From contig CAXXUA010000005.1 in the NCBI GenBank assembly GCA_963663765.2, positions 1,632,001-1,696,000 on the forward strand: a stretch of DNA of 64,000 nucleotides, in the 5' to 3' direction. The position numbers and the translations under genes were made by a program. The stretch is from Candidatus Poribacteria bacterium (GTDB lineage Bacteria; Poribacteria; WGA-4E; WGA-3G). The notes beneath the pieces were generated by a model, which saw nothing but the letters and a program-made list of their open reading frames with translations, ran no database searches and was not told where the DNA came from. Below are positions 1-64,000 of this stretch, piece by piece (positions within the stretch are counted from its first letter, which is position 1; the number at the start of each line of letters is the position of its first letter).

Positions 1-106
1 ATACCGTTCGTCAAAAAATCACCGGTGTAGTTCTCTGCATAAGAAGATAGAACAATAAAAAAACAGATTCCAATGAGTCCTATAAGTTTTAGTTTAGTCA
101 AAGATT

Positions 107-970
107 TTATTCCTTATTTAGTTCAAAATTATTCCAGTAATATTGAAATTTCTTAGATTTCCATTTCTTGTATATTTGTTCCCATCCCATACGATTGAAA
201 TGAGGTAGCAGTGAACCTTCCGTGACAGCTTGTGAACAACCTTGATAGCGATAATCTACTGAAAGACGTATTTGGTCAGAAGTTTGATTCGGTAGTGCTT
301 TATGAACAGCATGGCTATGAAAGAATAAAGCATCTCCGATTTCATAATCTCCGGTTACCCAATGCATTCCATCAGCTTCTAAAGGGACGGTGTCTATACC
401 GAGTCCTCCTGCTCCTAATGCAGGTTGCACAGGATAAATACCGAAGCGATGTGATCCAACTAACACAGTCAATCCACCCAATTGATGCGGACAGTACCCA
501 AGTGGTATCCAAGCAGTATATGTCTCCTCTGTACCACGTATATGTATATAATCTTGATGTGCAGGTGTTGTATACTTTGTGTTTTCTGGGAACATAATTC
601 TTCCAATATTCCGCGGATGCACAAGCGTTGTTTCTCCAAACAATTTGTCGCACATATCCAAAATTGCAGGATGATGAGCAAATGCGTGGAAAGATTCAAG
701 GCTTTGGAATTCGTCTAACACGGGCCAATATCCTGCATCACCCTCCATGAACGGACCACCTGTTCGTATGCCTTCAATTAACGCATCTCCCCCTTGCGCC
801 CATCCGTGACGATGGCATATCTCTAAGAAATCATGACGTAAATTGACTACAGATTCTTCATCAATTAATCCACGAAAAAAGAGATACCCATCTGTTTTAG
901 CACGTTCCTGAAGTTTCTTAGGAGTGTCCAACAACACATTTGAAACAGTAAAAGACTCAATCTTACCCAT
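107..970 (-). CDS. Phytanoyl-CoA dioxygenase (PhyH) family Fe(II)/2-oxoglutarate dioxygenase
   Basis: 287 aa; DGYL..RG start, TPAHQD (HxD), TAWIPL, GDALFFHS..VHK..PN, IRLS motifs. Confidence 0.9.
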   Translation of the reverse strand: MGKIESFTVSNVLLDTPKKLQERAKTDGYLFFRGLIDEESVVNLRHDFLEICHRHGWAQGGDALIEGIRTGGPFMEGDAGYWPVLDEFQSLESFHAFAHHPAILDMCDKLFGETTLVHPRNIGRIMFPENTKYTTPAHQDYIHIRGTEETYTAWIPLGYCPHQLGGLTVLVGSHRFGIYPVQPALGAGGLGIDTVPLEADGMHWVTGDYEIGDALFFHSHAVHKALPNQTSDQIRLSVDYRYQGCSQAVTEGSLLPHFNRMGWEQIYKKWKSKKFQYYWNNFELNKE

Positions 971-1299
971 AGTACGTTCCTCGTTTATCTAATAGAATGA
1001 TGATTCTAAATATGTTCTTGCATACAACTGATATTATACCAACAATAAAGAAGATGTGTCAAGTTATAGCGCACACAAGGGTGTGTAAAGTTTTTGCACA
1101 GAGGTGCCAACTTTTTCTTCTCTTTAGTCCCGTAGGGACGCAATGTTTATAGAAGACGTTATCACATCCCCTCTCTTTAGTTCCGTAGGAACGACATAGA
1201 AGGATAAACATATCGTCCCTACGGGACTAAAAAGACGTGGGGATATGTATTTCTATAAACATATCGTCCCTACGGGACTGAAGAATATGGTTAATATTA

Positions 1300-1680
1300 A
1301 CGAGTTGTGCTAAATAACTATATGTTGATCATTGTTTCACATAAGCATCACGTTTTGCAGGTGTCCTTCATAGTTTGAAACGATCTTCAGTCCCGCCAAA
1401 TGCCGTACGGGGAATGCCTTAATGGCATTCATACCGTTGATTTGGCGCATTTGGCGTTGATTTGGTAGGGACGATATGTTTATAGAAAAACGGCATAGCA
1501 CATCCTCTTTAGTCCCGTAGGGACGATATGTTTATAGAAAAACGTCATAGTACATCCTCTTTAGTCCCGACAAATGCCATACGCGCATTTGGCGTTGATT
1601 TGGTAGGGACGATATGTGTGCATTATAAACCTAATATATGTAAAAACTTTAAAAACAATGGGTTAACTGGCACAAGTCGT
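1300..1680 (+). mobile_element. MITE with ACGAGTTGTGC ends carrying GTCCCGTAGGGAC REP units
   Basis: acgagttgtgctaaataac ... gttaactggcacaagtcgt with AATATTA duplicated on both sides; near-identical copy starts at 63695. Confidence 0.75.
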
Positions 1681-1906
1681 AATATTAACAATATTTCTGT
1701 ATATTGACACCTAATGAAGTTTGACAATCAAAATCGGTAGTTGAATTCGTAGGGGTTGGGTTCCCCAACCCGTTGGTTTTTGAGTTTGCGTAGAACATGT
1801 GTGGAAACCACGCACCTACGAATACACAACTTGAACGTCAAAACTCATTAGGACTCTGTGTCCGCAATCTCTCATTTAATCAGTTGCGGCAGGGCACAGA
1901 GACCCG

Positions 1907-2010
1907 GGGAATGCCTAAATGGCATTCATACCGGGGAATGCCAAAAGACATTCATACCCGGGGAATGCCAAAAGGCATTCATACCGTTGATTTCTTGATT
2001 TCTTGATTTC
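1907..2010 (+). repeat. Three nested copies of micro-element A (GGGAATGCC-loop-GGCATTCATACCGTTGATTT)
   Basis: Three hairpin heads followed by three TTGATTTC tails, inside a minus-strand REP (gagacccg|cactac). Confidence 0.8.
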
Positions 2011-2154
2011 GCACTACAATGGAGAGTGGGATGTTTGTGCAAAAACTTTACACACCCCGCACACAGGACCAGGGTTATTCAGTTTTACCCATTTTACCCG
2101 TTTCCTGAGAAAATCGCGACCGGGAGGTCGCTCATACCTGCTTAAGTGTGTAAT

Positions 2155-2326
2155 TATAGTGAAATATACAATTAAGTTTACACCTCTTCTGTAGGCGGGG
2201 AATGCCAATAGGCATTCATACCGTTGATTTCGATCTCCGAATCGCGACTGAACGCCTTGATAGTCGGGAATCGGAGTTCCCTCCTACACCTGAAAGTGTA
2301 AAAATAATTCTAAAATCCACTATAAT
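2155..2326 (+). mobile_element. MITE with TATAGTG...CACTATA ends carrying an inverted REP pair
   Basis: Near-identical copies at ~22750-22956 (+) and ~63496-63692 (-). Confidence 0.75.
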
Positions 2327-2361
2327 ATCAGAATATCCCATTATTAACCCTAAAGTACCCC

Positions 2362-3486
2362 TCAGATCAACTCAACAAAGACCTCATTCGCCAAAAAAAG
2401 TCCGTGCTGAGTAAGACGAAGATATGTCCCGTTCTGCTCTAACACTCCTAAATCAATCCACTTGCCAATTTTATCTCCAAACGCTACTTCAATTTGTTCA
2501 TTGAAACGTCGTGCATAGTCTGCTACACAGATACCCTCGCGCTTCCGAAGTGCCAACATTAAGGTCTCCGCTTTTTCTGCGGCACCCGTAAGATGTTCAG
2601 TCTCCGAGATAGGTTTTTTGTGTTGATTGAGTGCTTCAATGTAAGGTGGGATACCTCGGATATTGGCATAACGGACACCATCAACATACCCACATGCACC
2701 AACACCTAAACCCACATACTCCTGATTATTCCAATAAACAAGGTTGTGTTTCATCTCTCGATTCAGTAGGGCAAAGTTACAGATTTCGTAGTGCAAATAT
2801 CCTTGTAAGGTAAGGGTTTCAATCGTCCATTGGAACATTTCCGCTTCGGTGTCTTCAGAGGGAAGAACCAGTTTACCCGATTTCCATCTGTCATAAAAAG
2901 GTGTAGACTCCTCCATGACCAGATTATATGCAGAGATATGTTCAGGTTCAAGCGAGACCGTCTCCCTTAAGGTAAATTGCCATTGTTCCATTGTTTGATT
3001 TGGCAGTGCAAAGATCAGAACAATGTTGATATTTTCAAAACCACGTTTTCGTGCTAAATGATAACTGTGAAGGAACTCTTTGACAGTATGGATTCTGCCT
3101 AATTGCTGTAATGTCTCATCCTGCATTGCTTGCAAACCGAAGCTTAACCGGTTGACACCAGCACTTATCATCACGTCAAGTTTTTCAATATCAACGGTAT
3201 CAGGATTGCATTCTACTGTGATTTCAACATCAGGACATATTTGGAAATGTTCGTGTATATCAGCAAATAACTGATCTAAAACATTAGCAGAAAGGATAGA
3301 TGGAGTACCGCCGCCGATAAAGATCGTTTTTAATGGAGCGATCTGAGAGGAATATAGGCGCATCTCAGTGCTGAGTATGTTAATATAAACTCTTGCTTGT
3401 TCCTGCTGGTATAAGTAAGTGTTAAAAGCACAATAATAGCACTGCGTCGCACAAAATGGAATGTGGATATAAAGAGAAGAAGGCAT
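2362..3486 (-). CDS. hemW: Radical SAM heme chaperone HemW
   Basis: LYIHIPFCATQCYYC (CxxxCxxC), IGGGTPS, HNLVYW (HNxxYW). Confidence 0.9.
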   Translation of the reverse strand: MPSSLYIHIPFCATQCYYCAFNTYLYQQEQARVYINILSTEMRLYSSQIAPLKTIFIGGGTPSILSANVLDQLFADIHEHFQICPDVEITVECNPDTVDIEKLDVMISAGVNRLSFGLQAMQDETLQQLGRIHTVKEFLHSYHLARKRGFENINIVLIFALPNQTMEQWQFTLRETVSLEPEHISAYNLVMEESTPFYDRWKSGKLVLPSEDTEAEMFQWTIETLTLQGYLHYEICNFALLNREMKHNLVYWNNQEYVGLGVGACGYVDGVRYANIRGIPPYIEALNQHKKPISETEHLTGAAEKAETLMLALRKREGICVADYARRFNEQIEVAFGDKIGKWIDLGVLEQNGTYLRLTQHGLFLANEVFVELI

Positions 3487-3487
3487 C

Positions 3488-4588
3488 TCAATCAAAAGTT
3501 AGTCCTACACGGATGGCAGCCCCTGAATCAGCATAGGAAAATGCATCGTTAATACGGTCAAACGGGAAAGTATCGGAGATAATCTTATGGAACGGATATT
3601 TTTCTTGTGTCCTACACAGAAAATCAAGTGCACGCGGGATCACCCACGGTTCATAAACGATTACACCCCGAATCGCTTTGCTACATCGAACAATATTGCC
3701 AGGGTCAAGCTCGGTTGGAAATCCCAAATTAATGTTTCCAATCCAGAGATAACGTCCTCCCCACCGAAGCATTTCTATACCCTCTGCAAGGACACGCGGA
3801 GAACCAACGAATTCAGATACAAGATCAGCACCAATCCCACCTGTTTGATTCAGAACAAAATCAACACGTTCCCGAAAAGCAAGATCATCTACATTGACCG
3901 TGTAATCAGCACCAAATTCCTCTGCCAGTGTGAGACGTGATGCAAGTCTATCAAGCACGATGACCTTCCCAGCTCCCATTTCTTTCGCTACTGCAGTCGC
4001 ATAAAGACCAAGTCCGCCAGCACCTTGGATAACAACCGTATCCCCAAGTGTAATACCAATTTGATTAAGTCCATAAATAACTTCTGATAAAGCACAATTA
4101 ATCGGAGATACGAGCGAATCTGGCAACTCATCAGGTACTTTAAAGACCCAATGTCCCGCTTTCATGTAGTAGTATTCACCATACGCGCCGTGAAAATGAG
4201 GGTGTTGTTCGCTTGAAACACCAAGCCAATCTCGGTAACGGTTCGGACAACCGGGTTTGCCGTTTAAGCACATCCAACAACGTTGACACGGTTTGAAATA
4301 GGAATAGACGATCCGATCCCCCTCCGTTAGTTGTTGTCCAATGCTGTCAACTATTACATTTCGTCCTAACGCCTCAATGGTACCAATCATTTCATGACCA
4401 AGGACCTGTGGAACGCCGCTTGTTATCTTGGGACCATGTCCACGCCAAAAATGCAAATCAGAACCACAAATATTCGCCATTCGGATCCGCACCAAGATGT
4501 CGTCTGCTGTTACATTAGGCACAGGATATTCACGAATTTCCAATGGTGTTTGGGGTTCTGTGAAGATAGCAACCTTGCCGGTTTTCAT
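3488..4588 (-). CDS. Zinc-binding alcohol dehydrogenase (MDR family)
   Basis: ICGSD, GHE, CxxCxxC, GAGGLG Rossmann motif. Confidence 0.9.
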   Translation of the reverse strand: MKTGKVAIFTEPQTPLEIREYPVPNVTADDILVRIRMANICGSDLHFWRGHGPKITSGVPQVLGHEMIGTIEALGRNVIVDSIGQQLTEGDRIVYSYFKPCQRCWMCLNGKPGCPNRYRDWLGVSSEQHPHFHGAYGEYYYMKAGHWVFKVPDELPDSLVSPINCALSEVIYGLNQIGITLGDTVVIQGAGGLGLYATAVAKEMGAGKVIVLDRLASRLTLAEEFGADYTVNVDDLAFRERVDFVLNQTGGIGADLVSEFVGSPRVLAEGIEMLRWGGRYLWIGNINLGFPTELDPGNIVRCSKAIRGVIVYEPWVIPRALDFLCRTQEKYPFHKIISDTFPFDRINDAFSYADSGAAIRVGLTFD

Positions 4589-4623
4589 GTATAATCACTT
4601 CTGTTTTTGAGTAAGTTCAACCC

Positions 4624-5043
4624 TCAATACTCTCCAAAATTGATAACCTTCCACTGTCCATCGATGTTCTCTGTCGTAATCACAACATTACGAGTATGGG
4701 TTGTTTCGTCATTACGGTTTTTAATCGTCAGTTCGTAGTTGAATGACACGTGCATTACATCCTCAATTTCTGTCGTCGTTTCCTTACCAATTTGTTTATA
4801 GGCAATGTTTGGCATTTCAGGAATAGGATCTGTAGGGGAACGAACTTCATGTAGACGTGCGATTTCGTCATTCAACTTTTCGGTCGCAAGTTCTGCACTT
4901 AACTGAAGGGCTGCTGCTTGATTCGCCAATTTATAGTAATTATATATGAAATCTTCAGTGACTGCTTGCGGAGAATTTCTATTTGAACATGCAATGAATA
5001 TCAGGATGATAAGGAAGAAAAGGAAGGCATATCGGGATTTCAT
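4624..5043 (-). CDS. Hypothetical lipoprotein
   Basis: Hydrophobic signal with IFIAC lipobox; ends GQWKV like NTF2-type small lipoproteins. Confidence 0.7.
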   Translation of the reverse strand: MKSRYAFLFFLIILIFIACSNRNSPQAVTEDFIYNYYKLANQAAALQLSAELATEKLNDEIARLHEVRSPTDPIPEMPNIAYKQIGKETTTEIEDVMHVSFNYELTIKNRNDETTHTRNVVITTENIDGQWKVINFGEY

Positions 5044-5050
5044 GGGGAGG

Positions 5051-6481
5051 TTATTCCCTTTTACGAATCATGGCCACGTTAAAGATGCGACGTTCATAGT
5101 CGTGTGCAGGTCTATTGACAATCTCGCCTAATGCCCACAAAGCAGAAGAACTCCCACCATCAAAATTTATCGCATGTTCTATTCCGAGGTCGTTGAAGAA
5201 ATCAGCCATTTGATAGAGTGTCATGCCTGAACTGTAACTAGATCTTCTGCCATCAACAACGATGAGGAAAAGCTTGTCATCATTAAAACCCAAAGCACTC
5301 CTCGGGTGCCGCTGCGCACCGTTGCTATGACTATAGGCACTACGACCTCCGGTCTGGTGAAACCTAACTAACTCCGGTTCTATTTTACCATCTCGTAATA
5401 GTCGTAAATTGCCGCCAATACCGTTTTGGATCGTCTGCCATTTTTCAGGAGTTAGCGTAATCGTTATTTCGCCTTTGGTAGACTTTCTAATCTTTCTATA
5501 CCATTTGCTACCCAAACGCGGCTCTATCGCAAGAACAACGCCATCTGACGGAATAATACTACTACCACGAGGATTGACAGCAGTGACAACAAAACGACTC
5601 TTGTATTTTCCAGTCAGTGGAAGCTTAAGTTCCTTGAGGATAAATTCATAACAGCGCCGTGTTAAAGTCGTCCGTCCAAAACGAGGGGTGTAAAGCACTA
5701 CCGGCGACAACGAATCACAGATTTGGTTAATCGCATCTATCTTCAACGTATCTTGTCCAACACTAAGTTTTCCATTCAATTGCACTGCATCCAACAGATA
5801 CTCTCCATCAGGTGTAATTCCAAAACTTGTTTCACCCCACGGTGAAGGTGGAGAATAACCCCATCTGTCAAGCAATATCGGTATACTAACAAGTTCACCA
5901 TCCTCAATATAAAGGTTGAACATCATACCGCCGCGACCATAACTATCCCCGCGAATTCCGAAACTTCCGTTAACCCCCGCTAAAGGTTGTAAACCCTTCT
6001 GTCGTAGCCGTCGCGTAGTACCAGTAATCGTTTCACGACCAATAATCTGGGTGTTTGCAAGTTCTACATCAAACTCAAGATTTTTTGAATCACGATCCAT
6101 CTCTGCAACATAAACCGCAGCATGCCCAACCCACCAATACCGATGAAGTTGAAATCCATCAGGCCAACGCTTTCTATCAAGAATATCTATATCTCTAATA
6201 GATTTAGGAAGTGTTTTGTTTGTATCACGCGTTTCAGCTGCAACCGGTTTTTGACGCACTTGCGTAATATCCACTGGATTGGTTTCTGGCGGGGTCTTCT
6301 TAGTCTCAAATTGAATAGAATTTGGAGGCGTATCTATTGAATCAAGCCTTACGGTAGATGGTTGAATCGTTTCGCTTTCAAATAACCGCATAGCATTGAT
6401 GACTAAAATGAATAGTAGAAGCAGAACGCAAATCGTCAGCAGTTTAGGTAATGGACTTCGTTGATGATGTTCTGTATACAT
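5051..6481 (-). CDS. Phosphodiester glycosidase (NAGPA) family protein
   Basis: N-terminal TM helix; VNGSF, RHPRSALG, VVDGR, AINFDGGSS, VNRP motifs; start codon uncertain (ORF open to 6553). Confidence 0.85.
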   Translation of the reverse strand: MYTEHHQRSPLPKLLTICVLLLLFILVINAMRLFESETIQPSTVRLDSIDTPPNSIQFETKKTPPETNPVDITQVRQKPVAAETRDTNKTLPKSIRDIDILDRKRWPDGFQLHRYWWVGHAAVYVAEMDRDSKNLEFDVELANTQIIGRETITGTTRRLRQKGLQPLAGVNGSFGIRGDSYGRGGMMFNLYIEDGELVSIPILLDRWGYSPPSPWGETSFGITPDGEYLLDAVQLNGKLSVGQDTLKIDAINQICDSLSPVVLYTPRFGRTTLTRRCYEFILKELKLPLTGKYKSRFVVTAVNPRGSSIIPSDGVVLAIEPRLGSKWYRKIRKSTKGEITITLTPEKWQTIQNGIGGNLRLLRDGKIEPELVRFHQTGGRSAYSHSNGAQRHPRSALGFNDDKLFLIVVDGRRSSYSSGMTLYQMADFFNDLGIEHAINFDGGSSSALWALGEIVNRPAHDYERRIFNVAMIRKRE

Positions 6482-6729
6482 AGTATTACCCAACTTAGTA
6501 TAAAGGTCGTCGCGTGCAAATATTTGACTCTGAAGAATTCGTGAACCTGACACCGTTCAAATACACAAGGGAAGATAAGTAACCAATTTCACTAATTTTG
6601 TCAGTTACAATTATAACAAAACTAATCGTTTATTGCAATGTGTTTATTACAAGTATCTAAAGGTAGGAGACAAATTTACTTTGACACATAAACAACTCTT
6701 AGCAGGTGGTTATTGCGTTTTGTGGTAAA

Positions 6730-7017
6730 TCATTCAGGTTGTACAGGCTTTACTACCTTGAACTTAATCTCACCCGGTTTAACAAAACCAAGTCTTTTCC
6801 TGACAAGACGTTCCTTTGTCAAGGTATCATTTTTTAACGATTCAACGCGTTCCTTGAGTTTATCACGTCTGTTTTCAAGACCGAGAAGTGCTTTCTGGTA
6901 GCTTGACTCAATGCGCTGTGCATCTTGCCAGTCGTCATAGCCATGCATAAATTGTGTGACACTGAAAACAAGCAATGCTATTGAAATGATCAATAGGATT
7001 ATACGAAAAACCCGCAT
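6730..7017 (-). CDS. ftsB: Septum formation initiator FtsB/DivIC family
   Basis: TM helix, coiled coil, ERLVRKRLGFVKPGE; directly downstream of eno. Confidence 0.8.
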   Translation of the reverse strand: MRVFRIILLIISIALLVFSVTQFMHGYDDWQDAQRIESSYQKALLGLENRRDKLKERVESLKNDTLTKERLVRKRLGFVKPGEIKFKVVKPVQPE

Positions 7018-7080
7018 TAAACTTACCTTTAGATGAATACATCGAAACTGCACAAAAGCAATTCCAATGAAACATGACAA

Positions 7081-8415
<1,335 letters not shown>

Positions 8416-8518
8416 TTACGTTGACTAATACGAAAGTTCTATACCATATTCAATCTTTTAGTCACGACTATTCTTCAATAACATTTCCTTGAATCTACAC
8501 ATAAGTCTTACTTTACCG

Positions 8519-9211
8519 TTATTCCTCAATTACTGCATCTGCAAGCAAATAGGCAGATACCAAAAATACCACACTTGATGCTACCAACATCGTCAACCAA
8601 GAAACATCTTCAATCCCACCGGTACCTAATAGAGATACGCTACATTTTGTACCCGCCATAATAATGGGAATCACAAGGGGGAGAAGGATAACAGAAAGCA
8701 AACTCTCACCACCGCTTGTGCTTGTAGACATACCCGCTAACAACACACCGACAGCACTAAACCCAATAGTACCAATACTCAGCACACCAAGCAGTTTTAG
8801 CAATGTCCGCAAAGACACATCATCAAATAAACCAAAGAATTGAAGTGCTATTGGCGTAATCACAATTTCCAGTAGAAATAGTATGATAACATTACTGACA
8901 ACTTTGGACAAATAGACATTTCCGGCATCAACCCCAGTCAATCGTATCCCGTGCAATGCGCCATGTGTACGTTCTAATGTAAAAGAACGATTCAAGGTTA
9001 TAATTCCTGCAAAAACAAATGCCCCCCAAAGCACACTCGCAGCTAATTTGCCAAGTTCTTTCTCTGATTCTGGAAACTGCGGACCAAACCCAAATGCAAA
9101 AATCAGCACAACAAGGATACTAAACACAAAAATTAATGCCAACGTCTCCTTGGCACGAAATTGTAACCCAAGGTCTTTTCGAATCAACGCTGCAATCTGA
9201 CGGAATACCAT
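8519..9211 (-). CDS. ccmB: Heme exporter permease CcmB
   Basis: Six-TM protein, KDL..QFR, LLPLVIP; follows ccmA. Confidence 0.88.
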   Translation of the reverse strand: MVFRQIAALIRKDLGLQFRAKETLALIFVFSILVVLIFAFGFGPQFPESEKELGKLAASVLWGAFVFAGIITLNRSFTLERTHGALHGIRLTGVDAGNVYLSKVVSNVIILFLLEIVITPIALQFFGLFDDVSLRTLLKLLGVLSIGTIGFSAVGVLLAGMSTSTSGGESLLSVILLPLVIPIIMAGTKCSVSLLGTGGIEDVSWLTMLVASSVVFLVSAYLLADAVIEE

Positions 9212-9220
9212 CTACTTGTC

Positions 9221-9949
9221 TCAATATAAAGAACTACTGTTATGAGGCTGTCTTATCAACCGTTCCTCGTACTTTTGCATTAACGCTTCTCCTGAAATCC
9301 CATCTTTTTGTGCTACCTCCTCCAATTCACCATCTAACATAAAAAGATATCTTGTTCCAACATGATATCCCAGTTCAATATTGTGTGTTGTGATGAGTAT
9401 ACCTTTCCCATTTTGCTGTTCTTGTGCGATTCGTTCCTGCACAAAATGTTTCGCAGCCGCGTCAAGACCAGAAAAGGGTTCATCAAGCAACAATATTGAG
9501 GGACAGTGAAGGAGGGCTTTAGCGATCATAAAACGTTGCGTCATGCCACGTGAAAAGATATGAAGCGGTTCATGTAAAAATCGTTGCAAACCAACTTCAT
9601 TCAGCAGTGCACTACAACGGGTTTCCAATTTTTCAACGCCATACATCTGACCGAAAAACTTTAGATTCTGATATGCTGTCAATGTAGGATACGCCAAATG
9701 CTCATGGATAATAACACCTAACATGCTGCGAACTTTTGCATAATCATCAAATGCATCAGTATCATCAATCTCAAGTTTGCCAGATGTCGGTCGGAGGAGA
9801 GTCGCAAGAATTTTGATTAACGTGGTTTTTCCAGCACCATTAGGACCAAAAATCGCAACAACTTCCCCAGAATTTATTGTAAGGTTAACCTCTTTGACAA
9901 TCGTTCTGTGTCCAAAGTTCTTTGTGATCTGAGAAGCAGAAAGGTGCAT
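9221..9949 (-). CDS. ccmA: Heme ABC exporter ATPase CcmA
   Basis: GPNGAGKTT, FSRGM signature, LLLDEPF, TTH. Confidence 0.88.
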   Translation of the reverse strand: MHLSASQITKNFGHRTIVKEVNLTINSGEVVAIFGPNGAGKTTLIKILATLLRPTSGKLEIDDTDAFDDYAKVRSMLGVIIHEHLAYPTLTAYQNLKFFGQMYGVEKLETRCSALLNEVGLQRFLHEPLHIFSRGMTQRFMIAKALLHCPSILLLDEPFSGLDAAAKHFVQERIAQEQQNGKGILITTHNIELGYHVGTRYLFMLDGELEEVAQKDGISGEALMQKYEERLIRQPHNSSSLY

Positions 9950-9990
9950 AGTATGTAGAAGAAAATTGTGATTATAGTTCTATGCAGTGC

Positions 9991-10021
9991 AAAAAGAAAA
10001 GGGCAGGTTTTCTACCTGCCC
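9991..10021 (-). terminator. Intrinsic terminator after korB
   Basis: gggcaggt/acctgccc stem followed by a U-rich run on the minus strand. Confidence 0.75.
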
Positions 10022-10034
10022 TCGGCATTATGTT

Positions 10035-10931
10035 TTACATCATGCGCTGAACAATTGCGGCACCCTGCTCGGGAGTAATACCCAAAGGTTGATGTGCCAT
10101 AGGACCATGCTCCAATACAGGTTCCATCTGATCTAAGGATTGACGACTTTTATCGTGATAGAATAATCCAAGCTGCGTTTCATGTTCCTCTTTGACCGCT
10201 TGTGCCAATGCGGCAGCTTTATCACTTGTATCATGGTTATCAAGAAAATTGACACGTTCCTTCCAATAATCAAAAATCTTCATTTTTTCTTTTTTCCATG
10301 TTACACACGGACTGATCACATCAATAAAAGCGAATCCTTTGTGTTGCATCCCTTCATACATCAGTTCAGCCAGTTGTGCGCGCTCAGAACTAAATGCTCT
10401 TGCGACAAAAGTAGCTCCCATGACTATTGCCATCGCAACTGGATTTAGAGGAGTCTCTATATTACCAAACGGAGTGCTATAGGTTTGCTCACCAATTTGG
10501 GTTGTCGGAGAAGCTTGACCAACAGTTAACCCATAGATCTCGTTGTTCATCACAACATAAAGTAAGTCTATATTTTTCCGCATTGTATGGAGAAAGTGGT
10601 TCCCACCGATTCCGTATCCATCACCATCACCCCCAGTGACTACAACATTTAACTCGTGGTTTGCGAGTTTTGCACCGGTGGCTACAGCGAGTGAACGCCC
10701 ATGGAGTGTATGCATTCCGTAAGTGCGGATATAACCCGGTAAATTAGAGGAGCACCCGATTCCACTAACGGTGAGATGATCATGATTTCCCCGTTCAGTT
10801 TTTGCGTAAGCGATTTGCAAAGCACTTAGCACAGTAAAATCACCACAACCGGGACACCAGTCAGGGTGTACATCCCCTTTAAAATCTTTTGCTGTAGGAA
10901 CACCTTTGATAGGTCTCTCTTTTTTCGCCAT
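10035..10931 (-). CDS. korB: 2-oxoacid:ferredoxin oxidoreductase beta subunit
   Basis: WCPGCG, GIGCSS, GGDGD TPP motif, SPCVT; AAGGAGG RBS. Confidence 0.93.
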   Translation of the reverse strand: MAKKERPIKGVPTAKDFKGDVHPDWCPGCGDFTVLSALQIAYAKTERGNHDHLTVSGIGCSSNLPGYIRTYGMHTLHGRSLAVATGAKLANHELNVVVTGGDGDGYGIGGNHFLHTMRKNIDLLYVVMNNEIYGLTVGQASPTTQIGEQTYSTPFGNIETPLNPVAMAIVMGATFVARAFSSERAQLAELMYEGMQHKGFAFIDVISPCVTWKKEKMKIFDYWKERVNFLDNHDTSDKAAALAQAVKEEHETQLGLFYHDKSRQSLDQMEPVLEHGPMAHQPLGITPEQGAAIVQRMM

Positions 10932-10949
10932 CTGTCTCATCCTCCTTTG

Positions 10950-12743
10950 TTAGACAACAATTTCCTGATATGGTACATAAAGCTCTGTCTTGCCAATTAA
11001 CAGTTCACGTGTCCCATCAACAATATGGTGCGGCATAAAAGGTTCCCCATCATATTTACGTATATGTCCATCAGCCTTAAATCCGGTTTCACCCCGCAAG
11101 AATCGGGCAAACTGTCCCGTGTAGTTACACTCAACTATAATGGCGTGTCCAGCTTTTGCTAAGATATCGTTTACGACATCCTCACTCATTGGATATAACC
11201 ATTTAAACTGAATATGGTTTGTTTGGATACCCTCATCAGTTAAGATTTTTGCTGCTTCAGTGATGATACCATGTGTAGAACCCCAACCGATGAGTGTAAC
11301 CTCAGCATCTTCTGGTCCTTCAAGTGTCGGTGGTGGAAGTAGTTCAACGATTCCATCCATTTTCCGTTGCCGTTTTTCCATGATATCACGACGTTTGTGT
11401 GGGTTTGTGAACTCATCACTAATTAATCCACCATCTTCATAGTGGTCATCGGTAGCAACTACGTGCATGTGTTCGGGTGTGCCTGGAATTGCCCGAGGTG
11501 ATATTCCACTTTCGGTTATCTGAAAGCGGAGATATTCGTCCTCGCTCCCTACTACATCCGTTATCAATTCCCCGCGGTCAATTTCCGGTTGCCAATTGAT
11601 ATCAGCTGGATCAAAGGTAGAATAACCCTCTCCGAGCATAAGGTCTGTGAGGACCATTCCTGGGCATTGGAATTTGTCAACGAGGTTGAAAAGTTCTGGT
11701 ATTGTGTTGTATCCATCAACAATACTGGTAGGTGCGACAACGATTTTTGGGAAATCACCTTGACTTGCTCCGAGTATCTGCCAGAGATCACCTTGTTCGG
11801 TTTTCGTAGGCAAACCTGTTGAGGGGCCTCCGCGTTGCACATTAATGACAACGATGGGAATTTCCATCATCGCTGCACTACCTATAGCTTCAGACATCAA
11901 TGCAAACCCGCCTCCGGAGGTTGCGCACATTGCACGGCAACCTGTGTGCGCAGCACCGATCACCATGTTGATAACACTGATTTCGTCTTCACATTGGCGT
12001 ACCATGATGTTAAGATCACGTGCGTTTCCTGCCATCCAACGTAGCACACCCGTAGAAGGACTCATCGGATACGCGCAATAAAATTTGACACCCGCAGCCG
12101 CACCCCCCATCGCCATTAACTCATTACCTTGACCAAAAGCAAGCTCGGGTTCCTGTTGTTCAAACCGGACATCAAATCCAGTGAAGTGATCAAGAGCGTG
12201 TTGATAACCTGCCCTTGCAACTAAAATATTAGCATCTACAGTTTCCTGTCCTTTTCTTTTCAGAAGCGCTTTGATAAGAATATCTTCAAACACCTCTAAA
12301 TCTGTACCCACGAGTCTCAAAGTAGTACCAAGCAGACACGTGTTCAAACACGCTTTCTGTATTGTTTTATCCTCTATGTGACTGGAGTATTGTTTGTAGG
12401 GGATTGGACAGAATTGAATATCGTCTCGTTCCGGCACTTTTTTGACTTCATCACTGTTATAGATAATAGCACCGCCGGGTCTGATGTGCGGTACATGCTT
12501 TTCTACACTGTTTTGATCAAGAGCAATGATAAGGTCAATTTTGTCACCATGGTTGGCAACTGGGGCCGAACTGATTCTGATGGTAAGGAAGGTATGCCCG
12601 CCACGTATGAGAGATTGATAAGCACTATAGGCGAAAACATGGAGACCGTGCCGGGCACAGATTTGACTGAGGTTTTTACCTGTTGTTGCTATGCCTTGTC
12701 CAGGTGCACCACCTATGGCGACTACAAAATCGTACTTTGCCAT
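10950..12743 (-). CDS. korA: 2-oxoacid:acceptor oxidoreductase alpha subunit (fused gamma domain)
   Basis: GGAPGQG, IRGGH, YPMSPS, ATSGGGF, QRGGPSTGLPT, WGST. Confidence 0.93.
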   Translation of the reverse strand: MAKYDFVVAIGGAPGQGIATTGKNLSQICARHGLHVFAYSAYQSLIRGGHTFLTIRISSAPVANHGDKIDLIIALDQNSVEKHVPHIRPGGAIIYNSDEVKKVPERDDIQFCPIPYKQYSSHIEDKTIQKACLNTCLLGTTLRLVGTDLEVFEDILIKALLKRKGQETVDANILVARAGYQHALDHFTGFDVRFEQQEPELAFGQGNELMAMGGAAAGVKFYCAYPMSPSTGVLRWMAGNARDLNIMVRQCEDEISVINMVIGAAHTGCRAMCATSGGGFALMSEAIGSAAMMEIPIVVINVQRGGPSTGLPTKTEQGDLWQILGASQGDFPKIVVAPTSIVDGYNTIPELFNLVDKFQCPGMVLTDLMLGEGYSTFDPADINWQPEIDRGELITDVVGSEDEYLRFQITESGISPRAIPGTPEHMHVVATDDHYEDGGLISDEFTNPHKRRDIMEKRQRKMDGIVELLPPPTLEGPEDAEVTLIGWGSTHGIITEAAKILTDEGIQTNHIQFKWLYPMSEDVVNDILAKAGHAIIVECNYTGQFARFLRGETGFKADGHIRKYDGEPFMPHHIVDGTRELLIGKTELYVPYQEIVV

Positions 12744-13049
12744 CTTGGCTCCTTTCAAATTGTAATCAAATTTGTTCGGTTTTTAATATTTTATAATTTC
12801 ATGAGTTCTTCATTATTAGCAAAACTCGTTATAATTCCTTTATAACATTCCAATATTTCCTTTCCCTAATTATACTATATTTATAATCCATTTTCAAGTA
12901 ATTATTTTGCAGAGCGAAGTGTAAAGTTTATTGTATATGTCTGAACCATGATTTTCAATAAAACAATTATCTCAATGTATAAGGAGGCGTTTTAATTATA
13001 CCGCACCAAGGTTATATCTCTATGCAACCTATCATTGCTACCTTTCCTC

Positions 13050-13661
13050 TTAAGCTTGAATAAATGTTTTAAGTGCGTCCTGTGCTTCTGGAGTTCCAAT
13101 CTTATTTAATGCGACAGCCGCGTGATGTTGGACATCTTGTGAATCGTCTTCAAGTGCTTTAATGAGGGCGGGTACTGCCTCTGCTGCGCCTTCCATTCTA
13201 CTAAGTGCATAAGCTGCATAAGAACGAACTACATCCGAAGGGTCGGTTAAAGTTTGAATGAGTGTGGGTATTGCGCATGTTGCTGCATTTCCCATACTAC
13301 TCAGCGCGCGAGCCGCATACTCTCGTAAATCTTCATTTAGTTTGTTAGATAATGCATCAACCAAAGCGGGTATTGCCGGTTTACCTATACGGGCTAATGT
13401 GCTGCTAATTGCAAGACCGTGGTATCTTTCAGATGCCCTCATTTCATCCATGAGTTGAGGTATAGCGGGTTCACCAATTGCTGTCAAGATATCGGTAGCT
13501 AATTCAACTACGTCTCCAAAGTTATGCGCCAATGCTACAATAAGTTGCGGTATAGCAGGTTCACCAATTGCAATCAATTCTGTTTTGGCAGGATCACGTA
13601 TGTCATCGTCTAACTCCTCAATATCCTCAATCAACTCTGCAATACGTTGTTCATCATTCAT
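13050..13661 (-). CDS. HEAT/PBS-lyase repeat protein
   Basis: Repeated IGEPAIPQL / AVPALIKAL / VR..AA.AL units. Confidence 0.85.
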   Translation of the reverse strand: MNDEQRIAELIEDIEELDDDIRDPAKTELIAIGEPAIPQLIVALAHNFGDVVELATDILTAIGEPAIPQLMDEMRASERYHGLAISSTLARIGKPAIPALVDALSNKLNEDLREYAARALSSMGNAATCAIPTLIQTLTDPSDVVRSYAAYALSRMEGAAEAVPALIKALEDDSQDVQHHAAVALNKIGTPEAQDALKTFIQA

Positions 13662-13682
13662 TCATGTTATCCTTTATGTCTG

Positions 13683-14978
13683 TCAACTATCTAAGCCTCG
13701 TTCTTTGCACAGATCGAAAATTTCAGTAAGACGGGATGTCTGCTCTTTGCGCATTCTATTATAAACCCGTTCCGAAATATCTTGACTTTCATGCATCTCA
13801 TCAAGTTGAGCAATCAATTCAAGCCGTGAAGTTCGTGCATGCTCAAGGTCAGCATCGCTGAGTTTACGTAACCATCCTTCGTCTGTTGGTGCAAACTCTG
13901 CGGTATCAGATTCGCCTGAAGTGCGATGTGTACCGCGTATCATGAATATCGCCGCCACAAGAAATCCACCTGCTAATACCGAAGCTATCGCAATAAGCAC
14001 CGTTTGACCAAATGTAAATTTTTGTTTCGGTAATCCCAACTTTAAGTTGATCTTTTTCCCCGCAGGAAAGCCTTTAGCAGGCGAAGCAGGATATACTTTG
14101 TAAACCACATTGTTAATTGGCTCATATTGTGTTGTCTTGAAATGCTTTGAATGAGGTTCTAAGTTGATATTGACAGGAACAAGAAATGATATTTTATCCA
14201 CGGGATACTGCAATGTACGCGATAAATTAAGTTTATCCTTAAGTGCATGATAAATGTAGGTATATCCCATTTTCGTTTCACCCGTTGACAAAGGGTCCGT
14301 GAGAACGATATGTTTACCGATTTTACTCTGTTTTAAGGACGTGGGTGAATGCGGGTGAAATTCCTCAAAACCCTCTGGCAGTCTAAGCTTAAACCCTACT
14401 TTTTCATTACCAAGCGTCGTCAATAACGATGATTTGCTAAGGTTTTCAACGTCTAATGCTTCAATCACTGCCACAGCACCATCTGCAGCATGGTCTTGCG
14501 GCGGTAAGCCAAGTGCAATCGTATAGGATTTGATACGCACCTGAGTTGCATCGTCTGTCGTATCGTTAAATCGGATATCAACCGATAAACTGGGAACCCA
14601 GGATGTAACAACTAAATCCTTCTCTGTATATTGAAGACCGCCGTAAGATGTAGATACTGTATAGTGTGTCTCATCATCAAGTGGTAGATTCTCAAAACGA
14701 TAGTTCCCGTTCTCATCAGTCCGCGTTTCTTGTTGTGTAACATCATCACCTTTGTGAATATTCAGCACAACAGTATGATTAGTAATAATTTTATTGTTAC
14801 TAACATCGGTTAGTTTACCGTGAATACCACCCACATCATTTTGCGAATTAGTCACGGGGACATACAGTAGAAAAGAAAATAATAGAATTATCAGAATGTT
14901 ACGAAACCGAAAGGTTTCAATATGTTTTTGCGGGCGGTGTCGTTGGGGGATCAACCTTGGGGAACTGTAATTCTTCAT
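13683..14978 (-). CDS. Exported carboxypeptidase-regulatory-like domain protein with C-terminal TM and coiled coil (ccm-associated)
   Basis: Signal/TM, TRTDENGNYRFENL Ig-like motif, C-terminal TM plus LIAQLDE helix; translationally coupled to the upstream CcmI-like gene. Confidence 0.7.
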   Translation of the reverse strand: MKNYSSPRLIPQRHRPQKHIETFRFRNILIILLFSFLLYVPVTNSQNDVGGIHGKLTDVSNNKIITNHTVVLNIHKGDDVTQQETRTDENGNYRFENLPLDDETHYTVSTSYGGLQYTEKDLVVTSWVPSLSVDIRFNDTTDDATQVRIKSYTIALGLPPQDHAADGAVAVIEALDVENLSKSSLLTTLGNEKVGFKLRLPEGFEEFHPHSPTSLKQSKIGKHIVLTDPLSTGETKMGYTYIYHALKDKLNLSRTLQYPVDKISFLVPVNINLEPHSKHFKTTQYEPINNVVYKVYPASPAKGFPAGKKINLKLGLPKQKFTFGQTVLIAIASVLAGGFLVAAIFMIRGTHRTSGESDTAEFAPTDEGWLRKLSDADLEHARTSRLELIAQLDEMHESQDISERVYNRMRKEQTSRLTEIFDLCKERGLDS

Positions 14979-15307
14979 TATCCTCGTTTTTGCCGTTTAT
15001 ACCTTTCAATCTCAGATTCTACATCCGACTTTGCATCTGTTTCCAATTGACTAACAATTTGAGCCGTTTCTTTCATCAGTGCAGCTCTTAACTCTTTGTA
15101 ATCCTTCTCAGATAGCTTCCCAGATTCATAATCTTCATCAAGGTCTGCTAAAGCAGAATAACTCTGTTCGCGTTCAAGATTGAGTGTTTGCAAACGTGCT
15201 TGCGTCGCGTCTACCTCAGGAAAAACACCCTCTTCCCGATATAACGGATAGATGATATATAACATCACAAGCACTCCTAAAACAATAATCCATACTAACA
15301 AAATCAT
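14978..15307 (-). CDS. CcmI-like cytochrome c biogenesis protein (N-terminal part)
   Basis: TM ending YPL, then ALADLDEDYESGKLSEKDY motif. Confidence 0.7.
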   Translation of the reverse strand: MILLVWIIVLGVLVMLYIIYPLYREEGVFPEVDATQARLQTLNLEREQSYSALADLDEDYESGKLSEKDYKELRAALMKETAQIVSQLETDAKSDVESEIERYKRQKRG

Positions 15308-15315
15308 AATAATAC

Positions 15316-15948
15316 CTAATTTTGATCCTTGTATCTTTCAAGTTCTGCTTCAAGCTGCCGCTGCATTTCCTCAGAAATGTTATTATCTGGTTGTGTGAGT
15401 TGTGCCTTATTCCCGCGTGAATTTTGCAGAACAACTACAGCCACACCACCAATAATTAAAAGAATCACCGCTGGCATTATATACGCAAGAAGGTTGATCC
15501 CCTCTGCATGCATGACTGCAGAATACTGAGGTCCATGTTCTTCAAGATACGTAGCGCGGATTTCCGCAACAGTTTGACCTTCCTTCAATGCATTCCGAAA
15601 TTCCTTTTTTATATATTCCGCAGTGACACAATGACATATCTCATAAGTCATACGATCACAACCACAAAAACAGTAGAGCGTCGTATTCAACTCATACATT
15701 TGAGATTCAAAATCTTCGCTATCCTGGAATTCAACAACTTCACCATTCTCTGATTCAACCGTTTCACTATCTCGTAGTTCAGCATCTACACCATTCTGCG
15801 AATCCACTTTTTCACTATCTAAAGGTTTTATCCCTTCTTGACTATCTTGTGCAACAGCGAAAGCAGAAAGGAACAAAAAGGCAAATATAAACATAGAAAT
15901 GAGGGGCGTTTCAACAGAACTCGCAATTCGTTTCTTCATTGCTTTCAC
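15316..15948 (-). CDS. ccmH: Cytochrome c biogenesis protein CcmH-like
   Basis: Signal peptide, CFCGC...CHC, EGQT..EI...Y...HG, TM with YIMP; follows ccmF. Confidence 0.8.
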   Translation of the reverse strand: MKAMKKRIASSVETPLISMFIFAFLFLSAFAVAQDSQEGIKPLDSEKVDSQNGVDAELRDSETVESENGEVVEFQDSEDFESQMYELNTTLYCFCGCDRMTYEICHCVTAEYIKKEFRNALKEGQTVAEIRATYLEEHGPQYSAVMHAEGINLLAYIMPAVILLIIGGVAVVVLQNSRGNKAQLTQPDNNISEEMQRQLEAELERYKDQN

Positions 15949-18105
15949 CTATGCCATCGCCTCTTGCGACTTGTGGACATGTTTCTGAGAAATCGCCACG
16001 AGACCTCCCAAAACCATCACAAAAACACCTATCCAAACAACTTTAATAAGCGGATTATGATAGATTTGAACATTTACCAGACCACCATTACGCAAATCTT
16101 GGGGTAGATCACCAATGGCAATATAAACATCGTTCATACCTATGCCGTGTATTGCTGACTCAATCGTATCTTGATCACCTTGTCCCGCCTTAAAGTAGTA
16201 GTTTCTTGCAGGCTTCATTTTCTTCACATGTTTGCCATCCTTTTCAACATCAACGATAATCCCTGCCTGATTGTAATTCTCACCTTGTTCTTGAAATGTA
16301 TCTTCTACAGTGAACTGATAGGCACCAACTTCCATTGAGTCACCAAGCTGTAAGCTTTTGCTTTCAAGCAGAAAATAACCCTTAGACCCCATAATTCCTA
16401 TATACACAATAACAATGCCTATATGGATAATATAACCTCCATAGCGACGCTTGTTACGCTGGATAAGTTGTAATAAGCCGCTAAATAACGAGGTTTGCTG
16501 CCGTTTTCCTCTCAGTTTTGCACCACGATAAAACTCGTTAAAAATTGCCACAACCACAAACACGCTGGCAAAAACACAAAGCATTGAATAAATAGGTATT
16601 GGATGATCTTTGAAAATCAGAGATTCCCATACCTGCACAAAAATATTCGGTGTGGTGACATCAGAAACTGCTGTCGCCATATCTTTTTCAGCTGCAACAT
16701 TTATAGTATAAGTTCTATAAGCAAGGAAAAACCATGTCACCCCTGCTGCTACCAAACCATAGATAATTGGTAAAATAAACATTCGGCGAAAATTGTTAAA
16801 CGTAATCTTTTTCCAAGAGATAATCGGACCAGCACCGGTCAAGAAGAGGAGTAGTAATCCAGGAATAATAACAACTTTGTTGAAGAAAGCCTCAGGAACA
16901 GTGGCTTTTTCACCGCTAATCGCTTCGGAGATAATCGGCCACAAAGTACCCCAAAGGATTATCAACGTCAAACCGACCAACAACCAATTGTTCAATACAA
17001 ACGCACTTTCACGGGACAAAAGCGATTCAAGACGGTTCGCACTTTTGAGACGCTGCCAACGGTAGACAATAAGTCCTATAATGCCCGCAGTTGAAGTAAG
17101 AATGAAACCCAGAAAATACCAACCAATATCAGATTGTGCAAATGAATGGACTGATGATATTACACCACTACGAGTAATAAAAGTTCCCAATAATGTGAAT
17201 TGAAACGCTAAGGTAATAAGCAGAATATTCCACAGTTTGAGCATGTTCCGTTTTTCTTGAATCATCACAGAGTGCAGATACGCAGTGCCGAGTAGCCACG
17301 GCATAAAGGAAGCATTCTCAACAGGATCCCATGCCCAATAACCACCCCAACCGAGTTCCTGATATGCCCAATGCCCACCAAGGGTAATACCAACAGTTAA
17401 GACTATCCATGAAAACAGCATCCACCGACGAGAACGAAGTGTCCAATCACTCGCAATTCTACCAGAAAACAGCGCACCCATAGCAAATGCAAACGGCACT
17501 GTCAGACTAATCCAACCGATGTACAACGTTGGTGGATGAAACGCCATGCTGGGTGTCTGTAACAGTGGGTTCAACCCCTTACCATCAGACATAACCATTC
17601 CGTTAGCATAACGCTCAAACGGACTATAAACCCCATGAACTGCTCCCGTAACAACGAGAATAAAAAATAACTGCACAATAGTAACAGCAATCAGCGCATA
17701 ATCCGATAATGTATCGTTTGCCTTCCTGTTTTGCCATACAACAAGCACACTACCAACAGTAATCAACCAAAGCCAAAATAGAAGCGACCCCGACATACCA
17801 CCCCAAAGAGCAGTGATTTTATACAATAAAGGTTGCGCCGCACTGGATACCTCAACAACATATCTCATTGAAAAGTCATCCGTCACAAAACTAAAAATGA
17901 GCACTGCTGTTGCAAGACTAATAAGAGCAAAGGTTGCTATAACAGCATTCCGACCACTTTTCAATAAACCGATTTTTTTCAGTTGCAGTCCAATACCAAG
18001 TGCAGCAATCGCCCAAATCGTAGAGAATAAGGATACCCAGATCGCAGCTTGACCAAGTTCGGCTGCAACACCCTGTATACGTTCCACAAGCACCTCTATT
18101 AACAT
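15949..18105 (-). CDS. ccmF: Heme lyase CcmF/NrfE
   Basis: GLNPLLQ, HPPTLY, GWGGYWAWDPVENAS, TRSG..SVHSFA. Confidence 0.97.
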   Translation of the reverse strand: MLIEVLVERIQGVAAELGQAAIWVSLFSTIWAIAALGIGLQLKKIGLLKSGRNAVIATFALISLATAVLIFSFVTDDFSMRYVVEVSSAAQPLLYKITALWGGMSGSLLFWLWLITVGSVLVVWQNRKANDTLSDYALIAVTIVQLFFILVVTGAVHGVYSPFERYANGMVMSDGKGLNPLLQTPSMAFHPPTLYIGWISLTVPFAFAMGALFSGRIASDWTLRSRRWMLFSWIVLTVGITLGGHWAYQELGWGGYWAWDPVENASFMPWLLGTAYLHSVMIQEKRNMLKLWNILLITLAFQFTLLGTFITRSGVISSVHSFAQSDIGWYFLGFILTSTAGIIGLIVYRWQRLKSANRLESLLSRESAFVLNNWLLVGLTLIILWGTLWPIISEAISGEKATVPEAFFNKVVIIPGLLLLFLTGAGPIISWKKITFNNFRRMFILPIIYGLVAAGVTWFFLAYRTYTINVAAEKDMATAVSDVTTPNIFVQVWESLIFKDHPIPIYSMLCVFASVFVVVAIFNEFYRGAKLRGKRQQTSLFSGLLQLIQRNKRRYGGYIIHIGIVIVYIGIMGSKGYFLLESKSLQLGDSMEVGAYQFTVEDTFQEQGENYNQAGIIVDVEKDGKHVKKMKPARNYYFKAGQGDQDTIESAIHGIGMNDVYIAIGDLPQDLRNGGLVNVQIYHNPLIKVVWIGVFVMVLGGLVAISQKHVHKSQEAMA

Positions 18106-18133
18106 AACATACCTTTAATCTGCTAACTATTAG

Positions 18134-18562
18134 TTACAAAGAACTACTTGCAGGTTCAGAACTTTCTGCTTCTTCGTATTTGGAAGCACATTTCGTTTGT
18201 AAGTCGGTCGCAACTATTAGGTTTTTCTCTGCATCGTATATGCCCTCTACAAACACATTACCACCGTCTGTGAAGTTGTCTGGTTTCAAACGATTATATA
18301 CCACATTAACCTTCTCACTGCCTTCAAGTTCGCGCACAGCAAAGGTCAATTCAAACTTGGCTGCATCCCATGCAGAACTTCCCTCTGAAATTGCACCAAC
18401 AAGCTGAACATTTTGATTATTCAGTGTATCCGCATTCGTTATCAGTTGAGAAGGAGTTAATTCTGGCATACTCTCTTTCTTCGTCATTGACAAAACCAAA
18501 ACCACAAAACTCGTTAGCAATATTGCACTGGCAGCAAAGATTTTCAACCTTCTTTTTTTCAT
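18134..18562 (-). CDS. ccmE: Heme chaperone CcmE, CxxxY variant
   Basis: N-terminal TM, OB-fold PDNF..G..V.VEG, TKCASKY. Confidence 0.9.
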   Translation of the reverse strand: MKKRRLKIFAASAILLTSFVVLVLSMTKKESMPELTPSQLITNADTLNNQNVQLVGAISEGSSAWDAAKFELTFAVRELEGSEKVNVVYNRLKPDNFTDGGNVFVEGIYDAEKNLIVATDLQTKCASKYEEAESSEPASSSL

Positions 18563-18799
18563 GTGAACATCCTCCATAGCAACTTAGTTAGTTCTAAAGA
18601 ATATGTAAATTAAGACCCTAATTGTAATATACATAATACCTGACTTTGCTTTCAAAATCAAGTTAAAATAACCCAAATCCAATAAATCATTACGGAATTC
18701 CGTGTCTATGCTTATATATATGTGTGGTTAACCCCATGCTAAATAGTGTTTCTTGTTGTTTAGGAAAGACATAACAAAATTATAAAAGAAATGTAAAAT

Positions 18800-19010
18800 A
18801 TGAAGAAATCAAAATCGGTTCTGGTAGAAACGACAATGGTCACATGAATAGACTGTTCTGAAATGGTAGGCACAAACGTAGTGACAGTATGCGATGCTCA
18901 TCAGGAATCAGCGGATGCAGGGTGCTGCGAAGGTTGGTGTCATAGCATACACCAATGACCGCAAACTTTTTGACAAGATGTCTCCTGATGTTGTTGTACC
19001 TGCACCGCTA
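18800..19010 (+). pseudogene. Degraded copy of the 5' end of the Gfo/Idh/MocA gene at 23329
   Basis: atgaagaaatcaaaatcggttctggtagaaacgacaatggtcacatgaatagactgttctgaaatggtaggcacaaacgtagtgacagtatgcgat aligns with 23329-23433 with indels; 3' limit approximate. Confidence 0.75.
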
Positions 19011-19115
19011 CATCATATCGTATCCTGCTATCTGTCCAGTCACCGCATCTCACATAACGTTGAAACAGGACTTGCCCGACACTCGGTTTGATGGATATGA
19101 TTATAACAATCGTAT

Positions 19116-19991
19116 TTATACCTCTATGGTCTCTTGGAAGTCCTGAAAAGAGGTTGCAAGTGAAGCATTAAGGTTCACCTGCTTGAGTTGGTTGATGTCA
19201 GCAATAGCCTCAAGTCTGGGGATGAGGACATTGACATCTGCATGCGGGAAACGTGCTTTGATGACTGCCAATGTATTTTCAATACTCGTTTGGCGCGCCC
19301 CTTGTTCAATACCTCGTTGGATCACATGTTCGTAAAAAGGTGATTCTTGCATGATTGCCTCCAATAAAGGGTCCTGAAAAAATACTTTTGGATGTGCTAA
19401 ACTCCCGAAAAGCGAGAGTGCAAATAAAAGGGTAGCCCGCATCTCTCTGTCAATATCAACTGTCTGGATCGTCTGAATACACTTCTCAACCCAGCTTTGA
19501 GGAGTCATGTCTGCGGGCGGTTTCATCAAAGCCGTGAAAGGCAGCAACCCTACAGCTTCGGGGTCCAAAAACGCCTCACCCTCCAACTCATAGATACGGA
19601 TGACGTTATACTGAAACCACACGCCGCCACGTTGTGCGTTTCCATACCTATAGAAACCAGGGTCCCTTTGTCCCGCGGGGGGACAGAAATACAACACCGT
19701 TGAATAAACATTCTTCTCATGTTCAAGGGCAAGAAAACTAGAATACGCCAGCATTCGTAAAGGCATCGGTTTATGGGTGCTGGCGTCGGTTTGTGCCTCT
19801 ATATGTAGGATCGCCTCTTCATCGGGCAGGCGCACATCAAACGTCATATCGCTATGATGCATCCGAACCGTTGCTTGCTCTGTGCTCAACCGCTCCACGA
19901 CTTCCACCTCTGATGTTTTCAGTGCTAACACTGCCAAGTCCTGCGGGAACTTCCCAGTAACGTGTTTGAAGATTTCATCATAGTACGGCAT
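19116..19991 (-). CDS. Rpn/YhgA-like recombination-promoting nuclease / putative transposase (PD-(D/E)xK)
   Basis: YD..FKH, SD, LHIEAQ, MPLRM..Y, ESPFYE..IQRGIEQG, DUF4351-like tail. Confidence 0.8.
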   Translation of the reverse strand: MPYYDEIFKHVTGKFPQDLAVLALKTSEVEVVERLSTEQATVRMHHSDMTFDVRLPDEEAILHIEAQTDASTHKPMPLRMLAYSSFLALEHEKNVYSTVLYFCPPAGQRDPGFYRYGNAQRGGVWFQYNVIRIYELEGEAFLDPEAVGLLPFTALMKPPADMTPQSWVEKCIQTIQTVDIDREMRATLLFALSLFGSLAHPKVFFQDPLLEAIMQESPFYEHVIQRGIEQGARQTSIENTLAVIKARFPHADVNVLIPRLEAIADINQLKQVNLNASLATSFQDFQETIEV

Positions 19992-20045
19992 ACAATTATT
20001 ATACATGCATTTATGAAGAAATGTCAAGATGTTTATAAGTATCCA

Positions 20046-20167
20046 CAAGGATATTCAGTTTTCCTAATTTTTGGATTTTTCAAAAAAGAAACCCCGCGGT
20101 AGGAGCGACCTCCCGGTCGCGATTTTCTCACAAAAATGTGAAAAATGGTTAAAACTGAATAACCCTA
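20046..20167. mobile_element. CAGGGTTATT-family MITE with GTAGGAGCGACCTCCCGGTCGCGA REP cargo
   Basis: caaggatattcagtttt ... aaaactgaataacccta flanked by 9-bp AAGTATCCA / AAGTATCTA. Confidence 0.7.
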
Positions 20168-20283
20168 AAGTATCTAGGCGTATTTAATTTGCTTTATTTG
20201 TGATCCGTCGGATAGAACTTGAGGATAATCGGAAACTATTAGCACACTCAGTAATCCGCATCAACTGAAAACTCTTCTAACTA

Positions 20284-20375
20284 CAGCGTATCTCATAAAT
20301 GCATATTTGTTCAAATTCAGCTGATCGAGTGTCCAGTAAATTGAGGTTAGAAACCCCGATTTATGAGATAGGTTG
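20284..20375. mobile_element. 92-bp MITE derived from the adjacent IS5-family element
   Basis: ta|cagcgtatctcataaat ... atttatgagataggttg|ta; same TIR as at 20893 and 22418. Confidence 0.7.
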
Positions 20376-20553
20376 TAAATTACTCAAAGAGTGAATAGGA
20401 TCCCCAACTGCCAGAACAGACCTTGAAAGGATGTTATGTAGTGTTTTGGGTTGAAAATATGGCATCCTTAAGAATATGTTGCATTAATTGCATTATAATT
20501 TCGTGTTTTTGAAAAACATTATATTAAAAACCTTCGCGAAAAAGGAGGGTTAG

Positions 20554-20799
20554 ATGCGGTTGTCACAAGAGGTTATTGCTGATCTGGTTGTGTTGCTTAG
20601 GCGCACTTCTGTGAGTTTGGCATGTGAAGAAGCGGGAGTGAGTGTTGGTTCGTATTATCGTTGGCATTGGGAGTCTCGTAAGCTATCTCGTCGGCGTGTT
20701 CCGAATTCCGTTGATATACACCTTATGAGTGTTTGCTTCGTGAGTTCGGCAGGCGGACTCGTGCGTCTCGTAAGTATTATTTGTTGTGTAAGCGTGTAG
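20554..20799 (+). CDS. Small helix-turn-helix-like protein, possibly frameshifted
   Basis: Strong AAGGAGG RBS; SVSLACEEAGVSVGSYYRW resembles a transposase/terminase-type HTH. Confidence 0.45.
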   Translation: MRLSQEVIADLVVLLRRTSVSLACEEAGVSVGSYYRWHWESRKLSRRRVPNSVDIHLMSVCFVSSAGGLVRLVSIICCVSV

Positions 20800-20901
20800 T
20801 GCGTGTGAAAAAAGGAGTGGTACGAAAACGTAGTGTGAAGTTGGAAAGTAGAGCGGATGTCAATAATCGTAAACGGGTTCACGAACTTTGTACAGCGTAT
20901 C

Positions 20902-21435
20902 TCATAAATATTTTAGCGACATACGTATGCAAGCAAGAAGTACAAAACCTAAATAATTTTCAGCGTAGTATTCCCATCGAACAACTAAACGCCGATAATC
21001 CTCTAACCAACTGAAAAATCTTTCTACTTTGAAACGACGCTTATACCGTCGTAAACGCCGACCATCCTGTGTAGCCTGTTTCGGACGATTCTTTTTATGA
21101 GGTGCTACCATTTCAATACCACGTTCCCTCAAAGAAGCATCTAAAGGATCGGAGTCATAAGCTTTGTCCCCAATCAACACTGCGGGGTTTTCGGATGTCC
21201 AACACGCATCCAATGCCGGTTCAACCAAGCGCACTTCATGACAAGAAGCCGTTGTAATCAGAACACTCACAGGTCTACCAGACTTTTCTGTAATCGCTAC
21301 CAGTTTTGTCCCTTTGCCGCACTTCGTTGGACCAACACAAGTGCCTCCTTTCTTGGCAGGAACGAATTTCGCATCAATACAACACTCACTCATATTTATA
21401 TTTTTTCGTTTTTCAAGCATTTCTGTGAGTGCCAA
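20902..21435 (-). pseudogene. IS5-family transposase, C-terminal DDE fragment only
   Basis: IDAKFVPAKKGG, GKGTKL, GDKAYDSD, RFKVERFFSWL..YRRL..RWE; N-terminal region absent. Confidence 0.85.
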
Positions 21436-21767
21436 ATGAGTCTATAGTGTTGATTTACCATTGCTCTGTGATATTGTTAGAATTACATAAATAAAAATAA
21501 CTTCAGGTTTTCGTTGAAGTATTTTTAATTATCATAGCGTCTAATTTGACGATAGAATCTGACAGAATAATTTATATGCACAATCTGGATGAATGTGCTA
21601 CAACTGACCACACAATCTGGATGAAGATTAATTTATTAATCGGGTAATAAATATTTTTCAGATGGTAGGCGGGGAATGCCTAAAGAAGCATGCGCGTATG
21701 GCATGCTCCATGATTCATACCGTTGATTTGGTGGTTTGTAAGCGCGCTCTTGGGACTTGATGTGCCA

Positions 21768-22294
21768 GCGCGCTTACAAAGCACGCCTGCAGTTGGGGGC
21801 GCGCTTACAAACCACGCCCGCAGTTGGGGGCGCGCTTACAAACCACGCCCGCAGTTGGGGGCGCGCTTACAAACCACGCCTGCAGTTGGGGGCGCGCTTA
21901 CAAAGCACGCCTGCAGTTGGGGGCGCGCTTACAAACCACGCCTGCAGTTGGGGGCGCGCTTACAAACCACATAGGTGTCAACTTAAGGATTTTACCTCTT
22001 GTGGGAGGGGTTTTCAACCCCGATTTTTTAGTGCATTTCCGCTCAAATCGGGGTTGAAAACCCCTCCCACAAGAGAAAATGCAAACAATATTTTCTTAAG
22101 TTGACACCTATGGGGGCGCGCTTACAAACCACGCCTGCAGTTGGGGGCGCGCTTACAAACCACGCCTGCAGTTGGGGGCGCGCTTACAAAGCACGCCTGC
22201 AGTTGGGGGCGCGCTTACAAACCACGCCTGCAGTTGGGGGCGCGCTTACAAACCACGCCTGCAGTTGGGGGCGCGCTTACAAACCACGCCTACC
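21768..22294 (-). repeat. 31-bp tandem array of a REP (about 12 units), interrupted by a MITE
   Basis: Unit gcagttgggggcgcgcttacaaaccacgcct at 21789, 21820, 21851...; last unit ends cgcctacc (GGTAGGCG on the minus strand). Confidence 0.9.
21971..22111. mobile_element. MITE with ATAGGTGTCAACTTAAG ends and an inverted REP pair inside
   Basis: ataggtgtcaacttaag ... cttaagttgacacctat; second copy at 22493-22631. Confidence 0.85.
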
Positions 22295-22492
22295 GTGGCC
22301 GGATTAGTAGAATTACCCAAAGTATTTTTTAATCTTCATGAAGATTGTGCTACAACTGACCGCACAATCTGGCAGAATGTCTATTATTGGCGAAGGTATT
22401 GATTTATGAGATACGCTCTAAATAACCGTGGTCATGAACAGGGGTCTGTAAAGTTTTGGTTACTGTGCGTAGGGGCGGGGTCTCCCCGCCCC

Positions 22493-22631
22493 ATAGGCGT
22501 CAATTTAAGGATTTTGACCTCTTGTGGGAGGGGTTTTCAAACCCGATTTGACAGAAAATAAATATAAAATCGGGGTTGAAAACCCCTCCCACAAGAGAAA
22601 ATGCAACACTACTTCTTAAATTGACGCCTAT
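22493..22631. mobile_element. Second ATAGG(C/T)GTCAA MITE copy
   Basis: ataggcgtcaatttaag ... cttaaattgacgcctat, flanked by duplicated ggggcggggtctccccgccc. Confidence 0.85.
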
Positions 22632-22995
22632 GGGGCGGGGTCTCCCCGCCCGAACAGAGGTTGGACGCAGGCGAGGAAACCTCGCACCTACGATGTCCAC
22701 AGTTCCCTAACGTCAAGCAAGCTTTGATAGAAACTTTAGATACTTCTTTTATAGTGAAATATACAATTAAGTTTACACTTTTTCTGAAGGAGGGGAATGC
22801 CAATAGGCATTCATACCGTTGATTTGGAGGAATGCCAATAGGCATTCATACCGTTAATTTCGATCTCCGAATCGCGACTGAACGCCTCAATAGTCGGGAA
22901 TCGGAGTTCCCTCCTACACCTGAAAGTGCAAAAATAATTCTAAAATCTACTATAATATCAGGGTTTCTACAAAAACTTTACACACCCCATGAAAA

Positions 22996-23198
22996 CAGGG
23001 TTATTTAGTTTTAAGAATTATCAGTTGATGGGTGTTACTTAAAGTTTGTATCGTAGGTCGGGTAGAGCGATAGCGAAACCCGACATGACAACTACAATCA
23101 ATACATGTCGGGTTTCGCTATCGCTCTACCCGACCTACGCATCTAATTCACGAATGTTATAAATATCTGCAAAATCTACTTAGAACTAAATAACCGTG
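22996..23198. mobile_element. CAGGGTTATT-family MITE with inverted REP pair (GTAGGTCGGGTAGAGCGATAGCGAAACCCGAC)
   Basis: cagggttatttagtt ... aactaaataaccgtg; long perfect internal inverted repeat at ~23051-23140. Confidence 0.7.
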
Positions 23199-23216
23199 GT
23201 CATGAAAAGATTAAAG

Positions 23217-23246
23217 TTGACTTTTGGATAGAAAATCAATTATAAT
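23217..23246 (+). promoter_or_regulatory. Sigma70-type promoter
   Basis: TTGACT-18 bp-TATAAT upstream of 23329. Confidence 0.6.
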
Positions 23247-23328
23247 GGTCAAGCAAAAAATAACCTATTAAAATCTCAAACTGTTATAGGATAGAAGTAT
23301 TACAAACCTAACAACAGAAAGGAAAAAT

Positions 23329-24300
23329 ATGAAAGAGATTAAAATCGGCTTTATCGGTTCCGGTGGCAATGCCAATGGACACATGAATAGACTGTCAGAA
23401 ATGGAAGGCGCGAACGTTGTCGCAGTATGTGATATTGTACCTCAAAAGGCACAAAACGCAGCTGAAAAACACAACGCAGACCCATACACAGAACATCGTG
23501 CAATGTTAGAACGTGATGACCTTGATGCTATCTATCTCAGCCTACCTGTCTTCGTTCACGGACAACCTGAATTAGATGTCATCGAACGTGGTCTACCTTT
23601 CTTCGTTGAAAAACCTGTCGCTATCAACATGGACATTGCACGGGAAGTCGAAGCAGCAGTAACAAAAGCTGGACTGATAACCTGTGTCGGATACCAACTC
23701 CGCTACCTCGGTTCAACAAAGATAACACAGCAAATTCTAAGTGGAAAAACAATTAACATGGTCGTCGGTAAATATTGGTGTGGAACCGGACGCGGAAATC
23801 CTGAAGGTTGGCTACGTCAAATGAGCAAGTCCGGAGGACAATTGGTTGAACAAGCAACGCATACCGTTGATATGATGCGCAACCTAATAGGCGATGTAGA
23901 ATCTGTCTACGCAATGCAAGCAAACCGAATGCTAAAAGATATTGATTGTCCGGACAGCAATAGTGTAAGCATGCAATTCACCAACGGTGCCGTCGGGTCA
24001 TTGACCGCAGCATGGGCTTATACCGGCGGTTGGGACAATGCAAATGTCTTAGACATCTTATATGAAGGTGATTTGTTGAATTGGAACCCCGCAAGAGTCA
24101 ACGTCAAGGAAGATGGAAAATGGGTAGACAAGACAGAACCCAGTCCTTCAATAGACAAAGTCTTTGTCGATGCTGTCCGCAGCGACGACGACTCACAGAT
24201 ATTGAGTCCATACACTGATGCTGTCAAAACCCTTGCAATATCACTCGCAGCAAACCTTTCTGGTGTAGAAAAAAGACCTGTCCAAATTTCTTCGCTATAA
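23329..24300 (+). CDS. Gfo/Idh/MocA family oxidoreductase
   Basis: IGFIGSG, FVEKP, VGYQLRY, SGGQLVEQATH. Confidence 0.92.
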   Translation: MKEIKIGFIGSGGNANGHMNRLSEMEGANVVAVCDIVPQKAQNAAEKHNADPYTEHRAMLERDDLDAIYLSLPVFVHGQPELDVIERGLPFFVEKPVAINMDIAREVEAAVTKAGLITCVGYQLRYLGSTKITQQILSGKTINMVVGKYWCGTGRGNPEGWLRQMSKSGGQLVEQATHTVDMMRNLIGDVESVYAMQANRMLKDIDCPDSNSVSMQFTNGAVGSLTAAWAYTGGWDNANVLDILYEGDLLNWNPARVNVKEDGKWVDKTEPSPSIDKVFVDAVRSDDDSQILSPYTDAVKTLAISLAANLSGVEKRPVQISSL

Positions 24301-24310
24301 GGAAAAAGGA

Positions 24311-25294
24311 ATGGCGAAAAAACATCGCGTGGCAATAGTCGGGTGCGGTGGTATCTCAAATGCACATGGTAACGCATGGCGTAATGTGCCAAAAATTGAG
24401 ATAGTCGGTGCATGTGATGAGAAATTTGATGCGCTAAAACGTTTCGCAACCGCATTCAACGTCAAAAACACATACAACGACCTCCGACAAATGTTGGAGA
24501 AACAAAAACCCGACATCCTTGTCATTGCAACATGGCCATCAAGCCACCTCAAAAATGTCCTTGAAGCAGTCCGTTGTGGTGTCAAGGGAATCCTCGTTGA
24601 AAAACCTATAGCAGTGAATACAACCCAATTTCAACAGATGATTACGGTAACAGAACGGGCAAACATATCCATAATGGAGGGTTTTATGTACCGACATCAT
24701 CCGTTGACATTAGCAGTCAAGCAAAAAATTGAGGAAGGTACTATCGGAGAAGTTCACTATGCGCGCGCCACCTTTTCAACAGGTCTCACAGATAGGAAAA
24801 ACTGGAGACTTAGAGGCGAACTCGGAGGCGGCGCGGTCATGGATTTAGGTTGCTACTGCATCAACATTATCCGTTATGTCATGGGACGAGAACCGCAATA
24901 CGCATGGGCAACAGGCAAATATGAACCCATCAACAACGTCTGGGAGACGCTCATCGGAACATTAGATTTCGGTGACGGTATCACTGGACAATTGGATTGC
25001 AGTTTCGGATGGACATGGCGGGAATGTTATGAAGTTGCTGGGACAACAGGCACTATCTTTGTCCAGTCAGCATGGGGAAACAGTGAGGGAGTGTCCCACT
25101 TTACCCTCAACGGTGAAACTGTCAGCATCACAGGTGTGAACCCTTATGCCACAGAGATTCTCAATCTTATAGACACAATAGAAAACAACACCACACTCCG
25201 TTTACCTATCACAGATGCACTGGGCAACATGCGCGCCATCGACGCACTACACGAATCCGCACACACAGGACAACGCATTCGTGTGTTGAATTAA
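24311..25294 (+). CDS. Gfo/Idh/MocA family oxidoreductase
   Basis: AIVGCGGI, LVEKP, EGFMYRHHP, GGGAVMDLGCY. Confidence 0.92.
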   Translation: MAKKHRVAIVGCGGISNAHGNAWRNVPKIEIVGACDEKFDALKRFATAFNVKNTYNDLRQMLEKQKPDILVIATWPSSHLKNVLEAVRCGVKGILVEKPIAVNTTQFQQMITVTERANISIMEGFMYRHHPLTLAVKQKIEEGTIGEVHYARATFSTGLTDRKNWRLRGELGGGAVMDLGCYCINIIRYVMGREPQYAWATGKYEPINNVWETLIGTLDFGDGITGQLDCSFGWTWRECYEVAGTTGTIFVQSAWGNSEGVSHFTLNGETVSITGVNPYATEILNLIDTIENNTTLRLPITDALGNMRAIDALHESAHTGQRIRVLN

Positions 25295-25781
25295 CCTGCA
25301 ATTTCAAAATCACTTTGAAAACTGTACCTTTGATGAATGTCCCATACACATTCATATCGTTGATTCAATACCCCGTACTGTTTAATATTATGGTGCGTAA
25401 AGTATTGACTATAGTTTGGGCATATTCCGTTTGTTGCAAGTCGGTTTTCAAAGGTGTTTCTATTTTCTACGAGTTACGCATATTCGAGAAACTGGAGAAA
25501 ATACCGCACTCCAATGGTAGGCGGGGAATGCCAAAAGGCATTCATACCCGACGAATGCCATAGGCGCATTCGGCGTTGATTTGGGGGAATGCCAAAAGGC
25601 ATTCATACCGTTGATTTTTTGATTTGGTGCTTTGAAAGCGCGCTGTTGGAACCCACATACCGCTCCAGCGGAGCGGAGTTGTCATTGACAATGTGCTATA
25701 GACAAATTGATAATAACTTAACAAGAAACAGATAGAAACTGTCCAAATTGCTACACTAATGCAACATTTAATTCTAAAAAT

Positions 25782-25810
25782 TTGATATACCGATTGAAAT
25801 GTGTTATAAT
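25782..25810 (+). promoter_or_regulatory. rpsF operon promoter
   Basis: TTGATA-17 bp-TATAAT with extended TG. Confidence 0.7.
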
Positions 25811-25875
25811 TATATGACGTTAAAATAATTAAGAAACAATTCTATCTGAGAGATAGGACGTGTTAAAAAATCAAT

Positions 25876-25925
25876 TCTCTGCTCCCTGATTCACACAGCG
25901 GAGCCGTGAGTCCAAAGAGAGGGTA
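25876..25925 (+). promoter_or_regulatory. Probable S6:S18 ribosomal protein leader
   Basis: ctct/agag outer stem over the RBS, gctcc/ggagc inner stem and a CCG motif, immediately upstream of rpsF. Confidence 0.6.
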
Positions 25926-25929
25926 TACA

Positions 25930-26346
25930 TTGAAACCTTACGAACTAATGCTTATTATCACTCCTGATCATGAGGAAAATGAAGCAGATGCACTCATTGA
26001 AAATGTCAAGGGTATAATTGAAAGTAGTGGAAATATCATCAATATTGATGTTTGGGGAAAAAGACGACTTACCTACCCAATACGGAAACGCAGCGAAGGT
26101 TACTACGTAGTCTATATATTTGAATGCGACCCAAGTTTCGTTGCGCAGTTGAACCAAGCACTCCGTGTTATTGAAGCAATTTTAAGACACATGATTGTGC
26201 TATATGAAGACGATGTCGAAAAGTTGAAAACAGCACAAACAGACGATGAATCGCCTGAAGTAAAAGACGATGAGACTACCGAAGATACAACAGAAACTTT
26301 AGAAGAACCATCGGATGCTGATGTAACTGCTGCAGAATCTGAATAA
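25930..26346 (+). CDS. rpsF: 30S ribosomal protein S6
   Basis: YELMLI, WGKRRLTYPI, GYY, ILRHMI; TTG start inferred from RBS. Confidence 0.97.
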   Translation: MKPYELMLIITPDHEENEADALIENVKGIIESSGNIINIDVWGKRRLTYPIRKRSEGYYVVYIFECDPSFVAQLNQALRVIEAILRHMIVLYEDDVEKLKTAQTDDESPEVKDDETTEDTTETLEEPSDADVTAAESE

Positions 26347-26416
26347 AATACACATAATCATAAATCAGTGTCCTGTTAGTTTAATATCAGGACATCAATA
26401 GATAGAGGAGCATATC

Positions 26417-26911
26417 ATGGCAAGTTATAACAAAGTTATTTTGATTGGGAACCTAACTCGAGACCCAGAGATGAAATATCTACCGAGTGGAACCGCCGTT
26501 GCAAATTTTGGAATCGCTATGAATGAACGTTATACTGACAAACAGACTGGTGAACAAAGAGAATCTGCTTGTTTTGTTGATGTTGAGGCTTGGGACAGAC
26601 AAGCTGAAGTTGTTAATGAATACCTTAGCAAGGGTAGTCCTATCTTTCTTGAAGGAGCACTCAAATTTGATTCATGGGAAACTCCCGAAGGTGAAAAACG
26701 GAGTAGACTCAAAGTCCGCCTTTTAAGATTCCAATTTATCGGGGGTAGACAGGACGGAGATGAAGGCGGCGGTGGATATACACAAGCTACACCTCCAGAT
26801 ACCACACCCATGCAAGGACAATCTGATCAAGCGGCTGGTTCATCTGATCAAGCGGCTGGATCATCTGAGCCTCCAAGCGATACATCAACAGAGGATGATA
26901 TTCCGTTCTAA
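26417..26911 (+). CDS. ssb: Single-stranded DNA-binding protein
   Basis: NKVILIGNLTRDPE, C-terminal DDIPF; 21-bp duplication (SDQAAGS x2) in the linker. Confidence 0.98.
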   Translation: MASYNKVILIGNLTRDPEMKYLPSGTAVANFGIAMNERYTDKQTGEQRESACFVDVEAWDRQAEVVNEYLSKGSPIFLEGALKFDSWETPEGEKRSRLKVRLLRFQFIGGRQDGDEGGGGYTQATPPDTTPMQGQSDQAAGSSDQAAGSSEPPSDTSTEDDIPF

Positions 26912-26931
26912 TCGGAAGGAGATAATGAAAT

Positions 26932-27132
26932 ATGCAATATCGTAGAAGAAATCGTTACAGTAAGTTAGAATCCGTAGATTACAAAGATGTTGATACACTA
27001 AGGAAGTTTATCAACGAACGTGGAAAGATTGTAAGTCGACGTGTTTCTGGACTTTCAGCAAAACAACAAAGAATGATCACACGTGCAATCAAACGTGCAC
27101 GAAATATGGCATTATTACCATTTACGACTTAA
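26932..27132 (+). CDS. rpsR: 30S ribosomal protein S18 (no Zn-binding cysteines)
   Basis: DYKD..L.KFI.ERGKI..RR.SG, AIKRAR.MALLP. Confidence 0.98.
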
Positions 27133-27204
27133 ATCTTGGACATATAAATTAGAATGTAGTGCTCTTTCTGAGATGACTATCTCAAAGATTTCTGCATTAC
27201 TTGG

Positions 27205-27666
27205 ATGGAGAATATGGAAGTCATACTAAAAAAGAGCGTTGAAGGATTGGGATCCTCAGGAGATGTGCTAAATGTAGCAGATGGTTTTGCACGTAACTAC
27301 CTTCTGCCGAAACAATTAGCGGTACATGCAACGGAGCGAAATCGTAAATTCCTTGAACATCAAATACGCGTGATTGACCAGCAAGAATCAAAAGATAGGG
27401 ACCACGCACGAGAAATTGCCGCACAAATTGTTGATGTCACATGTCATCTCACAAGACGGGCAGGAGAAAATGACAGACTTTTCGGTTCTGTAACACCCGC
27501 AGATATCGTTGAGTCGTTACGGGCAGCGGCTAACATTGAATTAGATAGACGCTACATCGAACTCTCTGAACCGATTCGCGAACTTGGTGCGTTTACAGTC
27601 ACCGTGAAACTACATACAGATGTGACAACGGAACTACGCGTCGTAGTTGAAAGGGAAGAAACATAA
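27205..27666 (+). CDS. rplI: 50S ribosomal protein L9
   Basis: VADGFARNYLLP, RLFGSVT. Confidence 0.98.
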   Translation: MENMEVILKKSVEGLGSSGDVLNVADGFARNYLLPKQLAVHATERNRKFLEHQIRVIDQQESKDRDHAREIAAQIVDVTCHLTRRAGENDRLFGSVTPADIVESLRAAANIELDRRYIELSEPIRELGAFTVTVKLHTDVTTELRVVVEREET

Positions 27667-27735
27667 GTCCTTTTCTATAAAGGCTATTCCATCATTGGAC
27701 ATTTTGGTGGGGCAGTTATCGGAGGTGGAAGTGTC

Positions 27736-29076
27736 ATGCAAACACCAACATTCGATTCCCTTATGGACAAAGAAGCTGAACAGGCAGTGCTTGGGTCAAT
27801 GATGACAGAAAAGTCCATTATCCCACATATTGAAGCACTGTTAGGTCCCACGTCCGATGCGTTTTTCACAACTGACCACCAGTTAATCTATAATGCAATT
27901 CTTTCTGTATTTGGTCGTGATAATAACGCCGACCCGATTCTTGTCGCTAATGAATTAAATCGAACTCAACAATTGAACAGAGTTGGTGGAGCTGACTACC
28001 TATATGAACTGCAAGCACCAATTGTTGAAACGGAAAGTGCTGAGTTCTATGCCGAAATTGTACGTGAAAAAGCAACACGCCGCAGGTTAATTCGAGCTAC
28101 CGATCAAATTCGTAATTACGCACAAGATGAAAGTATTGAGATTGGCGAAGTCCTCAACCTATCACAAGAGGAAGTTTTTGAATTAGGAAAAAGCGACGCA
28201 AAACGCGGGTTTACTCCTATTAAAACACTGCTAAAGGAAGGACTTAACGCGGTAGAAAAACTCTTTAAGAATCAGGAACGGTTCTTAGGCATCCCAACAG
28301 GTTTCATAGATTTTGATTACATGACATCCGGATTGCAAGCAGGAAATCTAATCATCATTGCTGCACGTCCAAGCATGGGAAAAACGACGCTTGTGCTAAA
28401 CATGGCACAAAACATTGCACTTGAACAGGACCGTCCCGTAGCAATCTTTAGTCTTGAAATGCCTGCACAAGATATTGCATTACGCATGTTGTCATCTATC
28501 ACAAGATTTGATTTCGGTAAGTTGCGTGCAGGCAATTTTGACGAAGAATTCTGGACACCCTTAAGTCAAAGTGTTAGCCGTCTCGGTGCAGCCCCTATCT
28601 TCATCAACGACAATCGCGCCTTGACCGTGCAAGGATTACTCGCTGAAGGGAGACGATTAAAAAGCGAACATGAAAACTTGTCTCTGATCATCGTTGACTA
28701 CTTACAATTGCTGCGAGGTACAAGCCGTTATAATGCACGTGAGCAAGAGATTTCTGAAATTTCACGCGCACTCAAAATACTTGCTTGGGAATTGAATGTT
28801 CCTGTCATAGCATGCTCTCAGCTCAGCAGAGAAGTTGAACGCCGCCCCAACAAACAACCACAACTCTCTGATCTACGGGAATCTGGCGCAATTGAACAAG
28901 ATGCCGACTTGGTCGCTTTCCTATACAGGGAAGACTATTACGACGAAGAAAGTGATTACACCGACGAAAATGTTGAAGCAAATATATTGATAAAAAAACA
29001 GAGAAACGGTCCTACAGGAACAATTGTTCTACACTTTTACAAAAAACAAATGCGTTTTGAGAATGTCAGTCAATAA
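27736..29076 (+). CDS. dnaB: Replicative DNA helicase
   Basis: AEQAVLG, AARPSMGKT, VDYLQL, SQLSR, LSDLRESGAIEQDAD, KQRNGP; no intein. Confidence 0.98.
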   Translation: MQTPTFDSLMDKEAEQAVLGSMMTEKSIIPHIEALLGPTSDAFFTTDHQLIYNAILSVFGRDNNADPILVANELNRTQQLNRVGGADYLYELQAPIVETESAEFYAEIVREKATRRRLIRATDQIRNYAQDESIEIGEVLNLSQEEVFELGKSDAKRGFTPIKTLLKEGLNAVEKLFKNQERFLGIPTGFIDFDYMTSGLQAGNLIIIAARPSMGKTTLVLNMAQNIALEQDRPVAIFSLEMPAQDIALRMLSSITRFDFGKLRAGNFDEEFWTPLSQSVSRLGAAPIFINDNRALTVQGLLAEGRRLKSEHENLSLIIVDYLQLLRGTSRYNAREQEISEISRALKILAWELNVPVIACSQLSREVERRPNKQPQLSDLRESGAIEQDADLVAFLYREDYYDEESDYTDENVEANILIKKQRNGPTGTIVLHFYKKQMRFENVSQ

Positions 29077-29170
29077 GAATTATTTCAAAATCAGATACGA
29101 CAAATTCAAATTATGCATAACACGTAATTCATGAAATTGGTTTTATGAACTTTGATTGGAACATTTTGCT

Positions 29171-29995
29171 ATGAGCAATTCGCCTTCTGATCCTGCTCCT
29201 TCGGACGAATTCGCAATCATCATCAAAAAACGCCTTTATCATTCCCTGTCAGAAACGGGTGATGCATTTCGTCTACTTGCCGAAACAATCTTCCAAATAT
29301 TTAAACCACCGTTACAATTTAACCTGTTAATGAAGCAACTGTTGTTCATCGGTTTTAATTCGTTGGCGGTTGTTTTAGTCTCTGGCTTCTTCACTGGAAT
29401 GGTATTGGGTGTTCAGGGATATGTTCAGTTGAAACCGTATGCTGTTGAAGGATCAGTCGCGCAGTTTGTTAGTGTTTCTATTGTCAAAGAACTGGGACCT
29501 ATGATTACGGCATTTGTCCTTTCTGGTCGTATTGGAGCTTCAATTACAGCAGAACTCTCAACGATGAAGGTTACCGAACAGATAGATGCACTGGAAGTGA
29601 TGGGAACAAATCCGGTAAAATACCTCGTTGTTCCAAGATTTCTTGCATGCACGTTTATGCTACCAACCCTTACAATATTCTCAACATTTGCCGGTATTTT
29701 CGGGGGCTATGTGGCAGTGGTTTCACTATTCGGTTTCAACGGTGATTTTTACATCTTGCAGGTACAGCAAAACCTATATGTTGGTAGTGTATTGATTAGT
29801 TTAATCAAAGCTACTTCGTTCGGTATGGCGATAGCGGCAGTCGGATGCTACAAAGGATTCAGCATTTCAACTGCTGGCGGGGCAGAAGGTGTCGGAATAG
29901 CTACTACCGGTTCTGCCGTTATCTCTCTGATTACAATATTAGTCTTAGATTTTGTTCTAAACCATATACTTTTCAACATTTTGGGAATGGTTTAG
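29171..29995 (+). CDS. mlaE: MlaE family ABC permease
   Basis: KELGP, GRIGASITAEL.TM.VTEQIDALEVMG, GAEGVG.ATT. Confidence 0.93.
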   Translation: MSNSPSDPAPSDEFAIIIKKRLYHSLSETGDAFRLLAETIFQIFKPPLQFNLLMKQLLFIGFNSLAVVLVSGFFTGMVLGVQGYVQLKPYAVEGSVAQFVSVSIVKELGPMITAFVLSGRIGASITAELSTMKVTEQIDALEVMGTNPVKYLVVPRFLACTFMLPTLTIFSTFAGIFGGYVAVVSLFGFNGDFYILQVQQNLYVGSVLISLIKATSFGMAIAAVGCYKGFSISTAGGAEGVGIATTGSAVISLITILVLDFVLNHILFNILGMV

Positions 29996-30031
29996 AATTA
30001 AAAACAGAAAATTATTTCAAATATACTACTT

Positions 30032-30820
30032 ATGATTTCAGTAAAAAACGTCAGGAAAGCATTTGGTGAAAATAACGTCTTAAACGGTTTAGACCTTGAA
30101 ATACCGCGTGGGGAATCCCTTGTAATTATGGGACGTAGCGGTTGTGGGAAGAGCGTCTTACTCAAAATAATTGCTGGATTACTCTCTGTAGATGCAGGTG
30201 AAGTTTGGATTAACGGCACAGAAATCACACAACTTAAAAGAAAACCAATGAATGAAATACGTCGAAAAATCGGAATGCTATTTCAATCTGCAGCCTTATT
30301 CGACTCAATGAGCGTCGCTGAAAATATCGCTTTTATGCTTGACCAACATACCGATATGACTGAGCACGAGATGCGTAAGGTTGTTGATGAAAAATTGAAA
30401 TTAGTAGATTTAGATGGTGTTCAGGAATTACGTCCAGCTCAACTTAGTGGTGGGATGCGAAAACGGGTAGGACTCGCACGTGCACTCGCTTTCAACCCCG
30501 AAATCATCTTATACGACGAACCCACAACAGGGTTAGATCCGGTTACCTGCACTGAAATTAACGAACTAATTCGCGACCTAAAACAACAATTACAAGTAAC
30601 CTCTGTGGTCGTTACACATGATATGCACAGCGCGTTTAGCGTTGGAACGTTGATGGTTATGCTGCACGAAGGGAAGCAAATTGCCTATGGAAAACCAGAA
30701 GATTTGATTAATGAAGAAAACCCAATACTGCAACAGTTCATCCTTTTTGGGGCACCAGACCAGATACTAAACATTGACAACCCGACTTTGAAAGAATTTA
30801 CAGGTAGACAGGTTGAATGA
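30032..30820 (+). CDS. mlaF: MlaF family ABC ATPase
   Basis: GRSGCGKS, LSGGMRKRVGLARA, YDEPTTGLDP. Confidence 0.92.
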   Translation: MISVKNVRKAFGENNVLNGLDLEIPRGESLVIMGRSGCGKSVLLKIIAGLLSVDAGEVWINGTEITQLKRKPMNEIRRKIGMLFQSAALFDSMSVAENIAFMLDQHTDMTEHEMRKVVDEKLKLVDLDGVQELRPAQLSGGMRKRVGLARALAFNPEIILYDEPTTGLDPVTCTEINELIRDLKQQLQVTSVVVTHDMHSAFSVGTLMVMLHEGKQIAYGKPEDLINEENPILQQFILFGAPDQILNIDNPTLKEFTGRQVE

Positions 30821-30955
30821 TACTTTCACTTATGAAACAAAAATCAGCAGACTATCCTTCTAATACTCATCCTGGACACGCTGTGATTCGGAGATCGCTT
30901 CTACAATAATGAACACTATGAAGAGTATTAGACATTTATACTAAAGGGAAAAACA

Positions 30956-32527
30956 ATGAAGTTTTGGACTCCGTCAGTAAAAGTAGGACTGATGGTCATT
31001 ATTGCTATAATCCTACTTGCTATTCTCCTTATCAATTCTGGAAACTTACCTTGGGGAACTCCCGGGGACAACCTAAAATTTGAATTTCGTGCTGTAAATG
31101 GACTATATGTCGGTTCCGGCGTTTATCTTTCTGGAGTCTCAATCGGTAAGGTTACAAGTATTCAACTGCAACCAGAAACAAATACAGTTGAAATTCGTGC
31201 ACGCGCAAAGAACGCTTATAAGTGGCTTAGACAAGGCTGCGACGCTCGGATATCAATGAGTGGTTTTGTAGGTGAAACATATATCTCATTACAAAACGGA
31301 GCGATCGGCAATCCAACCCTGCAACCATCGGATCTACCGATCATCGGAATAGACCCAGTAAATCCTTTGGAATTGCTTGAACAAACAAGCTCCGGACTGA
31401 GTAAAGCTATTGACTTGACTTCCGCAGCAAACGAACTCCTTCAAGCTAACCAAGAAGAAATCCAAGAGGGCATCAAAGAAACACGCGCATTGGTCGCATT
31501 AACGAATGAAACCCTAAAAAAATTCAATCAAAACATGGATACTACAGTCGGAACTGTGATGGATTTGGCTGCAAAAAACGATAAACGTTTTTCAGATACA
31601 TTGGATAATGTGAATAAGTTATTAAGACAACTTGGAGATGATTCCTTAATTCTCAGTAGTCAACTTAGTGATTTGAGTCGGTCAATGTTAGTCCTGGTTG
31701 ACCAGAATTTTCCTAAAGTTAATAAAATACTCTCAGATTTGCAACAAGGCACAACTGATTTTCAGCAATTAGCAATACAAATTCGGAAAGACTCAAGCAC
31801 GTTAACAACAGAAGTTTCGGAGCTGGTTACAAAAGGAAGTGCGTTTATTGAAAAGGGAAGTACAAATGTTCAACCAATCTTAGACAATCTTGAGACTGCG
31901 ACAAAGGCAATCACCACTTTAGAAAAAAACATAAGTGAACTGCTAAATACTATAAAACATGGCGAAGGTACCGTCGCAAAACTCCTCAATAATCCAGAAC
32001 CATTTACTCATTTTCAAGAGACTTTTGATAGCTTAAATGAGGTGATCACTGGGTTAAAGAGGTACTATAAACAAACTGACGAACAAATAAAAGGCTTAAA
32101 ATTACCTGATTTTTCAATGGATGCCGAATTGCGCTATCTTAGTCTTGAAGAGAATTTATATACGGAATTTGGGTTCTCACTAAAACCACTACCACCTTCA
32201 AAAAACCTATACCGTTTTGGTCTCGGCATAAGAGATGAGAACATCGGGGTAGAAGTTCAATATGCATATAATTTCACAGATTATCTGCAAGGAAGATTCG
32301 GTTTCATGCGCTCCAATTTCGGGGTTGGTGTCGACCTTTGGTTGATGGCACGCCGCTTAGGTATCAGTGTTGAAAGCATTGGACTCACAAGAGACAAACC
32401 TGAACTGAACGGTGAATTGAGTTACCGTTTCTTCAAAGGTGGACATTTTCTCGTAGGTGTTGAAAACTGGAGGAGTGATGATAGACGTTGGATAACAGGA
32501 TTCAAATTGATAACAAGCGGATGGTAA
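30956..32527 (+). CDS. mlaD: Long MCE/MlaD protein (TM, MCE, helical region, beta-rich C-terminus)
   Basis: KVG TM, GL..GS.V..SGV.IGKV MCE motif, GEGTVAKLL, amphipathic beta C-terminus. Confidence 0.88.
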   Translation: MKFWTPSVKVGLMVIIAIILLAILLINSGNLPWGTPGDNLKFEFRAVNGLYVGSGVYLSGVSIGKVTSIQLQPETNTVEIRARAKNAYKWLRQGCDARISMSGFVGETYISLQNGAIGNPTLQPSDLPIIGIDPVNPLELLEQTSSGLSKAIDLTSAANELLQANQEEIQEGIKETRALVALTNETLKKFNQNMDTTVGTVMDLAAKNDKRFSDTLDNVNKLLRQLGDDSLILSSQLSDLSRSMLVLVDQNFPKVNKILSDLQQGTTDFQQLAIQIRKDSSTLTTEVSELVTKGSAFIEKGSTNVQPILDNLETATKAITTLEKNISELLNTIKHGEGTVAKLLNNPEPFTHFQETFDSLNEVITGLKRYYKQTDEQIKGLKLPDFSMDAELRYLSLEENLYTEFGFSLKPLPPSKNLYRFGLGIRDENIGVEVQYAYNFTDYLQGRFGFMRSNFGVGVDLWLMARRLGISVESIGLTRDKPELNGELSYRFFKGGHFLVGVENWRSDDRRWITGFKLITSGW

Positions 32528-32621
32528 AAGACATACGACTGTCTGCAATTGATTATCAGGTTTAGTGATGCAAAGACAACATGCTTTGGGATAGAAACTC
32601 AATAGCAATAAACGGATAGAT

Positions 32622-33983
32622 ATGGCACAAACAAAACACAAATTTGTCTGTCAAGAATGTGGGTACACAACTCCGAGAGGACTCGGAAAATGTCCGAGTT
32701 GTCAGGCATGGAACAGCTTTACCGAAGAAACTGAAATCGTTACGACATCCCCGTTACATCGAGTTATTAGTCATCAAGCTAACACACCCGAAATTATTGC
32801 TCACGTAACAGCGACAGATGTAGAACGACAATTCACTGGAATGCCTGAATTTGATAGAGTTTTAGGCGGTGGAATTGTACCCGGATCCGTAGTCCTAATC
32901 GGAGGGGACCCAGGTATAGGTAAATCCACACTATTGCTACAAGCAAGCGACGCACTCAGCCGCAAATATGGCAATGTGCTTTATGTATCAGGTGAAGAAT
33001 CAGTAAACCAGACGAAGATCCGTTCAAACCGACTTGGTGTAAATTCCGATACGCTCTATGTCCTCTGCGAAAATAATTTAGAGCAAATTGAAAAACAAAT
33101 TGAAAAACTTCAACCACAAGCAGTTGTTATTGACTCAATACAATCAGTCTATCTAACGAATTTTCAATCGGCTCCAGGAAGTATCACACAGATTCGAGAA
33201 TGCGCTGCACAACTCTTAATTTGTGCTAAAAAACAGAACATACCTATTTTCCTCGTTGGACATGTGACAAAAGAGGGAAATTTAGCGGGACCACGCGTGT
33301 TAGAGCACATAGTAGATACAGTCCTCTATTTTGAAGGAGAACGACATCACATTTATCGCGTCCTACGTGCAACAAAAAACCGATTCGGGTCAACAAATGA
33401 ACTCGGTATTTTTGAAATGCAGAACAAGGGATTAGTAGATGTCAAAAATCCATCACAACTCTTTTTGAGCGATAGAGAAGAGAATATTTCTGGTTCTGTA
33501 GTCGTTTCAAGCATGGAAGGCACACGTCCATTGTTGTTGGAGGTACAAGCATTAGTCGTTCCAACACATTACGGAACGCCGCGCAACACAGCTACAGGTA
33601 TTGATCGTAACCGCGTCGCGCTCCTCATCGCAGTTCTAAATAAACGTGTTGGACTGGATATAGGTGACTCAGATGTCTTTGTGAACATTACAGGGGGAAT
33701 ACGAATCGATGAACCAGGTATTGATCTCGGTGTGTTAATGGCTATTATATCTAACCACCGAAACAAGCCAATTGATCCCCATACAGTCATAATTGGAGAA
33801 GTTGGGTTAGGCGGTGAAATTCGACCCGTACCTCACATTGAAAGACGGATAAATGAAGCAGCAAAACTCGGATTCACAAAAGCTATTTTCCCAGAATATA
33901 ACCAAAAAAGTTTGAATATACAAGAGACAATCAAGCCCATTAGTGTGAAGAATATTTATGACAGCCTAAAAATATTGGTGTAA
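32622..33983 (+). CDS. radA: DNA repair protein RadA/Sms
   Basis: CxxC-CxxC, GDPGIGKST, KNRFG, GEVGLGGE. Confidence 0.98.
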   Translation: MAQTKHKFVCQECGYTTPRGLGKCPSCQAWNSFTEETEIVTTSPLHRVISHQANTPEIIAHVTATDVERQFTGMPEFDRVLGGGIVPGSVVLIGGDPGIGKSTLLLQASDALSRKYGNVLYVSGEESVNQTKIRSNRLGVNSDTLYVLCENNLEQIEKQIEKLQPQAVVIDSIQSVYLTNFQSAPGSITQIRECAAQLLICAKKQNIPIFLVGHVTKEGNLAGPRVLEHIVDTVLYFEGERHHIYRVLRATKNRFGSTNELGIFEMQNKGLVDVKNPSQLFLSDREENISGSVVVSSMEGTRPLLLEVQALVVPTHYGTPRNTATGIDRNRVALLIAVLNKRVGLDIGDSDVFVNITGGIRIDEPGIDLGVLMAIISNHRNKPIDPHTVIIGEVGLGGEIRPVPHIERRINEAAKLGFTKAIFPEYNQKSLNIQETIKPISVKNIYDSLKILV

Positions 33984-34246
33984 AATATCCAAAAAAAAAC
34001 AGAATTTCTTACGCACACAAGTAAACAATCTAAAAAGTTCTTTTAGCATATAAAATGTTCGTCCAAACAAGGACTGTAAAGTTCTGTAACGTAACGATCG
34101 AAAATTTATAGAGTTCCCGTAGAAAAAGGTAATTCGTTAGAAAGAAACAACACCATCATGGTATAATGCTGATAACGAATCATGGAATAAAGCTCTAATT
34201 AGCGATGAAATGCAATTCGCCGCTGCAACCGGTCGAGAAAAGAACT

Positions 34247-35281
34247 ATGCAAATTAAGATTATTCGTATCTCTTTTGTAATCATAGGTGGCATCATTGGA
34301 TACTTATTTAATAGTAGTTTAACCTATGTTGTTATCGGAATAGGTGTTGCGGGTATTTTTGTTGGATTTGAAACTTTACTTCGTAAACCCAAGTGTCGCA
34401 GGATTGTCGCAAGCATCTTAGGACTCGCATTCGGTTCGTTGATCTCTCATGGGTTGTTTCAACTCCTCTATCAAACAGATTCAACTCTCGATCAAAGCAA
34501 TGAGTGGTTTAATAGTACTTTGCATATAATTCTAATGCTCGGAGGTGGATATACTGGAATGATTTGTGGCTACTATCTATCTGAAAGTTTACCCATCGTA
34601 AGATTATTCAATTCATTTCGGTTCACACAGATGGGGACGCCATTTGCCACAAACGATTCCAATGGATTTAAACTCTTAGATACAAGCGTGATTATTGATG
34701 GACGTATCCTTGAAATTTGCGAAACACAATTTATTGATGGAACACTATTGATCCCACGTTTTGTTCTAAATGAGTTACAACATATTGCTGATTCAAACGA
34801 TTTACTGCGAAGAAATAAGGGACGGCGAGGGTTTGACATTCTACGTTCACTCCAAAATAGTCCGTCTATCGCTGTTGAAAATATTGAAGAAGATGTACCA
34901 CACCTTGATGAAGTCGACGCAAAATTGGTACACCTTGCTAAAAAACATTACGCTAAAATCATTACAAACGATCTAAACCTAAACAAAGTCGCTGAATTAC
35001 AGGGTGTCACAGTACTAAATATCAACGAATTAGCAAATGCGATACGTCCAATTGTTATTGCAGGAGAAATCATACAAGTCCATTTACAAAAAATCGGTAA
35101 AGAACCAAACCAAGGTGTAGGCTATCTTGATGATGGTACCATGGTGATCGTTGAAGACGGTAAATCGTTTATCGGACAAACACTTGATGTTGTCGTTACA
35201 CAAATGTTGCGAACCAGCACTGGGCAGATGATTTTCGCAAGGAATGCAGATGAACCTTTTCCACAGAAGGGAATTAGATGA
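34247..35281 (+). CDS. Membrane PIN/TRAM domain protein (YacL-like)
   Basis: TM helices, LDTSVIIDGRI, TNDLNLNKVA, GYLDDGTMVIVE; radA-yacL-ispD synteny. Confidence 0.92.
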   Translation: MQIKIIRISFVIIGGIIGYLFNSSLTYVVIGIGVAGIFVGFETLLRKPKCRRIVASILGLAFGSLISHGLFQLLYQTDSTLDQSNEWFNSTLHIILMLGGGYTGMICGYYLSESLPIVRLFNSFRFTQMGTPFATNDSNGFKLLDTSVIIDGRILEICETQFIDGTLLIPRFVLNELQHIADSNDLLRRNKGRRGFDILRSLQNSPSIAVENIEEDVPHLDEVDAKLVHLAKKHYAKIITNDLNLNKVAELQGVTVLNINELANAIRPIVIAGEIIQVHLQKIGKEPNQGVGYLDDGTMVIVEDGKSFIGQTLDVVVTQMLRTSTGQMIFARNADEPFPQKGIR

Positions 35282-36021
35282 TTCAAACAAAATCAGATAC
35301 GGATAAACCACCTAGTGGGACTTTGACGAACTCCAAAATATCTGTAATCATCGCTGCCGCAGGAAAAGGCAGTCGCATGGAATCGTCTGTCAGAAAGCCA
35401 TATCTATTGTTAGGTAATAAACCAATTTTGTCCCATACAATTGATCGGTTTGAACAGAACAGTGTCATTGACGAAATCATTGTGATCGTTGATACAAATG
35501 ATTTTGAGATATGCAAAAAAAATGTGTTTACCCCATACCGATACAAGAAGGTTTGTGAACTCGTATCGGGTGGAAAAACTCGTCAAGAATCTGTATTCAA
35601 CGGAATTCGTTCGCTTTCAGATGATGTTGATTTCGTTATCATCCATGACGGCGTACGTCCGTTTATCAATGACGAAATTATCTTTGGATGTCTCAAGGCA
35701 GCATCAAAAAACGGTGCAAGTGTCTCTGCTGTACCTGTAAAAGAGACTATTAAAATCGCAAACGCCGATGATTTCATTGATCACACACCCGTTAGGGATC
35801 GCTTGTGGCGTGTACAAACACCACAAGTATTTCGTAAATCATTATTAGTAGACGCACATAGAAAGGCAATTAAAGACAGAATATGTGCAACTGACGACGC
35901 TGCATTAGTTGAAATACTGGGGATGCCTGTAAAACTGGTCATGGGCAGCTACAAAAACATAAAAATAACCACTACAGAAGATTTGCAGATCGCCGAAACT
36001 TTGCTAAATGATAGAGCATAA
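35278..36021 (+). CDS. ispD: MEP cytidylyltransferase
   Basis: AAGKGSRM, RQESV, IHDGVRP, QTPQ, TDDA, KITT.EDL. Confidence 0.97.
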   Translation: MIQTKSDTDKPPSGTLTNSKISVIIAAAGKGSRMESSVRKPYLLLGNKPILSHTIDRFEQNSVIDEIIVIVDTNDFEICKKNVFTPYRYKKVCELVSGGKTRQESVFNGIRSLSDDVDFVIIHDGVRPFINDEIIFGCLKAASKNGASVSAVPVKETIKIANADDFIDHTPVRDRLWRVQTPQVFRKSLLVDAHRKAIKDRICATDDAALVEILGMPVKLVMGSYKNIKITTTEDLQIAETLLNDRA

Positions 36022-36043
36022 GGTATAATAAATCGGACATAAG

Positions 36044-36523
36044 ATGCGGATAGGAATCGGGTACGACGTTCATCAACTTGTTGAGAATAGGAAACTAATT
36101 TTGGGTGGCGTTGAAATCCCCTATCACTTGGGATTATTAGGACATTCAGATGCGGATGTGTTGACACACGCAATCTGTGACGCAATTTTAGGCGCAGCAG
36201 CTTTAGGAGACATCGGAACACATTTTCCAGATACGGACAAATGTTACGCTGGAATAGACAGTCAACTTATTCTTCGCACTATCACAGCGAAGATTAAAGA
36301 ACAAAATTACGTAATAGAAAATGTTGATAGCACAGTAATTGCACAAAAACCGAAATTAGCTCCATATATCTCCCAAATGCAACGTGTACTCGCAAAAACA
36401 TTAGATATAACAGAGACACAAGTAAGTGTGAAAGCGACTACCGCAGAAGCATTAGGAATTGTCGGTGAAGGAAAAGCAATCGTAGCACAAGCGGTTGTAT
36501 GTCTCTCTAAAGTTCAATCATAA
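36044..36523 (+). CDS. ispF: MECDP synthase
   Basis: RIGIGYDVH, GHSDADV, GDIG.HFPD, KATT. Confidence 0.98.
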   Translation: MRIGIGYDVHQLVENRKLILGGVEIPYHLGLLGHSDADVLTHAICDAILGAAALGDIGTHFPDTDKCYAGIDSQLILRTITAKIKEQNYVIENVDSTVIAQKPKLAPYISQMQRVLAKTLDITETQVSVKATTAEALGIVGEGKAIVAQAVVCLSKVQS

Positions 36524-36582
36524 ATCTTGTGCTTTGTCGTAATGCAGTATATGTGCTTCATCAAAATATGAAGGGAAAGTGA

Positions 36583-38040
36583 ATGGGATTACAAATATAT
36601 AACTCGCTTAGCAGACAACTTGAGGATTTTTCTCCGCTAACTGAGGGACAAGTGTCAATGTACAGTTGCGGTCCCACCGTCTATGACTATATACACATCG
36701 GTAATGCTCGCACAGCACTCGTTACGGATATTATAAGAAGGTATCTTGAATACAGCGGATATGATGTCAAATTAGTCCAAAATGTGACTGATATTGACGA
36801 TAAAATTATTGCACGGGCACAAACACTCGGAATCAGCACTAATCAACTAGCAAATACAAACAGTGAAGCATATTTTGAGGATACACTACGACTCGGTATT
36901 CAACCCGCAGATGTACACCCGAAAGCAACTGAACACATTCCAGAGATGATTGACCTGATAAAAATGCTAATTGATAAAGGGGCAGCTTATGTTATTGACG
37001 GCAGCGTCTATTATCGCGTCAATACATTCAATGAATACGGCAAACTGTCAAGACGAAAACCAGAGGATCTCTTAGCAGGCGCACGAGTTGAAGTTGATCA
37101 ACGTAAAGAAGACCCGCGCGATTTTGACATGTGGAAGGCAGCAAAACCAGGAGAACCTTATTGGGATAGTCCATGGGGACCCGGTAGACCCGGATGGCAT
37201 ATTGAGTGTTCATCTATGGCGATGAAACATCTGGGTGAAACAATTGATATTCACGCAGGCGGTGAAGACCTCCTGTTTCCACATCACGAAAACGAAATCG
37301 CACAGAGTGAATTGGCTACAGGTAAACCATTTGCACGTTACTGGATTCATGTCGCGTTCCTGAAAATAGATGGAAAACGGATGGGTAAATCTGAAAAAAA
37401 CTTTATATTCTTACGAGACGCATTGGACAGATACCCCGCAGAAGTCATCCGTCATTTCCTCATTTCTGCACAATACAGACACCCCCTTGATTACAGTTTG
37501 GAAAGTTTGCAAAAATCTGATTCCGCCCTTAAACGTTTGAACAACTGTTTAAATACACTAAAAAAATATGATGAAGATACAAACGAAGGCACAAGTGATA
37601 AAGCCTCGCTAACGCAAGATGTTTCCAAAACTGACGACACACTTCTTTCTGCAATAGAGAACATGCAGTCACAATTTACTGATGCTATGAATACCGATTT
37701 CAATACCGCACAAGCAATGGGGTCAATTTTCTCACTTGTCAGTCACGTCAATCGGTCAATTGCAAATTCCAACGGTGTTACCCCAAACACTTTCGCAAAA
37801 GCCCGCAAAACCCTATTTGAAACCTGTCAAGTTCTTGGCATCTATACGCAAAACAAAGATGCAACTGGCAACTCCGAGGAATATCTCAAACCACTGCTTG
37901 AACTCCTATTAGAAATTAGACAGGAAGCACGAAACCAGAAAGATTGGGATACATCAGATAAGATCCGTGATAGACTGAAAAAACTGAATATAGAAATTCA
38001 AGACTCACATGAAGACTCTACTTGGAAATTTGTATCATAA
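36583..38040 (+). CDS. cysS: Cysteine--tRNA ligase
   Basis: CGPTVY..HIGNAR, GRPGWHIECS, FPHHENE, RMGKS (KMSKS variant). Confidence 0.98.
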   Translation: MGLQIYNSLSRQLEDFSPLTEGQVSMYSCGPTVYDYIHIGNARTALVTDIIRRYLEYSGYDVKLVQNVTDIDDKIIARAQTLGISTNQLANTNSEAYFEDTLRLGIQPADVHPKATEHIPEMIDLIKMLIDKGAAYVIDGSVYYRVNTFNEYGKLSRRKPEDLLAGARVEVDQRKEDPRDFDMWKAAKPGEPYWDSPWGPGRPGWHIECSSMAMKHLGETIDIHAGGEDLLFPHHENEIAQSELATGKPFARYWIHVAFLKIDGKRMGKSEKNFIFLRDALDRYPAEVIRHFLISAQYRHPLDYSLESLQKSDSALKRLNNCLNTLKKYDEDTNEGTSDKASLTQDVSKTDDTLLSAIENMQSQFTDAMNTDFNTAQAMGSIFSLVSHVNRSIANSNGVTPNTFAKARKTLFETCQVLGIYTQNKDATGNSEEYLKPLLELLLEIRQEARNQKDWDTSDKIRDRLKKLNIEIQDSHEDSTWKFVS

Positions 38041-38149
38041 CAACAAATATAGAACATCTAATGTTTAGTCCGTGTCTAAAAAAATAAGAACGCTCATAGT
38101 TTCTTAATATTTTGCACATAATAGTTACGTGCAATAAGGAGATAAAGTC

Positions 38150-38794
38150 ATGTATATTAAAAAGGTTTTTCATTTCTCACTCATCTGTTTTGCTGTTGTT
38201 CTTGTCGGTTGTAGTGCATTGCTATCCCAACAAGAATGGAGTGAAAACTACTCACTTCTTGAAGGAACCATTTCAACCAGTCCATCAATGATTGATGGAG
38301 ATATAAACACAATCGGTGAAACGACACTCCCCGCAACCGCAAGCTCCGCGTTGGGATCAAATCCTGCACCTGAAGTCATTATCACACTGCCAGAAGAAAA
38401 AGTTATACGTAGAATCGTTATCCATTCAGAAAATCTAAAGACATTTGATATCTTCGCTGACCAAGGCGGAATTGTTAAGGAAACTGACTGGAAATTAATC
38501 AAAGAGATAAAAACTGTCAAATCAAACCCAATTGAGATCCCTGTTTTAATCTCACACCCTACAAACCGCATTCGGCTTAGAGTATTATCTACGACAGACG
38601 ATGCAAATCTAAAACGTAGTCAACGCGCGCGCAGCGGCGGTGCTGGTAATAGAGCATTCGGTCAAAATCGTCGAGCACAAGGTAAAATCAAGGAAATTGA
38701 ACTTTACGGATATAAAACTGTTGAACAAACAAAGCAAAACACCGCAGCCGAAAACCGTGAGAAAGAACTTGATGATTTATTGAATACAGAATAA
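38150..38794 (+). CDS. Hypothetical lipoprotein, discoidin/F5-8-like fold
   Basis: LVGC lipobox; IDGD, RIRL, IKEIELY. Confidence 0.65.
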   Translation: MYIKKVFHFSLICFAVVLVGCSALLSQQEWSENYSLLEGTISTSPSMIDGDINTIGETTLPATASSALGSNPAPEVIITLPEEKVIRRIVIHSENLKTFDIFADQGGIVKETDWKLIKEIKTVKSNPIEIPVLISHPTNRIRLRVLSTTDDANLKRSQRARSGGAGNRAFGQNRRAQGKIKEIELYGYKTVEQTKQNTAAENREKELDDLLNTE

Positions 38795-38889
38795 ATAATA
38801 AAATATCGGTACGACCGTTTTACCAACAAGACATTGGTAGAATTTAGCAGAATGTTGTACAAATATAAACACGAAATAAGGAGGAATAA

Positions 38890-39474
38890 ATGCGTTTCGG
38901 TATATTGATAATAATGTTCATCGGTATGCTTGTTGCGATATCTGGTTGTGTTCTCTCCTCAAATTCAACGCTTAACTGGAGCGAGAACATTGCAATAAGA
39001 GCCAACAGCAAAAATTCAAAATTTCATGATGACAACTTATATACGGAAGGAAGAACCTCAACCATAGTTGAAGAAAATCGAAGCCAAGCTGCACAAGAAG
39101 AATCTGATAAATACACAGAAGCTGTGTTAAGTTGGAACGTCCCTCAGGCGATCCAACAAATTGTCGTCAAAGCAAAAGAGGGACAACTGGAATTCTTTCA
39201 TATTCAATATATGGATGAAGAAGGAAAGTGGGTTACAATCAAAGATGTTCGCGAAAACATGCGTCCTGTCTATAAATACACACTTAGAGATCCTATTCTG
39301 ACAAAAAAGTTCCGACTCAAAGTTCCACGCAGATGGGAATCCCGACGAATCGGCGGACAGAGTAGGTCAAAACGCTCAGAAACTGGGGCACCATCTGCTG
39401 CTGAATACAAGAATATTCAGGAAATTGAACTCTATTACGCACTCCCAACACCCGAAACTACCTCAATGGAATAA
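38890..39474 (+). CDS. Hypothetical lipoprotein, discoidin/F5-8-like fold
   Basis: ISGC lipobox; WSEN, KFRL, IQEIELY; resembles the upstream gene. Confidence 0.65.
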   Translation: MRFGILIIMFIGMLVAISGCVLSSNSTLNWSENIAIRANSKNSKFHDDNLYTEGRTSTIVEENRSQAAQEESDKYTEAVLSWNVPQAIQQIVVKAKEGQLEFFHIQYMDEEGKWVTIKDVRENMRPVYKYTLRDPILTKKFRLKVPRRWESRRIGGQSRSKRSETGAPSAAEYKNIQEIELYYALPTPETTSME

Positions 39475-39529
39475 TGAATACCATAAGCAGTCCAAATCTT
39501 CAACGGTTTTCAGGAGCATAATAAATTAG

Positions 39530-40747
39530 GTGATGCTATCTCAGGAAACAAAAAATCTTCTACATCTTAGTCTAATTCAAGGAGTTGGACCGAAAACCAT
39601 CTTATCCTTAGTCAATATATTGGGTAGTGCAGAAAAAGTTCTCAACGCTACGTCAGAGGAATTGGAAAAAATTGAAAAACTTTCTCCAAACGCACGAAAA
39701 CGTTTAACCCAAAGAAAACTCGGATGTCCATTAGAACGCGAGTTGGAACTGATACAGGAATATGGATGTCAAATAATAACATACTACGACACATCGTATC
39801 CACTCCTGTTGAAGGAAGTTGACCCACCACCTTTGTTACTTTACGTCAGAGGTGAAGTGAAACCGGAAGATTCACTTGGCTTCGCTATTGTCGGTTCCAG
39901 AGAAGCAAAAGATTATGGACGACGTGTCAGTTACCAATTAGCATACCAACTCGCGAACCGTGGTCTGACTGTCGTCAGTGGGTTCGCAAAGGGTATAGAC
40001 ACCTGTGCACACAGAGGCGCACTGGAAGCTGGCGGCAGAACAATTGCCGTAATGGGAAACGGACTGAGCCTCATCTATCCAGCAGGTAATCAAGAATTGG
40101 TGGAAAAAGTTGTTGAATCTGGCGCATTGATTTCTGAATTTCCGATGGGAATGAAACCAAGATCAGAGAATTTTCCCAGGCGCAATCGCATCATTAGCGG
40201 ATTAACACTTGGAACCGTTGTGGTTGAAGCTTCAAATAGAAGTGGCGCCCTTATAACAGCACGTCTCGCAAGTGAACAAGGTAGGGAGGTATTCGCTGTC
40301 CCAGGAGAAATCTTCTCTGAATTATCAACTGGCACACATAAACTAATTGATAACGGGGCGAAACTCATCAGCAAAGTAGACGATCTAATAGAAGCACTCC
40401 CACATCACGTCATAAATCAAATATCCGCCATCACACCAACATCAGAAACAGATAGAGGGAAGGAAACACCTTTCGTAAACAAGGGCAATCTTGAAGGTAC
40501 AAGCAGCACATTACCAAAATCAACCGATACTGATAAGAAAAAACCTTTACCCAAACCTCCACCACCAGATTTAACATCCGATGAAAAAACGGTGTTTGAT
40601 GCGATTGAAGTCCCTTCAACTCATATTGATACCATCGTCCGAACAACGCAGTTGCCGATTAACCAAATCTCAAGCGCACTGTTGATGTTAGAACTCAAAG
40701 GTGCTATTGAACAGTTACCCGGTAAACAGTTTGCCAAAACTATTTGA
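39530..40747 (+). CDS. dprA: DNA-processing protein DprA
   Basis: YP..L, AIVGSR, VVSGFAKGID..AH, FPRRNRIISG, SGALITA, LELKG. Confidence 0.97.
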   Translation: MMLSQETKNLLHLSLIQGVGPKTILSLVNILGSAEKVLNATSEELEKIEKLSPNARKRLTQRKLGCPLERELELIQEYGCQIITYYDTSYPLLLKEVDPPPLLLYVRGEVKPEDSLGFAIVGSREAKDYGRRVSYQLAYQLANRGLTVVSGFAKGIDTCAHRGALEAGGRTIAVMGNGLSLIYPAGNQELVEKVVESGALISEFPMGMKPRSENFPRRNRIISGLTLGTVVVEASNRSGALITARLASEQGREVFAVPGEIFSELSTGTHKLIDNGAKLISKVDDLIEALPHHVINQISAITPTSETDRGKETPFVNKGNLEGTSSTLPKSTDTDKKKPLPKPPPPDLTSDEKTVFDAIEVPSTHIDTIVRTTQLPINQISSALLMLELKGAIEQLPGKQFAKTI

Positions 40748-40752
40748 GAGGT

Positions 40753-41730
40753 ATGCTTGTGAATTCATCTGAATTAGATTTTGAAAAACCACTAATAGAA
40801 TTAGAACGCCACCTAACACAACTGGACGCTTTCACAGAAGAACATCCAGAGTTAGACCTTTCAGAAGGTATTGCTGCATTGAAACAGAATGCAGACACAC
40901 TCACAAAACAGACTTTTCAAAAACTGAGTCGATGGGATAAAGTCCGTTTAGCACGGCACCCACAACGACCGCAATCTTCACTCTATATAGACGAACTTCT
41001 TGACGATCCTGTTGAACTCCGCAGCGATAAGTTATACGGCGATGACCGCGCTCTTATCGGTGGCTTAGCATGGTTTGATGAACACCCTATCGTCTACCTT
41101 GCACAACAAAAAGGAACGAACCTTGAAGAACGGCAGAAGATGAACTTCGGATATACACACCCAGAGGGGTACCGAAAAGCAAGACGTCTGATGCAGTTGG
41201 CGAACAAATACAACCGTCCCTTAATCTGTTTTGTTGATACGCCAGGTGCACACTTTGACCTCCGTTCCGAAGAATACGGACAAGCGGCAGCCATCGCTGA
41301 CAATCTCGCTGAAATGATACAGATGCATGTCCCAATTCTTGTCGTTATCATCGGTGAAGGCGGCAGCGGGGGCGCGTTAGCAATCGCTGTTGGTAATCGC
41401 GTGTTGATGATGGAATATGCAATCTACTGTGTCGCACCACCCGAGGCATGCAGTGGAATCGTATGGAAAGATAAAGGTGAACACGCACCTGAAGCCACCG
41501 AAGGCTATAAACCCACCGCACCTGACCTGCTAAAATTAGGTATCATTGACCAAATAATTCGCGAACCCCTCGGTGGTGCACACAGGGACCCAGAGGCAGC
41601 TGTCCGCAGCGTCAAACGTGCTATGCGAAAACATCTCAATGAATTGCTACAGATGACAGAAATACAACTTGTCCAACAACGTCATGAACGTTATAGAAAT
41701 CTCGGACTTTACGGAGAAGATGAAAATTAA
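40753..41730 (+). CDS. accA: Acetyl-CoA carboxylase carboxyltransferase alpha
   Basis: LDFEKP, ARHPQRP, PEGYRKA.RLM, DTPGA, IGEGGSGGALA. Confidence 0.97.
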   Translation: MLVNSSELDFEKPLIELERHLTQLDAFTEEHPELDLSEGIAALKQNADTLTKQTFQKLSRWDKVRLARHPQRPQSSLYIDELLDDPVELRSDKLYGDDRALIGGLAWFDEHPIVYLAQQKGTNLEERQKMNFGYTHPEGYRKARRLMQLANKYNRPLICFVDTPGAHFDLRSEEYGQAAAIADNLAEMIQMHVPILVVIIGEGGSGGALAIAVGNRVLMMEYAIYCVAPPEACSGIVWKDKGEHAPEATEGYKPTAPDLLKLGIIDQIIREPLGGAHRDPEAAVRSVKRAMRKHLNELLQMTEIQLVQQRHERYRNLGLYGEDEN

Positions 41731-41746
41731 TACTACAATAACGCAA

Positions 41747-41949
41747 GTTGCTACCTATAAGGTTTAGACGAATAAACACCGTTTTTTATAGAGTATAATA
41801 CACTTTTCGGTAGTATTTGTAGCACAAACTTTTAGTTTGTGCATCTTTATGACGCAAACTAAAAGTTTGCGCTACAAAATATAGGCTATTTATCAGCACT
41901 TTTTTGATAATAGATGGTTTTTCTAGGTCTAATTATTGTAGGTAGCAAC
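41747..41949. mobile_element. MITE shell with an inverted REP pair
   Basis: gttgctaccta ... taggtagcaac ends; inner gtagcacaaacttttagtttgtgc ... gcaaactaaaagtttgcgctac. Confidence 0.65.
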
Positions 41950-42068
41950 ATGGGTTACAATATATAATTCTAAAGTAAAAAATCCTATTTTCAAATATTA
42001 CAAAATAAACAAATACCCTACAAAACTCATGAAAATCCCACTATCACATAAACATTCCATAAAAAAAT

Positions 42069-43199
42069 ATGAAAATACGTACAATTACTACAGGTATCCC
42101 ATTCCCATTTTCTTCTTACCAACTCCAACGTGCCGCAAAATTTAATACTGCCTGCAAAACGGCCATTGAAGCGAACGGTTACGAAGTCCAAACGACACGT
42201 GTTAGCTGCCAAATCTGGGATGAGCAAAGAGATATAGAGACCATCCTTGCATTAGAGAATGAAGCACAAGCATTAGGGATTGAGTTTCTGAGCTTAGGCA
42301 CAATTCCACCTGAAAAAAGATGCACAGCAACACACCTTGCACAGGTCGCAGATGTGATTGTAAAAAGCGAGATACTATTTGCAACCGTAACCCTAACGTC
42401 AGATACCGGACAAGTTGTACCAAACATTGCAGAAACCACTGCCGACATCATCCGGCAGATAGCACACCAAACCGAAGCAGGCTACGGTAACCTGCGCTTT
42501 GCTGCTTTGATGAACTGCCCCCCGAATACCCCCTTCTTCCCAGCTGCATACTGGCGCGACACCAGAACTAATTTCAGCATCGGATGGCAAGCGATTGACC
42601 TCGTCCAAGATGCCTTCACTGATGCACCGAATTTAGAAGCCGGGTTGCAAAATATGAAGACAGCAATGGAAGTGGAAGGAAAGAAAGTTGTCGCACTTGT
42701 GGAAACCATCGCAAAAGACTGTGGTATAAAGTTTATCGGTATTGACGTGTCGCTTGCACCGATGGGTAATGACAGCATCGCTTATGCAATGGAACAACTC
42801 CTCCCAGGATGCTTCGGTGATAGTGGCACCTTGACAGCCGCCGCAGGTATCACACGAACCCTTAAGTCCCTCTCCTTGCCGCTGTGTGGATATTCGGGAC
42901 TAATGCTCCCTGTGCTGGAAGACATCGGACTCGGCAAGCGGAGTGAAGAATGCTATTTCAATTTAGACAGCCTCCTCCTATATTCCTCTGTCTGTGGAAC
43001 GGGATTGGACACAATCCCTATTCCCGGGGATGCTTCCACTGAACAGATCGCCGCCATTTTGTCTGATGTCGCAACCCTCTCTATGCAGCTCAAAAAACCA
43101 CTATCTGTCCGTCTTTTCCCCGTTCCCGGTCGCAGGGCAGGTGACATAACGCAGTTTCAATCACCTTATCTCACAAACACTGCAGTGATGCAGATATAA
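42069..43199 (+). CDS. DUF711 family protein
   Basis: MKIRTIT, NLRFAA, PFFPAAY, GID.SLAP, GYSGLMLPVLED, YSSVCGTGLDTIP. Confidence 0.88.
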   Translation: MKIRTITTGIPFPFSSYQLQRAAKFNTACKTAIEANGYEVQTTRVSCQIWDEQRDIETILALENEAQALGIEFLSLGTIPPEKRCTATHLAQVADVIVKSEILFATVTLTSDTGQVVPNIAETTADIIRQIAHQTEAGYGNLRFAALMNCPPNTPFFPAAYWRDTRTNFSIGWQAIDLVQDAFTDAPNLEAGLQNMKTAMEVEGKKVVALVETIAKDCGIKFIGIDVSLAPMGNDSIAYAMEQLLPGCFGDSGTLTAAAGITRTLKSLSLPLCGYSGLMLPVLEDIGLGKRSEECYFNLDSLLLYSSVCGTGLDTIPIPGDASTEQIAAILSDVATLSMQLKKPLSVRLFPVPGRRAGDITQFQSPYLTNTAVMQI

Positions 43200-43241
43200 A
43201 CAGAAATTCAACATGCAATTCATAGTTTTTCTGCTAAAAAA

Positions 43242-43992
43242 CAAGTTTATTCAGTTTTAAGAGCAGGACTTACGCACCCAACGGTAGGCGTGCTTTGTAA
43301 GCGCGCCGTTGCCAATAGGAGGGAAACCTTGAAATCCCGATTTTCTCACTCAAGGTAGGCGGGGAATGCCTAAACGGCATTCATACCGTTGATTTCTTGA
43401 TTTGATGCTTTGTAAGCGCGCCGTTGCTAATCCTGTGTTTATGACGCACATACAAAACACGCCTACCGGGATGGGGTATTTAGCACTTGGCTTTTTCTTA
43501 AGTTGACACCTATGGGGTCTCTGTGCCCCGCCGCAACTGATTAAATAAGAGATTGCGGAAACAGCACCCATAGGTGTTGTCAACATAAGGAAATATTGTT
43601 AATATCAACCCCATACTCTTCAGTCCCGTAGGGACGATATGTTTATAGATAACGAATACCCTCCCATGTCTTTAGTCCCGTAGGGACGATATGTTTATAG
43701 ATAACGAGTTCCCACCCCTTTTTAGTCCCGTAGGGACGATATGTTTATAGATAACGAATACCCTCCCCATGTCTTTAGTCCCGACAAATGCCATACGCGC
43801 ATTTGGCGTTGATTTGGTAGGGACGATATGTTTATTCTTCTATGCCGTTCCTACGGAACTCAAGAGGGGTAGATAACATATTTCTATAAACATATCGTCC
43901 CTACGGGACTAAAGACATGTACAAGATGGCAATACATAATATTAACGTTATAGTAAACACTCATCAAAAATACCTAAAACTAAATAACCCTG
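43242..43992 (+). mobile_element. Composite CAGGGTTATT-family MITE with GTCCCGTAGGGAC REP cluster and nested inserts
   Basis: 3' part nearly identical to the copies ending at 45964 and 56808; ends aaaactaaataaccctg. Confidence 0.7.
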
Positions 43993-44002
43993 CCTTTTTT
44001 CC

Positions 44003-44031
44003 TTGCCAATTCCCACAGCATTTGATAAGAT
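44003..44031 (+). promoter_or_regulatory. Sigma70-type promoter of the sulfatase
   Basis: TTGCCA-17 bp-TAAGAT with extended TG. Confidence 0.55.
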
Positions 44032-44072
44032 GATAAAAAACATATTACTGTGATAGGAAGGAAAACATCCCA

Positions 44073-45530
44073 ATGGCAGACAAACCTCATGTCCTACTAA
44101 TTAGCACAGACCATTGGCCCAACTCACTACTCGGTGTCAGTGGACATCCAGATATCCAAACTCCGACCCTTGACTCACTCGCCCGCGCAGGCACCCGATT
44201 TACCAACGGATACAGTGAATGTCCTGTCTGTGTCCCTGCCCGAAAAACCTTGATGACAGGCACAACAACACGCACACACAAAGACAGAACTTTCAACGAC
44301 AAAAAAGGTATAGATGGACTGCCAACCATCGCACAGACGTTTCGCGATGCAGGTTATCAGGCTCATGCTGTCGGTAAGCTGCATGTATATCCACAACGTG
44401 ACCGCATCGGATTTGACGATGTGATTTTAGGTGAAGAAGGCAGATTACAATATGGTGTAATTGACGATTATGAACTCTTCCTCGGAGACAGAGGCTATGC
44501 AGGACAACAGTTCGCACACGGTATGTGCAACAACGATTATCTCAACCGTCCTTGGCACCTCCCCGAAGAATGCCACGTCACCAACTGGAGCACACAACAG
44601 ATGGTTCGACAGATAAAACGCCGAGACCCCACCAGACCCGGCTTCTGGTTCCTCTCCTATTGTCATCCACACCCGCCTTTAGCACCACTTCAATGTTACA
44701 TGGATATGTATCGCAACATTGAAATAGAGATGCCATATCACGGAGAATGGTCTAAAGACTCTGACAAACTCCCTTTACCTCTCAAATCCAAACAGATGCA
44801 GAATGCACAATATAGTGAAAACCTAATCCGCTCAGCACGACAAGCATTCTACGCACTCTGTACGCACATTGACCATCAATTACGTCTCGTTGTCGGCACA
44901 CTCCGCGAAGAAGGTTTGTTGAACAATACAATCATACTGTTTACATCCGACCATGGCGATATGCTCGGTAACCACAGACTTTGGGCAAAACGACTCTACT
45001 ATGAAGACTCCACTAACGTGCCAATGCTCCTCGTCGGCACCGCAGGCGATGACAGAGTGGGACACAACAGAGTTGACAACCGTCTCGTTGGATGGCAAGA
45101 TGTCATGCCAACACTACTCCATCTTGCTGGTATTGATATACCCAACACAGTTGACGGCATGCCCATGGTAGGCGACAATAAACGCGAATGGTTATATGGA
45201 GAAGTCGGTAGTGGTAGCAGTGCCACGCGCATGATACATGAAGGACGGTACAAACTCATATATTACGCTATGGGAAACTACCGCCAACTCTTTGATCTGG
45301 AGGAGGACCCCAGAGAGTTGAACGACCTATCGAATTCACCCACGCATGCTGAAATCCTTGAGCGATTGACCAACCTACTCATCGGTGAACTCTATGGTGG
45401 TGATGAAAAGTGGGTACAAGATGGTGAATTTGTTGGACTACCAGACAAACCGTATCGTCCCTCTGCAAACCGCAGTTTATCCGGACAGCGCGGACTCCAC
45501 TGGCCACAATCTCCATCTACCGGACGTTGA
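44073..45530 (+). CDS. Formylglycine-dependent sulfatase (choline-sulfatase-like)
   Basis: CVPAR (CxPxR), VGKLH, PHPP, FTSDHGDMLG.H. Confidence 0.93.
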   Translation: MADKPHVLLISTDHWPNSLLGVSGHPDIQTPTLDSLARAGTRFTNGYSECPVCVPARKTLMTGTTTRTHKDRTFNDKKGIDGLPTIAQTFRDAGYQAHAVGKLHVYPQRDRIGFDDVILGEEGRLQYGVIDDYELFLGDRGYAGQQFAHGMCNNDYLNRPWHLPEECHVTNWSTQQMVRQIKRRDPTRPGFWFLSYCHPHPPLAPLQCYMDMYRNIEIEMPYHGEWSKDSDKLPLPLKSKQMQNAQYSENLIRSARQAFYALCTHIDHQLRLVVGTLREEGLLNNTIILFTSDHGDMLGNHRLWAKRLYYEDSTNVPMLLVGTAGDDRVGHNRVDNRLVGWQDVMPTLLHLAGIDIPNTVDGMPMVGDNKREWLYGEVGSGSSATRMIHEGRYKLIYYAMGNYRQLFDLEEDPRELNDLSNSPTHAEILERLTNLLIGELYGGDEKWVQDGEFVGLPDKPYRPSANRSLSGQRGLHWPQSPSTGR

Positions 45531-45531
45531 A

Positions 45532-45964
45532 CAGGGTTATTTAGTTTTAAAAGTTTTCTGTTATTGAGATGGACTGAAAGTTAATACCCAAATGAGGTCT
45601 TCTAACTGCACCTTACACGTCAATTTTAGATTATTGAAACATGAACATCGGTCTTTAGTCCCGACAAATGCCATACGGGGAATGCCTAAATGGCATTCAT
45701 ACCGTTGATTTGGCGCATTTGGCGTTGATTTGGTAGGGACGATATGTTTATAGATAACGAGTACCCTTCCCAGTTCTTCTTTAGTCCCGTAGGGACGATA
45801 TGTTTATTCTTCTATGCCGTTCCTACGGAACTCAAGAGGGGCAGATAACATTTTTCTATAAACATATCGTCCCTACGGGACTAAAGACATGGACAATATG
45901 GCAACACATAATATTAACGTTATAGTAAACATTCATCAAAAATACCTAAAACTGAATAACCCTG
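45532..45964 (+). mobile_element. CAGGGTTATT-family MITE with 9-bp target duplication
   Basis: gacgttgaa|cagggttatttagtttt ... aaaactgaataaccctg|gacgttgaa. Confidence 0.88.
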
Positions 45965-45968
45965 GACG

Positions 45969-45997
45969 TTGAATATCCTGACCAAATGTGGTATTAT
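45969..45997 (+). promoter_or_regulatory. Promoter upstream of hsdM (second copy at 56813-56841)
   Basis: TTGAAT-17 bp-TATTAT with extended TG; the 56813 copy has TATAAT. Confidence 0.6.
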
Positions 45998-46047
45998 TTT
46001 AAGCAACAATCCCATAATGCCACATTTAGGTGAACCCGTAAGAAGTT

Positions 46048-47655
46048 ATGGCAAAAAAGAATTCAGATACAAACGCAAATAATAACGGTGCAACACTCGG
46101 CTTTGAAGCAACTTTATACCAAGCAGCAGATAAACTTCGCAATAACATAGATGCTGCTGAATACAAGCATGTCGTGTTGGGGTTGATTTTCCTCAAATAT
46201 ATTTCTGATTCCTTTGAGGAAAAGTATAACTTTCTACTGGAAGAGTATTCTAATCCACAGAGTGAATTTTTTGTTGCAGAGAAAACAGACCGTTATACGT
46301 ATGCAGAGGATAGAGATGAATACTTAGCAGAAAACATCTTTTATGTACCAAAGGAAGCGCGCTGGTCACATTTACAGGCAAACGCAAAGCAGCCAGAAAT
46401 TGGGAAACTGATTGATAACGCGATGCATGCAATTGAACAGGAAAACCCACGACTCAAAGGTATACTGCCCAAGAACTACGCACGACCAACGCTTGACAAG
46501 CAAACACTCGGTGAACTTGTTGATCTCATCGGCACAATCGGTTTAGGTGAAGAGGAAAATCGCTCAAAAGATATTTTGGGCAGAGTTTATGAATATTTCC
46601 TCGCACGGTTTGCCAGTGCCGAAGGCAAAAGGGGTGGTCAGTTTTACACCCCTCGCTGTGTCGTACAACTACTTGTTGAAATGCTCTCGCCATATCAAGG
46701 AAGAATTTACGACCCTTGCTGCGGTTCAGGCGGCATGTTTGTCCAAAGTGAGGAATTTGTAGAAGCACACGGTGGACAGCGCGATGATATCTCTATTTAT
46801 GGACAGGAGTCCAACCCAACCACGCGGCAATTGGCACTGATGAACCTCGCTATTAGAGGTATTGAGGCGAATCTCGGACAGGAACATGCCGACAGTTTTC
46901 ACGACGATCAACACCCAGACCTGAAAGTCGACTACATCCTCGCTAATCCACCTTTCAACAGTAGCGACTGGGGCGGTGATCGATTACGTGAAGATAAACG
47001 TTGGGCTTACGGCACACCGCCTACCGGCAACGCTAACTTTGCTTGGGTGCAGCACTTTATCTATCACCTCGCACCAAACGGTATCGCTGGATTTGTGTTA
47101 GCAAACGGTTCTATGAGTACAAATACCGCAACCGAAGGCAAAATTCGCAAGAACATTGTTGAGGCAGACTTAGTGGATTGCATGGTCGCTTTGCCCGGGC
47201 AGCTCTTCTATTCTACCTCTATTCCCGTTTGCCTCTGGTTTATCGCAAGGAACAAAGAAAATCGCCGCTTTCGGAAACGTACAGGTGAAACACTTTTTAT
47301 AGATGCACGCAGATTAGGGAAGATGATTGATCGTGTACATCGTGAGTTAACTACTTCAGAAATGAAACGTATAGCCGAAACCTATCACGCATGGCGAGGG
47401 GATGAAGGCGCAAGTGATTATGACGACGTGCCAGGTTTCTGTAAAACCACCACTCTTGTTGAAGTTCAAGAGCACGCTAACGTTCTGACTCCCGGCCGCT
47501 ACGTCGGCGCAGAAATAGTGGAAGAGGACGACGAACTATTTGAAGATACAATGGTAGACTTGACTGAGAAATTGACCGAACAGATGGCAGAGTCAAGGCG
47601 ATTGGATGATGCTATCGCGAAGAATTTGCAAACTCTCGGATTTGGAAATGGATAA
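46048..47655 (+). CDS. hsdM: Type I R-M methyltransferase
   Basis: [27 protein letters not shown] (m6A), LTPGRYVG. Confidence 0.97.
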
Positions 47656-47664
47656 GAGGAAAAA

Positions 47665-47913
47665 ATGACAGTAAAAGAATTAATGGAATTTCTTGGAAAA
47701 TATCCAGACGATTTACGAGTTGTTGTCAACGGTTATGAGGATGGCTATGACGATATTTTACCAGAACGAATTTCCACCAGAAAAATAGAATTAGACGCAG
47801 GAACGCATGACTGGGAAGGACAACACAACGATCCACCCTATGAAACTGAAACAACAACTGACGATGCCGAAATTGTAGATGCTTTGGTTTTCTATCGCGC
47901 TCCGTATTATTGA
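47665..47913 (+). CDS. Small acidic hypothetical protein
   Basis: AAGGA RBS; MTVKELMEFL..YPDD.RVVVNGYE. Confidence 0.7.
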   Translation: MTVKELMEFLGKYPDDLRVVVNGYEDGYDDILPERISTRKIELDAGTHDWEGQHNDPPYETETTTDDAEIVDALVFYRAPYY

Positions 47914-47960
47914 ACTCAAAGAAAACACATGGCAATACTGAGGTGAAACCTATTAAGGAA

Positions 47961-48117
47961 CAGGACTTACGCACCCAACGGTAGGCGCGCTTTGTAGGTG
48001 GGGAATGCCAAAAGGCATTCATACCGTTGATTTGGCGCTGGAAACCGAAAAAATGCTGAAAATTACACCATTTTCGTCATAATTCTTCATCAAATCATGA
48101 AAACTGCGTAAGTCCTG
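47961..48117. mobile_element. MITE with CAGGACTTACGCA ends
   Basis: aaggaa|caggacttacgca ... tgcgtaagtcctg|aaggaa; contains a REP interrupted by micro-element A. Confidence 0.85.
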
Positions 48118-48135
48118 AAGGAAAATAGAGAAACT

Positions 48136-49461
48136 ATGGAAACCCACGAAAGTCGGGGCATCCGAAAAAACTCATCGAATCTGGTGAAGCTTGAAGATGT
48201 TGTTCAAATTAATCCTCAGCGAACACTTAACAAAACAAACGAGGCATTCCATCTTGCTATGCGAGATGTTGAAGTATACAGACGGAAAATTACTTCACAT
48301 TCATATAAAGAATTTCGGGGATCTGGCGCACGGTTTCAAAATGGAGATACGCTTTTAGCTCGCATCACGCCTTGCCTTGAAAATGGTAAAACTGTATATG
48401 TAGACTGTCTGAAACCTGATCAAGTTGGGCATGGATCAACTGAGTTTATTGTCCTATCTGGAATTAAAGGTAAAACAGATAATTTGTTTGTATACTATTT
48501 AGCAAGAGATCTGAATTTTCGCACGTTCGCAATTCATTCAATGCGGGGTTCTACAGGACGCCAGCGAGTTGATGCAAATTCGTTACGTTTGTTTGATTTG
48601 TCACTACCTTCTATTGAGGAACAACGCCGCATCGCTCACATCCTCGGTACACTTGACGACAAAATAGAACTCAACCGACAGATGAATGAAACACTGGAAG
48701 CGACAGCACGCGCAATTTTCAAGTCGTGGTTTGTGAACTTTGACCCCGTAAAGGCAAAGATGGAGGGACGCACACCTGTATGCATGGATGCCGATACCGC
48801 TGCCTTATTCCCAACAGTATTCCAAGATTCTCCGCTGGGGAAAATTCCGGAAGGATGGACAGTTGGAACACTTGGCGAGATTGCGAAAAATGTTCGGAGG
48901 AGTGTAAAAGCGAGTGAAATTGAATCTATCGACTGTTTTCTTGGATTAGAACACATGCCAAGGCGTAATATCGCTCTTTCTCAATGGCAAATAGATGCTA
49001 ATATCGCAAGTAGTAAGTATCGTTTCAGAAAAGGTGAAATCCTTTTTGGCAAACTTAATCCTCATTTCCATAAGGTTGGCGTTGCACCTATTGACGGGAT
49101 TTGCTCCACTGACATTTTAGTAATTCAACCTATTGATTCAGAATGGTTTGGTGTTATCTTAAGTCTTGTATCAAGTGATAATTTTGTTGCTTATACTACT
49201 GCATGTTCGAAGGGGACAACATTACCACGTACAAATTGGAATGATATGTCACGGTACGAAATCGCACTACCTAAAACGGAAATAGCTAAAAAATATACTG
49301 AATTCATACGACCTATCGTCAAGAAGATAGTCGAAAATATCCATAAATCTCACACCCTTTCCCAAATCCGAGACACACTGCTGCCAAAACTATTATCAGG
49401 TGAAATTCGTGTAGACGATGCAGTTGAGATATTGGAGGCACAAGATGGTGGACAATCCTAA
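48136..49461 (+). CDS. hsdS: Type I R-M specificity subunit
   Basis: Two TRDs; LPSIEEQRRIA.IL..LDDKIELN, IPEGW, RDTLLPKLLSGE. Confidence 0.96.
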   Translation: METHESRGIRKNSSNLVKLEDVVQINPQRTLNKTNEAFHLAMRDVEVYRRKITSHSYKEFRGSGARFQNGDTLLARITPCLENGKTVYVDCLKPDQVGHGSTEFIVLSGIKGKTDNLFVYYLARDLNFRTFAIHSMRGSTGRQRVDANSLRLFDLSLPSIEEQRRIAHILGTLDDKIELNRQMNETLEATARAIFKSWFVNFDPVKAKMEGRTPVCMDADTAALFPTVFQDSPLGKIPEGWTVGTLGEIAKNVRRSVKASEIESIDCFLGLEHMPRRNIALSQWQIDANIASSKYRFRKGEILFGKLNPHFHKVGVAPIDGICSTDILVIQPIDSEWFGVILSLVSSDNFVAYTTACSKGTTLPRTNWNDMSRYEIALPKTEIAKKYTEFIRPIVKKIVENIHKSHTLSQIRDTLLPKLLSGEIRVDDAVEILEAQDGGQS

Positions 49462-50959
49462 AGTATTTATTTCATATTCTCACGATTCCCCAGAGCATAA
49501 ACAATGGGTAGCGGAACTTGCTGAAAAACTTCGGCACAGTGGCATTGATGCCATACTTGACCAATGGGACCTTGGATTCGGAGATGATATAACACGATTC
49601 ATGGAACGTGGCATTGTAGATGCTGATAGGGTGTTGGTTATTTGTACAGACAAATACGTGAGCAAAGCAAACGCAAATGAGGGTGGTGTTGGCTATGAGC
49701 GGATGATTGTAAACTCGGAACTTGTTCAGAATTTAGGGACAGACAAATTTATTCCTATCATACGTCAGGCATCAGGAAAAGAAAAAACACCCGTATTTTT
49801 AGGTACAAGAGTTTATGCTGACTTTAGAGATGACAGTCAATTTGACGCGGAATGTGAGAAATTAATTCGTGACCTTCACGAAATGCCAATTATAGAGAAG
49901 CCCCCTTTGGGAAAAAATCCGTTCCCTTCTGTAGCTACAGATCCGCAGCTGGTTGATATTCCGAAGCATGTTGAATCTGCCTCCGAAGCTTACAACACAG
50001 CGTCTAAGATAATACGGACAGGAGACACATTTGGATGGCGTGAACTTATCAAGCAAATTCGACCCAACGTATTTAGAACATTAGTCAAATGGCGGCAAGA
50101 TGAGTTGGACGGTCAAAAACCTGAAGGAAAAGAACACTTAGTTCAAGTTGTGGATAAAGTAGTCGAGATTATATCCCCTTTAATGGCTGTTGCATTAGTG
50201 GGAGTTGCATCTGGTAGAGAGGAATTTCGGAATCAAAAATCTTTGATTGATGACTTGCAAAACATTGTAGGATGGAATCCTGCTGGGTACGATGTTTGGA
50301 TACGTCTTCCGAACGCGTTAGGGTACGTGTACCACAGCCTGCATGGTTGCGTCTGTATGAGTACATCTCAGATAGATCTTGCCCTGGGACTTGCGCGGAT
50401 TAAGATTTCTGTTGTTGTCGAAACTCTCGGAACAAGATTTTTTCCCTTATGGGAAATGAGCGAATTTAGAGGTTATCCCATATCAATTAGTGGAACTCGT
50501 GGTGGAAATAGTCTCGAAAGTTGGAACTATTTGTTTAATGCCTATGATAGATGGGATTGGTTAACTTCTATATTTGAGACTGAATCAGAATACCAAACTT
50601 CATTGGTAGCGTATTACATGTTACTCAATATCCATGAATTAGCAACAGTAATCGCTGCAGGTAGTGCCAACACTTTGAAAACAAGTTCAGAATATTGGTT
50701 CACAGTCCCATTGACTTTTTTGTATGGAGATTACGATATTACGAATCGTGCTACTTCTCTATTGCGTCGTAATCCAGAAGTTTTCATGGAATTATGGACA
50801 TGCTTAGATGTTACGCGTGAGCAGATAGAGAACTCCTGGGATGATTGGACAAACTTGGTTGAAAAAGAATTGTCTAAATTAGTGTTTAGCAAACCTGATA
50901 ATCCAAAATCTCTTTTAAATCTTTCTGATATTTATAGACCTCTCTTTGATGGTATGTAA
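49445..50959 (+). CDS. SEFIR/TIR-domain protein with uncharacterised helical C-terminus
   Basis: KVFISYSHDS.EHK.WV..LA..LR..GID..LDQW, GGVGYE; overlaps the hsdS stop. Confidence 0.88.
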   Translation: MVDNPKVFISYSHDSPEHKQWVAELAEKLRHSGIDAILDQWDLGFGDDITRFMERGIVDADRVLVICTDKYVSKANANEGGVGYERMIVNSELVQNLGTDKFIPIIRQASGKEKTPVFLGTRVYADFRDDSQFDAECEKLIRDLHEMPIIEKPPLGKNPFPSVATDPQLVDIPKHVESASEAYNTASKIIRTGDTFGWRELIKQIRPNVFRTLVKWRQDELDGQKPEGKEHLVQVVDKVVEIISPLMAVALVGVASGREEFRNQKSLIDDLQNIVGWNPAGYDVWIRLPNALGYVYHSLHGCVCMSTSQIDLALGLARIKISVVVETLGTRFFPLWEMSEFRGYPISISGTRGGNSLESWNYLFNAYDRWDWLTSIFETESEYQTSLVAYYMLLNIHELATVIAAGSANTLKTSSEYWFTVPLTFLYGDYDITNRATSLLRRNPEVFMELWTCLDVTREQIENSWDDWTNLVEKELSKLVFSKPDNPKSLLNLSDIYRPLFDGM

Positions 50960-51016
50960 GTTTAACCGTTATTGCTTGAAATCTTCGAAAATTATCTAAA
51001 ATTTAGTAACACATAG

Positions 51017-52687
51017 ATGACAAAAACTCCTAAGGTCTTCATTTCATATTCTCACGATTCTCGAGATCACAAGCTGTGGGTGTCCAAGTTCGCTGTACGA
51101 CTTCAGCACAATGATGTTGATATTATACTTGATCAGCGTGTCCCTAACCTAGACGAGAACTCTATGCAATTCATGGAATCTGGTGTTAGAGATGCAGATA
51201 GGATCTTGGTCATTTGCACGGACAGTTACGTGCGAAAGGCAAATGATGGTGAAGATGGTATTGGATACGAGCCGATGATTGTAACTCATAAACTTGTTGA
51301 ATATCTCGGAACTAATAAATTCATCTCTATAATTCGTCAGACATTAACAGAAGAGAAAACACCAGAATTTTTGAGAGACCAGGTTTATATTGACTTTACG
51401 GATGACGAACAATTTGATGCAAAATTTGAGGAACTCCTTCATGAACGCCTCTTAGTCCCACCCATACAAACACCTGATGTCCCACACATTGAGTCATTGA
51501 GCATAAAAAACTACCGCGCGCTACGGGATATAGAATTGAAACAACTTAAACCCCTAACTGTCTTTTTAGGCGCAAACGGTAGCGGTAAATCGACGTTCTT
51601 TGATGTGTTCGCTTTCCTCTCTGAATGTTTCACAGTTGGGTTAGATAGCACATGGAAAAAAAGAGGTGGACTTAAAGAACTGAGGAGTCGCGGCTGTGAT
51701 GGCCCAATTGAATTTGAACTAAAATATCGTGAGAAACCTAAATCGCCAATTATCACATACCATCTGTCTATTGATGAAAACATGGAAGGACCATTTATAA
51801 CCACCGAGTGGTTACAGTGGAGGGTCGGTAGAGGCGGAAAACATGTTCGTTTTCTCAATTTTGAGCGTGGGACAGGGAGTGTTATCCCCGGTGAAAAACC
51901 TGATAAAACAGGAACTCCAATTCATGAACAACTTGCTGATCCATCTACACTTGCTGTCAACATGTTTGGTCAATCTTCACAACACCCCCGCATGAGAGCA
52001 CTCCGCCGTTTTATTACAGATTGGCACCTCTCCTGCCTTTCCACCGACGCCACACGCCAGACCACTGACGACGGACCGCAAAAAAGATTGTCCAAAACAG
52101 GAGACAATCTGACCAATGTTATCCAATATCTACAGGAAAGATACCCAGAACGTTTGGAGAAAATCATATCGCTACTGTCGGACCGAGTGCCACGTTTAGA
52201 AATGGTCGACACAGAATTAATGATAGATGGAAGACGTTTGCTGAAAATTAAAGACGCACCTTTTGAACAACCGATTTTGGCAAAGTTCGCTTCCGACGGC
52301 TCATTGAAGCTGCTATCTTACCTAATCCTATTTCATGATAGACAACCGCCGCAATTCATCGGTATTGAAGAACCTGAGAATTACCTACACCCACGCCTGT
52401 TGACCGGTTTAGTCGGGGACTGTTTTAATGCATCAGCTTCGTCTCAACTTATGATTACCACCCATTCACCTCATTTTGTTAATGAACTTCATCCTGAGGA
52501 TGTGTGGGTTTTGTATCGGGATGAACAAGGTTTCACAGTGTGTAAACGCGCGTCGGAGATGCAGGGAATAGAGCAGCTTTTGGATGCTGGCGCGAAATTA
52601 GGGAAACTCTGGATGGAAGGTTACTTTGAATTCGGTGACCCGTTGACCAATGCAGGAGGTCCAAAGCGAAATCTGCATGCACATTAA
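51017..52687 (+). CDS. SEFIR/TIR domain fused to an AAA_21-type ABC ATPase
   Basis: N-terminal KVFISYSHDS...GIGYE; then IKNYRAL, GANGSGKS, ASDGS, IEEPENYLHP, TTHSP. Confidence 0.9.
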   Translation: MTKTPKVFISYSHDSRDHKLWVSKFAVRLQHNDVDIILDQRVPNLDENSMQFMESGVRDADRILVICTDSYVRKANDGEDGIGYEPMIVTHKLVEYLGTNKFISIIRQTLTEEKTPEFLRDQVYIDFTDDEQFDAKFEELLHERLLVPPIQTPDVPHIESLSIKNYRALRDIELKQLKPLTVFLGANGSGKSTFFDVFAFLSECFTVGLDSTWKKRGGLKELRSRGCDGPIEFELKYREKPKSPIITYHLSIDENMEGPFITTEWLQWRVGRGGKHVRFLNFERGTGSVIPGEKPDKTGTPIHEQLADPSTLAVNMFGQSSQHPRMRALRRFITDWHLSCLSTDATRQTTDDGPQKRLSKTGDNLTNVIQYLQERYPERLEKIISLLSDRVPRLEMVDTELMIDGRRLLKIKDAPFEQPILAKFASDGSLKLLSYLILFHDRQPPQFIGIEEPENYLHPRLLTGLVGDCFNASASSQLMITTHSPHFVNELHPEDVWVLYRDEQGFTVCKRASEMQGIEQLLDAGAKLGKLWMEGYFEFGDPLTNAGGPKRNLHAH

Positions 52688-53300
52688 ATTCTTCTTAGAG
52701 GAGCTTTCTGCTGAGGTAGCATTAAAGCATATCTTGCCCAAGATTCTTTCACCAGATGTCATTTGTATCTTCCATGCATTTGAAGGAAAGGATGACATGC
52801 TCAAGGAATTGCCAAAGTTTATGAAAGGACACCGATGGATACCTAACGACTGGCGACTTATCGTGTTAATTGATGAAGATCGAAGAGACTGTCACGAACT
52901 CAAAGCAAAATTAGAAAAAGCAGCACACGATGCGGGTTTTGTGACAAAATCCAGTGCTGCTCCGAATGAAGACTTTCAAGTCGTCAATCGGTTAGCAATT
53001 GAAGAATTAGAGGCATGGTTTTTTGGAGACGTTGAGGCTTTACATGCAGCTTATCCAAGAATCTCAAAAAACCTCCAAACTCAAGCAAAATATCGTGATC
53101 CCGATGCAATTGGGGGAGGTACATGTGAGGCTTTAGAACATCTACTGAAACAAGCGCACTATTATAAGGGTTATCTACCCAAACGTGAGGTGGCTCAGAA
53201 GATCGCACAACACATGGAACCGAGTCGGAACACATCCAAAAGTTTTCAGGTTTTTGTTAATGGGCTTAAAGCATGTGTAGGAGAAGAATCATTGGTGTAA
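52677..53300 (+). CDS. DUF4276 family protein (TOPRIM-like partner of ABC ATPases)
   Basis: LEE.S, FEGK, VLIDED, EELEAWFFGD, N.S.SF; overlaps the ATPase stop. Confidence 0.82.
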   Translation: MHIKFFLEELSAEVALKHILPKILSPDVICIFHAFEGKDDMLKELPKFMKGHRWIPNDWRLIVLIDEDRRDCHELKAKLEKAAHDAGFVTKSSAAPNEDFQVVNRLAIEELEAWFFGDVEALHAAYPRISKNLQTQAKYRDPDAIGGGTCEALEHLLKQAHYYKGYLPKREVAQKIAQHMEPSRNTSKSFQVFVNGLKACVGEESLV

Positions 53301-53318
53301 CTTGGTTAGGACAATAAT

Positions 53319-56300
53319 ATGAATCTCAATACAATTTACGAATCCGACATTGAAGAAGCTGCGCTCAATTGGTTTGCCGACTTGAGTTATACTGTTTTAC
53401 ACGGTCCCGAGATCGCCGCAGACGCGCCCAATGCAGAACGTTCCACTTACAAAGAAGTGGTCTTGACATCGCGCTTACGAGATGCCGTTGCCCGCCTAAA
53501 TCCAACAATACCTGCTGATGCACAGCAAGAAGCAATCCGCAAAGTGCTTAATCCAGATTCTCCCGCTTTAGGGAAAAACAACCGCGCATTTCATCAAATG
53601 CTTATTGACGGTATAGAGGTTGAATATCGGCAAGCTGATGGAACGATACGTGGTGATCGTGTGCGGTTAGTCGATTTTGAAGCACCAGAAAACAACGATT
53701 GGCTTGCAGTCAACCAGTTTACAGTCGTAGGTACAAACGAATGCCGTCCGGACGTTGTGTTATTTATCAACGGACTTCCCTTAGCTATCATAGAACTTAA
53801 AAACCCAACTAACGAGAAAGCAACTACCCTAACAGCATTTCGCCAAATCCAGACCTACAAACAAGAAATTTCGGCACTATTCACCTATAACGAAGCGGTT
53901 GTTATCTCTGATGGATTAGAGGCGCGCATCGGATCATTAACTGCCGACACGGATTGGTTTTTGCCGTGGCGCACAATTGAAGGTGAAGGAGAAGCACCAT
54001 CTACTGAATTAGAGTTAGAAATATTGATTAAAGGTGTTTTTGACAAACGTCGTTTTTTGCGTTATCTTAAACACTTTATCGTCTTTGAAGAAACAGAAAG
54101 CGGAGCAATTGCCAAAAAAATCGCTGGGTATCACCAATTCCATGCTGTTCAAACAGCCGTAGAAGCAACGCTAAAAGCGTCATGTCCTGAAGGCGATCAA
54201 CAGTGCGGTGTCGTCTGGCATACACAAGGTTCTGGCAAAAGCTTAACGATGGCTTTTTACGCTGGCAACATCGTACAACATCCGCAGATGGAAAACCCAA
54301 CCCTTGTCGTCATCACTGACACAAACGACTTAGACGACCAACTGTTTGGCACATTCGCTCGATGCCACCAACTTTTGCGACAAACACCAGAACAAGCAAA
54401 AAATAGACAACACTTACGTGAACTCCTTAAAGTTGCCTCTGGAGGCGTAGTCTTTACTACTGTTCAAAAGTTTTTCACTGAAGGTGAAGAGACCCGTTTT
54501 CCGCAGCTGTCTGATCGACGAAATATCGTGGTAATTGCAGACGAAGCACACCGTAGCCAATACGGCTTTATTGATGGCTTTGCCGCTCACATGCGCGATG
54601 CACTTCCCAATGCCTCTTTTATCGGTTTTACCGGTACACCCATTGAACTCACTGATCGCAATACAGTTGCTGTTTTTGGAGAATACATAAGCACGTATGA
54701 TATCCAGCAGGCGGTTGATGATGGAGCAACCGTGCCAATTTACTACGAGAGTCGCCTCGCAAAAATTGAGCTTGACGAAGACGAAAAACCGTACATTGAC
54801 CCGGAATTCGAGGAACTTACCGAGACGGAGGAGGCAACAGAAAGGGAAAAACTCAAAACCAAATGGGCACAACTTGAGGCGTTGGTGGGAACAGAAAAAC
54901 GCTTGGGACTCATCGCAGATGATATAATTGCACATTTTGAAGAACGGTTAGAGACAATAGATGGTAAAGGTATGATTGTTTGTATGAGCCGCCGTATCTG
55001 CGTTGACCTCTACAATGCAATTATTCAACGCCGTCCAGAGTGGCACAACGATGATGACAAGGAAGGCGAAATAAAGGTCGTCATGACAGGGTCAGCTTCT
55101 GATGACGCATCATGGCAACCGCATATCCGCAACAAAACAAGGCGAGAAACGTTGGCAAATCAATTTAAAAAACCCAATGATCCGTTGAAACTTGTTATTG
55201 TCCGCGATATGTGGCTAACCGGATTTGACGCGCCGAGTCTTCACACTATGTATGTAGACAAACCGATGCGTGGACATGGACTGATGCAAGCAATTGCCCG
55301 CGTTAATCGTGTCTATGGCGATAAACCGGGCGGTTTGATAGTAGATTATATCGGACTTGCCTACCACCTGAAAAACGCATTAAGTAATTATACCAGAAGC
55401 GGTGGGAAAGGAAAGGCTACCCTTGACAAAGCTGAAGCCGTCGCCGTAATGATGGAAAAGCATGAAATCTGCTGTAACTTATTTCACGGATTCGATTGGT
55501 CATTATGGACTACAGGGAAAACGTCAGATCGACTCAAATTGCTACCTGCAGCGCAAGAGCATATCCTGCAACAAAAGGATGGAAAAAAGCGTATACTGGA
55601 AGAAGTTTCTGCTCTAACTAAAGCATTTGCACTGGCTGTCCCACATGAAAAAACAACCGAAATACGCGACGATGTCTCCTTTTTTCAAACGGTAAGAAAA
55701 GTTCTGGCTAAGCCATCGGCTGCAGAAGAAGCACAGTTGGATGCCGCAGACCAAGCAATTAAGCAGTTGGTTTCCAAAGCTGTTATTCCTGAAGGTGTAG
55801 TAGATATATTCTCCGCTGCTGGGCTGGAAAAGCCTGATGTCTCTATTCTCTCCGATGAATTTCTTGCAGAAGTGCAAGACCTTCCCCATAAAAACTTGGC
55901 AGTTGAACTCTTGGAAAAACTCCTCAACGGAGAAATTAAAACGCGCTCACAGAAAAACGTTGTCCAAGGTCGATCATTTGCAGAAATGTTGGAACGATCA
56001 ATCCGTTCCTATCAGAACCGAACAGTTGAAGCGGCACAAGTCATTGAAGAACTTATTGAAATCGCAGGAGTGATGCGTCAAGCGCAAGACCGAGGTGAAA
56101 AATTAGGATTGTCAGAAGAAGAATTAGCATTTTATGATGCTCTTGAAACTAACGATAGTGCAGTCCAAGTACTCGGTGATGAAACACTGCGCAACATCGC
56201 TATTGAACTTGTAGAAACCGTTCGCAAGAGTGTGGCAATTGACTGGACAATGAAAGAAAGTGTACGTGCAAATATACGAAGGTTGGTGAAGCGCATTCTT

Positions 56301-56393
56301 CGCAGACACGGTTACCCGCCTGATAAACAAGAAAAAGCTGCCCAAACTGTTTTAGAACAGACAGAAGTGTTATGTAAAAACTGGGTAATATAG
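53319..56393 (+). CDS. hsdR: Type I R-M restriction subunit
   Basis: RPD...[47 protein letters not shown]. Confidence 0.98.
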
Positions 56394-56415
56394 TACAATA
56401 CCTTCGCCAATAATA

Positions 56416-56808
56416 CAGCGTTATTTAGTTTTAAAAGTTTTCTGTTATTGAGATTTACTGAAAGTTAATACCCAAATGAGGTCTCCTAACTGCACCTTAC
56501 ACATCAATTTTAGATTCTTGAAACATGAACATCGGTCTTTAGTCCCGACAAATGCCACACGCGCATTTGGCGTTGATTTGGTAGGGACGATATGTTTATA
56601 GAAAACGAATACCATCCACAGTTCTTTAGTCCCGTAGGGACGATATGTTTATTCTTCTATGTCGTTCCTACGGAACTCAATTGGGGTGGAAAACATTTTC
56701 TATAAACATATCGTCCCTACGGGACTAAAGACATGGACAATATGGCAACACATAATATTAACGTTATAGTAAACATTCATCAAAAATACCTAAAACTGAA
56801 TAACCCTG
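56416..56808 (+). mobile_element. Copy of the 45532 MITE
   Basis: Colinear and near-identical to 45532-45964, but lacks the micro-element A insert. Confidence 0.88.
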
Positions 56809-56891
56809 GCCGTTGAATATCCTGACCAAATGTGGTATAATTCTGTAATGATTGATAAACAACGCTGCAGCACTTCCCATGGAGATGAACG

Positions 56892-58649
56892 ATGGATTTC
56901 AGTGACGAAGAGATCAAACGCCAGATACGTTTAGGTGAAGACAGCCACTGGGAATTCAAGGAAATTGTATTCACAGGAAACAAACCCAAAAGCCCTAACC
57001 GGGATGATCTTGCAGACGAAATCGCTGCATTCGCCAACACAGATGGTGGTGTGGTACTATGTGGCGTAACCGATGACGGTGATGTTCAAGGCATGTCGCG
57101 CGAGCAGATGGACAAATTAGAGATGTTCTTGGTACAAATTTGCACCGACACAATTAAACCGGCAATTCGTCCTACAATATTACGCCGAGAAATAGAGCAA
57201 AGGAAACCTTTTCTTCTCGTTGAAATACCACAAGTTTATACACAGCACGACAGTCTTGGAGGCAGCTTCCACCGAGTCGGCAGCTCAAAACGTAAAATGA
57301 CAAGCGATGAACGCCTACGTCTTGCACAGCGACGTGGACAGGCACGGTTCCTCTGGTACGACAAACAGCCGGTCCCTGGCACAGGTTTCGGTTCATTGGA
57401 TGAATCGCTTTGGAAACCACTATTGAGTGCCGAAGGTGCAGCCAACCCTGTATTAACACTAGAGAAAATGGGACTCCTAACCGACGATGAAAAAGGGATA
57501 ACGCGGGCAACGGTAGCAGGTGTTCTTTTGTGCACCCGTTCTCCTGAAGAATGGCTTCCCAATGCCTGCATCTCTGTGACCTATTATAGAGGTACAGACC
57601 GCGCCTCTGGACAAATAGATGCTCAAGTAATTACCGGACCCCTGAACAGACAGATTGCAGAAGCGGTTGCATTCGCAGTTCGTAACATGCGTGTTGGTGC
57701 GTACAAAAATCCCGCTCGAACTGACCTGCCGCAATATAGCAAAAAAACTTTGTTTGAAGCAATTGTGAACGCAATTGTACATCGTGACTACTCAATTCGC
57801 GGCAGCCGAATACGTATCTCAATGTTTTCTGACCGCATTGAAATTGCTTCTCCCGGTGGTCTGCCAAACAATCTCACTATTGATAGCATGAACATCCGAC
57901 AATCAACACGAAATGAGGCACTCGCTTCAATATTCGGAAGGATGTCCGTAGAAAATGTGCACGGATCGGGGGAACGACAATTTTTCATGGAACGCCGTGG
58001 AGACGGAGTACCAATCATTTTACGCGAAACAGAAGCTTTATGCGGAAAACTCCCAGATTATCAACTCGTTGATAATTCTGAACTTGTTCTTACTATCCCA
58101 GCTGCAGATACTCAATTGACCCCAGCAACCGTTGATATCTTTGTTCACCATAATGGTATACCTCTATCAAATATTGACCTATTAGTTATGTTTCCAAATA
58201 AAACGTATGAGCGCTCTCGCACTGATGAAAATGGTAATACGCAAATTGATCTACACACAACACATCTACCGATGACGGTGTTTGCAGCCGCACCAAGCCT
58301 TACTGCATATCTTGAACGCAATTGGATTCCCGAGAAAGGACAACTTTCGTTTGAAATGACAAGTCTTCAACATGGCGGATCAGTAATCTTTAGTAATACA
58401 ATTGGTAGTATTCCGGGTTTATCAGGACGGTTGAACCCCATACGTGATACACACAACCGCACCTACCTGTCCGCTTCAAATATAACTATTAATGAAGGAA
58501 AACCACTGCCAGTTCATTTCTCTATAGGTGAAGACTTACACCTAACAGATACCAAAGGAAAAGAAATGTTAGTACGTATCGTTGAGATTATTGGAAAATC
58601 AGCTCTATTAGAATATCGTCCTTTCAGTAAATCAGATAAGACAAAATAA
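56892..58649 (+). CDS. Schlafen/AlbA_2 plus HATPase_c_4 (RecG C-terminal-like) protein with extra C-terminal domains
   Basis: GEDSHWEFKE, AAFANTDGG...GV.D, EAIVNA.VHRDY, DRIEI.SPGGL, RN, MERRG.G. Confidence 0.88.
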   Translation: MDFSDEEIKRQIRLGEDSHWEFKEIVFTGNKPKSPNRDDLADEIAAFANTDGGVVLCGVTDDGDVQGMSREQMDKLEMFLVQICTDTIKPAIRPTILRREIEQRKPFLLVEIPQVYTQHDSLGGSFHRVGSSKRKMTSDERLRLAQRRGQARFLWYDKQPVPGTGFGSLDESLWKPLLSAEGAANPVLTLEKMGLLTDDEKGITRATVAGVLLCTRSPEEWLPNACISVTYYRGTDRASGQIDAQVITGPLNRQIAEAVAFAVRNMRVGAYKNPARTDLPQYSKKTLFEAIVNAIVHRDYSIRGSRIRISMFSDRIEIASPGGLPNNLTIDSMNIRQSTRNEALASIFGRMSVENVHGSGERQFFMERRGDGVPIILRETEALCGKLPDYQLVDNSELVLTIPAADTQLTPATVDIFVHHNGIPLSNIDLLVMFPNKTYERSRTDENGNTQIDLHTTHLPMTVFAAAPSLTAYLERNWIPEKGQLSFEMTSLQHGGSVIFSNTIGSIPGLSGRLNPIRDTHNRTYLSASNITINEGKPLPVHFSIGEDLHLTDTKGKEMLVRIVEIIGKSALLEYRPFSKSDKTK

Positions 58650-58667
58650 GAACCTTTTCATACATCC

Positions 58668-58696
58668 TTGACAAATCCAAAAGAATTCGTTAAACT
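58668..58696 (+). promoter_or_regulatory. Sigma70-type promoter
   Basis: TTGACA-17 bp-TAAACT. Confidence 0.65.
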
Positions 58697-58751
58697 TAAA
58701 CTATAAAATCATTCACGCATATAAATGCGGAATAACTTTGAGGGAGAGAAT

Positions 58752-59102
58752 ATGTTAGCAGAAATTCGCAACAGAGAAGGTATCATCGTTATCCGTCCTA
58801 CCGGGCGCATGATCGGTGCAGCAAACGTTGAACTTAGACAACAAATCCATGAAGAACTTGAAGAATACTTCGATTCACCCAAGGTCATCTTTAACCTTGA
58901 GGAGGTCACCCGTATGGATAGTAGTGGTTTAGGCACACTCGTTTCTGTGCACGTCACTATCACACGTAAGGGAGGACGCACAGCTCTTGTCAAAGCAGGC
59001 GCACATATTAGAAACCTACTCGTTCTGGGACGGTTAGCGTCCGTTTTTGAAAGCTATGAAACTGAAGAAGAAGCAATCCTTGAGTTGAACGCGGATAAGT
59101 AA
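58752..59102 (+). CDS. STAS-domain anti-sigma factor antagonist
   Basis: NL..V..MDSSGLG.L phosphoacceptor motif. Confidence 0.9.
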   Translation: MLAEIRNREGIIVIRPTGRMIGAANVELRQQIHEELEEYFDSPKVIFNLEEVTRMDSSGLGTLVSVHVTITRKGGRTALVKAGAHIRNLLVLGRLASVFESYETEEEAILELNADK

Positions 59103-59299
59103 TACCAAATTAACGGAATTTATCTTTTTTACGAAGGTAGGTGCGGTTTCCTAACCGCACAATTAGCAATACAGTTCACGTGAATTGGGTATAAGAATAC
59201 GCAGTATCGATTTTCGTACGATTAGCAAACCCAATGCTGAGTATATCAATTTGCACACTTCCATAATTCATTACTATTTGAAGAAGATTAAGGAGATAC

Positions 59300-60457
59300 A
59301 TGCCAAATCAGAATGACATAAAACTCACTGTGAATGCTGGTTTTCACGATAGGGACGGATGTCCTGTTCTCGTCAATGTTGACCATCCGGGGGTTCACGA
59401 GTTTTCTGGACAAGATGTCATATTAACAGATTCAGAAACTGGAGATGCAATCCCAGCACAATGCTACAAAAGTGACGATAAAAAGTCTACAACCTTAGCA
59501 TGGATACTTGAGGGACTCAACGCCGGCTCCACACGCACCTATACTCTTTCAGAGGGAAATATCAACAAAAATACTGGTATTGAATTAGAATACGGTACTG
59601 ATACCATTGATGTCACCCTCAACGGAAGACCTTTTACAACCTTCCGCTATGGAAAAACACAACAACGACCCTATTTCTTTCCAGTGTTGGGTCCAAACGG
59701 TTGTGAAGTAACACGCGGTGAAACCAGCGACATCTCAAAAGACCACGTACATCACCGATCACTCTACGTCGCTTATGGCGAAGTCAATGATGTTGACCTG
59801 TGGGGTGAAGGTAGTAATTGCGGAAAAGTGGTACATCAAGGGTTTACACAAAAACACGGCGGTGCAGTCGTCAGTAGAATCTATACTGAAAACAGTTGGG
59901 AAACAAAAGACGGTGCCGTGTTGATGACAGACTGGCAAAAATTCCGCATCTACAATTTACCCGAAGACGGCGCAATTTTTGACCTTAACTTGAGTTTTGT
60001 TGCATCTGCTGGTGACGTCCACTTCGGTGACACAAAAGAGGGAGGCATCATGTGCATTCGGGTAAATCCCTCAATGAACGCTTCCGACGGTGGAAAAATT
60101 GAAAACGCTTTCGGAGGTATAAACGAAGGTGAAACATGGGGTAAACGCGCAAATTGGTGCGATTATTCCGGGGTCGTTGACAACACACATGTCGGAATCG
60201 TTGTCTATGATCATATCGGTAATCCGCGATATCCAACCTATTGGCACGTCCGCAACTACGGTCTAATGGGAAGCAACATCTTCGGCAGTGGTACCTTTGA
60301 ACGTGACAAATCTAAAGATGGTTCCTACACACTTAAAGAGGGTGATGAGATGCACTTCCGATTCCGCGTGCTTATTCATGCGGGGGATGCAACTGCCGGC
60401 AAGGTCGCACAGAAATACCACGATTTCATCAACCCACCAACTGTTGAGATTGCCTGA
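59300..60457 (+). CDS. PmoA-family (DUF6807-like) beta-sandwich protein
   Basis: RPYFFPV, DHVHHRSL, TKEGG, WG.RA.WCDYSG, DH..NP, WHVR.YGL; not a true methane monooxygenase subunit. Confidence 0.78.
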   Translation: MPNQNDIKLTVNAGFHDRDGCPVLVNVDHPGVHEFSGQDVILTDSETGDAIPAQCYKSDDKKSTTLAWILEGLNAGSTRTYTLSEGNINKNTGIELEYGTDTIDVTLNGRPFTTFRYGKTQQRPYFFPVLGPNGCEVTRGETSDISKDHVHHRSLYVAYGEVNDVDLWGEGSNCGKVVHQGFTQKHGGAVVSRIYTENSWETKDGAVLMTDWQKFRIYNLPEDGAIFDLNLSFVASAGDVHFGDTKEGGIMCIRVNPSMNASDGGKIENAFGGINEGETWGKRANWCDYSGVVDNTHVGIVVYDHIGNPRYPTYWHVRNYGLMGSNIFGSGTFERDKSKDGSYTLKEGDEMHFRFRVLIHAGDATAGKVAQKYHDFINPPTVEIA

Positions 60458-60501
60458 AATATGTAAATACTAATACCATTTTCATGTGATAATGTCTCAT
60501 T

Positions 60502-60839
60502 AGCAGCGGAAATCTGGTAGGAGCGACCTCCCGGTCGCGACAGTGAGATCGCTCCTAAGCAGCGGAAATCTGGTAGGAGCGACCTCCCGGTCGCGACAGT
60601 GAGATCGCTCCTAAGCAGCGGAAATCTGGTAGGAGCGACCTCCCGGTCGCGACAGTGAGATCGCTCCTAAGCAGCGGAAATCTGGTAGGAGCGACCTCCC
60701 GGTCGCGACAGTGAGATCGCTCCTAAGCAGCGGAAATCTGGTAGGAGCGACCTCCCGGTCGCGACAGTGAGATCGCTCCTAAGCAGCGGAAATCTGGTAG
60801 GAGCGACCTCCCGGTCGCGACAGTGAGGGCGCTCCTACC
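60502..60839 (+). repeat. 56-bp perfect tandem array (6 units) of a GTAG REP
   Basis: agcagcggaaatctggtaggagcgacctcccggtcgcgacagtgagatcgctccta at 60502, 60558, 60614, 60670, 60726, 60782; the last unit diverges. Confidence 0.95.
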
Positions 60840-61043
60840 GAAGAGAGTAACCCCATGCCAGTAAACAGTAGAATTCCTTAATGAGACAAGATTTATTTGA
60901 ATTGGTATAACTTATAGACGCACTCCTTCTTTGGTCAGTAGGCGCGCCTTTGTAAGCGCGCTATTTTATAGAATATAATTGGTTTGACTGAAAATTCAAT
61001 CACGTAACAACAGAACAGTGTACTTTCTAAGGAGACCAATATA

Positions 61044-62114
61044 ATGGCTATTCCTACAATACATGTCGGCTGCACACATTTTGCACACGGACGCTTACAA
61101 GCACAAGTCAACACAAACGGACTGGAACCTGTCGCATGCGTAGACATCAACCTTGAAGCTGCAAAAAGAGGCGTAGAATCAATAAATGGCGCACCAGAAG
61201 GTTTGTCAGAACGCATCTATACAACAATCACCGAAGCAAAAGAAAAACACCCTGAAGCACAAGCATGTCTTATCTATGCTTCAACAACTGTGCATGAAAT
61301 ATTAATCATCGAAAGCCTGAATCTCGGTATGCACACACTGTGTGTGAAGCCAATAGCAACAACACAAGCAGAATTCCACAACATCATTAAAGCACACAAA
61401 GCAAACCCTGGAACAATTTTGGTACAAGGGCAAAACAAGCGATGGAATCCTGCAGCCTCAAAAATGCGAGAATGGCTCCGTGAAGACGACGGCATCGGTG
61501 AAATGTTAGGCGGCGAATGCAGATTCTGGATACGTCAAAACCTATTCACAGGTCCCGATTCCCGACAACCCGATGCTTACGTTGACGGTCTTTTTTTTCA
61601 CGCAGGTTGTAGCCACCAAATTGACCAACTCGTCGGAGCAAAAGGACTCCCAAAATACGTTACAGCACAGGTTCACAACCGTCGCGACCCAGCCTTAGGA
61701 CAGACAGACGCATGGGGTACCGCCGGCGGAAACGCCTTGATGGAATACGACAACGGCGCACCTGTCACCTACGCTGGCACACGGGCAGGACACATGGGGG
61801 CTTACGGATGGAGTGGCGTTTGGACATTCCACGGTGAAGATGGAGACCTACGACGTGATGGAGGACACCTCCAACTCTTCAGAACAGGACAAGAAATTGA
61901 AAACCTTTCGCTACAAGACCTTCATGGCGGATTGATTGAAGACGACAGACTCCAATTTGATGCCTTCGCAGAAGCAATCTCCACCGGCAAAGACCGAGAC
62001 TGGATACAAGATAGCACACTCGGAACATGGATACTGATGGAAGCATGCAACGAATCCGCAAACACACACGCACGCGTTGATGTTGAAGCATTCGCTAAGA
62101 AAATGCTCGCTTAA
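61044..62114 (+). CDS. Divergent Gfo/Idh/MocA family oxidoreductase
   Basis: HVG...FA, ACVD, LCVKP, QGQNKRW, HQID. Confidence 0.8.
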   Translation: MAIPTIHVGCTHFAHGRLQAQVNTNGLEPVACVDINLEAAKRGVESINGAPEGLSERIYTTITEAKEKHPEAQACLIYASTTVHEILIIESLNLGMHTLCVKPIATTQAEFHNIIKAHKANPGTILVQGQNKRWNPAASKMREWLREDDGIGEMLGGECRFWIRQNLFTGPDSRQPDAYVDGLFFHAGCSHQIDQLVGAKGLPKYVTAQVHNRRDPALGQTDAWGTAGGNALMEYDNGAPVTYAGTRAGHMGAYGWSGVWTFHGEDGDLRRDGGHLQLFRTGQEIENLSLQDLHGGLIEDDRLQFDAFAEAISTGKDRDWIQDSTLGTWILMEACNESANTHARVDVEAFAKKMLA

Positions 62115-62133
62115 TTTCTTTGATGGGAGATCA

Positions 62134-63432
62134 ATGAAGTTTCTTACTCTACTTTTTGTTGCAATACTTAGCACAACAATATTCATTGCGTGCGAATTTA
62201 TCCGACCATTACCAGGCAAAGATGTTCCTGAATCTCCACAAACCAGCACGCAATTCGCGCAAAGTGCATTGTCGAACCTTGCTAACACAGCAAATGAACG
62301 CGCTTTCGTTGACCTTGCTAACGCTGCAAGCGAACTTGCAGATACACTCGCAATGGATGATGGCAGATCCGTGGAACCAATGTTCTCAAAACTTGCTAAA
62401 CTCGCTGATGCAGCGACTATCTTGGAACACGCATTTAGTGAAGCCGGATGCGAAATTGAATTGCAGAAATTCGCTGAAGCATCAATGGACGCTGTAAAGG
62501 CATATACAATAAGGGATGCAGCTGACATGGAACAGACATTGCAGAAACTTGCTCATGGCGCATCGGCAGCGGAAACAGCATTGCAGCAGCTACCTGTTGA
62601 AAACGGTTTCATGCCTTTCACCTTCGGTTATGGACCCGCCATAGATGCAACCATAAGTGAGTTTTTTTGTCCCGAATCAGACGATCCTCTTTATGAACCC
62701 GGCGTAATCTTGATAAAGTACGACAGCACAATTCGACCAATATCTGAAACAAGGACCGCTGTAACTGAACTTTTGGCTCTTAAAGGATATACTGAGCAAG
62801 AAAATGGTTTGTCTGGGCATGAGCGAAGAAACTCCACGTTGTGGTTCCATCTCAAAGAATACACAGCACACATACAATTGGAAACGACGTCCAACGATTT
62901 TGAGTCTATTGACTTAGGGACAGATGTCGATCCGCTTCTTATTATCAGTGAATTAATGCACATTCAAGGTGTTACTCGTGTGCAACCCTATGTCTTTAAT
63001 GTCATTTTTGAAAAAGTTCTACCACCCATTAGACATTATGTAATGCAAGATGTCGCAGCAAAATACAATGAAGCATGGTGTCAAGGTAACTTTAATGCCA
63101 TAAACAATATGCTAACTGAAAGGAGCAATTTAAACTTTTTTGATTATACTTTTGTGCAGAAACTTGCAGACATCTATGCTGAAGAAATTCCTGAAACTGC
63201 AGAACAAATCCCATTGAATCGTTTCTTTCTCCGCAGGATAACTGAGGTATTCCTATATATCTACTTTTTGAATACGGATAAAAACCTTGACGAGATTATT
63301 GACCTTTTTCGCGAAAATGTTAGTACCAGACAACTGAGTTTTATTGGATATAGAACATTTTTTCACTACTACCAAACTACCGACTATTGGAAACAACTTG
63401 TCACTGACAACTTGACTACAACACAACAATAA
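62134..63432 (+). CDS. Hypothetical lipoprotein
   Basis: GGGAG RBS, MKF hydrophobic signal with FIAC lipobox; long ORF. Confidence 0.7.
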   Translation: MKFLTLLFVAILSTTIFIACEFIRPLPGKDVPESPQTSTQFAQSALSNLANTANERAFVDLANAASELADTLAMDDGRSVEPMFSKLAKLADAATILEHAFSEAGCEIELQKFAEASMDAVKAYTIRDAADMEQTLQKLAHGASAAETALQQLPVENGFMPFTFGYGPAIDATISEFFCPESDDPLYEPGVILIKYDSTIRPISETRTAVTELLALKGYTEQENGLSGHERRNSTLWFHLKEYTAHIQLETTSNDFESIDLGTDVDPLLIISELMHIQGVTRVQPYVFNVIFEKVLPPIRHYVMQDVAAKYNEAWCQGNFNAINNMLTERSNLNFFDYTFVQKLADIYAEEIPETAEQIPLNRFFLRRITEVFLYIYFLNTDKNLDEIIDLFRENVSTRQLSFIGYRTFFHYYQTTDYWKQLVTDNLTTTQQ

Positions 63433-63495
63433 TTAGTGATAATTAAAATATCGTAAAAATGCATATTTTAATATCACTTATGTCAATTTTATTTA

Positions 63496-63692
63496 TTATA
63501 GTGGATTTTAGAATTATTTTTACACTTTCAGGTGTAGGAGGGAACTCCGATTCCCGACTATCAAGACGTTCAGTCGCGATTCGGAGATCGAAATCAACGG
63601 TATGAATCATAGCGAATGCCATACGCGCATTCGCCTATTGGCATTCCCCGCCTACAGAAAAAGTGTAAACTTAATTGTATATTTCACTATAT
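63496..63692 (-). mobile_element. Inverted copy of the TATAGTG MITE
   Basis: Reverse complement of 2155-2326 with an extra ~25-nt insert in element A. Confidence 0.8.
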
Positions 63693-63694
63693 TA

Positions 63695-64000
63695 ACGAGT
63701 TGTGCTAAATAACTATATGTTAATCATTGTATCACATAAGCATGACGTTTTGCAGGTGTCCTTCATAGGTTGAAACGATCTTCAGTCCCGTAGGGACGAT
63801 ATGTTTATAGAAAAACGGCATAGTACATCCTCTTTAGTCCCGTAGGGACGATATGTTTATAGAAATACGGCATAGTACATCCTCTTTAGTCCCGTAGGGA
63901 CGATATGTTTATAGAAAAACGGCATAGTACATCCTCTTTAGTCCCGTAGGGACGATATGTGTGCATTATAAACCTAAAATATGTAAAAACTTTGAAAACA
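63695..64000 (+). mobile_element. Copy of the ACGAGTTGTGC MITE, cut by the window edge, with uninterrupted REPs
   Basis: Colinear with 1300-1660; four intact agtcccgtagggacgatatg units. Confidence 0.85.

What the first reader, a model, noticed from the sequence alone, without database searches (positions are those of the whole stretch)
1396..1603. 33-36 nt hairpin micro-elements inserted into REP hairpins after CG with no target duplication
Seen in sequence: element A = GGGAATGCC-(4-5 nt AT-rich loop)-GGCATTC-ATACCGTTGATTT(GG/C); element B = ACAAATGC-CATACGC-GCATTTG-GCGTTGATTTGG. Both are a hairpin plus the shared tail CGTTGATTT. Copies lie at 1396, 1410, 1570, 1907, 2198, 21672, 22793, 25524, 43362, 43784, 45664, 48001, 56548 and 63591(-). 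Removing them restores an intact host: GTCCCG|TAGGGAC, GTAGGCG|CGATCTCCGAATCGCGAC, GTAGGCG|TGCTTTGTAAGCGCGC. Empty and filled alleles coexist: the MITE at 63695 has clean REPs where its 1300 sibling has B and B+A, and 56548 has B alone where 45664 has B+A. Most junctions follow CG (48001 follows TG). Established knowledge: insertion without a TSD, guided by a hairpin and a short motif, is typical of HUH/Y1 transposases (IS200/IS605 TnpA, RAYT); TTGAT is the ISDra2 target motif. Inference: a single-hairpin unit this small that parasitises several unrelated REP families may be an undescribed mobile class. The enzyme is not encoded in this window.
Basis: partly seen in the sequence, partly recalled or inferred. 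Interest (0 to 1): 0.88.

Follow-up and report, generated by a model that had tools for sequence, protein, structure and literature searches.

The report
Tiny hairpin insertion elements in Poribacteria
A sponge-symbiont (Poribacteria) genome carries hundreds of 33-36-base hairpin-plus-tail DNA modules that have been slipped precisely, without target duplication, into the hairpins of other repeats and into each other; they look like very small mobile elements whose enzyme is still unknown.

Summary
All 14 listed copies are present.

**Genome-wide census**
- 412 A hairpins, and 126 B elements, of which 58 carry a nested A.
- Related families B', C, D and E share the ...C-GTTGATTT tail.

**Evidence for precise insertion**
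- Removing an element at one exact pair of boundaries recreates a junction found elsewhere for 148 of 311 A copies. Shifted boundaries give 0-4.
- Two copies of a ~760-bp MITE differ by four substitutions. Their only indel is one 36-nt A.
- Insertions follow CG, mostly CG|YG.

**Host and precedent**
- The genome is a Candidatus Poribacteria MAG, not a cyanobacterium.
- The A-type 18-mer occurs in 37/37 sampled congeners, 27/57 genomes of a sister genus and 1/20 of another genus. It was not found in the other 19 sampled genera.
- The closest precedent is the cyanobacterial "small dispersed repeats" (Elhai 2008). That paper was not readable here.

**Enzyme**
- HUH attribution is not supported. 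No Y1 gene is flanked by these hairpins.
- Copy number does not track Y1 genes, and three ≥92%-complete relatives with ~100 copies have none.
- No IS110, RT, IS91 or Rep gene was found.

Verdict: real, recently gained or lost micro-elements. They are a new variant of a little-known kind, with the mechanism open.

The parts
1396..1465 (+). B element (variant CCAAATGCCGTACG...CGCATTTGGCGTTGATTTGG) inserted at GTCCCG|TAGGGAC of a REP1 hairpin. It carries a nested A at 1410-1445 in its loop.
   Evidence: Read. The nested three-hairpin fold of 1385-1475 gives -20 kcal/mol, z -3.97. The sibling MITE at 63690-63960 has this REP1 empty.
1410..1445 (+). A element, 36 nt: GG + stem GAATGCC + loop TTAAT + stem GGCATTC + ATACC + GTTGATTT + GG. 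It is inserted after ...TACG in the loop of B.
   Evidence: DNA hairpin -7.0 kcal/mol, z -3.22. The excision test defines these boundaries.
1570..1603 (+). B element, 34 nt, with an empty loop, at GTCCCG|TAGGGAC of REP1.
   Evidence: Fold -5.4 kcal/mol, z -1.05, which is not significant on its own.
1907..2009 (+). Three tandem A hairpin modules (26-27 nt each) followed by a tail of three octamers (GTTGATTT CTTGATTT CTTGATTT). They sit after ...GAGACCCG at the 3' foot of a long inverted repeat.
   Evidence: The paralogous locus G000:C5:1377873-1378270 has about 11 tandem A units at the same place.
2198..2230 (+). A element (loop AATA, tail without GG) in the left arm of a REP3 hairpin: GTAGGCG|...|CGATCTCCGAATCGCGAC.
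   Evidence: All 12 of 12 REP3-borne A copies share loop AATA and the ...CG flank, while empty REP3 reads GGAG|CGATC. This fits one insertion that then spread with its host.
21672..21731 (+). Type C composite, 60 nt. It has the A left arm, an inner hairpin GCATGC-GCGTATG-GCATGC (the B-like loop in reverse), then ...ATGATTC-ATACC-GTTGATTT-GG. It sits in REP2 at GGTAGGCG|TGGTTTGTAAGC.
   Evidence: 25 such composites genome-wide, of which 16 restore an existing junction when excised.
22793..22860 (+). Two tandem A units in REP3, here after GAAGGAG|, with the second tail degenerate (GTTAATTT).
25524..25627 (+). Composite in REP2 (GGTAGGCG|...|TGCTTTGAAAGC): an A hairpin module, then B' (stem CGAATGC/GCATTCG), then a full A, then an extra octamer.
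   Evidence: B' has 11 copies, of which 10-11 restore an existing junction when excised.
43362..43404 (+). A element (loop TAAAC, two tail octamers) in REP2 after AGGTAGGCG|.
   Evidence: An empty REP2 (ACGGTAGGCG|TGCTTTGTAAGC) lies 80 nt upstream at 43281.
43784..43817 (+). B element in REP1. The neighbouring REP1 unit at about 43725 is empty.
45664..45733 (+). B element with a nested A (45678-45713) in REP1.
   Evidence: The paralogue at 56548 has B alone.
48001..48035 (+). A element (loop AAAA, 35 nt) after GCTTTGTAGGTG| and before CGCTGGAAACC. This is the only window copy that follows TG.
   Evidence: This host class holds 37 of 344 A-type copies.
56548..56581 (+). B element with an empty loop in REP1. 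It is a paralogue of the 45664 locus.
   Evidence: One search lists the two loci as 87% identical paralogues.
63591..63648 (-). Type C composite on the minus strand, inside REP3 of a MITE copy.
63690..63960 (+). Reference 'empty' MITE copy: four REP1 units, all GTCCCG|TAGGGAC without B. It is the sibling of 1296-1620.

Best explanation
A and B, with their relatives B', C, D and E, form one superfamily of non-coding micro-insertion elements.

**Anatomy.** Each unit has two 5' bases, a 6-7-bp hairpin, a short linker (ATACC or GC), one to four (C/G)TTGATTT octamers, and usually a terminal GG.

**What they do.** They are, or very recently were, mobile in trans. A unit is placed precisely after a CG (mostly CG|YG). 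The sites lie in the loop or at the foot of other hairpins: GTAG-type REPs, MITE arms, other micro-elements and a few unique hairpins. Orientation relative to the host is fixed and no target duplication is made. Elements then also hitch-hike when their host repeat multiplies, and their tails and hairpin modules expand by slippage.

**Mechanism I commit to (inferred).** A structure-specific enzyme recognises the folded hairpin plus tail on single-stranded DNA. It cuts after ...SG at both the target and the element's 3' end, and joins the strands in a cut- or copy-and-paste reaction of the HUH type.

**What is shown and what is inferred.**
- Shown: the anatomy, the boundaries, the target rule, the empty/filled polymorphism and the lineage distribution.
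- Inferred: the single-strand chemistry.
- Not identified: the enzyme. My odds are about 0.25 for a Y1 HUH transposase, about 0.3 for some other unrecognised enzyme, and the rest go to the rivals.
For: **1. Sharp, reproducible ends**
- Excision at one register restores an existing junction for 148 of 311 A copies, against 0-4 at other registers.
- The same rule holds for B+A (36 of 40), B' (10-11 of 11), D (26 of 40), E (7 of 14) and C (16 of 25).

**2. Recent gain or loss independent of the host**
- Two copies of a ~760-bp MITE at unrelated loci differ by 4 substitutions, and the only indel between them is one 36-nt A in a B loop.
- 34 of 209 A copies and 35 of 99 B copies have an empty paralogue at >=95% identity over >=200 nt. 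Some of the A cases are array-versus-array matches.

**3. Many unrelated contexts**
- There are 41 flank classes, 21 of them singletons.
- 19 of 634 tail modules have both flanks unique. One example is an A in the loop of a unique hairpin at G000:C5:500177.
- Several A loop variants occur within one host class. B loops hold TTAAT 29, TAAAT 10 and AAAA 3. REP2 holds TAAAT 52, AAAA 17, TAAAC 6 and TTAAT 6.

**4. Target rule replicated elsewhere**
- CG on the left in about 310 of 344 copies.
- CG on the left in 15 of 15 copies read in three other genomes of two genera, with different hosts.

**5. The hairpin is maintained**
- Stem variants come as complementary pairs: GAATGCT/AGCATTC 19, GAATACC/GGTATTC 8, CAAATGC/GCATTTG 65, CGAATGC/GCATTCG 11, CAGAAGC/GCTTCTG 14.
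- Compensatory cells number 23 against a shuffle mean of 0.95.
- Variation concentrates in the loop.

**6. Conservation and patchy load**
- The A sequence is 100% identical over 39-45 nt in species whose genes are 73-93% identical.
- Copy number ranges from 1 to 409 between congeners. That is burst-like dynamics.

**7. No duplication; both ends finish in G**
- There is no TSD, only a single ambiguous G.
- Both the target end and the element end finish in G, as expected if one hairpin guides both cuts. This last point is inference.
Against: **No enzyme found**
- None of 6 Y1 loci is flanked by A/B hairpins.
- The resident IS200/IS605 ends carry unrelated hairpins.
- Y1 gene number does not track element load: Spearman -0.17 with n=97, and -0.15 within the genus with n=38.
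- G001 (95 copies), G010 (104) and G024 (107, closed genome) have no Y1 hit. 35 genomes with 0-1 copies have 3 or more Y1 hits.
- IS110 DEDD, RVT_1, IS91 Y2, Rep_1 and Rep_trans are not found in the 97.8%-complete genome. For Rep_1 the control genomes did not ring either, so that blank is weak.
- No recurrent nuclease-like ORF lies between elements.

**Target and cut sites do not fit known HUH enzymes**
- The target is only a dinucleotide plus context, not a fixed 4-5-nt motif.
- The junctions are not C|T, the cut of a GTAG-guided RAYT.

**Strand bias is inconsistent**
- It is strong in G000 and in the part of G017 that was listed. On G000 contig C6 the ratio is 33+/9-, then 3+/58-. In G017, 98 of the first 100 copies by position are on +.
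- It is absent in the closed genomes G024, G022 and G021.
- The host REPs carry the same bias.

**Most copies lie in repeated hosts**
- 615 of 634 tail modules lie in repeated hosts, so recombination between paralogues could create much of the filled/empty mosaic.
Confidence: 0.55

Rival explanations
1. No dedicated enzyme. A handful of illegitimate events seeded the module into a few repeat families. After that, gene conversion or unequal recombination between the hundreds of paralogous REP/MITE copies shuffled it, together with replication slippage. This shuffling produced the filled/empty mosaic and the arrays.
For: - 615 of 634 tail modules have at least one repeated flank.
- B is in one host in about 120 of 126 cases.
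- The REP3-borne A looks like a single event that spread with its host, 12 of 12.
- Tandem arrays and variable octamer number (1:184, 2:79, 3:15, 4:4) are slippage-like.
- A REP1 array shows a mosaic of filled and empty units.
- No enzyme was found.
Against: - There are 41 unrelated flank classes, and 19 tail modules have both flanks unique. Among the real elements in that set the ends are the same.
- The same CG rule holds with quite different hosts in other genera.
- Boundaries are exact to the base across hosts that share no homology.
- The sequence is identical across species whose genes have diverged by 7-27%. Passive repeats would not stay identical.
- The MITE pair differs only by the 36-nt unit, and no flanking variant is co-converted within 300 nt.
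Confidence: 0.22
2. The RAYTs (Y1 HUH nucleases) that serve the host GTAG-REPs are the mobilising enzymes. A and B would be by-products or parasites of RAYT strand transfer at REP hairpins.
For: - The hosts are GTAG-tagged REPs.
- One intact RAYT (G000:C4:621598-622074) sits beside 4 REP3 copies.
- A second RAYT (C10, cut off by the contig end) sits beside 9 REP2 copies, one of which carries a D element.
- E. coli TnpA-REP cuts on either side of a REP and can transfer strands in vitro (passages of PMC3479197).
- Most A copies lie 3 nt after GTAG, as GTAGGCG|.
Against: - The junctions (CG|GG and GG|YG, on either strand) are not the C|T that the GTAG guide dictates.
- A and B carry no GTAG.
- Three >=92%-complete congeners with about 100 copies have no Pfam Y1 hit at E<=0.001, while the weak RAYT of G000 is detected at E 4e-10.
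- In the sister genus the hosts read are not the REP families of G000.
Confidence: 0.12
3. The modules are selected functional parts of a BIME-like mosaic, for example binding sites for a host protein or RNA-level signals. They would be kept for function rather than being selfish mobile DNA.
For: - They are strictly extragenic: 0 real elements lie inside long ORFs.
- The sequence is extremely conserved across species.
- They are always associated with REP clusters. From recall, REP clusters in E. coli bind gyrase and IHF.
Against: - Copy number varies from 1 to 409 among congeners, and 30 of the 57 sister-genus genomes have no copy.
- Orientation is unrelated to flanking genes: 43 co-oriented against 35 anti-oriented loci on C5.
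- There is no Rfam match.
- Function would not explain how the units enter new sites.
Confidence: 0.08
4. They are end-remnants (PATE or footprint) of a larger insertion sequence, or an assembly artefact.
For: The hairpin arms could be read as 7-8-bp terminal inverted repeats. 157 of 569 GGGAATGCC left arms lack a nearby GGCATTC right arm.
Against: - Among the 60 of those 157 orphan left arms that one search listed, the element-like ones are type C or D variants, degenerate copies or palindromised tips. The rest are isolated chance matches. No long element bounded by the two arms turned up.
- The resident IS200/IS605 ends are unrelated.
- The element is present in short-read and long-read MAGs from many projects.
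Confidence: 0.03

Closest known systems
[quoted passage not shown]
   Same: - Both are non-coding units far below MITE size.
- Some families are hairpins.
- Both are found nested in each other, in MITEs and beside short tandem repeats.
- Insertion is precise at a short G/C-rich site. SDR5 enters between bases 3 and 4 of GCGATCGC, that is after GCG (passages in PMC4390886, and PMC5861425).
- The mechanism and function are still unknown (PMC13756078).
   Different: - The phylum differs: Poribacteria against cyanobacteria. The citing papers say SDRs were found only in Nostocaceae.
- HIP1 is nearly absent here, with 29 sites.
- These units are longer, 33-36 nt against 21-27 nt. The 21-27 range is recalled; 21 nt for SDR5 comes.
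- These units have a defined hairpin-plus-octamer-tail architecture.
- The preferred targets are GTAG-REP hairpins.
- Sequence relatedness could not be tested because the paper is not held.
REP / BIME / REPIN elements with RAYT (Y1 HUH) nucleases
   Same: - Both are short extragenic hairpins in hundreds of copies.
- Both are clustered and mosaic.
- RAYT genes flanked by their own REPs are present in this genome.
- Neither makes a target duplication.
   Different: - A and B have no GTAG or CGTC tag.
- They are singlets or direct arrays, not inverted doublets.
- No RAYT is flanked by them.
- They sit inside REPs as guests.
- The junctions are not C|T.
IS200/IS605 family and its non-autonomous derivatives (PATEs)
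   Same: - Recognition by a hairpin.
- No TSD.
- Fixed orientation to an asymmetric target.
- A strong strand bias in two genomes.
   Different: - There is one hairpin instead of distinct left and right ends.
- The size is about 35 nt.
- The target is only CG.
- The resident IS200/IS605 ends are unrelated.
- Load does not co-vary with TnpA.
REP-specific insertion sequences such as IS1397 (title seen in the reference list of PMC3116915; details recalled)
   Same: They insert specifically into the palindromic units of REP clusters.
   Different: Those are full-length, protein-coding IS elements that make target duplications. The elements here are 34-36 nt and non-coding.

Membership tests
SDR (Elhai 2008) | Dispersed non-coding repeat of 21-27 nt | tested here: not met
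   A is 33-36 nt, B 34 nt and C about 60 nt. The SDR size range is recalled; 21 nt for SDR5 comes.
SDR (Elhai 2008) | Hairpin families supported by compensatory changes (SDR4-6; recalled) | tested here: met
   Complementary stem variants. 23 compensatory cells against a shuffle mean of 0.95.
SDR (Elhai 2008) | Nested insertion in copies of themselves, in MITEs and beside short tandem repeats; precise insertion at a short site | tested here: met
   A in B in REP1 in a MITE. Octamer tail repeats. The CG| rule.
SDR (Elhai 2008) | Sequence similarity to SDR1-8; confined to Nostocaceae | not testable with these tools
   The paper is not held. The host here is Poribacteria, so the lineage criterion is not met.
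REP/REPIN-RAYT | Conserved GTAG (or CGTC) tag 5' of the hairpin foot | tested here: not met
   A and B start (C)G|GG or AC before the stem. GTAG belongs to the host REPs.
REP/REPIN-RAYT | A RAYT gene flanked by the cognate repeats | tested here: not met
   Of 6 Y1 loci, one is flanked by REP3 and one by REP2. The only micro-element within 700 bp of any of the six is a single D-type copy inside the REP2 cluster on C10. None is bounded by A/B hairpins.
REP/REPIN-RAYT | Inverted doublets as the replicating unit | tested here: not met
   Units are single or in direct tandem arrays, all on one strand within a cluster.
IS200/IS605 PATE | Left and right ends with their own subterminal hairpins, matching a resident IS | tested here: not met
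   There is a single hairpin. The resident IS ends carry different hairpins.
IS200/IS605 PATE | Insertion 3' of a fixed tetra- or pentanucleotide, without TSD | tested here: inconclusive
   No TSD. Only CG is constant on the left.
IS200/IS605 PATE | Co-occurrence with a Y1 transposase; orientation tied to the replication strand | tested here: not met
   There is no correlation, and four genomes have 31-107 copies with no Y1 hit. Strand bias is strong in G000 and G017 and absent in G024, G022 and G021.
MITE of a DDE transposon | Terminal inverted repeats plus a target-site duplication | tested here: not met
   There is no duplication beyond one ambiguous G.
IS110 / bridge-RNA, retro-element, IS91 or rolling-circle Rep driven | The enzyme gene is present in the genome | tested here: not met
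   PF01548, PF00078, PF04986, PF01446 and PF02486 gave 0 hits in G000. The PF01446 control rang nowhere, so that one is weak.

The most novel reading that the evidence does not exclude
These are members of a wider, essentially unstudied class of sub-40-nt hairpin 'micro-transposons'. The class would include the Nostoc SDRs. Its members would move without any recognisable transposase, using either an uncharacterised structure-specific enzyme or housekeeping replication/repair proteins acting on extruded hairpins. Such elements would have arisen or spread in at least two phyla.
Probability: 0.25. Interest if true: 0.9.

Novelty: new variant of a known kind. Interest (0 to 1): 0.72.

Why it matters
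How DNA units of only 20-40 bases can insert themselves has been an open question since the cyanobacterial SDRs were reported in 2008. Papers from 2015 to 2026 that cite that work still call their function unknown.

This Poribacteria family offers a second, independent system with useful properties:
- hundreds of near-identical copies;
- exact boundaries and a simple target rule (CG|YG in or beside hairpins);
- clear empty and filled sites;
- closed genomes;
- loads from 0 to about 400 copies among about 100 sequenced relatives.

Together these make the enzyme question testable by phyletic profiling and by oligonucleotide biochemistry.

It also matters in practice. These units inflate and fragment intergenic regions, break short-read assemblies at every copy, and create spurious long ORFs in sponge-symbiont MAGs.

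Tried and rejected
**1. Wrong lineage at first.** I first took the genome for a Nostoc-like cyanobacterium and the elements for SDRs proper. One search showed that all 80 listed loci are Candidatus Poribacteria MAGs, and HIP1 has only 29 sites. SDR is therefore kept only as the closest analogue.

**2. Elhai 2008 could not be read.** It is not held. What I say of it comes from passages in four citing papers and from recall, marked as such. Delihas 2011 and Kaasalainen 2015 hold nothing on SDRs. Supplements were not consulted.

**3. Literature on Poribacteria repeats.** Searches 'Poribacteria' + 'repetitive extragenic' and 'Poribacteria'/'miniature inverted'/'palindromic repeat'/'REPIN'/'RAYT' found no paper among those listed that describes these repeats. 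The library misses most subscription journals.

**4. Reads.** Only Logan contigs were available, and they stop at every repeat. They can neither confirm nor deny locus-specific junctions. Joints that skip exactly B+A (45661->45733), A (47996->48036) and B (56546->56581) exist, but with only 22-29 nt on the shorter side. They may come from paralogues. No verdict.

**5. Orthologous empty sites.** Intergenic DNA is not alignable between species. The flanks of the unique-site insertion at C5:500177 are not conserved in 39 congeners. No element lies in a gene. Loci L111-L113 were fetched but not searched.

**6. Enzyme hunt.**
- Y1 flanks.
- Genes next to A arrays.
- Recurrent ORFs between elements; these were WD40, oxidoreductase and spurious ORFs.
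- IS110, RT, IS91, Rep_1 and Rep_trans.
- Nothing was found.

**7. Strand-specific choice of one arm in REP2 doublets.** Only 14 filled doublets exist, too few to judge.

**8. Plasmid collection.** No match.

**9. Rfam.** No family matched.

**11. Recalled resemblances.** The tail's CTTGAT resembles rolling-circle nick motifs and IS91 target tetranucleotides. Both resemblances are recalled. I noted the idea, found no such enzyme, and dropped it.
Full report
**What is there**

- A 34-nt element B lies at 1570-1603.
- A second B lies at 1396-1465. Its loop carries a 36-nt element A at 1410-1445.
- Both B copies sit between GTCCCG and TAGGGAC of a small host hairpin (REP1).

The motifs are far above chance in the window.
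- CGTTGATTT occurs 16 times against 1.34 expected.
- The A hairpin occurs 11 times against 0 expected.
- The B core occurs 6 times against 0.14 expected.

Two of them (21672 and 63591 on the minus strand) are a longer composite that I call C. Three (1907, 22793, 25524) are multi-unit composites.

**Anatomy and families**

In the whole genome (6.35 Mb, 15 contigs; the window is C5:1632001-1696000) I counted:
- 412 A hairpins followed by ATACC. Of these, 168+133 run into GTTGATTT and 55 run into another A hairpin.
- 126 B right halves. About 120 of them lie in the one host GTCCCG|TAGGGACGATAT, and 58 carry a nested A.

Sorting every perfect hairpin that directly precedes GTTGATTT gives one superfamily:

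| Family | Stem pair | Linker | Copies |
|---|---|---|---|
| A | GAATGCC/GGCATTC | ATACC | 285+24 |
| D | GAATGC/GCATTC | ATACC | 44 |
| A variant | GAATGCT/AGCATTC | ATACC | 19 |
| A variant | GAATACC/GGTATTC | ATACC | 8 |
| B | CAAATGC/GCATTTG | GC | 65 |
| B' | CGAATGC/GCATTCG | GC | 11 |
| E | CAGAAGC/GCTTCTG | AC | 14 |

- The stems change in complementary pairs. There are 23 compensatory cells against a shuffle mean of 0.95.
- The loops vary freely: TAAAT 151, AAAA 129, TTAAT 58 and others.
- The tail is one to four (C/G)TTGATTT octamers (184, 79, 15 and 4 copies). In this genome it usually ends in GG.
- As single-stranded DNA, A folds at -7.0 kcal/mol (z -3.2).
- B alone folds at -5.4 kcal/mol (z -1.05), which is not significant.
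- The nested REP1+B+A folds as three coaxial hairpins at -20 kcal/mol, z -3.97.
- No Rfam family matches.

**Are they insertions?**

I removed each of 311 A copies at every combination of left and right boundary. I then asked whether the resulting 11+11-nt junction exists elsewhere in the genome.
- The register GGGAATGCC...TTGATTTGG gives 148 hits.
- The same register shifted by the one ambiguous G gives 140 hits.
- A register that fits tail-less copies gives 18 hits.
- All off-diagonal registers give 0-4 hits.
- The same rule holds for B+A (36 of 40), B' (10-11 of 11), D (26 of 40), E (7 of 14) and C (16 of 25).

With 150-nt flanks:
- 180 of 209 GG-ended A copies and 97 of 99 B copies have a distant, ungapped, empty paralogue.
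- 34 A copies and 35 B copies have one at >=95% identity over >=200 nt.
- Some of the A cases are array-against-array matches. Matches in tandem REP1 arrays may be offset by one unit.

The cleanest case is a ~760-bp MITE with 13-bp terminal inverted repeats, present at two unrelated loci (C5 near 1.790 Mb and C13 near 76 kb).
- The two copies differ by four substitutions.
- The only indel between them is one 36-nt A in the loop of the first of two B elements.
- That is a recent gain or loss of A, independent of its hosts.

GTAGGCG|CGATCTCC... does not occur empty (0 copies); the empty host reads GTAGGAG|CGATCTCC.

**Target**

- The two bases on the left are CG in about 310 of 344 A-type copies.
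- The commonest junctions are CG|TG (115) and CG|CG (109).
- Sites lie in the loops of B, of REP1 (for B), of REP4 and of a unique hairpin. They also lie at the 5' foot of REP2 (GTAGGCG|TGCTT...) and in the arm of REP3.
- There are 41 flank classes, 21 of them singletons.
- 19 of 634 tail modules have two unique flanks. A few of those are chance matches.
- In three other genomes of two genera, 15 of 15 copies read also follow CG. Their hosts are unrelated, and in the sister genus the tail has no terminal GG.
- Elements are strictly extragenic.

Both independent insertion and hitch-hiking occur.
- One host class carries several A loop variants. B loops hold TTAAT 29, TAAAT 10 and AAAA 3. REP2 holds four variants.
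- All 12 REP3-borne copies share one loop and one flank variant, which fits a single event that spread with its host.

**Where it occurs**

- In a sample of 151 genomes of the phylum, the 18-mer is in 37 of 37 congeners (1-409 copies).
- It is in 27 of 57 genomes of a sister genus, mostly at 1-2 copies and up to 67.
- It is in 1 of 20 genomes of a third genus, as a single copy.
- It is in none of the other 19 genera sampled. The reversed-pattern control is 0 everywhere.
- A is 100% identical over 39-45 nt in species whose genes are 73-93% identical to G000.
- Independent short- and long-read assemblies rule out an assembly artefact.

**Mechanism**

The architecture points to a structure-specific reaction on single-stranded DNA: a maintained hairpin, a conserved 3' tail at a fixed distance, no duplication, fixed orientation to the host, and hairpin targets. 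The enzyme evidence does not back it.

G000 has 6 Y1 (HUH) loci.
- Four are copies of a 1.75-kb IS200/IS605-type element. Its end hairpins are unrelated to A and B.
- One intact RAYT sits beside four REP3 copies.
- One RAYT is cut off by a contig end and sits beside nine REP2 copies.
- A RAYT remnant found by tblastn lies 8.5 kb beyond the window.
- None is bounded by A or B.

Across 97 genomes of the family, Y1 gene number does not track element load: Spearman -0.17, and -0.15 within the genus.
- G001 (95 copies, 97% complete), G010 (104) and G024 (107, one contig) have no Y1 hit at all.
- 35 genomes with 0-1 copies have three or more Y1 hits.

In E. coli the GTAG guide of the RAYT dictates cuts at C|T (passages of PMC3479197). 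The junctions here are CG|GG and GG|YG.

IS110-type, reverse transcriptase, IS91, Rep_1 and Rep_trans genes were not found. No nuclease-like ORF recurs between elements.

Strand bias gives mixed signals.
- G000 shows chromosome-scale bias: C5 has 135+/42-, and C6 switches from 33+/9- to 3+/58- at about 300 kb. The sign follows the weak GC skew in five of five regions.
- The bias is unrelated to gene direction. On C5, genes are 590+/589-, and element loci are 43 co-oriented against 35 anti-oriented.
- In the closed genome G017, 98 of the first 100 copies by position are on one strand.
- The empty host REPs share the bias.
- Three other closed genomes (G024, G022, G021) show no pattern.

My reading:
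- These are trans-mobilised micro-elements (0.55).
- Within that figure, a Y1 enzyme is the agent with about 0.25, and an unrecognised enzyme with about 0.3.
- Recombination between paralogues plus slippage, without a dedicated enzyme, is the main rival (0.22).

**Comparison with what is known**

The nearest precedent is the SDR families of Nostocaceae. They too are very small, some are hairpins, and they are nested. They insert precisely, SDR5 after GCG of GCGATCGC, and they remain unexplained (further details recalled). The elements here differ in phylum, in size, in the hairpin-plus-octamer-tail build and in their preference for GTAG-REP hairpins. Sequence relatedness could not be tested because the paper is not held.

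They fail the defining tests of REP/REPIN, of IS200/IS605 derivatives and of MITEs. The reasons are no GTAG tag, no associated RAYT, a single hairpin, no resident parent element, no co-occurrence with TnpA, and no target duplication. I therefore rate them a new variant of a known but barely studied kind.

**Limits**

- The direction of each event (insertion or precise excision) is unknown.
- No raw reads were available, so population polymorphism is untested.
- Orthologous empty sites could not be found.

Noticed in passing
window 1201-1620 and 63690-63960; also G000:C5:705800-706660: REP1 (GTCCCGTAGGGACGATATG...) forms 58-nt tandem arrays inside a MITE-like unit of about 330 bp. In the 12-unit array at C5:705800-706660, B-filled and empty units alternate as a mosaic: E B B B B B E B B E E B.
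   Followed up: partly
G000:C5:~1789700-1790500 (-) and G000:C13:~75900-76650 (outside the window): A ~760-bp non-coding element with 13-bp terminal inverted repeats (CAATACCTTCGCC...GGCGAAGGTATTG). It carries REP1 units and two B elements, and it is present at two unrelated loci with only 4 substitutions. It looks like a recently active MITE.
   Followed up: partly
G000:C4:621100-622074, G000:C10:24540-25277 and G000:C5:1704440-1704700 (outside the window): Three RAYT-type Y1 genes. One is intact and preceded by four REP3 copies at 118-nt spacing. One sits at a contig end behind nine REP2 copies. One is a remnant flanked by a fourth REP family (GTAGGAGCGACCTCCCGGTCGCGACC) and truncated by a REP1 MITE.
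   Followed up: partly
window 2150-2330, 22750-22960 and 63500-63690(-): Three copies of a ~190-bp MITE (TATAGTGAAATATACAATTAAGTTTACAC...) whose core is the long REP3 hairpin. All three carry an A- or C-type insert.
   Followed up: partly
window 1740-1830: A separate, strong palindrome (CGTAGGGGTTGGGTTCCCCAACCC...) of another repeat family. It recurs at the paralogous locus C5:1377700-1377800. It gave only chance-level Rfam hits.
   Followed up: no
window ~21000-21800: All long ORFs from 107 to 21435 are on the minus strand, and almost all from 21757 onward are on the plus strand. The micro-elements stay on the plus strand across this divergence point.
   Followed up: no
whole genome G000: REP2 arrays create long spurious ORFs, for example 318- and 339-aa repeat 'proteins'. 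Gene callers may annotate these in Poribacteria MAGs. Tandem WD40-repeat genes are interleaved with the elements.
   Followed up: no
G000:C4:1121441 and G000:C2:197317: Some A left arms sit at the tip of a perfect long palindrome formed with the host REP (host arm + GGGAATGC + loop + GCATTCCC + inverted host arm). This looks as if a hairpin had been copied back on itself.
   Followed up: no
L154 (G139:C1:1241986-1245003): In the sister genus, an A is nested after ...CCG in the loop of an E-like element (stem CAGAATGC/GCATTCTG, then AC-GTTGATT). Nesting of the same superfamily therefore also occurs outside the window's genus.
   Followed up: no

Follow-up and report, generated by a model that had tools for sequence, protein, structure and literature searches.

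Three hairpin heads followed by three short tails occupy positions 1906-2010 of the window, the term used here for the whole 64,000-nucleotide stretch of Poribacteria DNA that was analyzed (C5:1632001-1696000 of a 6.35-Mb source assembly of 15 contigs with 41% G+C). The explanation that we favour, and hold to be somewhat better than an even bet, is that a 35-nt hairpin-tail element (element A) has repeatedly inserted, in one specific orientation, into the head/tail junction of its own kind, with slippage and amplification of the carrier repeats coming afterwards. The anatomy of the arrays, the coupling of head and tail counts, the specificity of orientation, the unit-sized differences between paralogues and the precise empty and filled sites were observed directly. 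Nested self-insertion had already been proposed in an initial annotation of this DNA, and that first reading is partly supported.

To our knowledge, the spread of REP-like miniature repeats is poorly understood, and an insertion event or a target rule is known for few of them. The family of element A carries an internal record of insertion: its layers are ordered, its head and tail variants mirrored and its orientation strict, five host repeats offer exact empty and filled sites, and a stereotyped junction constrains the chemistry. Since the family is genus-wide in uncultured sponge symbionts for which long-read assemblies exist, the target rule, the rate and a candidate enzyme could be derived by comparison alone. 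Should the enzyme prove new, it would represent a compact DNA inserter guided by sequence and structure.

Anatomy of the array and of the element family

Direct reading and Tandem Repeats Finder confirmed the arrangement given in the initial annotation, i.e. three heads of 26-27 nt followed by three TTGATTTC tails on the plus strand, although the array starts at 1906 and not at 1907. The program reported the heads at 1904-1986 (period 27, 3.1 copies, 89% matches) and the tails at 1987-2010 (period 8, 3.0 copies, 100%). The components of the array and of X1, the carrier repeat that surrounds it, are as follows.

1835-1905, plus strand: left part of carrier X1, with a long hairpin (1851-1863 / 1892-1904); the array lies just 3′ of it
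1906-1932, plus strand: head 1, outermost, GGGGAATGCC-TAAAT-GGCATTCATACC, perfect 7-bp stem; parsed as GGGG-AATGCC-TAAAT-GGCATTC-ATACC (subfamily TAAAT)
1933-1958, plus strand: head 2, AAAA loop, single stem mismatch (GACATTC)
1959, plus strand: linker C between heads 2 and 3, as is usual where heads meet (121 of 145 junctions have C)
1960-1985, plus strand: head 3, innermost, AAAA loop, perfect stem
1986, plus strand: linker G between the innermost head and the first tail (G in 498 of 515 head-to-tail junctions)
1987-2010, plus strand: three tails, each TTGATTT followed by C; by direct reading the individual TTGATTTC tails are 1987-1994, 1995-2002 and 2003-2010
2011-2057, plus strand: right part of carrier X1 (GCACTACAATGGAGAGTGGGATG…ACACACCC)

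Head 2 abuts head 1 without the usual C linker, a type of junction seen once among the 145 head-to-head junctions of the genome. The linker G at 1986 and the 5′ C close a lower stem, CGG/CCG, as read from the sequence. Folded as single-stranded DNA, the region 1906-2010 gives a good structure (-24.1 kcal/mol, z -4.4), in which the heads are predicted to pair with one another or with themselves and the tails to stay unpaired. A search of Rfam returned no match at the gathering score within 1000-2600 and none whatever on 1906-2010.

The array lies beside a hemW-like gene (window 2362-3495, minus strand), whose orthologues in Poribacteria share 72-82% amino-acid identity. An orthologous empty site was sought at 16 Poribacteria loci, and the DNA downstream of hemW was unalignable in all of them. 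That the array is an artefact of assembling a repeat-rich region is extremely unlikely. None of the short-read contigs from eight runs spans 1104-2302, and the short-read joints within this interval (e.g. 1905>2010 in X2 and X3) occur at repeat-level depth; their source may be paralogous empty carriers. However, the same architecture with the same linkers is found 80 times in the 15-contig assembly, and the architecture recurs in 19 of the 39 other, independently assembled genomes of the genus.

Element A is composed of a head, a G and TTGATTT, and measures 34-36 nt. Its head is a hairpin with an upper stem of 7 bp (GAATGCC/GGCATTC), an internal loop and a lower stem of 3 bp (CGG/CCG), the latter read from the sequence as the preceding C and GG paired to CC and the linker G. 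The genome contains about 480 copies of the element, some 437 exact-stem heads and 487 copies of ATACCGTTGATTT. Among other genomes of the genus, 17 of 18 contained the 35-nt pattern, and none of the 12 from other genera of the order did; by this sequence criterion the element is restricted to one genus. Matches vary between genomes: there are 0 in G003 and 154 in G017, and 75, 58 and 41 copies in G001, G010 and G013, respectively. Subfamilies with compensatory stem changes retain the hairpin, both GAATACC/GGTATTC and GAATGCT/AGCATTC and, in other species, GAATGAC/GTCATTC and AACGCC/GGCGTT, and the hairpin should therefore matter for whatever propagates element A.

Arrays are located inside an ORF of at least 150 aa in 28 of the 438 cases examined. 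A role as transcription terminators was rejected, as there is no enrichment between convergent genes (48 arrays vs 109 between divergent genes) and the T-rich tail begins 6 nt past the stem. Perfect stems are more frequent among innermost than outermost heads (87 vs 62 of 106 each), a difference that vanishes once D-type outer heads are left out (69 vs 62 of 86, p 0.28).

Within the window, GGCATTCATACCGTTGATTT (at most 2 mismatches) has nine matches, all on the plus strand, and none was found in 100 shuffles. Besides the array at 1906-2010, the following copies were distinguished.

1409-1443, plus strand: single head and tail in the loop of a related hairpin (…AAATGCCATAC|GCGCATTTGGCGTTGATTTGG)
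2196-2230, plus strand: single head and tail in a GTAG-tagged REP (GTAGGCG[…]CGATCTCCGAATCGCGAC)
22791-22860, plus strand: tandem head-tail-head-tail pair, the rarer arrangement
25523-25625, plus strand: A head, B element in full (CGACGAATGCC…GGCGTTGATTT), A element in full, one extra tail
43361-43403, plus strand: one head and two tails (head, G, tail, C, tail)
45677-45711, plus strand: single head and tail
47999-48033, plus strand: single head and tail

The B element at 25523-25625 has a tail of its own, and the locus totals three heads and three tails; this composite order (HBTHTT) occurs five times in the genome. Both secondary loci cited by the initial annotation, namely A head, B, A, tail, tail at 25524-25627 and one head with two tails at 43362-43405, read as claimed at the coordinates listed above.

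Coupling and layering of heads and tails

For the genome-wide census, head ends (TTCATACC, at most one substitution), B-type head ends and tails (TTGATTT, at most one substitution) were used as tokens and chained by spacing, and only chains with an exact CATTCATACC were kept. This yielded 476 arrays, in which (H, head; T, tail) the commonest classes are HT (236), HHTT (75), HTT (57), H (28; about 15 of these are chance 10-mers without a hairpin), HTTT (11) and HHTTT (9). They are followed by HHHTT (6), HTTTT (6), HBTHTT (5), HHHTTT (4), HHT (3), HTHT (2) and rarer types, among them a single HHHHTTTT.

After exclusion of 25 arrays with interleaved order or B tokens, 451 remained for a contingency table. 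At least two tails are present in 106 of the 112 arrays with at least two heads, compared with 75 of the 339 one-head arrays (odds ratio 62, p 2.5e-45), and the Spearman correlation of the two counts is 0.59. Balanced head(n)-tail(n) arrays with n of at least 2 number 80, vs 29.6 expected by permutation (maximum 45 in 5000). Copies of element A are not independent of one another, and because carriers amplify along with their arrays, each of 221 flank classes was also given one vote; the odds ratio was then 27 (p 1e-15). The lack of correlation that had been named as the mark of independent slippage was thus not seen by either count, and the arrangement head(n)-tail(n) far exceeds pure (head-tail)(n), by 80 arrays to 2, although a few long tandem arrays do occur. 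Unbalanced arrays are also common: tails outnumber heads in 91 and heads outnumber tails in 44, about 15 of the latter being chance 10-mers. Such surpluses of tails and of heads mean that secondary processes are needed.

Could heads and tails simply be adjacent tandem repeats that slip independently in units of 27 and 8 nt, so that three of each came together by coincidence? Slippage of this kind has left traces. Runs of identical heads are found at C3:252615 (six heads, three tails) and on C15 (four heads, two tails), adjacent heads are identical in 14 of 35 pairs where heads exceed tails, and paralogues of the locus carry 1, 2 or 3 heads with 3, 4 or 5 tails. As the sole cause, however, it is largely refuted by the coupling of counts, and we rate it as very unlikely. 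Adjacent heads differ in 74 of 86 pairs in balanced arrays, and in the array at 1906-2010 the loop of head 1 differs in length from those of heads 2 and 3. Tails are joined to one another by C (275 cases) or T (14 cases) and never by a single G, and 248 of about 296 single copies end in TTGATTT-GG. Slipping of a single copy (…G-TTGATTT-GG) gives a G linker and cannot yield the C, so second tails were not made that way. Head slippage is real, yet its signature is distinct from that of nesting. The earlier argument against slippage accordingly stands in so far as coupling and linkers contradict it as the only cause, but not in dismissing it, since it acts as a second process.

Paralogous sites were compared where 100-nt flanks were at least 97% identical, the pair counts being many-to-many within repeat families. 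HT and HHTT sites differ by 35-36 nt, i.e. one head plus one tail (48 pair comparisons), and HT and HTT sites by 7-8 nt (12 pair comparisons). No head-only difference was found in the 40 commonest classes. Adjacent copies in nests are all in direct orientation (134 direct, 0 inverted), and in the main host repeat 185 are direct and 1 is inverted.

Head subfamilies occupy preferred layers. All 21 D heads are outer, with no inner or single ones; Y heads, 17 of them inner and 8 outer, do not occur singly and sit inside at least 4 different outer types, and AAAA heads occur as inner (53), outer (24) and single (48) heads. The order of outer and inner head is asymmetric for TTAAT/AAAA (7 vs 0 in reverse) and D/AAAA (13 vs 0); the counts are 7 vs 3 for TAAAT/AAAA and 2 vs 4 for E/AAAA. 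Of the 9 innermost Y heads, 5 are followed by a variant tail, TTGATTA, as against 12 of 411 other innermost heads, and in 7 of the 8 arrays holding both, this tail occupies the place that mirrors the Y head. Of the 31 arrays with a TTGATTA tail 23 have no Y head, and three Y-head arrays have TTGATTT tails only. The mirror pairing is supportive of nesting, but thin.

The remaining 39 genomes of the genus contain 102 cases of an inner head with two tails behind it (in 19 genomes; 20 cases in this genome) and nine of an inner head with one tail and GG (in six genomes; three cases in this genome); these patterns cover loops of at least 5 nt and one single-tail ending type only. Inner-head subfamilies are species-specific, e.g. 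GAATGAC-TAAAC-GTCATTC in G017 (22 of 22), which argues that nests formed repeatedly after the species had split. Solo tails that might represent excision footprints were searched for as GGTAGGCGTTGATTT, which occurs 0 times, and none was present at paralogous host sites.

Host repeats, junctions and the carrier

Element A nearly always sits inside other small repeats (in the motifs below a bar marks the insertion point). The main host is the 5′ side of a GTAG-tagged hairpin (GGTAGGC|GTGCTTTGTAAGCGCGCC), of which 292 copies are empty and 111 begin with the element. Other hosts are the loop of a related hairpin (…GCCATAC|GCGCATTTGGCGTTGATTTGG), the loops or tags of the REPs around the genome's one RAYT gene, and carrier repeat X, which holds the array at 1906-2010. 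The head is preceded by TAGGC (115 copies; these bases belong to the host REP), CATAC (53), TACCC (41), GACCC (30) or ATCCC (10).

Empty and filled sites form precise pairs without target duplication. In carrier X, empty GAGAC-CCCGCC corresponds to filled GAGAC-CC[GGGG…TTGATTT]CGCC; [head-G-tail-G] is added to ATAC|GCGC in the loop of the related hairpin and to GGC|GTGC in the main host. A CG dinucleotide contains or adjoins the element in all host contexts that were examined, and to this extent the claim of CG-directed insertion is upheld. In three other hosts the bases immediately left of the insert also change from empty to filled copies, from GTAGGAG to GTAGGCG, from GTAAGC to GTAGGC, and from ACC-TC-CCGG to ACC-C[…]G-CCGG; these changes fit co-copying of the flank or amplification of filled composites as well as they fit transposition.

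The initial annotation had placed self-insertion at an internal ACCG|TTGATTT site. This fits only the junction of heads 1 and 2 in the array, the single such case among 145, whereas 121 of the 145 are of the C form. The standard nest is ATACC-C-[GGGG…ATACC-G-TTGATTT]-C-TTGATTT, with the host G replaced by C-element-C. Its junction quartet C, GGGG, G, C accounts for 39+6+4+4+2 of the 75 HHTT arrays, and single copies with a C linker are rare (4 of 515). Removal of any contiguous piece of 35-36 nt from the standard nest leaves ATACC-C-TTGATTT instead of the canonical ATACC-G-TTGATTT. With the host G missing and C's on both sides, the standard nest is not one clean insertion into a canonical element. 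Junction rules worked out by hand (duplication of C, G or CG, a clean C|G cut, a circularly permuted unit) were rejected, none of them fitting all hosts.

On the reading we favour, element A would be a non-autonomous miniature mobile repeat, always copied the same way round into short sites within other hairpin repeats, either at their base or in their loop, at or next to a CG and without target duplication. Its own junction, …CATACC-G-TTGATTT, resembles the host sites (…CATAC|G, …TAGGC|G, …ACCC|CG), for which reason new copies would enter old ones, and repeated insertion into its own kind would yield head(n)-tail(n). Arrays would later decay by slippage, tandem heads being lost or amplified in steps of 27 nt and tails in steps of 8 nt. 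Loss of a head from HHTT yields exactly head-G-tail-C-tail, which is the form of the 57 HTT arrays. The order of the insertion events is something that we infer.

Carrier X1 illustrates the history of a single nest. About 12 of its paralogues are filled and several are empty. Filled copies with one head have 1 tail (one copy), 3 tails (three copies) or 4 tails (one copy), while the three copies with two heads have 3 tails each. Three heads and three tails are found at 1906-2010 and at C15:53791, seven heads and three tails in one copy, and at C11:85534 the head order TAAAT, AAAA, AAAA of the array at 1906-2010 is combined with five tails. Recombination between tandem heads would have removed heads from some of these copies, and slippage would have added tails or taken them away. 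Most likely, the triple nest arose a single time, in an ancestral X1, and was carried along as X1 multiplied. The locus is one of roughly 12 copies of an amplified carrier, and the iterative insertion originally claimed for this site therefore most likely predates it and did not take place here.

This history raises a broader alternative, in which one or a few founder nests arose once, by whatever route, and the head-C-head…tail-C-tail module was spread by amplified composite carriers and microhomology-mediated conversion among the approximately 480 copies, with no recurring self-insertion. The near-invariant junctions, with one quartet dominating the 75 HHTT arrays, would follow from it, as would X1 with its nest in about 12 copies, mostly with three tails and with 1, 2, 3 or 7 heads, and the repetition of one head order at C11:85534; the base changes beside the left junction resemble a copied flank. 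Yet outer and inner subfamilies are combined in many ways and in differing hosts, inner-head subfamilies differ between species of the genus, and Y heads, although never single, are found inside at least four outer types. On the right-hand side, moreover, conversion would have only the 7 nt of the tail as homology, far less than homologous recombination usually needs. A founder of this kind is therefore improbable as the general explanation, although we take it more seriously than the remaining alternatives.

Nests could also arise without an enzyme during replication, if the hairpin halts a fork and the growing strand moves to another copy as template before returning to its own. The replacement of G by C and the substitutions beside the junction are difficult to obtain by cut-and-paste, and such changes are typical of template switching at quasi-palindromes. 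Array orientation is clustered along the contigs (137 runs vs 204 expected, z -7.3), which could reflect the direction of replication. As causes of this clustering, gene orientation was rejected (Spearman -0.03 over 47 bins), and so was GC skew, whose link is weak and inconsistent (141 vs 70 in negative-skew regions and 48 vs 53 in positive ones). The poor fit to GC skew also counts against template switching, and no switch path was found that gives tail-C-tail without a mismatched primer end. Strict choice of site in five unrelated host repeats suggests recognition by a protein, and on balance we consider the replication-linked route distinctly unlikely.

Candidate enzymes and related systems

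If insertion into its own and other repeats is the source of the arrays, the copying was presumably done by a dedicated strand- and structure-specific enzyme, for which an HUH/Y1-like single-strand transposase is our best guess. The enzymatic nature of insertion, asserted in the initial annotation, accordingly stays at the level of inference, and a search of the genome covering RAYT, IS200/IS605 and recurrent ORFs identified no enzyme for element A. The only RAYT-like Y1 gene (C4:621598-622074) is flanked by arrays of a different GTAG-tagged REP (GTAGGAGSGA-type). With this query no RAYT homologue was found in G001, G010 and G013, which all carry the element, whereas homologues are present in genera without it; RAYT thus does not co-occur with element A and is a poor candidate. 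The resident RAYT was set aside as mobilizer on the basis of this lack of co-occurrence and of its different flanking REP. Four IS200/IS605 copies (TnpA and TnpB) share common ends (…TTAACACTATTCCGTCAAATCCCCATGC…) that are unrelated to element A, and these were rejected as its source. The ORFs recurring between arrays proved to be only abundant WD40 and Gfo/Idh/MocA-like oxidoreductase paralogues, which were likewise set aside.

A bolder view is that the 35-nt element is the smallest self-targeting mobile DNA, carrying a copy of its own integration site, hence invading itself recursively, and moved by an unrecognized strand- and structure-specific Poribacteria enzyme, neither the resident RAYT nor the IS200/IS605 TnpA, that replaces one target base by C-element-C. 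We offer it tentatively, as rather unlikely in this full form.

In the literature consulted, REP/BIME elements and REPINs are mobilized by RAYT (Y1/HUH) transposases (PMC2817692, PMC3116915, PMC3733652), and higher-order REPIN clusters are tandem, whereas element A is nested. Like REPs and REPINs, element A is short, intergenic, lineage-restricted and present in hundreds of copies as a hairpin kept by compensatory changes; it sits in or beside other REPs, and its genome holds a RAYT with REP arrays of its own. Unlike REPs, it has no GTAG or CGTC tag and possesses a conserved non-palindromic tail. It never forms the inverted doublet of a REPIN (0 inverted vs 134 direct adjacent pairs) and, unlike REP-RAYT systems, neither flanks a RAYT gene nor co-occurs with one. 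The literature searched contained no REP-like repeats of Poribacteria and no self-nested hairpin repeats of bacteria.

The closest analogue that we can name is the SDR family of Nostoc punctiforme, said to have been described by Elhai et al. in 2008 as hairpins some 21-27 nt long, for which mobility was argued, and which lie inside other repeats and form heterogeneous arrays. Element A shares with these the placement of hairpin repeats within other repeats, but comes from a different phylum and differs in sequence.

Insertion next to a short motif, in a specific orientation and without target duplication, is also characteristic of IS200/IS605 elements, whose right end consists of a hairpin and, 3′ of it, a short tail that reaches as far as the point of cleavage. 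The layout of element A is similar, although it has one hairpin only and the ends of the resident IS copies are dissimilar. In contrast to the chemistry of IS200/IS605, the change from G to C-element-C does not make a precise joint; the left motif of element A is loose (TAGGC, CATAC, ACCC), and its nest junction requires a replaced base.

Nested insertions of MITEs into their own kind were reportedly described by Jiang and Wessler in 2001. Plants also provide examples of MITEs and other transposons nested in their own kind (PMC5172404). Element A follows the same logic of young into old, with an asymmetric order of subfamilies, at one tenth of the size. Nested MITEs are bounded by terminal inverted repeats, duplicate their target and can insert either way round, none of which applies to element A; its ends, GGGG… and …TTGATTT, are not inverted repeats, which sets it apart from DDE-type MITEs. 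Element A is a real REP/MITE-like small mobile repeat and behaves as a REP or a miniature single-strand transposon would, yet it falls outside REP/REPIN-RAYT systems, DDE-type MITEs and derivatives of the resident IS200/IS605 copies.

Insertion point in carrier X

Some copies of carrier X, the larger repeat that holds the array of element A (hairpin head, G and tail TTGATTT) at window 1906-2010, contain a ~160-nt insert with long inverted repeats (…CTTGTGGGAGGGGTTT…AACCCCTCCCACAAG…) that is unlike element A (e.g. contig positions C13:346081 and C13:111495). This insert lies at the CC|CG point, the same position as that of element A. Since the point takes both, it is a hot spot common to two different inserts. 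X1 carriers without an insert (C11:19295, C11:171814 and C15:341578) read CTGCC, whereas filled carriers read CC[…]CGCC, i.e. the empty and filled forms show a C/T difference at the CG beside the insertion point.

Heads and orientation of element A

Genome-wide, a subfamily of element-A heads, the D heads, carries an additional small hairpin (…TAAAGAAGCATGCGCGTATGGCATGCTCCATGA…) in the loop region. The D head was outermost in the nested array in 21/21 cases and never solitary (e.g. C15:53791, C2:137814).

The orientation of element A forms domains of hundreds of kb each (137 runs vs 204 expected on all large contigs, z -7.3), and all nine copies in the window are on the + strand. On the large contigs this clustering was not accounted for by gene orientation; its correspondence to GC skew is loose.

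A hairpin with a T-rich tail, of the same design as element A and with two tail-like units, was also identified:

Window 1753-1790: hairpin GGGTTGGG-TTC-CCCAACCC, then GTTGGTTT-TTGAGTTT

GTAG-tagged hairpin arrays and transposase genes

Three types of tandem array were distinguished:

Window 1465-1569, 43617-43783 and 63779-63960: 52-nt unit GTAGGGACGATATGTTTATAGAAAA…TCTTTAGTCCC
Window 21768-22291: 31-nt unit GCGCGCTTACAAACCACGCCTGCAGTTGGGG, 16.7 repeats
Window 60502-60837: 56-nt unit, 6.0 repeats, 99% identity

The 52-nt unit includes a short GTAG-tagged hairpin, GTCCC-GTA-GGGAC, and its three arrays are adjoined by a related hairpin-plus-tail element (…GCGCATTTGGCGTTGATTTGG) present in 131 copies genome-wide. 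The GTAG-tagged hairpin that forms the 31-nt unit is element A's main host repeat. The 56-nt unit is made of a REP (short palindromic repeat) type, GGTAGGAGCGACCTCCCGGTCGCGA, which also flanks the gene for the REP-associated transposase (RAYT).

Transposase genes noted in the genome (G000):

G000:C4:621598-622074: a single gene for a RAYT-like Y1 transposase of 159 aa with HIH and YxxxNP-like motifs
G000:C5:688634, C3:287718, C5:550867 and C5:353059: four copies of an IS200/IS605-family element (TnpA and TnpB), nearly identical to one another

Of the IS200/IS605-family copies, the fourth is a truncated one, with another transposase-like ORF after it. The RAYT-like gene lies embedded among REPs of the GTAGGAG[CG]GA type, which form long arrays on either side of it.

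Follow-up and report, generated by a model that had tools for sequence, protein, structure and literature searches.

What do the three genes between hsdS and hsdR in a type I restriction-modification (R-M) operon of Candidatus Poribacteria, a sponge symbiont, encode, and do they act as one module, as two neighboring systems or as a guard of the R-M enzyme? The window, meaning the whole stretch of 64,000 nucleotides that was analyzed, was annotated using Pfam, PADLOC and structure searches, and the features of the operon are given in Table 1. An earlier note on this DNA had described the trio as tightly packed, with overlaps at hsdS/ORF1 and ORF2/ORF3, and the coordinates confirm this. The hsdS stop (49461) and the ORF1 start overlap by 17 nt, ORF1 and ORF2 are separated by 57 nt, ORF2 and ORF3 overlap by 11 nt (start 52677) or 38 nt (start 52650), and 18 nt separate ORF3 from hsdR. 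No terminator-like site was found on the + strand in the gaps of the trio. This layout (same strand, short gap, overlaps on both sides, no + strand terminator-like site) counts in favor of one module. By Pfam, hsdM, hsdS and hsdR are all full length. The small orf82 had no family match in Pfam, PADLOC or NCBIfam. In most related loci, a gene for a Schlafen AlbA_2/HATPase_c_4 protein lies in the hsdM–hsdS gap or 3′ of hsdR.

Table 1. Coordinates of the operon and flanking features, in positions of the window
Feature	Coordinates	Strand	Basis or remark
Direct repeat (~468 nt), left copy, 5′ of hsdM	45531..45998	.	Repeat search families D1, D2, D4, D5: pieces 92–100% identical
hsdM, type I methyltransferase, 535 aa, intact	46048..47655	+	Pfam N6_Mtase 8.6e-109, HsdM_N 6.6e-26; PADLOC MTase_I 2.1e-217
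orf82, small ORF in hsdM–hsdS gap	47665..47913	+	Position kept in related loci, 59–88% identity
hsdS, specificity subunit, 441 aa	48136..49461	+	Pfam Methylase_S, 2 stretches; PADLOC Specificity_I 1.1e-99
ORF1, whole gene	49445..50959	+	Likely ATG at 49445, GGAGG 6 nt before
ORF1 N-terminal SEFIR domain (residues 1–~150) and linker	49445..49945	+	PADLOC bSEFIR, 5y8e
ORF1 C-terminal all-helical domain, ~337–340 aa	49946..50959	+	AF2 model; fold family unclassified
ORF2, whole gene, 556 aa	51017..52687	+	SEFIR-ATPase fusion
ORF2 N-terminal SEFIR domain	51017..51481	+	PADLOC bSEFIR 4e-54, residues 1–154
ORF2 ABC-type ATPase, HEC-01A	51482..52687	+	PADLOC HEC-01A 1.9e-152
ORF3, DUF4276 TOPRIM-type putative nuclease, HEC-01B	52677..53300 (alternative start 52650)	+	Pfam, PADLOC
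hsdR, restriction subunit, 1024 aa, intact	53319..56393	+	Pfam HSDR_N, SWI2_SNF2, T1RH-like_C; PADLOC REase_I 1138 bits
Direct repeat, right copy, 3′ of hsdR	56415..56842	.	blastn: 87% over 468 nt vs left copy
Schlafen AlbA_2/HATPase_c_4 protein	56892..58649	+	Pfam

The reading of the trio as two SEFIR/TIR domains, an ABC-type ATPase and a TOPRIM-like DUF4276 protein agreed with both Pfam and PADLOC. ORF1 matched Pfam TIR_2 (2.9e-23) and SEFIR (6.4e-16), as did the ORF2 N terminus (4.2e-15 and 8.4e-11, respectively), and residues 8–223 of ORF1 matched PADLOC bSEFIR at 7.9e-80, with only profile positions 33–250 of 412 aligned. Against the solved Bacillus cereus SEFIR 5y8e, E was 1.2e-33 for ORF1 in a profile comparison and 6.7e-21 for the ORF2 SEFIR, and the structure match of the ORF1 SEFIR domain (VIA) had Z 14.3 and rmsd 2.7 over 134 residues. 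Pfam hmmscan favored TIR_2 over SEFIR (83.1 vs 59.4 bits), whereas against solved structures the E-value of SEFIR was over 25 orders better than that of any TIR. The Millman authors require for bSEFIR that SEFIR outscore TIR in HHsearch, a different method. The two SEFIR domains are 54% identical, and the 5′ 121 nt of ORF2 are 71% identical to the start of ORF1. Both translations contain the Glu-bearing motifs that the earlier note pointed out, GGVGYE in ORF1 and DGIGYE in ORF2, with the glutamate at position 85 in each protein. E85 is kept in 61 of 61 ORF1-family SEFIR domains and in at least 97% of 120 ORF2 relatives. Profile alignments to TIR structures end at residue ~78, short of E85, and this residue was placed as a putative TIR-like catalytic glutamate from the helix after strand C in the model.

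These domains might serve as adaptors only, as in IL-17R/Act1, docking a sensor ORF1 on the ATPase and leaving the TOPRIM nuclease as sole effector. In animals, and likewise in the B. cereus crystal structure, SEFIR mediates homotypic interaction, and the bSEFIR mutant D40A, at a predicted interface, lost defense according to the available preprint text. For the full-length ORF1 model, the SEFIR/TIR domain took up the fold matches, among them the IL-17RA/RB/ACT1 helical assembly (Z 11.9). An input domain of another kind also occupies the same slot of the ATPase clade, since in L055 the N-terminal addition is a REC-like domain near GHKL/histidine-kinase-like genes. Nevertheless, later papers, in the portions available, attribute NAD+ depletion to SEFIR, overcome by NARP1, and the invariance of E85 in both families is what an enzyme would show, although a residue at an interface might be just as constant. 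We consider the adaptor-only role improbable.

The C-terminal domain of ORF1 had no match in Pfam or PDB. Its AF2 model (pLDDT 79.9, pTM 0.85) is helical throughout, and fold searches with it gave only background in the PDB with VIA-align wide (best Z 6.6, rmsd 2.9 over 94 residues), in the PDB with Foldseek (best E 0.068) and in BFVD (best E 0.1), while an ESM Atlas feature search returned clusters without names (best score 0.79). The helical-domain family contains 421 representatives (50% identity, E ≤ 0.001), in which it is elsewhere fused to domains of the SEFIR/TIR, protein kinase or ParA-like type. It is a putative sensor or regulator, and as a sizeable unclassified family it merits naming.

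The ATPase of ORF2 matched Pfam AAA_21 (6.3e-24) and AAA_15 (2.9e-21), and residues 156–541 aligned to positions 2–404 of 406 in the HEC-01A profile (PDLC04182) with 506 bits. The Walker A, SDG, EEPEN and TTHSP motifs, earlier noted as intact, were found in its translation as GANGSGKST, SDGS, IEEPEN and TTHSP, and Walker A G185–T193, S426–S429, E451–N455 and T481–S484 are invariant or near-invariant in ORF2 relatives. A PDB sequence search with the ATPase gave motif-level matches only, to PtuA and OLD, and the ESM Atlas returned only clusters of unfused ATPases of ~400 aa; because the Atlas holds clusters of at least 50 members, this tells little about how rare the SEFIR-ATPase fusion is. ORF3 matched Pfam DUF4276 (1e-30) and PADLOC HEC-01B (PDLC04202; 3.8e-84), with chance matches only in a PDB sequence search. 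At least 95% of 44 homologues retain its residues E8, E9, D66, D68 and E109–E112, and the TOPRIM Glu and DxD roles were assigned to ORF3 from the available text of PMC12065111 and the Payne preprint rather than by structural superposition.

HEC-01, Hma-embedded candidate 01 (PADLOC-DB v2; Payne et al., bioRxiv 10.1101/2024.01.29.577857), is described in the available part of that preprint as residing within Hma and restriction-type systems and as giving no defense in E. coli, its sole published test. The ORF2–ORF3 pair resembles it: overlapping genes for an ABC ATPase and a small DUF4276 protein of the TOPRIM type lie within a restriction-type system, and both HEC-01 profiles were matched end to end. 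It differs in the additional ~150-residue N-terminal SEFIR of the ATPase and in the SEFIR protein encoded 5′, neither of which appears in the HEC-01 description as available to us. [quoted passage not shown] 2022 and Osterman et al. 2024 preprints, available in part). Both have an N-terminal SEFIR near that of B. cereus, and ORF1-family genes are frequently solitary; in contrast to bSEFIR, a second SEFIR is present here on the neighboring ATPase. The helical C terminus of ORF1 belongs to no family.

PARIS, Gabija and OLD share with ORF2 and ORF3 the logic of an ABC ATPase with a TOPRIM nuclease, and the tree legend of the PARIS Nature 2024 paper, itself seen in part, lists DUF4276 among partners of AAA_15/21 defense ATPases; unlike the trio, they have no described SEFIR/TIR. 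PARIS, which the earlier note had brought in for its pairing of an ABC ATPase with a TOPRIM protein, was rejected as the identity of the pair: ORF3 is DUF4276, not DUF4435, and its 11 PADLOC matches (E ≤ 0.01) were all HEC-01, with no AriB, while ORF2 matched the AriA profiles weakly (8.3e-24 and 1.2e-23; 83 bits, ~420 bits below HEC-01A). MADS also has a mad3-like ATPase with a DUF4276 partner, and DUF4276 is equated with Mad4 in the available text of PMC12065111. It was rejected, with mad3 well under cut-off (PADLOC 6.5e-21; NCBIfam MAD3 NF047739, 108 vs 420 bits). PrrC/RloC and RloA/RloB-type cargo resemble the trio in the hsd-gap position and the ABC-type ATPase. They differ from it in that the nuclease candidate here is a separate TOPRIM protein and the module outlives loss of hsd genes. 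PrrC itself was rejected: the HEC-01A profile reaches residue 541 of the 556 in ORF2, so there is no room for a C-terminal anticodon-nuclease domain of the PrrC type, although the comparison covered the best 25 of 138 PADLOC matches and may have passed over a weak match to the PrrC ATPase domain.

The hsdS–hsdR position of the trio had suggested a PrrC- or PARIS-like guard, set off by inhibition of HsdMSR through an anti-restriction protein, for example Ocr or ArdA. The hsdS-stop/ORF1-start overlap was seen again in at least six loci (L002, L003, L004, L011, L015 and L028), HEC-01 pairs recur in the hsdS–hsdR slot, HsdS and the ATPase form a single 853-aa ORF in G154 and are in frame with one TAG between them in four further genomes, and PARIS senses Ocr, as stated in the available text. 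However, triggering by R-M inhibition was not supported by the distribution: in 8 of 22 fetched loci the trio remains intact with hsdR missing and, for the most part, hsdM and hsdS missing as well, the same ATPase clade was found far from any hsd gene (L020–L027, L030–L041), and both ORF1-family genes and HEC-01 pairs also occur alone. Together with the absence of AriB matches, the weak AriA match and the lack of room for a PrrC-type nuclease, this makes a guard role very unlikely. In L046, hsdS and hsdR are left as fragments only. Loss of hsd genes via the 468-nt direct repeat was rejected, as the trio would go too and the other loci are without the repeat.

A search for recurrence, which the earlier note had proposed, located the SEFIR-ATPase fusion in 30 of 176 Poribacteria species genomes, and it is thus not unique to this assembly. 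Fused matches with a phylum-level name were all from Poribacteria (one search gave the best 120 of 7989 matches), and a quick tree placed fused forms in 2–3 clades only. An ORF1-family gene was found less than 700 nt 5′ of 29 of the 30 fused ATPases, compared with 1 of 49 unfused ATPases, where the copy is broken; among fetched loci the same pairing was seen in 21 of 22. These counts come from one phylum and mostly one syntenic site and are therefore not independent. The exception, L019/G119, is a fused ATPase with neither ORF1 nor DUF4276 adjacent.

Two independent systems might account for the trio, sitting next to each other in a defense hot spot and not interacting: ORF1 as a single-gene NADase of the bSEFIR type, and the HEC-01 pair with a SEFIR effector of its own. 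Of 73 ORF1-family matches, 35 had no such ATPase inside 6 kb, and L051 has three tandem copies and no ATPase, so ORF1 can probably act alone, as bSEFIR does in the available accounts of it as a single-protein system. SEFIR-less HEC-01 pairs are common and stand alone in Poribacteria, cyanobacteria, Chloroflexota, Elusimicrobiota and Sumerlaeota, and cargo genes embedded in type I R-M loci are frequently unrelated to one another, according to the portion of a preprint available to us. The pairing counts argue against independence, as do two kinds of altered gene. In L001 and L008, an ORF1-family gene reduced to the helical domain lies directly 5′ of the fused ATPase, which is there the sole source of SEFIR, and a third such gene, L059, is at a contig end; their dN/dS of ~0.28 indicates that they are under purifying selection. 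Conversely, the ORF1-family gene directly 5′ of a SEFIR-less ATPase is frameshifted in L007 and L029 (both fetched). Helical-only genes beside the fused ATPase and frameshifted ones beside the SEFIR-less ATPase point to joint action. The co-occurrence could have another origin, in that the SEFIR of the ATPase was copied from the neighboring ORF1. Overall, two independent systems remain a serious contender, if a somewhat doubtful one.

We tentatively prefer, at a little under even confidence, a single composite abortive-infection module, carried as cargo of the type I R-M operon and coupled by SEFIR-SEFIR contacts; a defense role as such, which the earlier note proposed, is likely. The sequence data establish the domain identities, the conservation of the putative catalytic residues and an almost obligate pairing of the fused ATPase with an ORF1-family gene, whereas trigger, protein contacts and every biochemical step are inferred. 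The other additions at the N terminus of this ATPase clade (REC-like in L055, HsdS in G154) also speak for the module, and the failure of HEC-01 to protect E. coli speaks against it. The proposed scheme is as follows. By analogy to PARIS, Gabija and OLD, the ORF2 ABC ATPase would be both sensor and scaffold and would restrain the ORF3 TOPRIM nuclease. The helical domain of ORF1 may be the sensing or regulatory part. The SEFIRs of ORF2 and ORF1 would, as suggested by bSEFIR and TIR biology, cleave NAD+ and require homotypic assembly to do so. Once triggered, ORF1 and the oligomeric ATPase would gather the SEFIR domains, upon which NAD+ would be depleted and the ORF3 nuclease released. A complex prediction for ORF2 with the ORF1 helical domain returned no answer (both scores 0.00) and is neutral on binding.

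The earlier note did not recognize the architecture as a named system. This stands for the whole: SEFIR fused to HEC-01A with a SEFIR protein encoded 5′ was not found in the libraries and literature searched, although the supplementary tables of Payne and Millman might list it. It does not stand for the parts, which PADLOC catalogs as HEC-01 and bSEFIR. The arrangement is thus recurrent and apparently undescribed, with components already cataloged.

A broader idea, which we regard as unlikely in full, is that the N terminus of the HEC-01A clade is an exchangeable docking port, at which matched domain pairs (SEFIR with a SEFIR protein, REC-like with histidine-kinase-like, or HsdS) would wire an ATPase-TOPRIM executioner to a sensor encoded 5′; the SEFIR version would be a three-protein complex that fires both NAD+ depletion and a nuclease on a trigger sensed by the helical domain. 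HEC-01 is a widespread candidate with neither a known phenotype nor a known trigger, and a SEFIR-fused form whose output, NAD+ loss, can be measured and which is tied to a partner would give a handle on how ABC ATPase and TOPRIM pairs are activated. If the trio is two systems, it is an ordinary defense-island neighborhood; if it is one module, SEFIR would be working between two different bacterial proteins, as it does in animal IL-17 signaling.

Three genes lie between hsdS and hsdR, as the earlier note had described. They are on the + strand: ORF1 (SEFIR plus a helical domain), ORF2 (SEFIR-ATPase) and ORF3 (DUF4276). Every motif that it quoted was found in the window translations. The ORF1 ATG (49445) is 6 nt 3′ of GGAGG, with a 17-nt overlap at the hsdS stop, ORF1 and ORF2 are separated by 57 nt, ORF2 and ORF3 overlap, and no terminator-like sites were found on the + strand in the gaps from hsdS to hsdR.

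Genes of the window and the HsdS-ATPase reading frame of a related genome
Feature	Position	Strand	Remark
hsdM	46048-47655	+	window gene
orf82, small conserved ORF	47665-47913	+	window gene
hsdS	48136-49461	+	window gene
ORF1	49445-50959	+	window gene
ORF2	51017-52687	+	window gene
ORF3	start 52677 or 52650, end 53300	+	window gene
hsdR	53319-56393	+	window gene
Schlafen/AlbA_2-HATPase_c_4 gene	56892-58649	+	window gene
G154 HsdS-ATPase ORF	L084 (G154:C1:479500-486500) 2221-4782		ORF on the - strand; hsdM before, DUF4276 after

A direct repeat of ~468 nt (45531-45998 and 56415-56842; pieces 92-100% identical, spacing ~10.85 kb) flanks the entire hsdM to hsdR cassette, its copies beginning immediately 3′ of the sulfatase stop and of the hsdR stop. 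Besides a promoter-like site, the repeat includes short palindromic elements (GTCCCGTAGGGAC...), which recur near 43360-43990 and 48000-48038; no copy of the long repeat was seen in the remaining fetched loci. The Schlafen AlbA_2/HATPase_c_4 protein (585 aa), whose PADLOC matches, to PNTD regions of Argonaute-associated proteins, are weak, accompanies the hsd locus in related loci, with its gene in the hsdM-hsdS gap or 3′ of hsdR. Further SEFIR-like ORFs, of 348 and 353 aa, occur in the window's own genome, as does another ATPase of this general kind (473 aa, 40% identical); the positions are C3:457622-458125, C3:131263-131673 and C6:79955-81307.

Pfam assigned TIR_2/SEFIR to ORF1, TIR_2/SEFIR followed by AAA_21/AAA_15 to ORF2, and DUF4276 to ORF3. 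PADLOC assignments were more specific: ORF1 residues 8-223 (7.9e-80) and ORF2 residues 1-154 (4e-54) matched bSEFIR, a single-gene NAD+-depleting defence system, while ORF2 residues 156-541 matched the whole HEC-01A profile (1.9e-152) and ORF3 matched HEC-01B (3.8e-84). Both SEFIR domains matched the Bacillus cereus SEFIR structure 5y8e, the ORF1 family profile at 1.2e-33 and ORF2 at 6.7e-21, and structure comparison of 5y8e with the ORF1 model gave a VIA Z of 14.3 (rmsd 2.7, 134 residues). HEC-01 is reported as an ABC ATPase and TOPRIM pair embedded in Hma systems, which did not protect E. coli from the phages used in that study (10.1101/2024.01.29.577857); another paper describes DUF4276 as a Toprim-superfamily member with Glu and DxD residues and equates it with Mad4 (PMC12065111). 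The locus is well supported as defence cargo in which a bSEFIR-type protein is combined with a SEFIR-tagged HEC-01 pair. Full-text searches yielded no description of a SEFIR domain linked with HEC-01 or with an ABC ATPase, in agreement with the earlier note, which recognised no named system of this architecture; supplementary tables could list such fusions.

Residue E85, found in the contexts GGVGYE (ORF1) and DGIGYE (ORF2), is kept in 61/61 SEFIR domains of the ORF1 family; among 120 ORF2 relatives, at least 97% have it. It sits in helix 81-97, C-terminal to strand 62-68 (AF2 model, pLDDT 81.3), and we take the helix after that strand to be the place of the catalytic Glu in TIR NADases. Because profile alignments to TIR structures stop near residue 78, short of E85, we only infer from its predicted position that E85 may be the equivalent of this Glu. 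The Walker A, SDGS, EEPEN and TTHS motifs of ORF2 are invariant or nearly so. For ORF3, at least 95% of 44 homologues retain residues E8, E9, D66, D68 and E109-E112.

ORF1 residues ~168-504 had no match in Pfam, PADLOC or NCBIfam. A model of this stretch by itself is all-helical (pLDDT 79.9, pTM 0.85), and nothing convincing was found in comparisons with structures by VIA (best Z 6.6, rmsd 2.9, 94 residues), with the PDB by Foldseek (best E 0.068) or with BFVD (best E 0.1). A profile search returned 421 representatives of this domain at E ≤ 0.001, and 90 of the best 150 were scanned. Most carry an N-terminal SEFIR/TIR_2, five a protein kinase domain (P0269, P0303, P0347, P0359, P0385), three a ParA/AAA_31 domain (P0252, P0340, P0371), one a LexA DNA-binding domain ahead of SEFIR (P0267) and several no added domain. 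That the helical domain stays constant while output-type N-termini are exchanged suggests that it may be a sensor or regulator.

All of the best 120 of 7989 ORF2 database relatives (73-100% identical) contain SEFIR and AAA_21, the organism names, in the few cases where given, being 'Candidatus Poribacteria'. Genome scans produced 79 loci, including duplicates. The fused SEFIR-AAA_21 ATPase was found in 22 distinct fetched loci beyond the window (L001-L006, L008, L009, L011, L015, L017, L019, L028, L046, L048, L053, L060-L062, L069, L073 and L010+L044, the last taken to be one locus divided between two contigs and counted once). An ORF1-family gene is directly upstream of the fused ATPase in 21 of these, the exception being L019. 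The Poribacteria island site is bounded by a sulfatase gene on one side and a STAS/DUF6807 pair on the other. This assembly is not the only one with the fusion: it is full length in 30/176 surveyed Poribacteria species genomes, and by assigned taxonomic labels these 30 belong to two families and four genera. An ORF1-family gene lies <700 nt upstream of 29/30 fused ATPases (26 full length, 3 helical-domain-only) and of 1/49 unfused ones, where it is broken, counts that overstate independence because the genomes are related and the site is syntenic. Within 6 kb, 7/49 unfused ATPases have an ORF1-family gene, and 35/73 ORF1-family matches have no such ATPase.

Both hsdS upstream and hsdR downstream of the module are present in 14/22 fused loci; hsdR is absent in eight (L001, L005, L006, L008, L009, L017, L046, L048), and L046 has hsdS and hsdR only as fragments. 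Because the trio outlasts loss of the hsd genes, the proposal that it guards the restriction enzyme, as a back-up abortive system triggered by R-M inhibition, is weakened and now appears improbable, although the conserved hsdS/ORF1 overlap and an HsdS-ATPase fusion keep it alive. In that fusion (genome G154), HsdS (Methylase_S) and a HEC-01A ATPase form a single 853-aa ORF, a single case that could be a stop-codon change or sequencing error; in G096, G131, G172 and G112, a single TAG separates hsdS from the ATPase, which follows in frame.

Other arrangements were observed around hsd and restriction genes. The hsdS-hsdR gap of L051 (2259-6993) is filled by three ORF1-family genes in tandem, with SEFIR and the helical domain, and lacks the ATPase and DUF4276. 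Elsewhere in Poribacteria, stand-alone ORF1-family genes are neighbours of other restriction systems, either an N6_N4 methylase together with a ResIII/RE_endonuc enzyme or an Eco57I-type enzyme (L065, L070, L072, L066, ~7040-9700, - strand; L078 1640-5356). Several relatives have a 137-aa ORF 5′ of hsdS, whose open frame begins with an extra N-terminal stretch (L007 4211-6308, L019 5920-7543, L059 3947-6011, L073 3938-6011, L044 59-2090); these may represent a HEPN/nucleotidyltransferase toxin-antitoxin pair.

In L055 (genome G022; 9363-11030, equal to L085 2163-3833), a HEC-01A-clade ATPase has a REC-like N-terminal domain, weakly evidenced (Pfam Response_reg 27.4 bits vs a cut-off of 30.2; CheY-like PDB match, E 0.025), and its gene lies 3′ of histidine-kinase-like GHKL/HATPase_c genes (HATPase_c_3 and HATPase_c). 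In L054 (7200-10477) and L071 (7191-10297), a separate REC-like protein is encoded at this place instead. An ORF1-family gene is upstream of these.

Some ORF1 genes encode the helical domain only (347-351 aa, with a conserved new N-terminus): in L001 and L008 they are directly 5′ of the fused ATPase, and another is at a contig end in L059. Their dN/dS is ~0.28, compared with 0.17-0.22 in the corresponding part of full-length genes, and the L073 copy is frameshifted. In L007 and L029 the ATPase is without SEFIR and the adjacent ORF1 is frameshifted. In a quick ATPase tree, fused forms fall into two to three clades and the unfused L007 ATPase is nested among them, which indicates that its SEFIR was lost. 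That ORF1 and the HEC-01 pair are two separate systems, each part being autonomous elsewhere, is a serious though less favoured possibility. Because the pairing is near-obligate, helical-only variants are under selection, and ORF1 and the ATPase SEFIR decay together, we tentatively prefer, at close to even chances, the reading that the trio may act as one composite machine.
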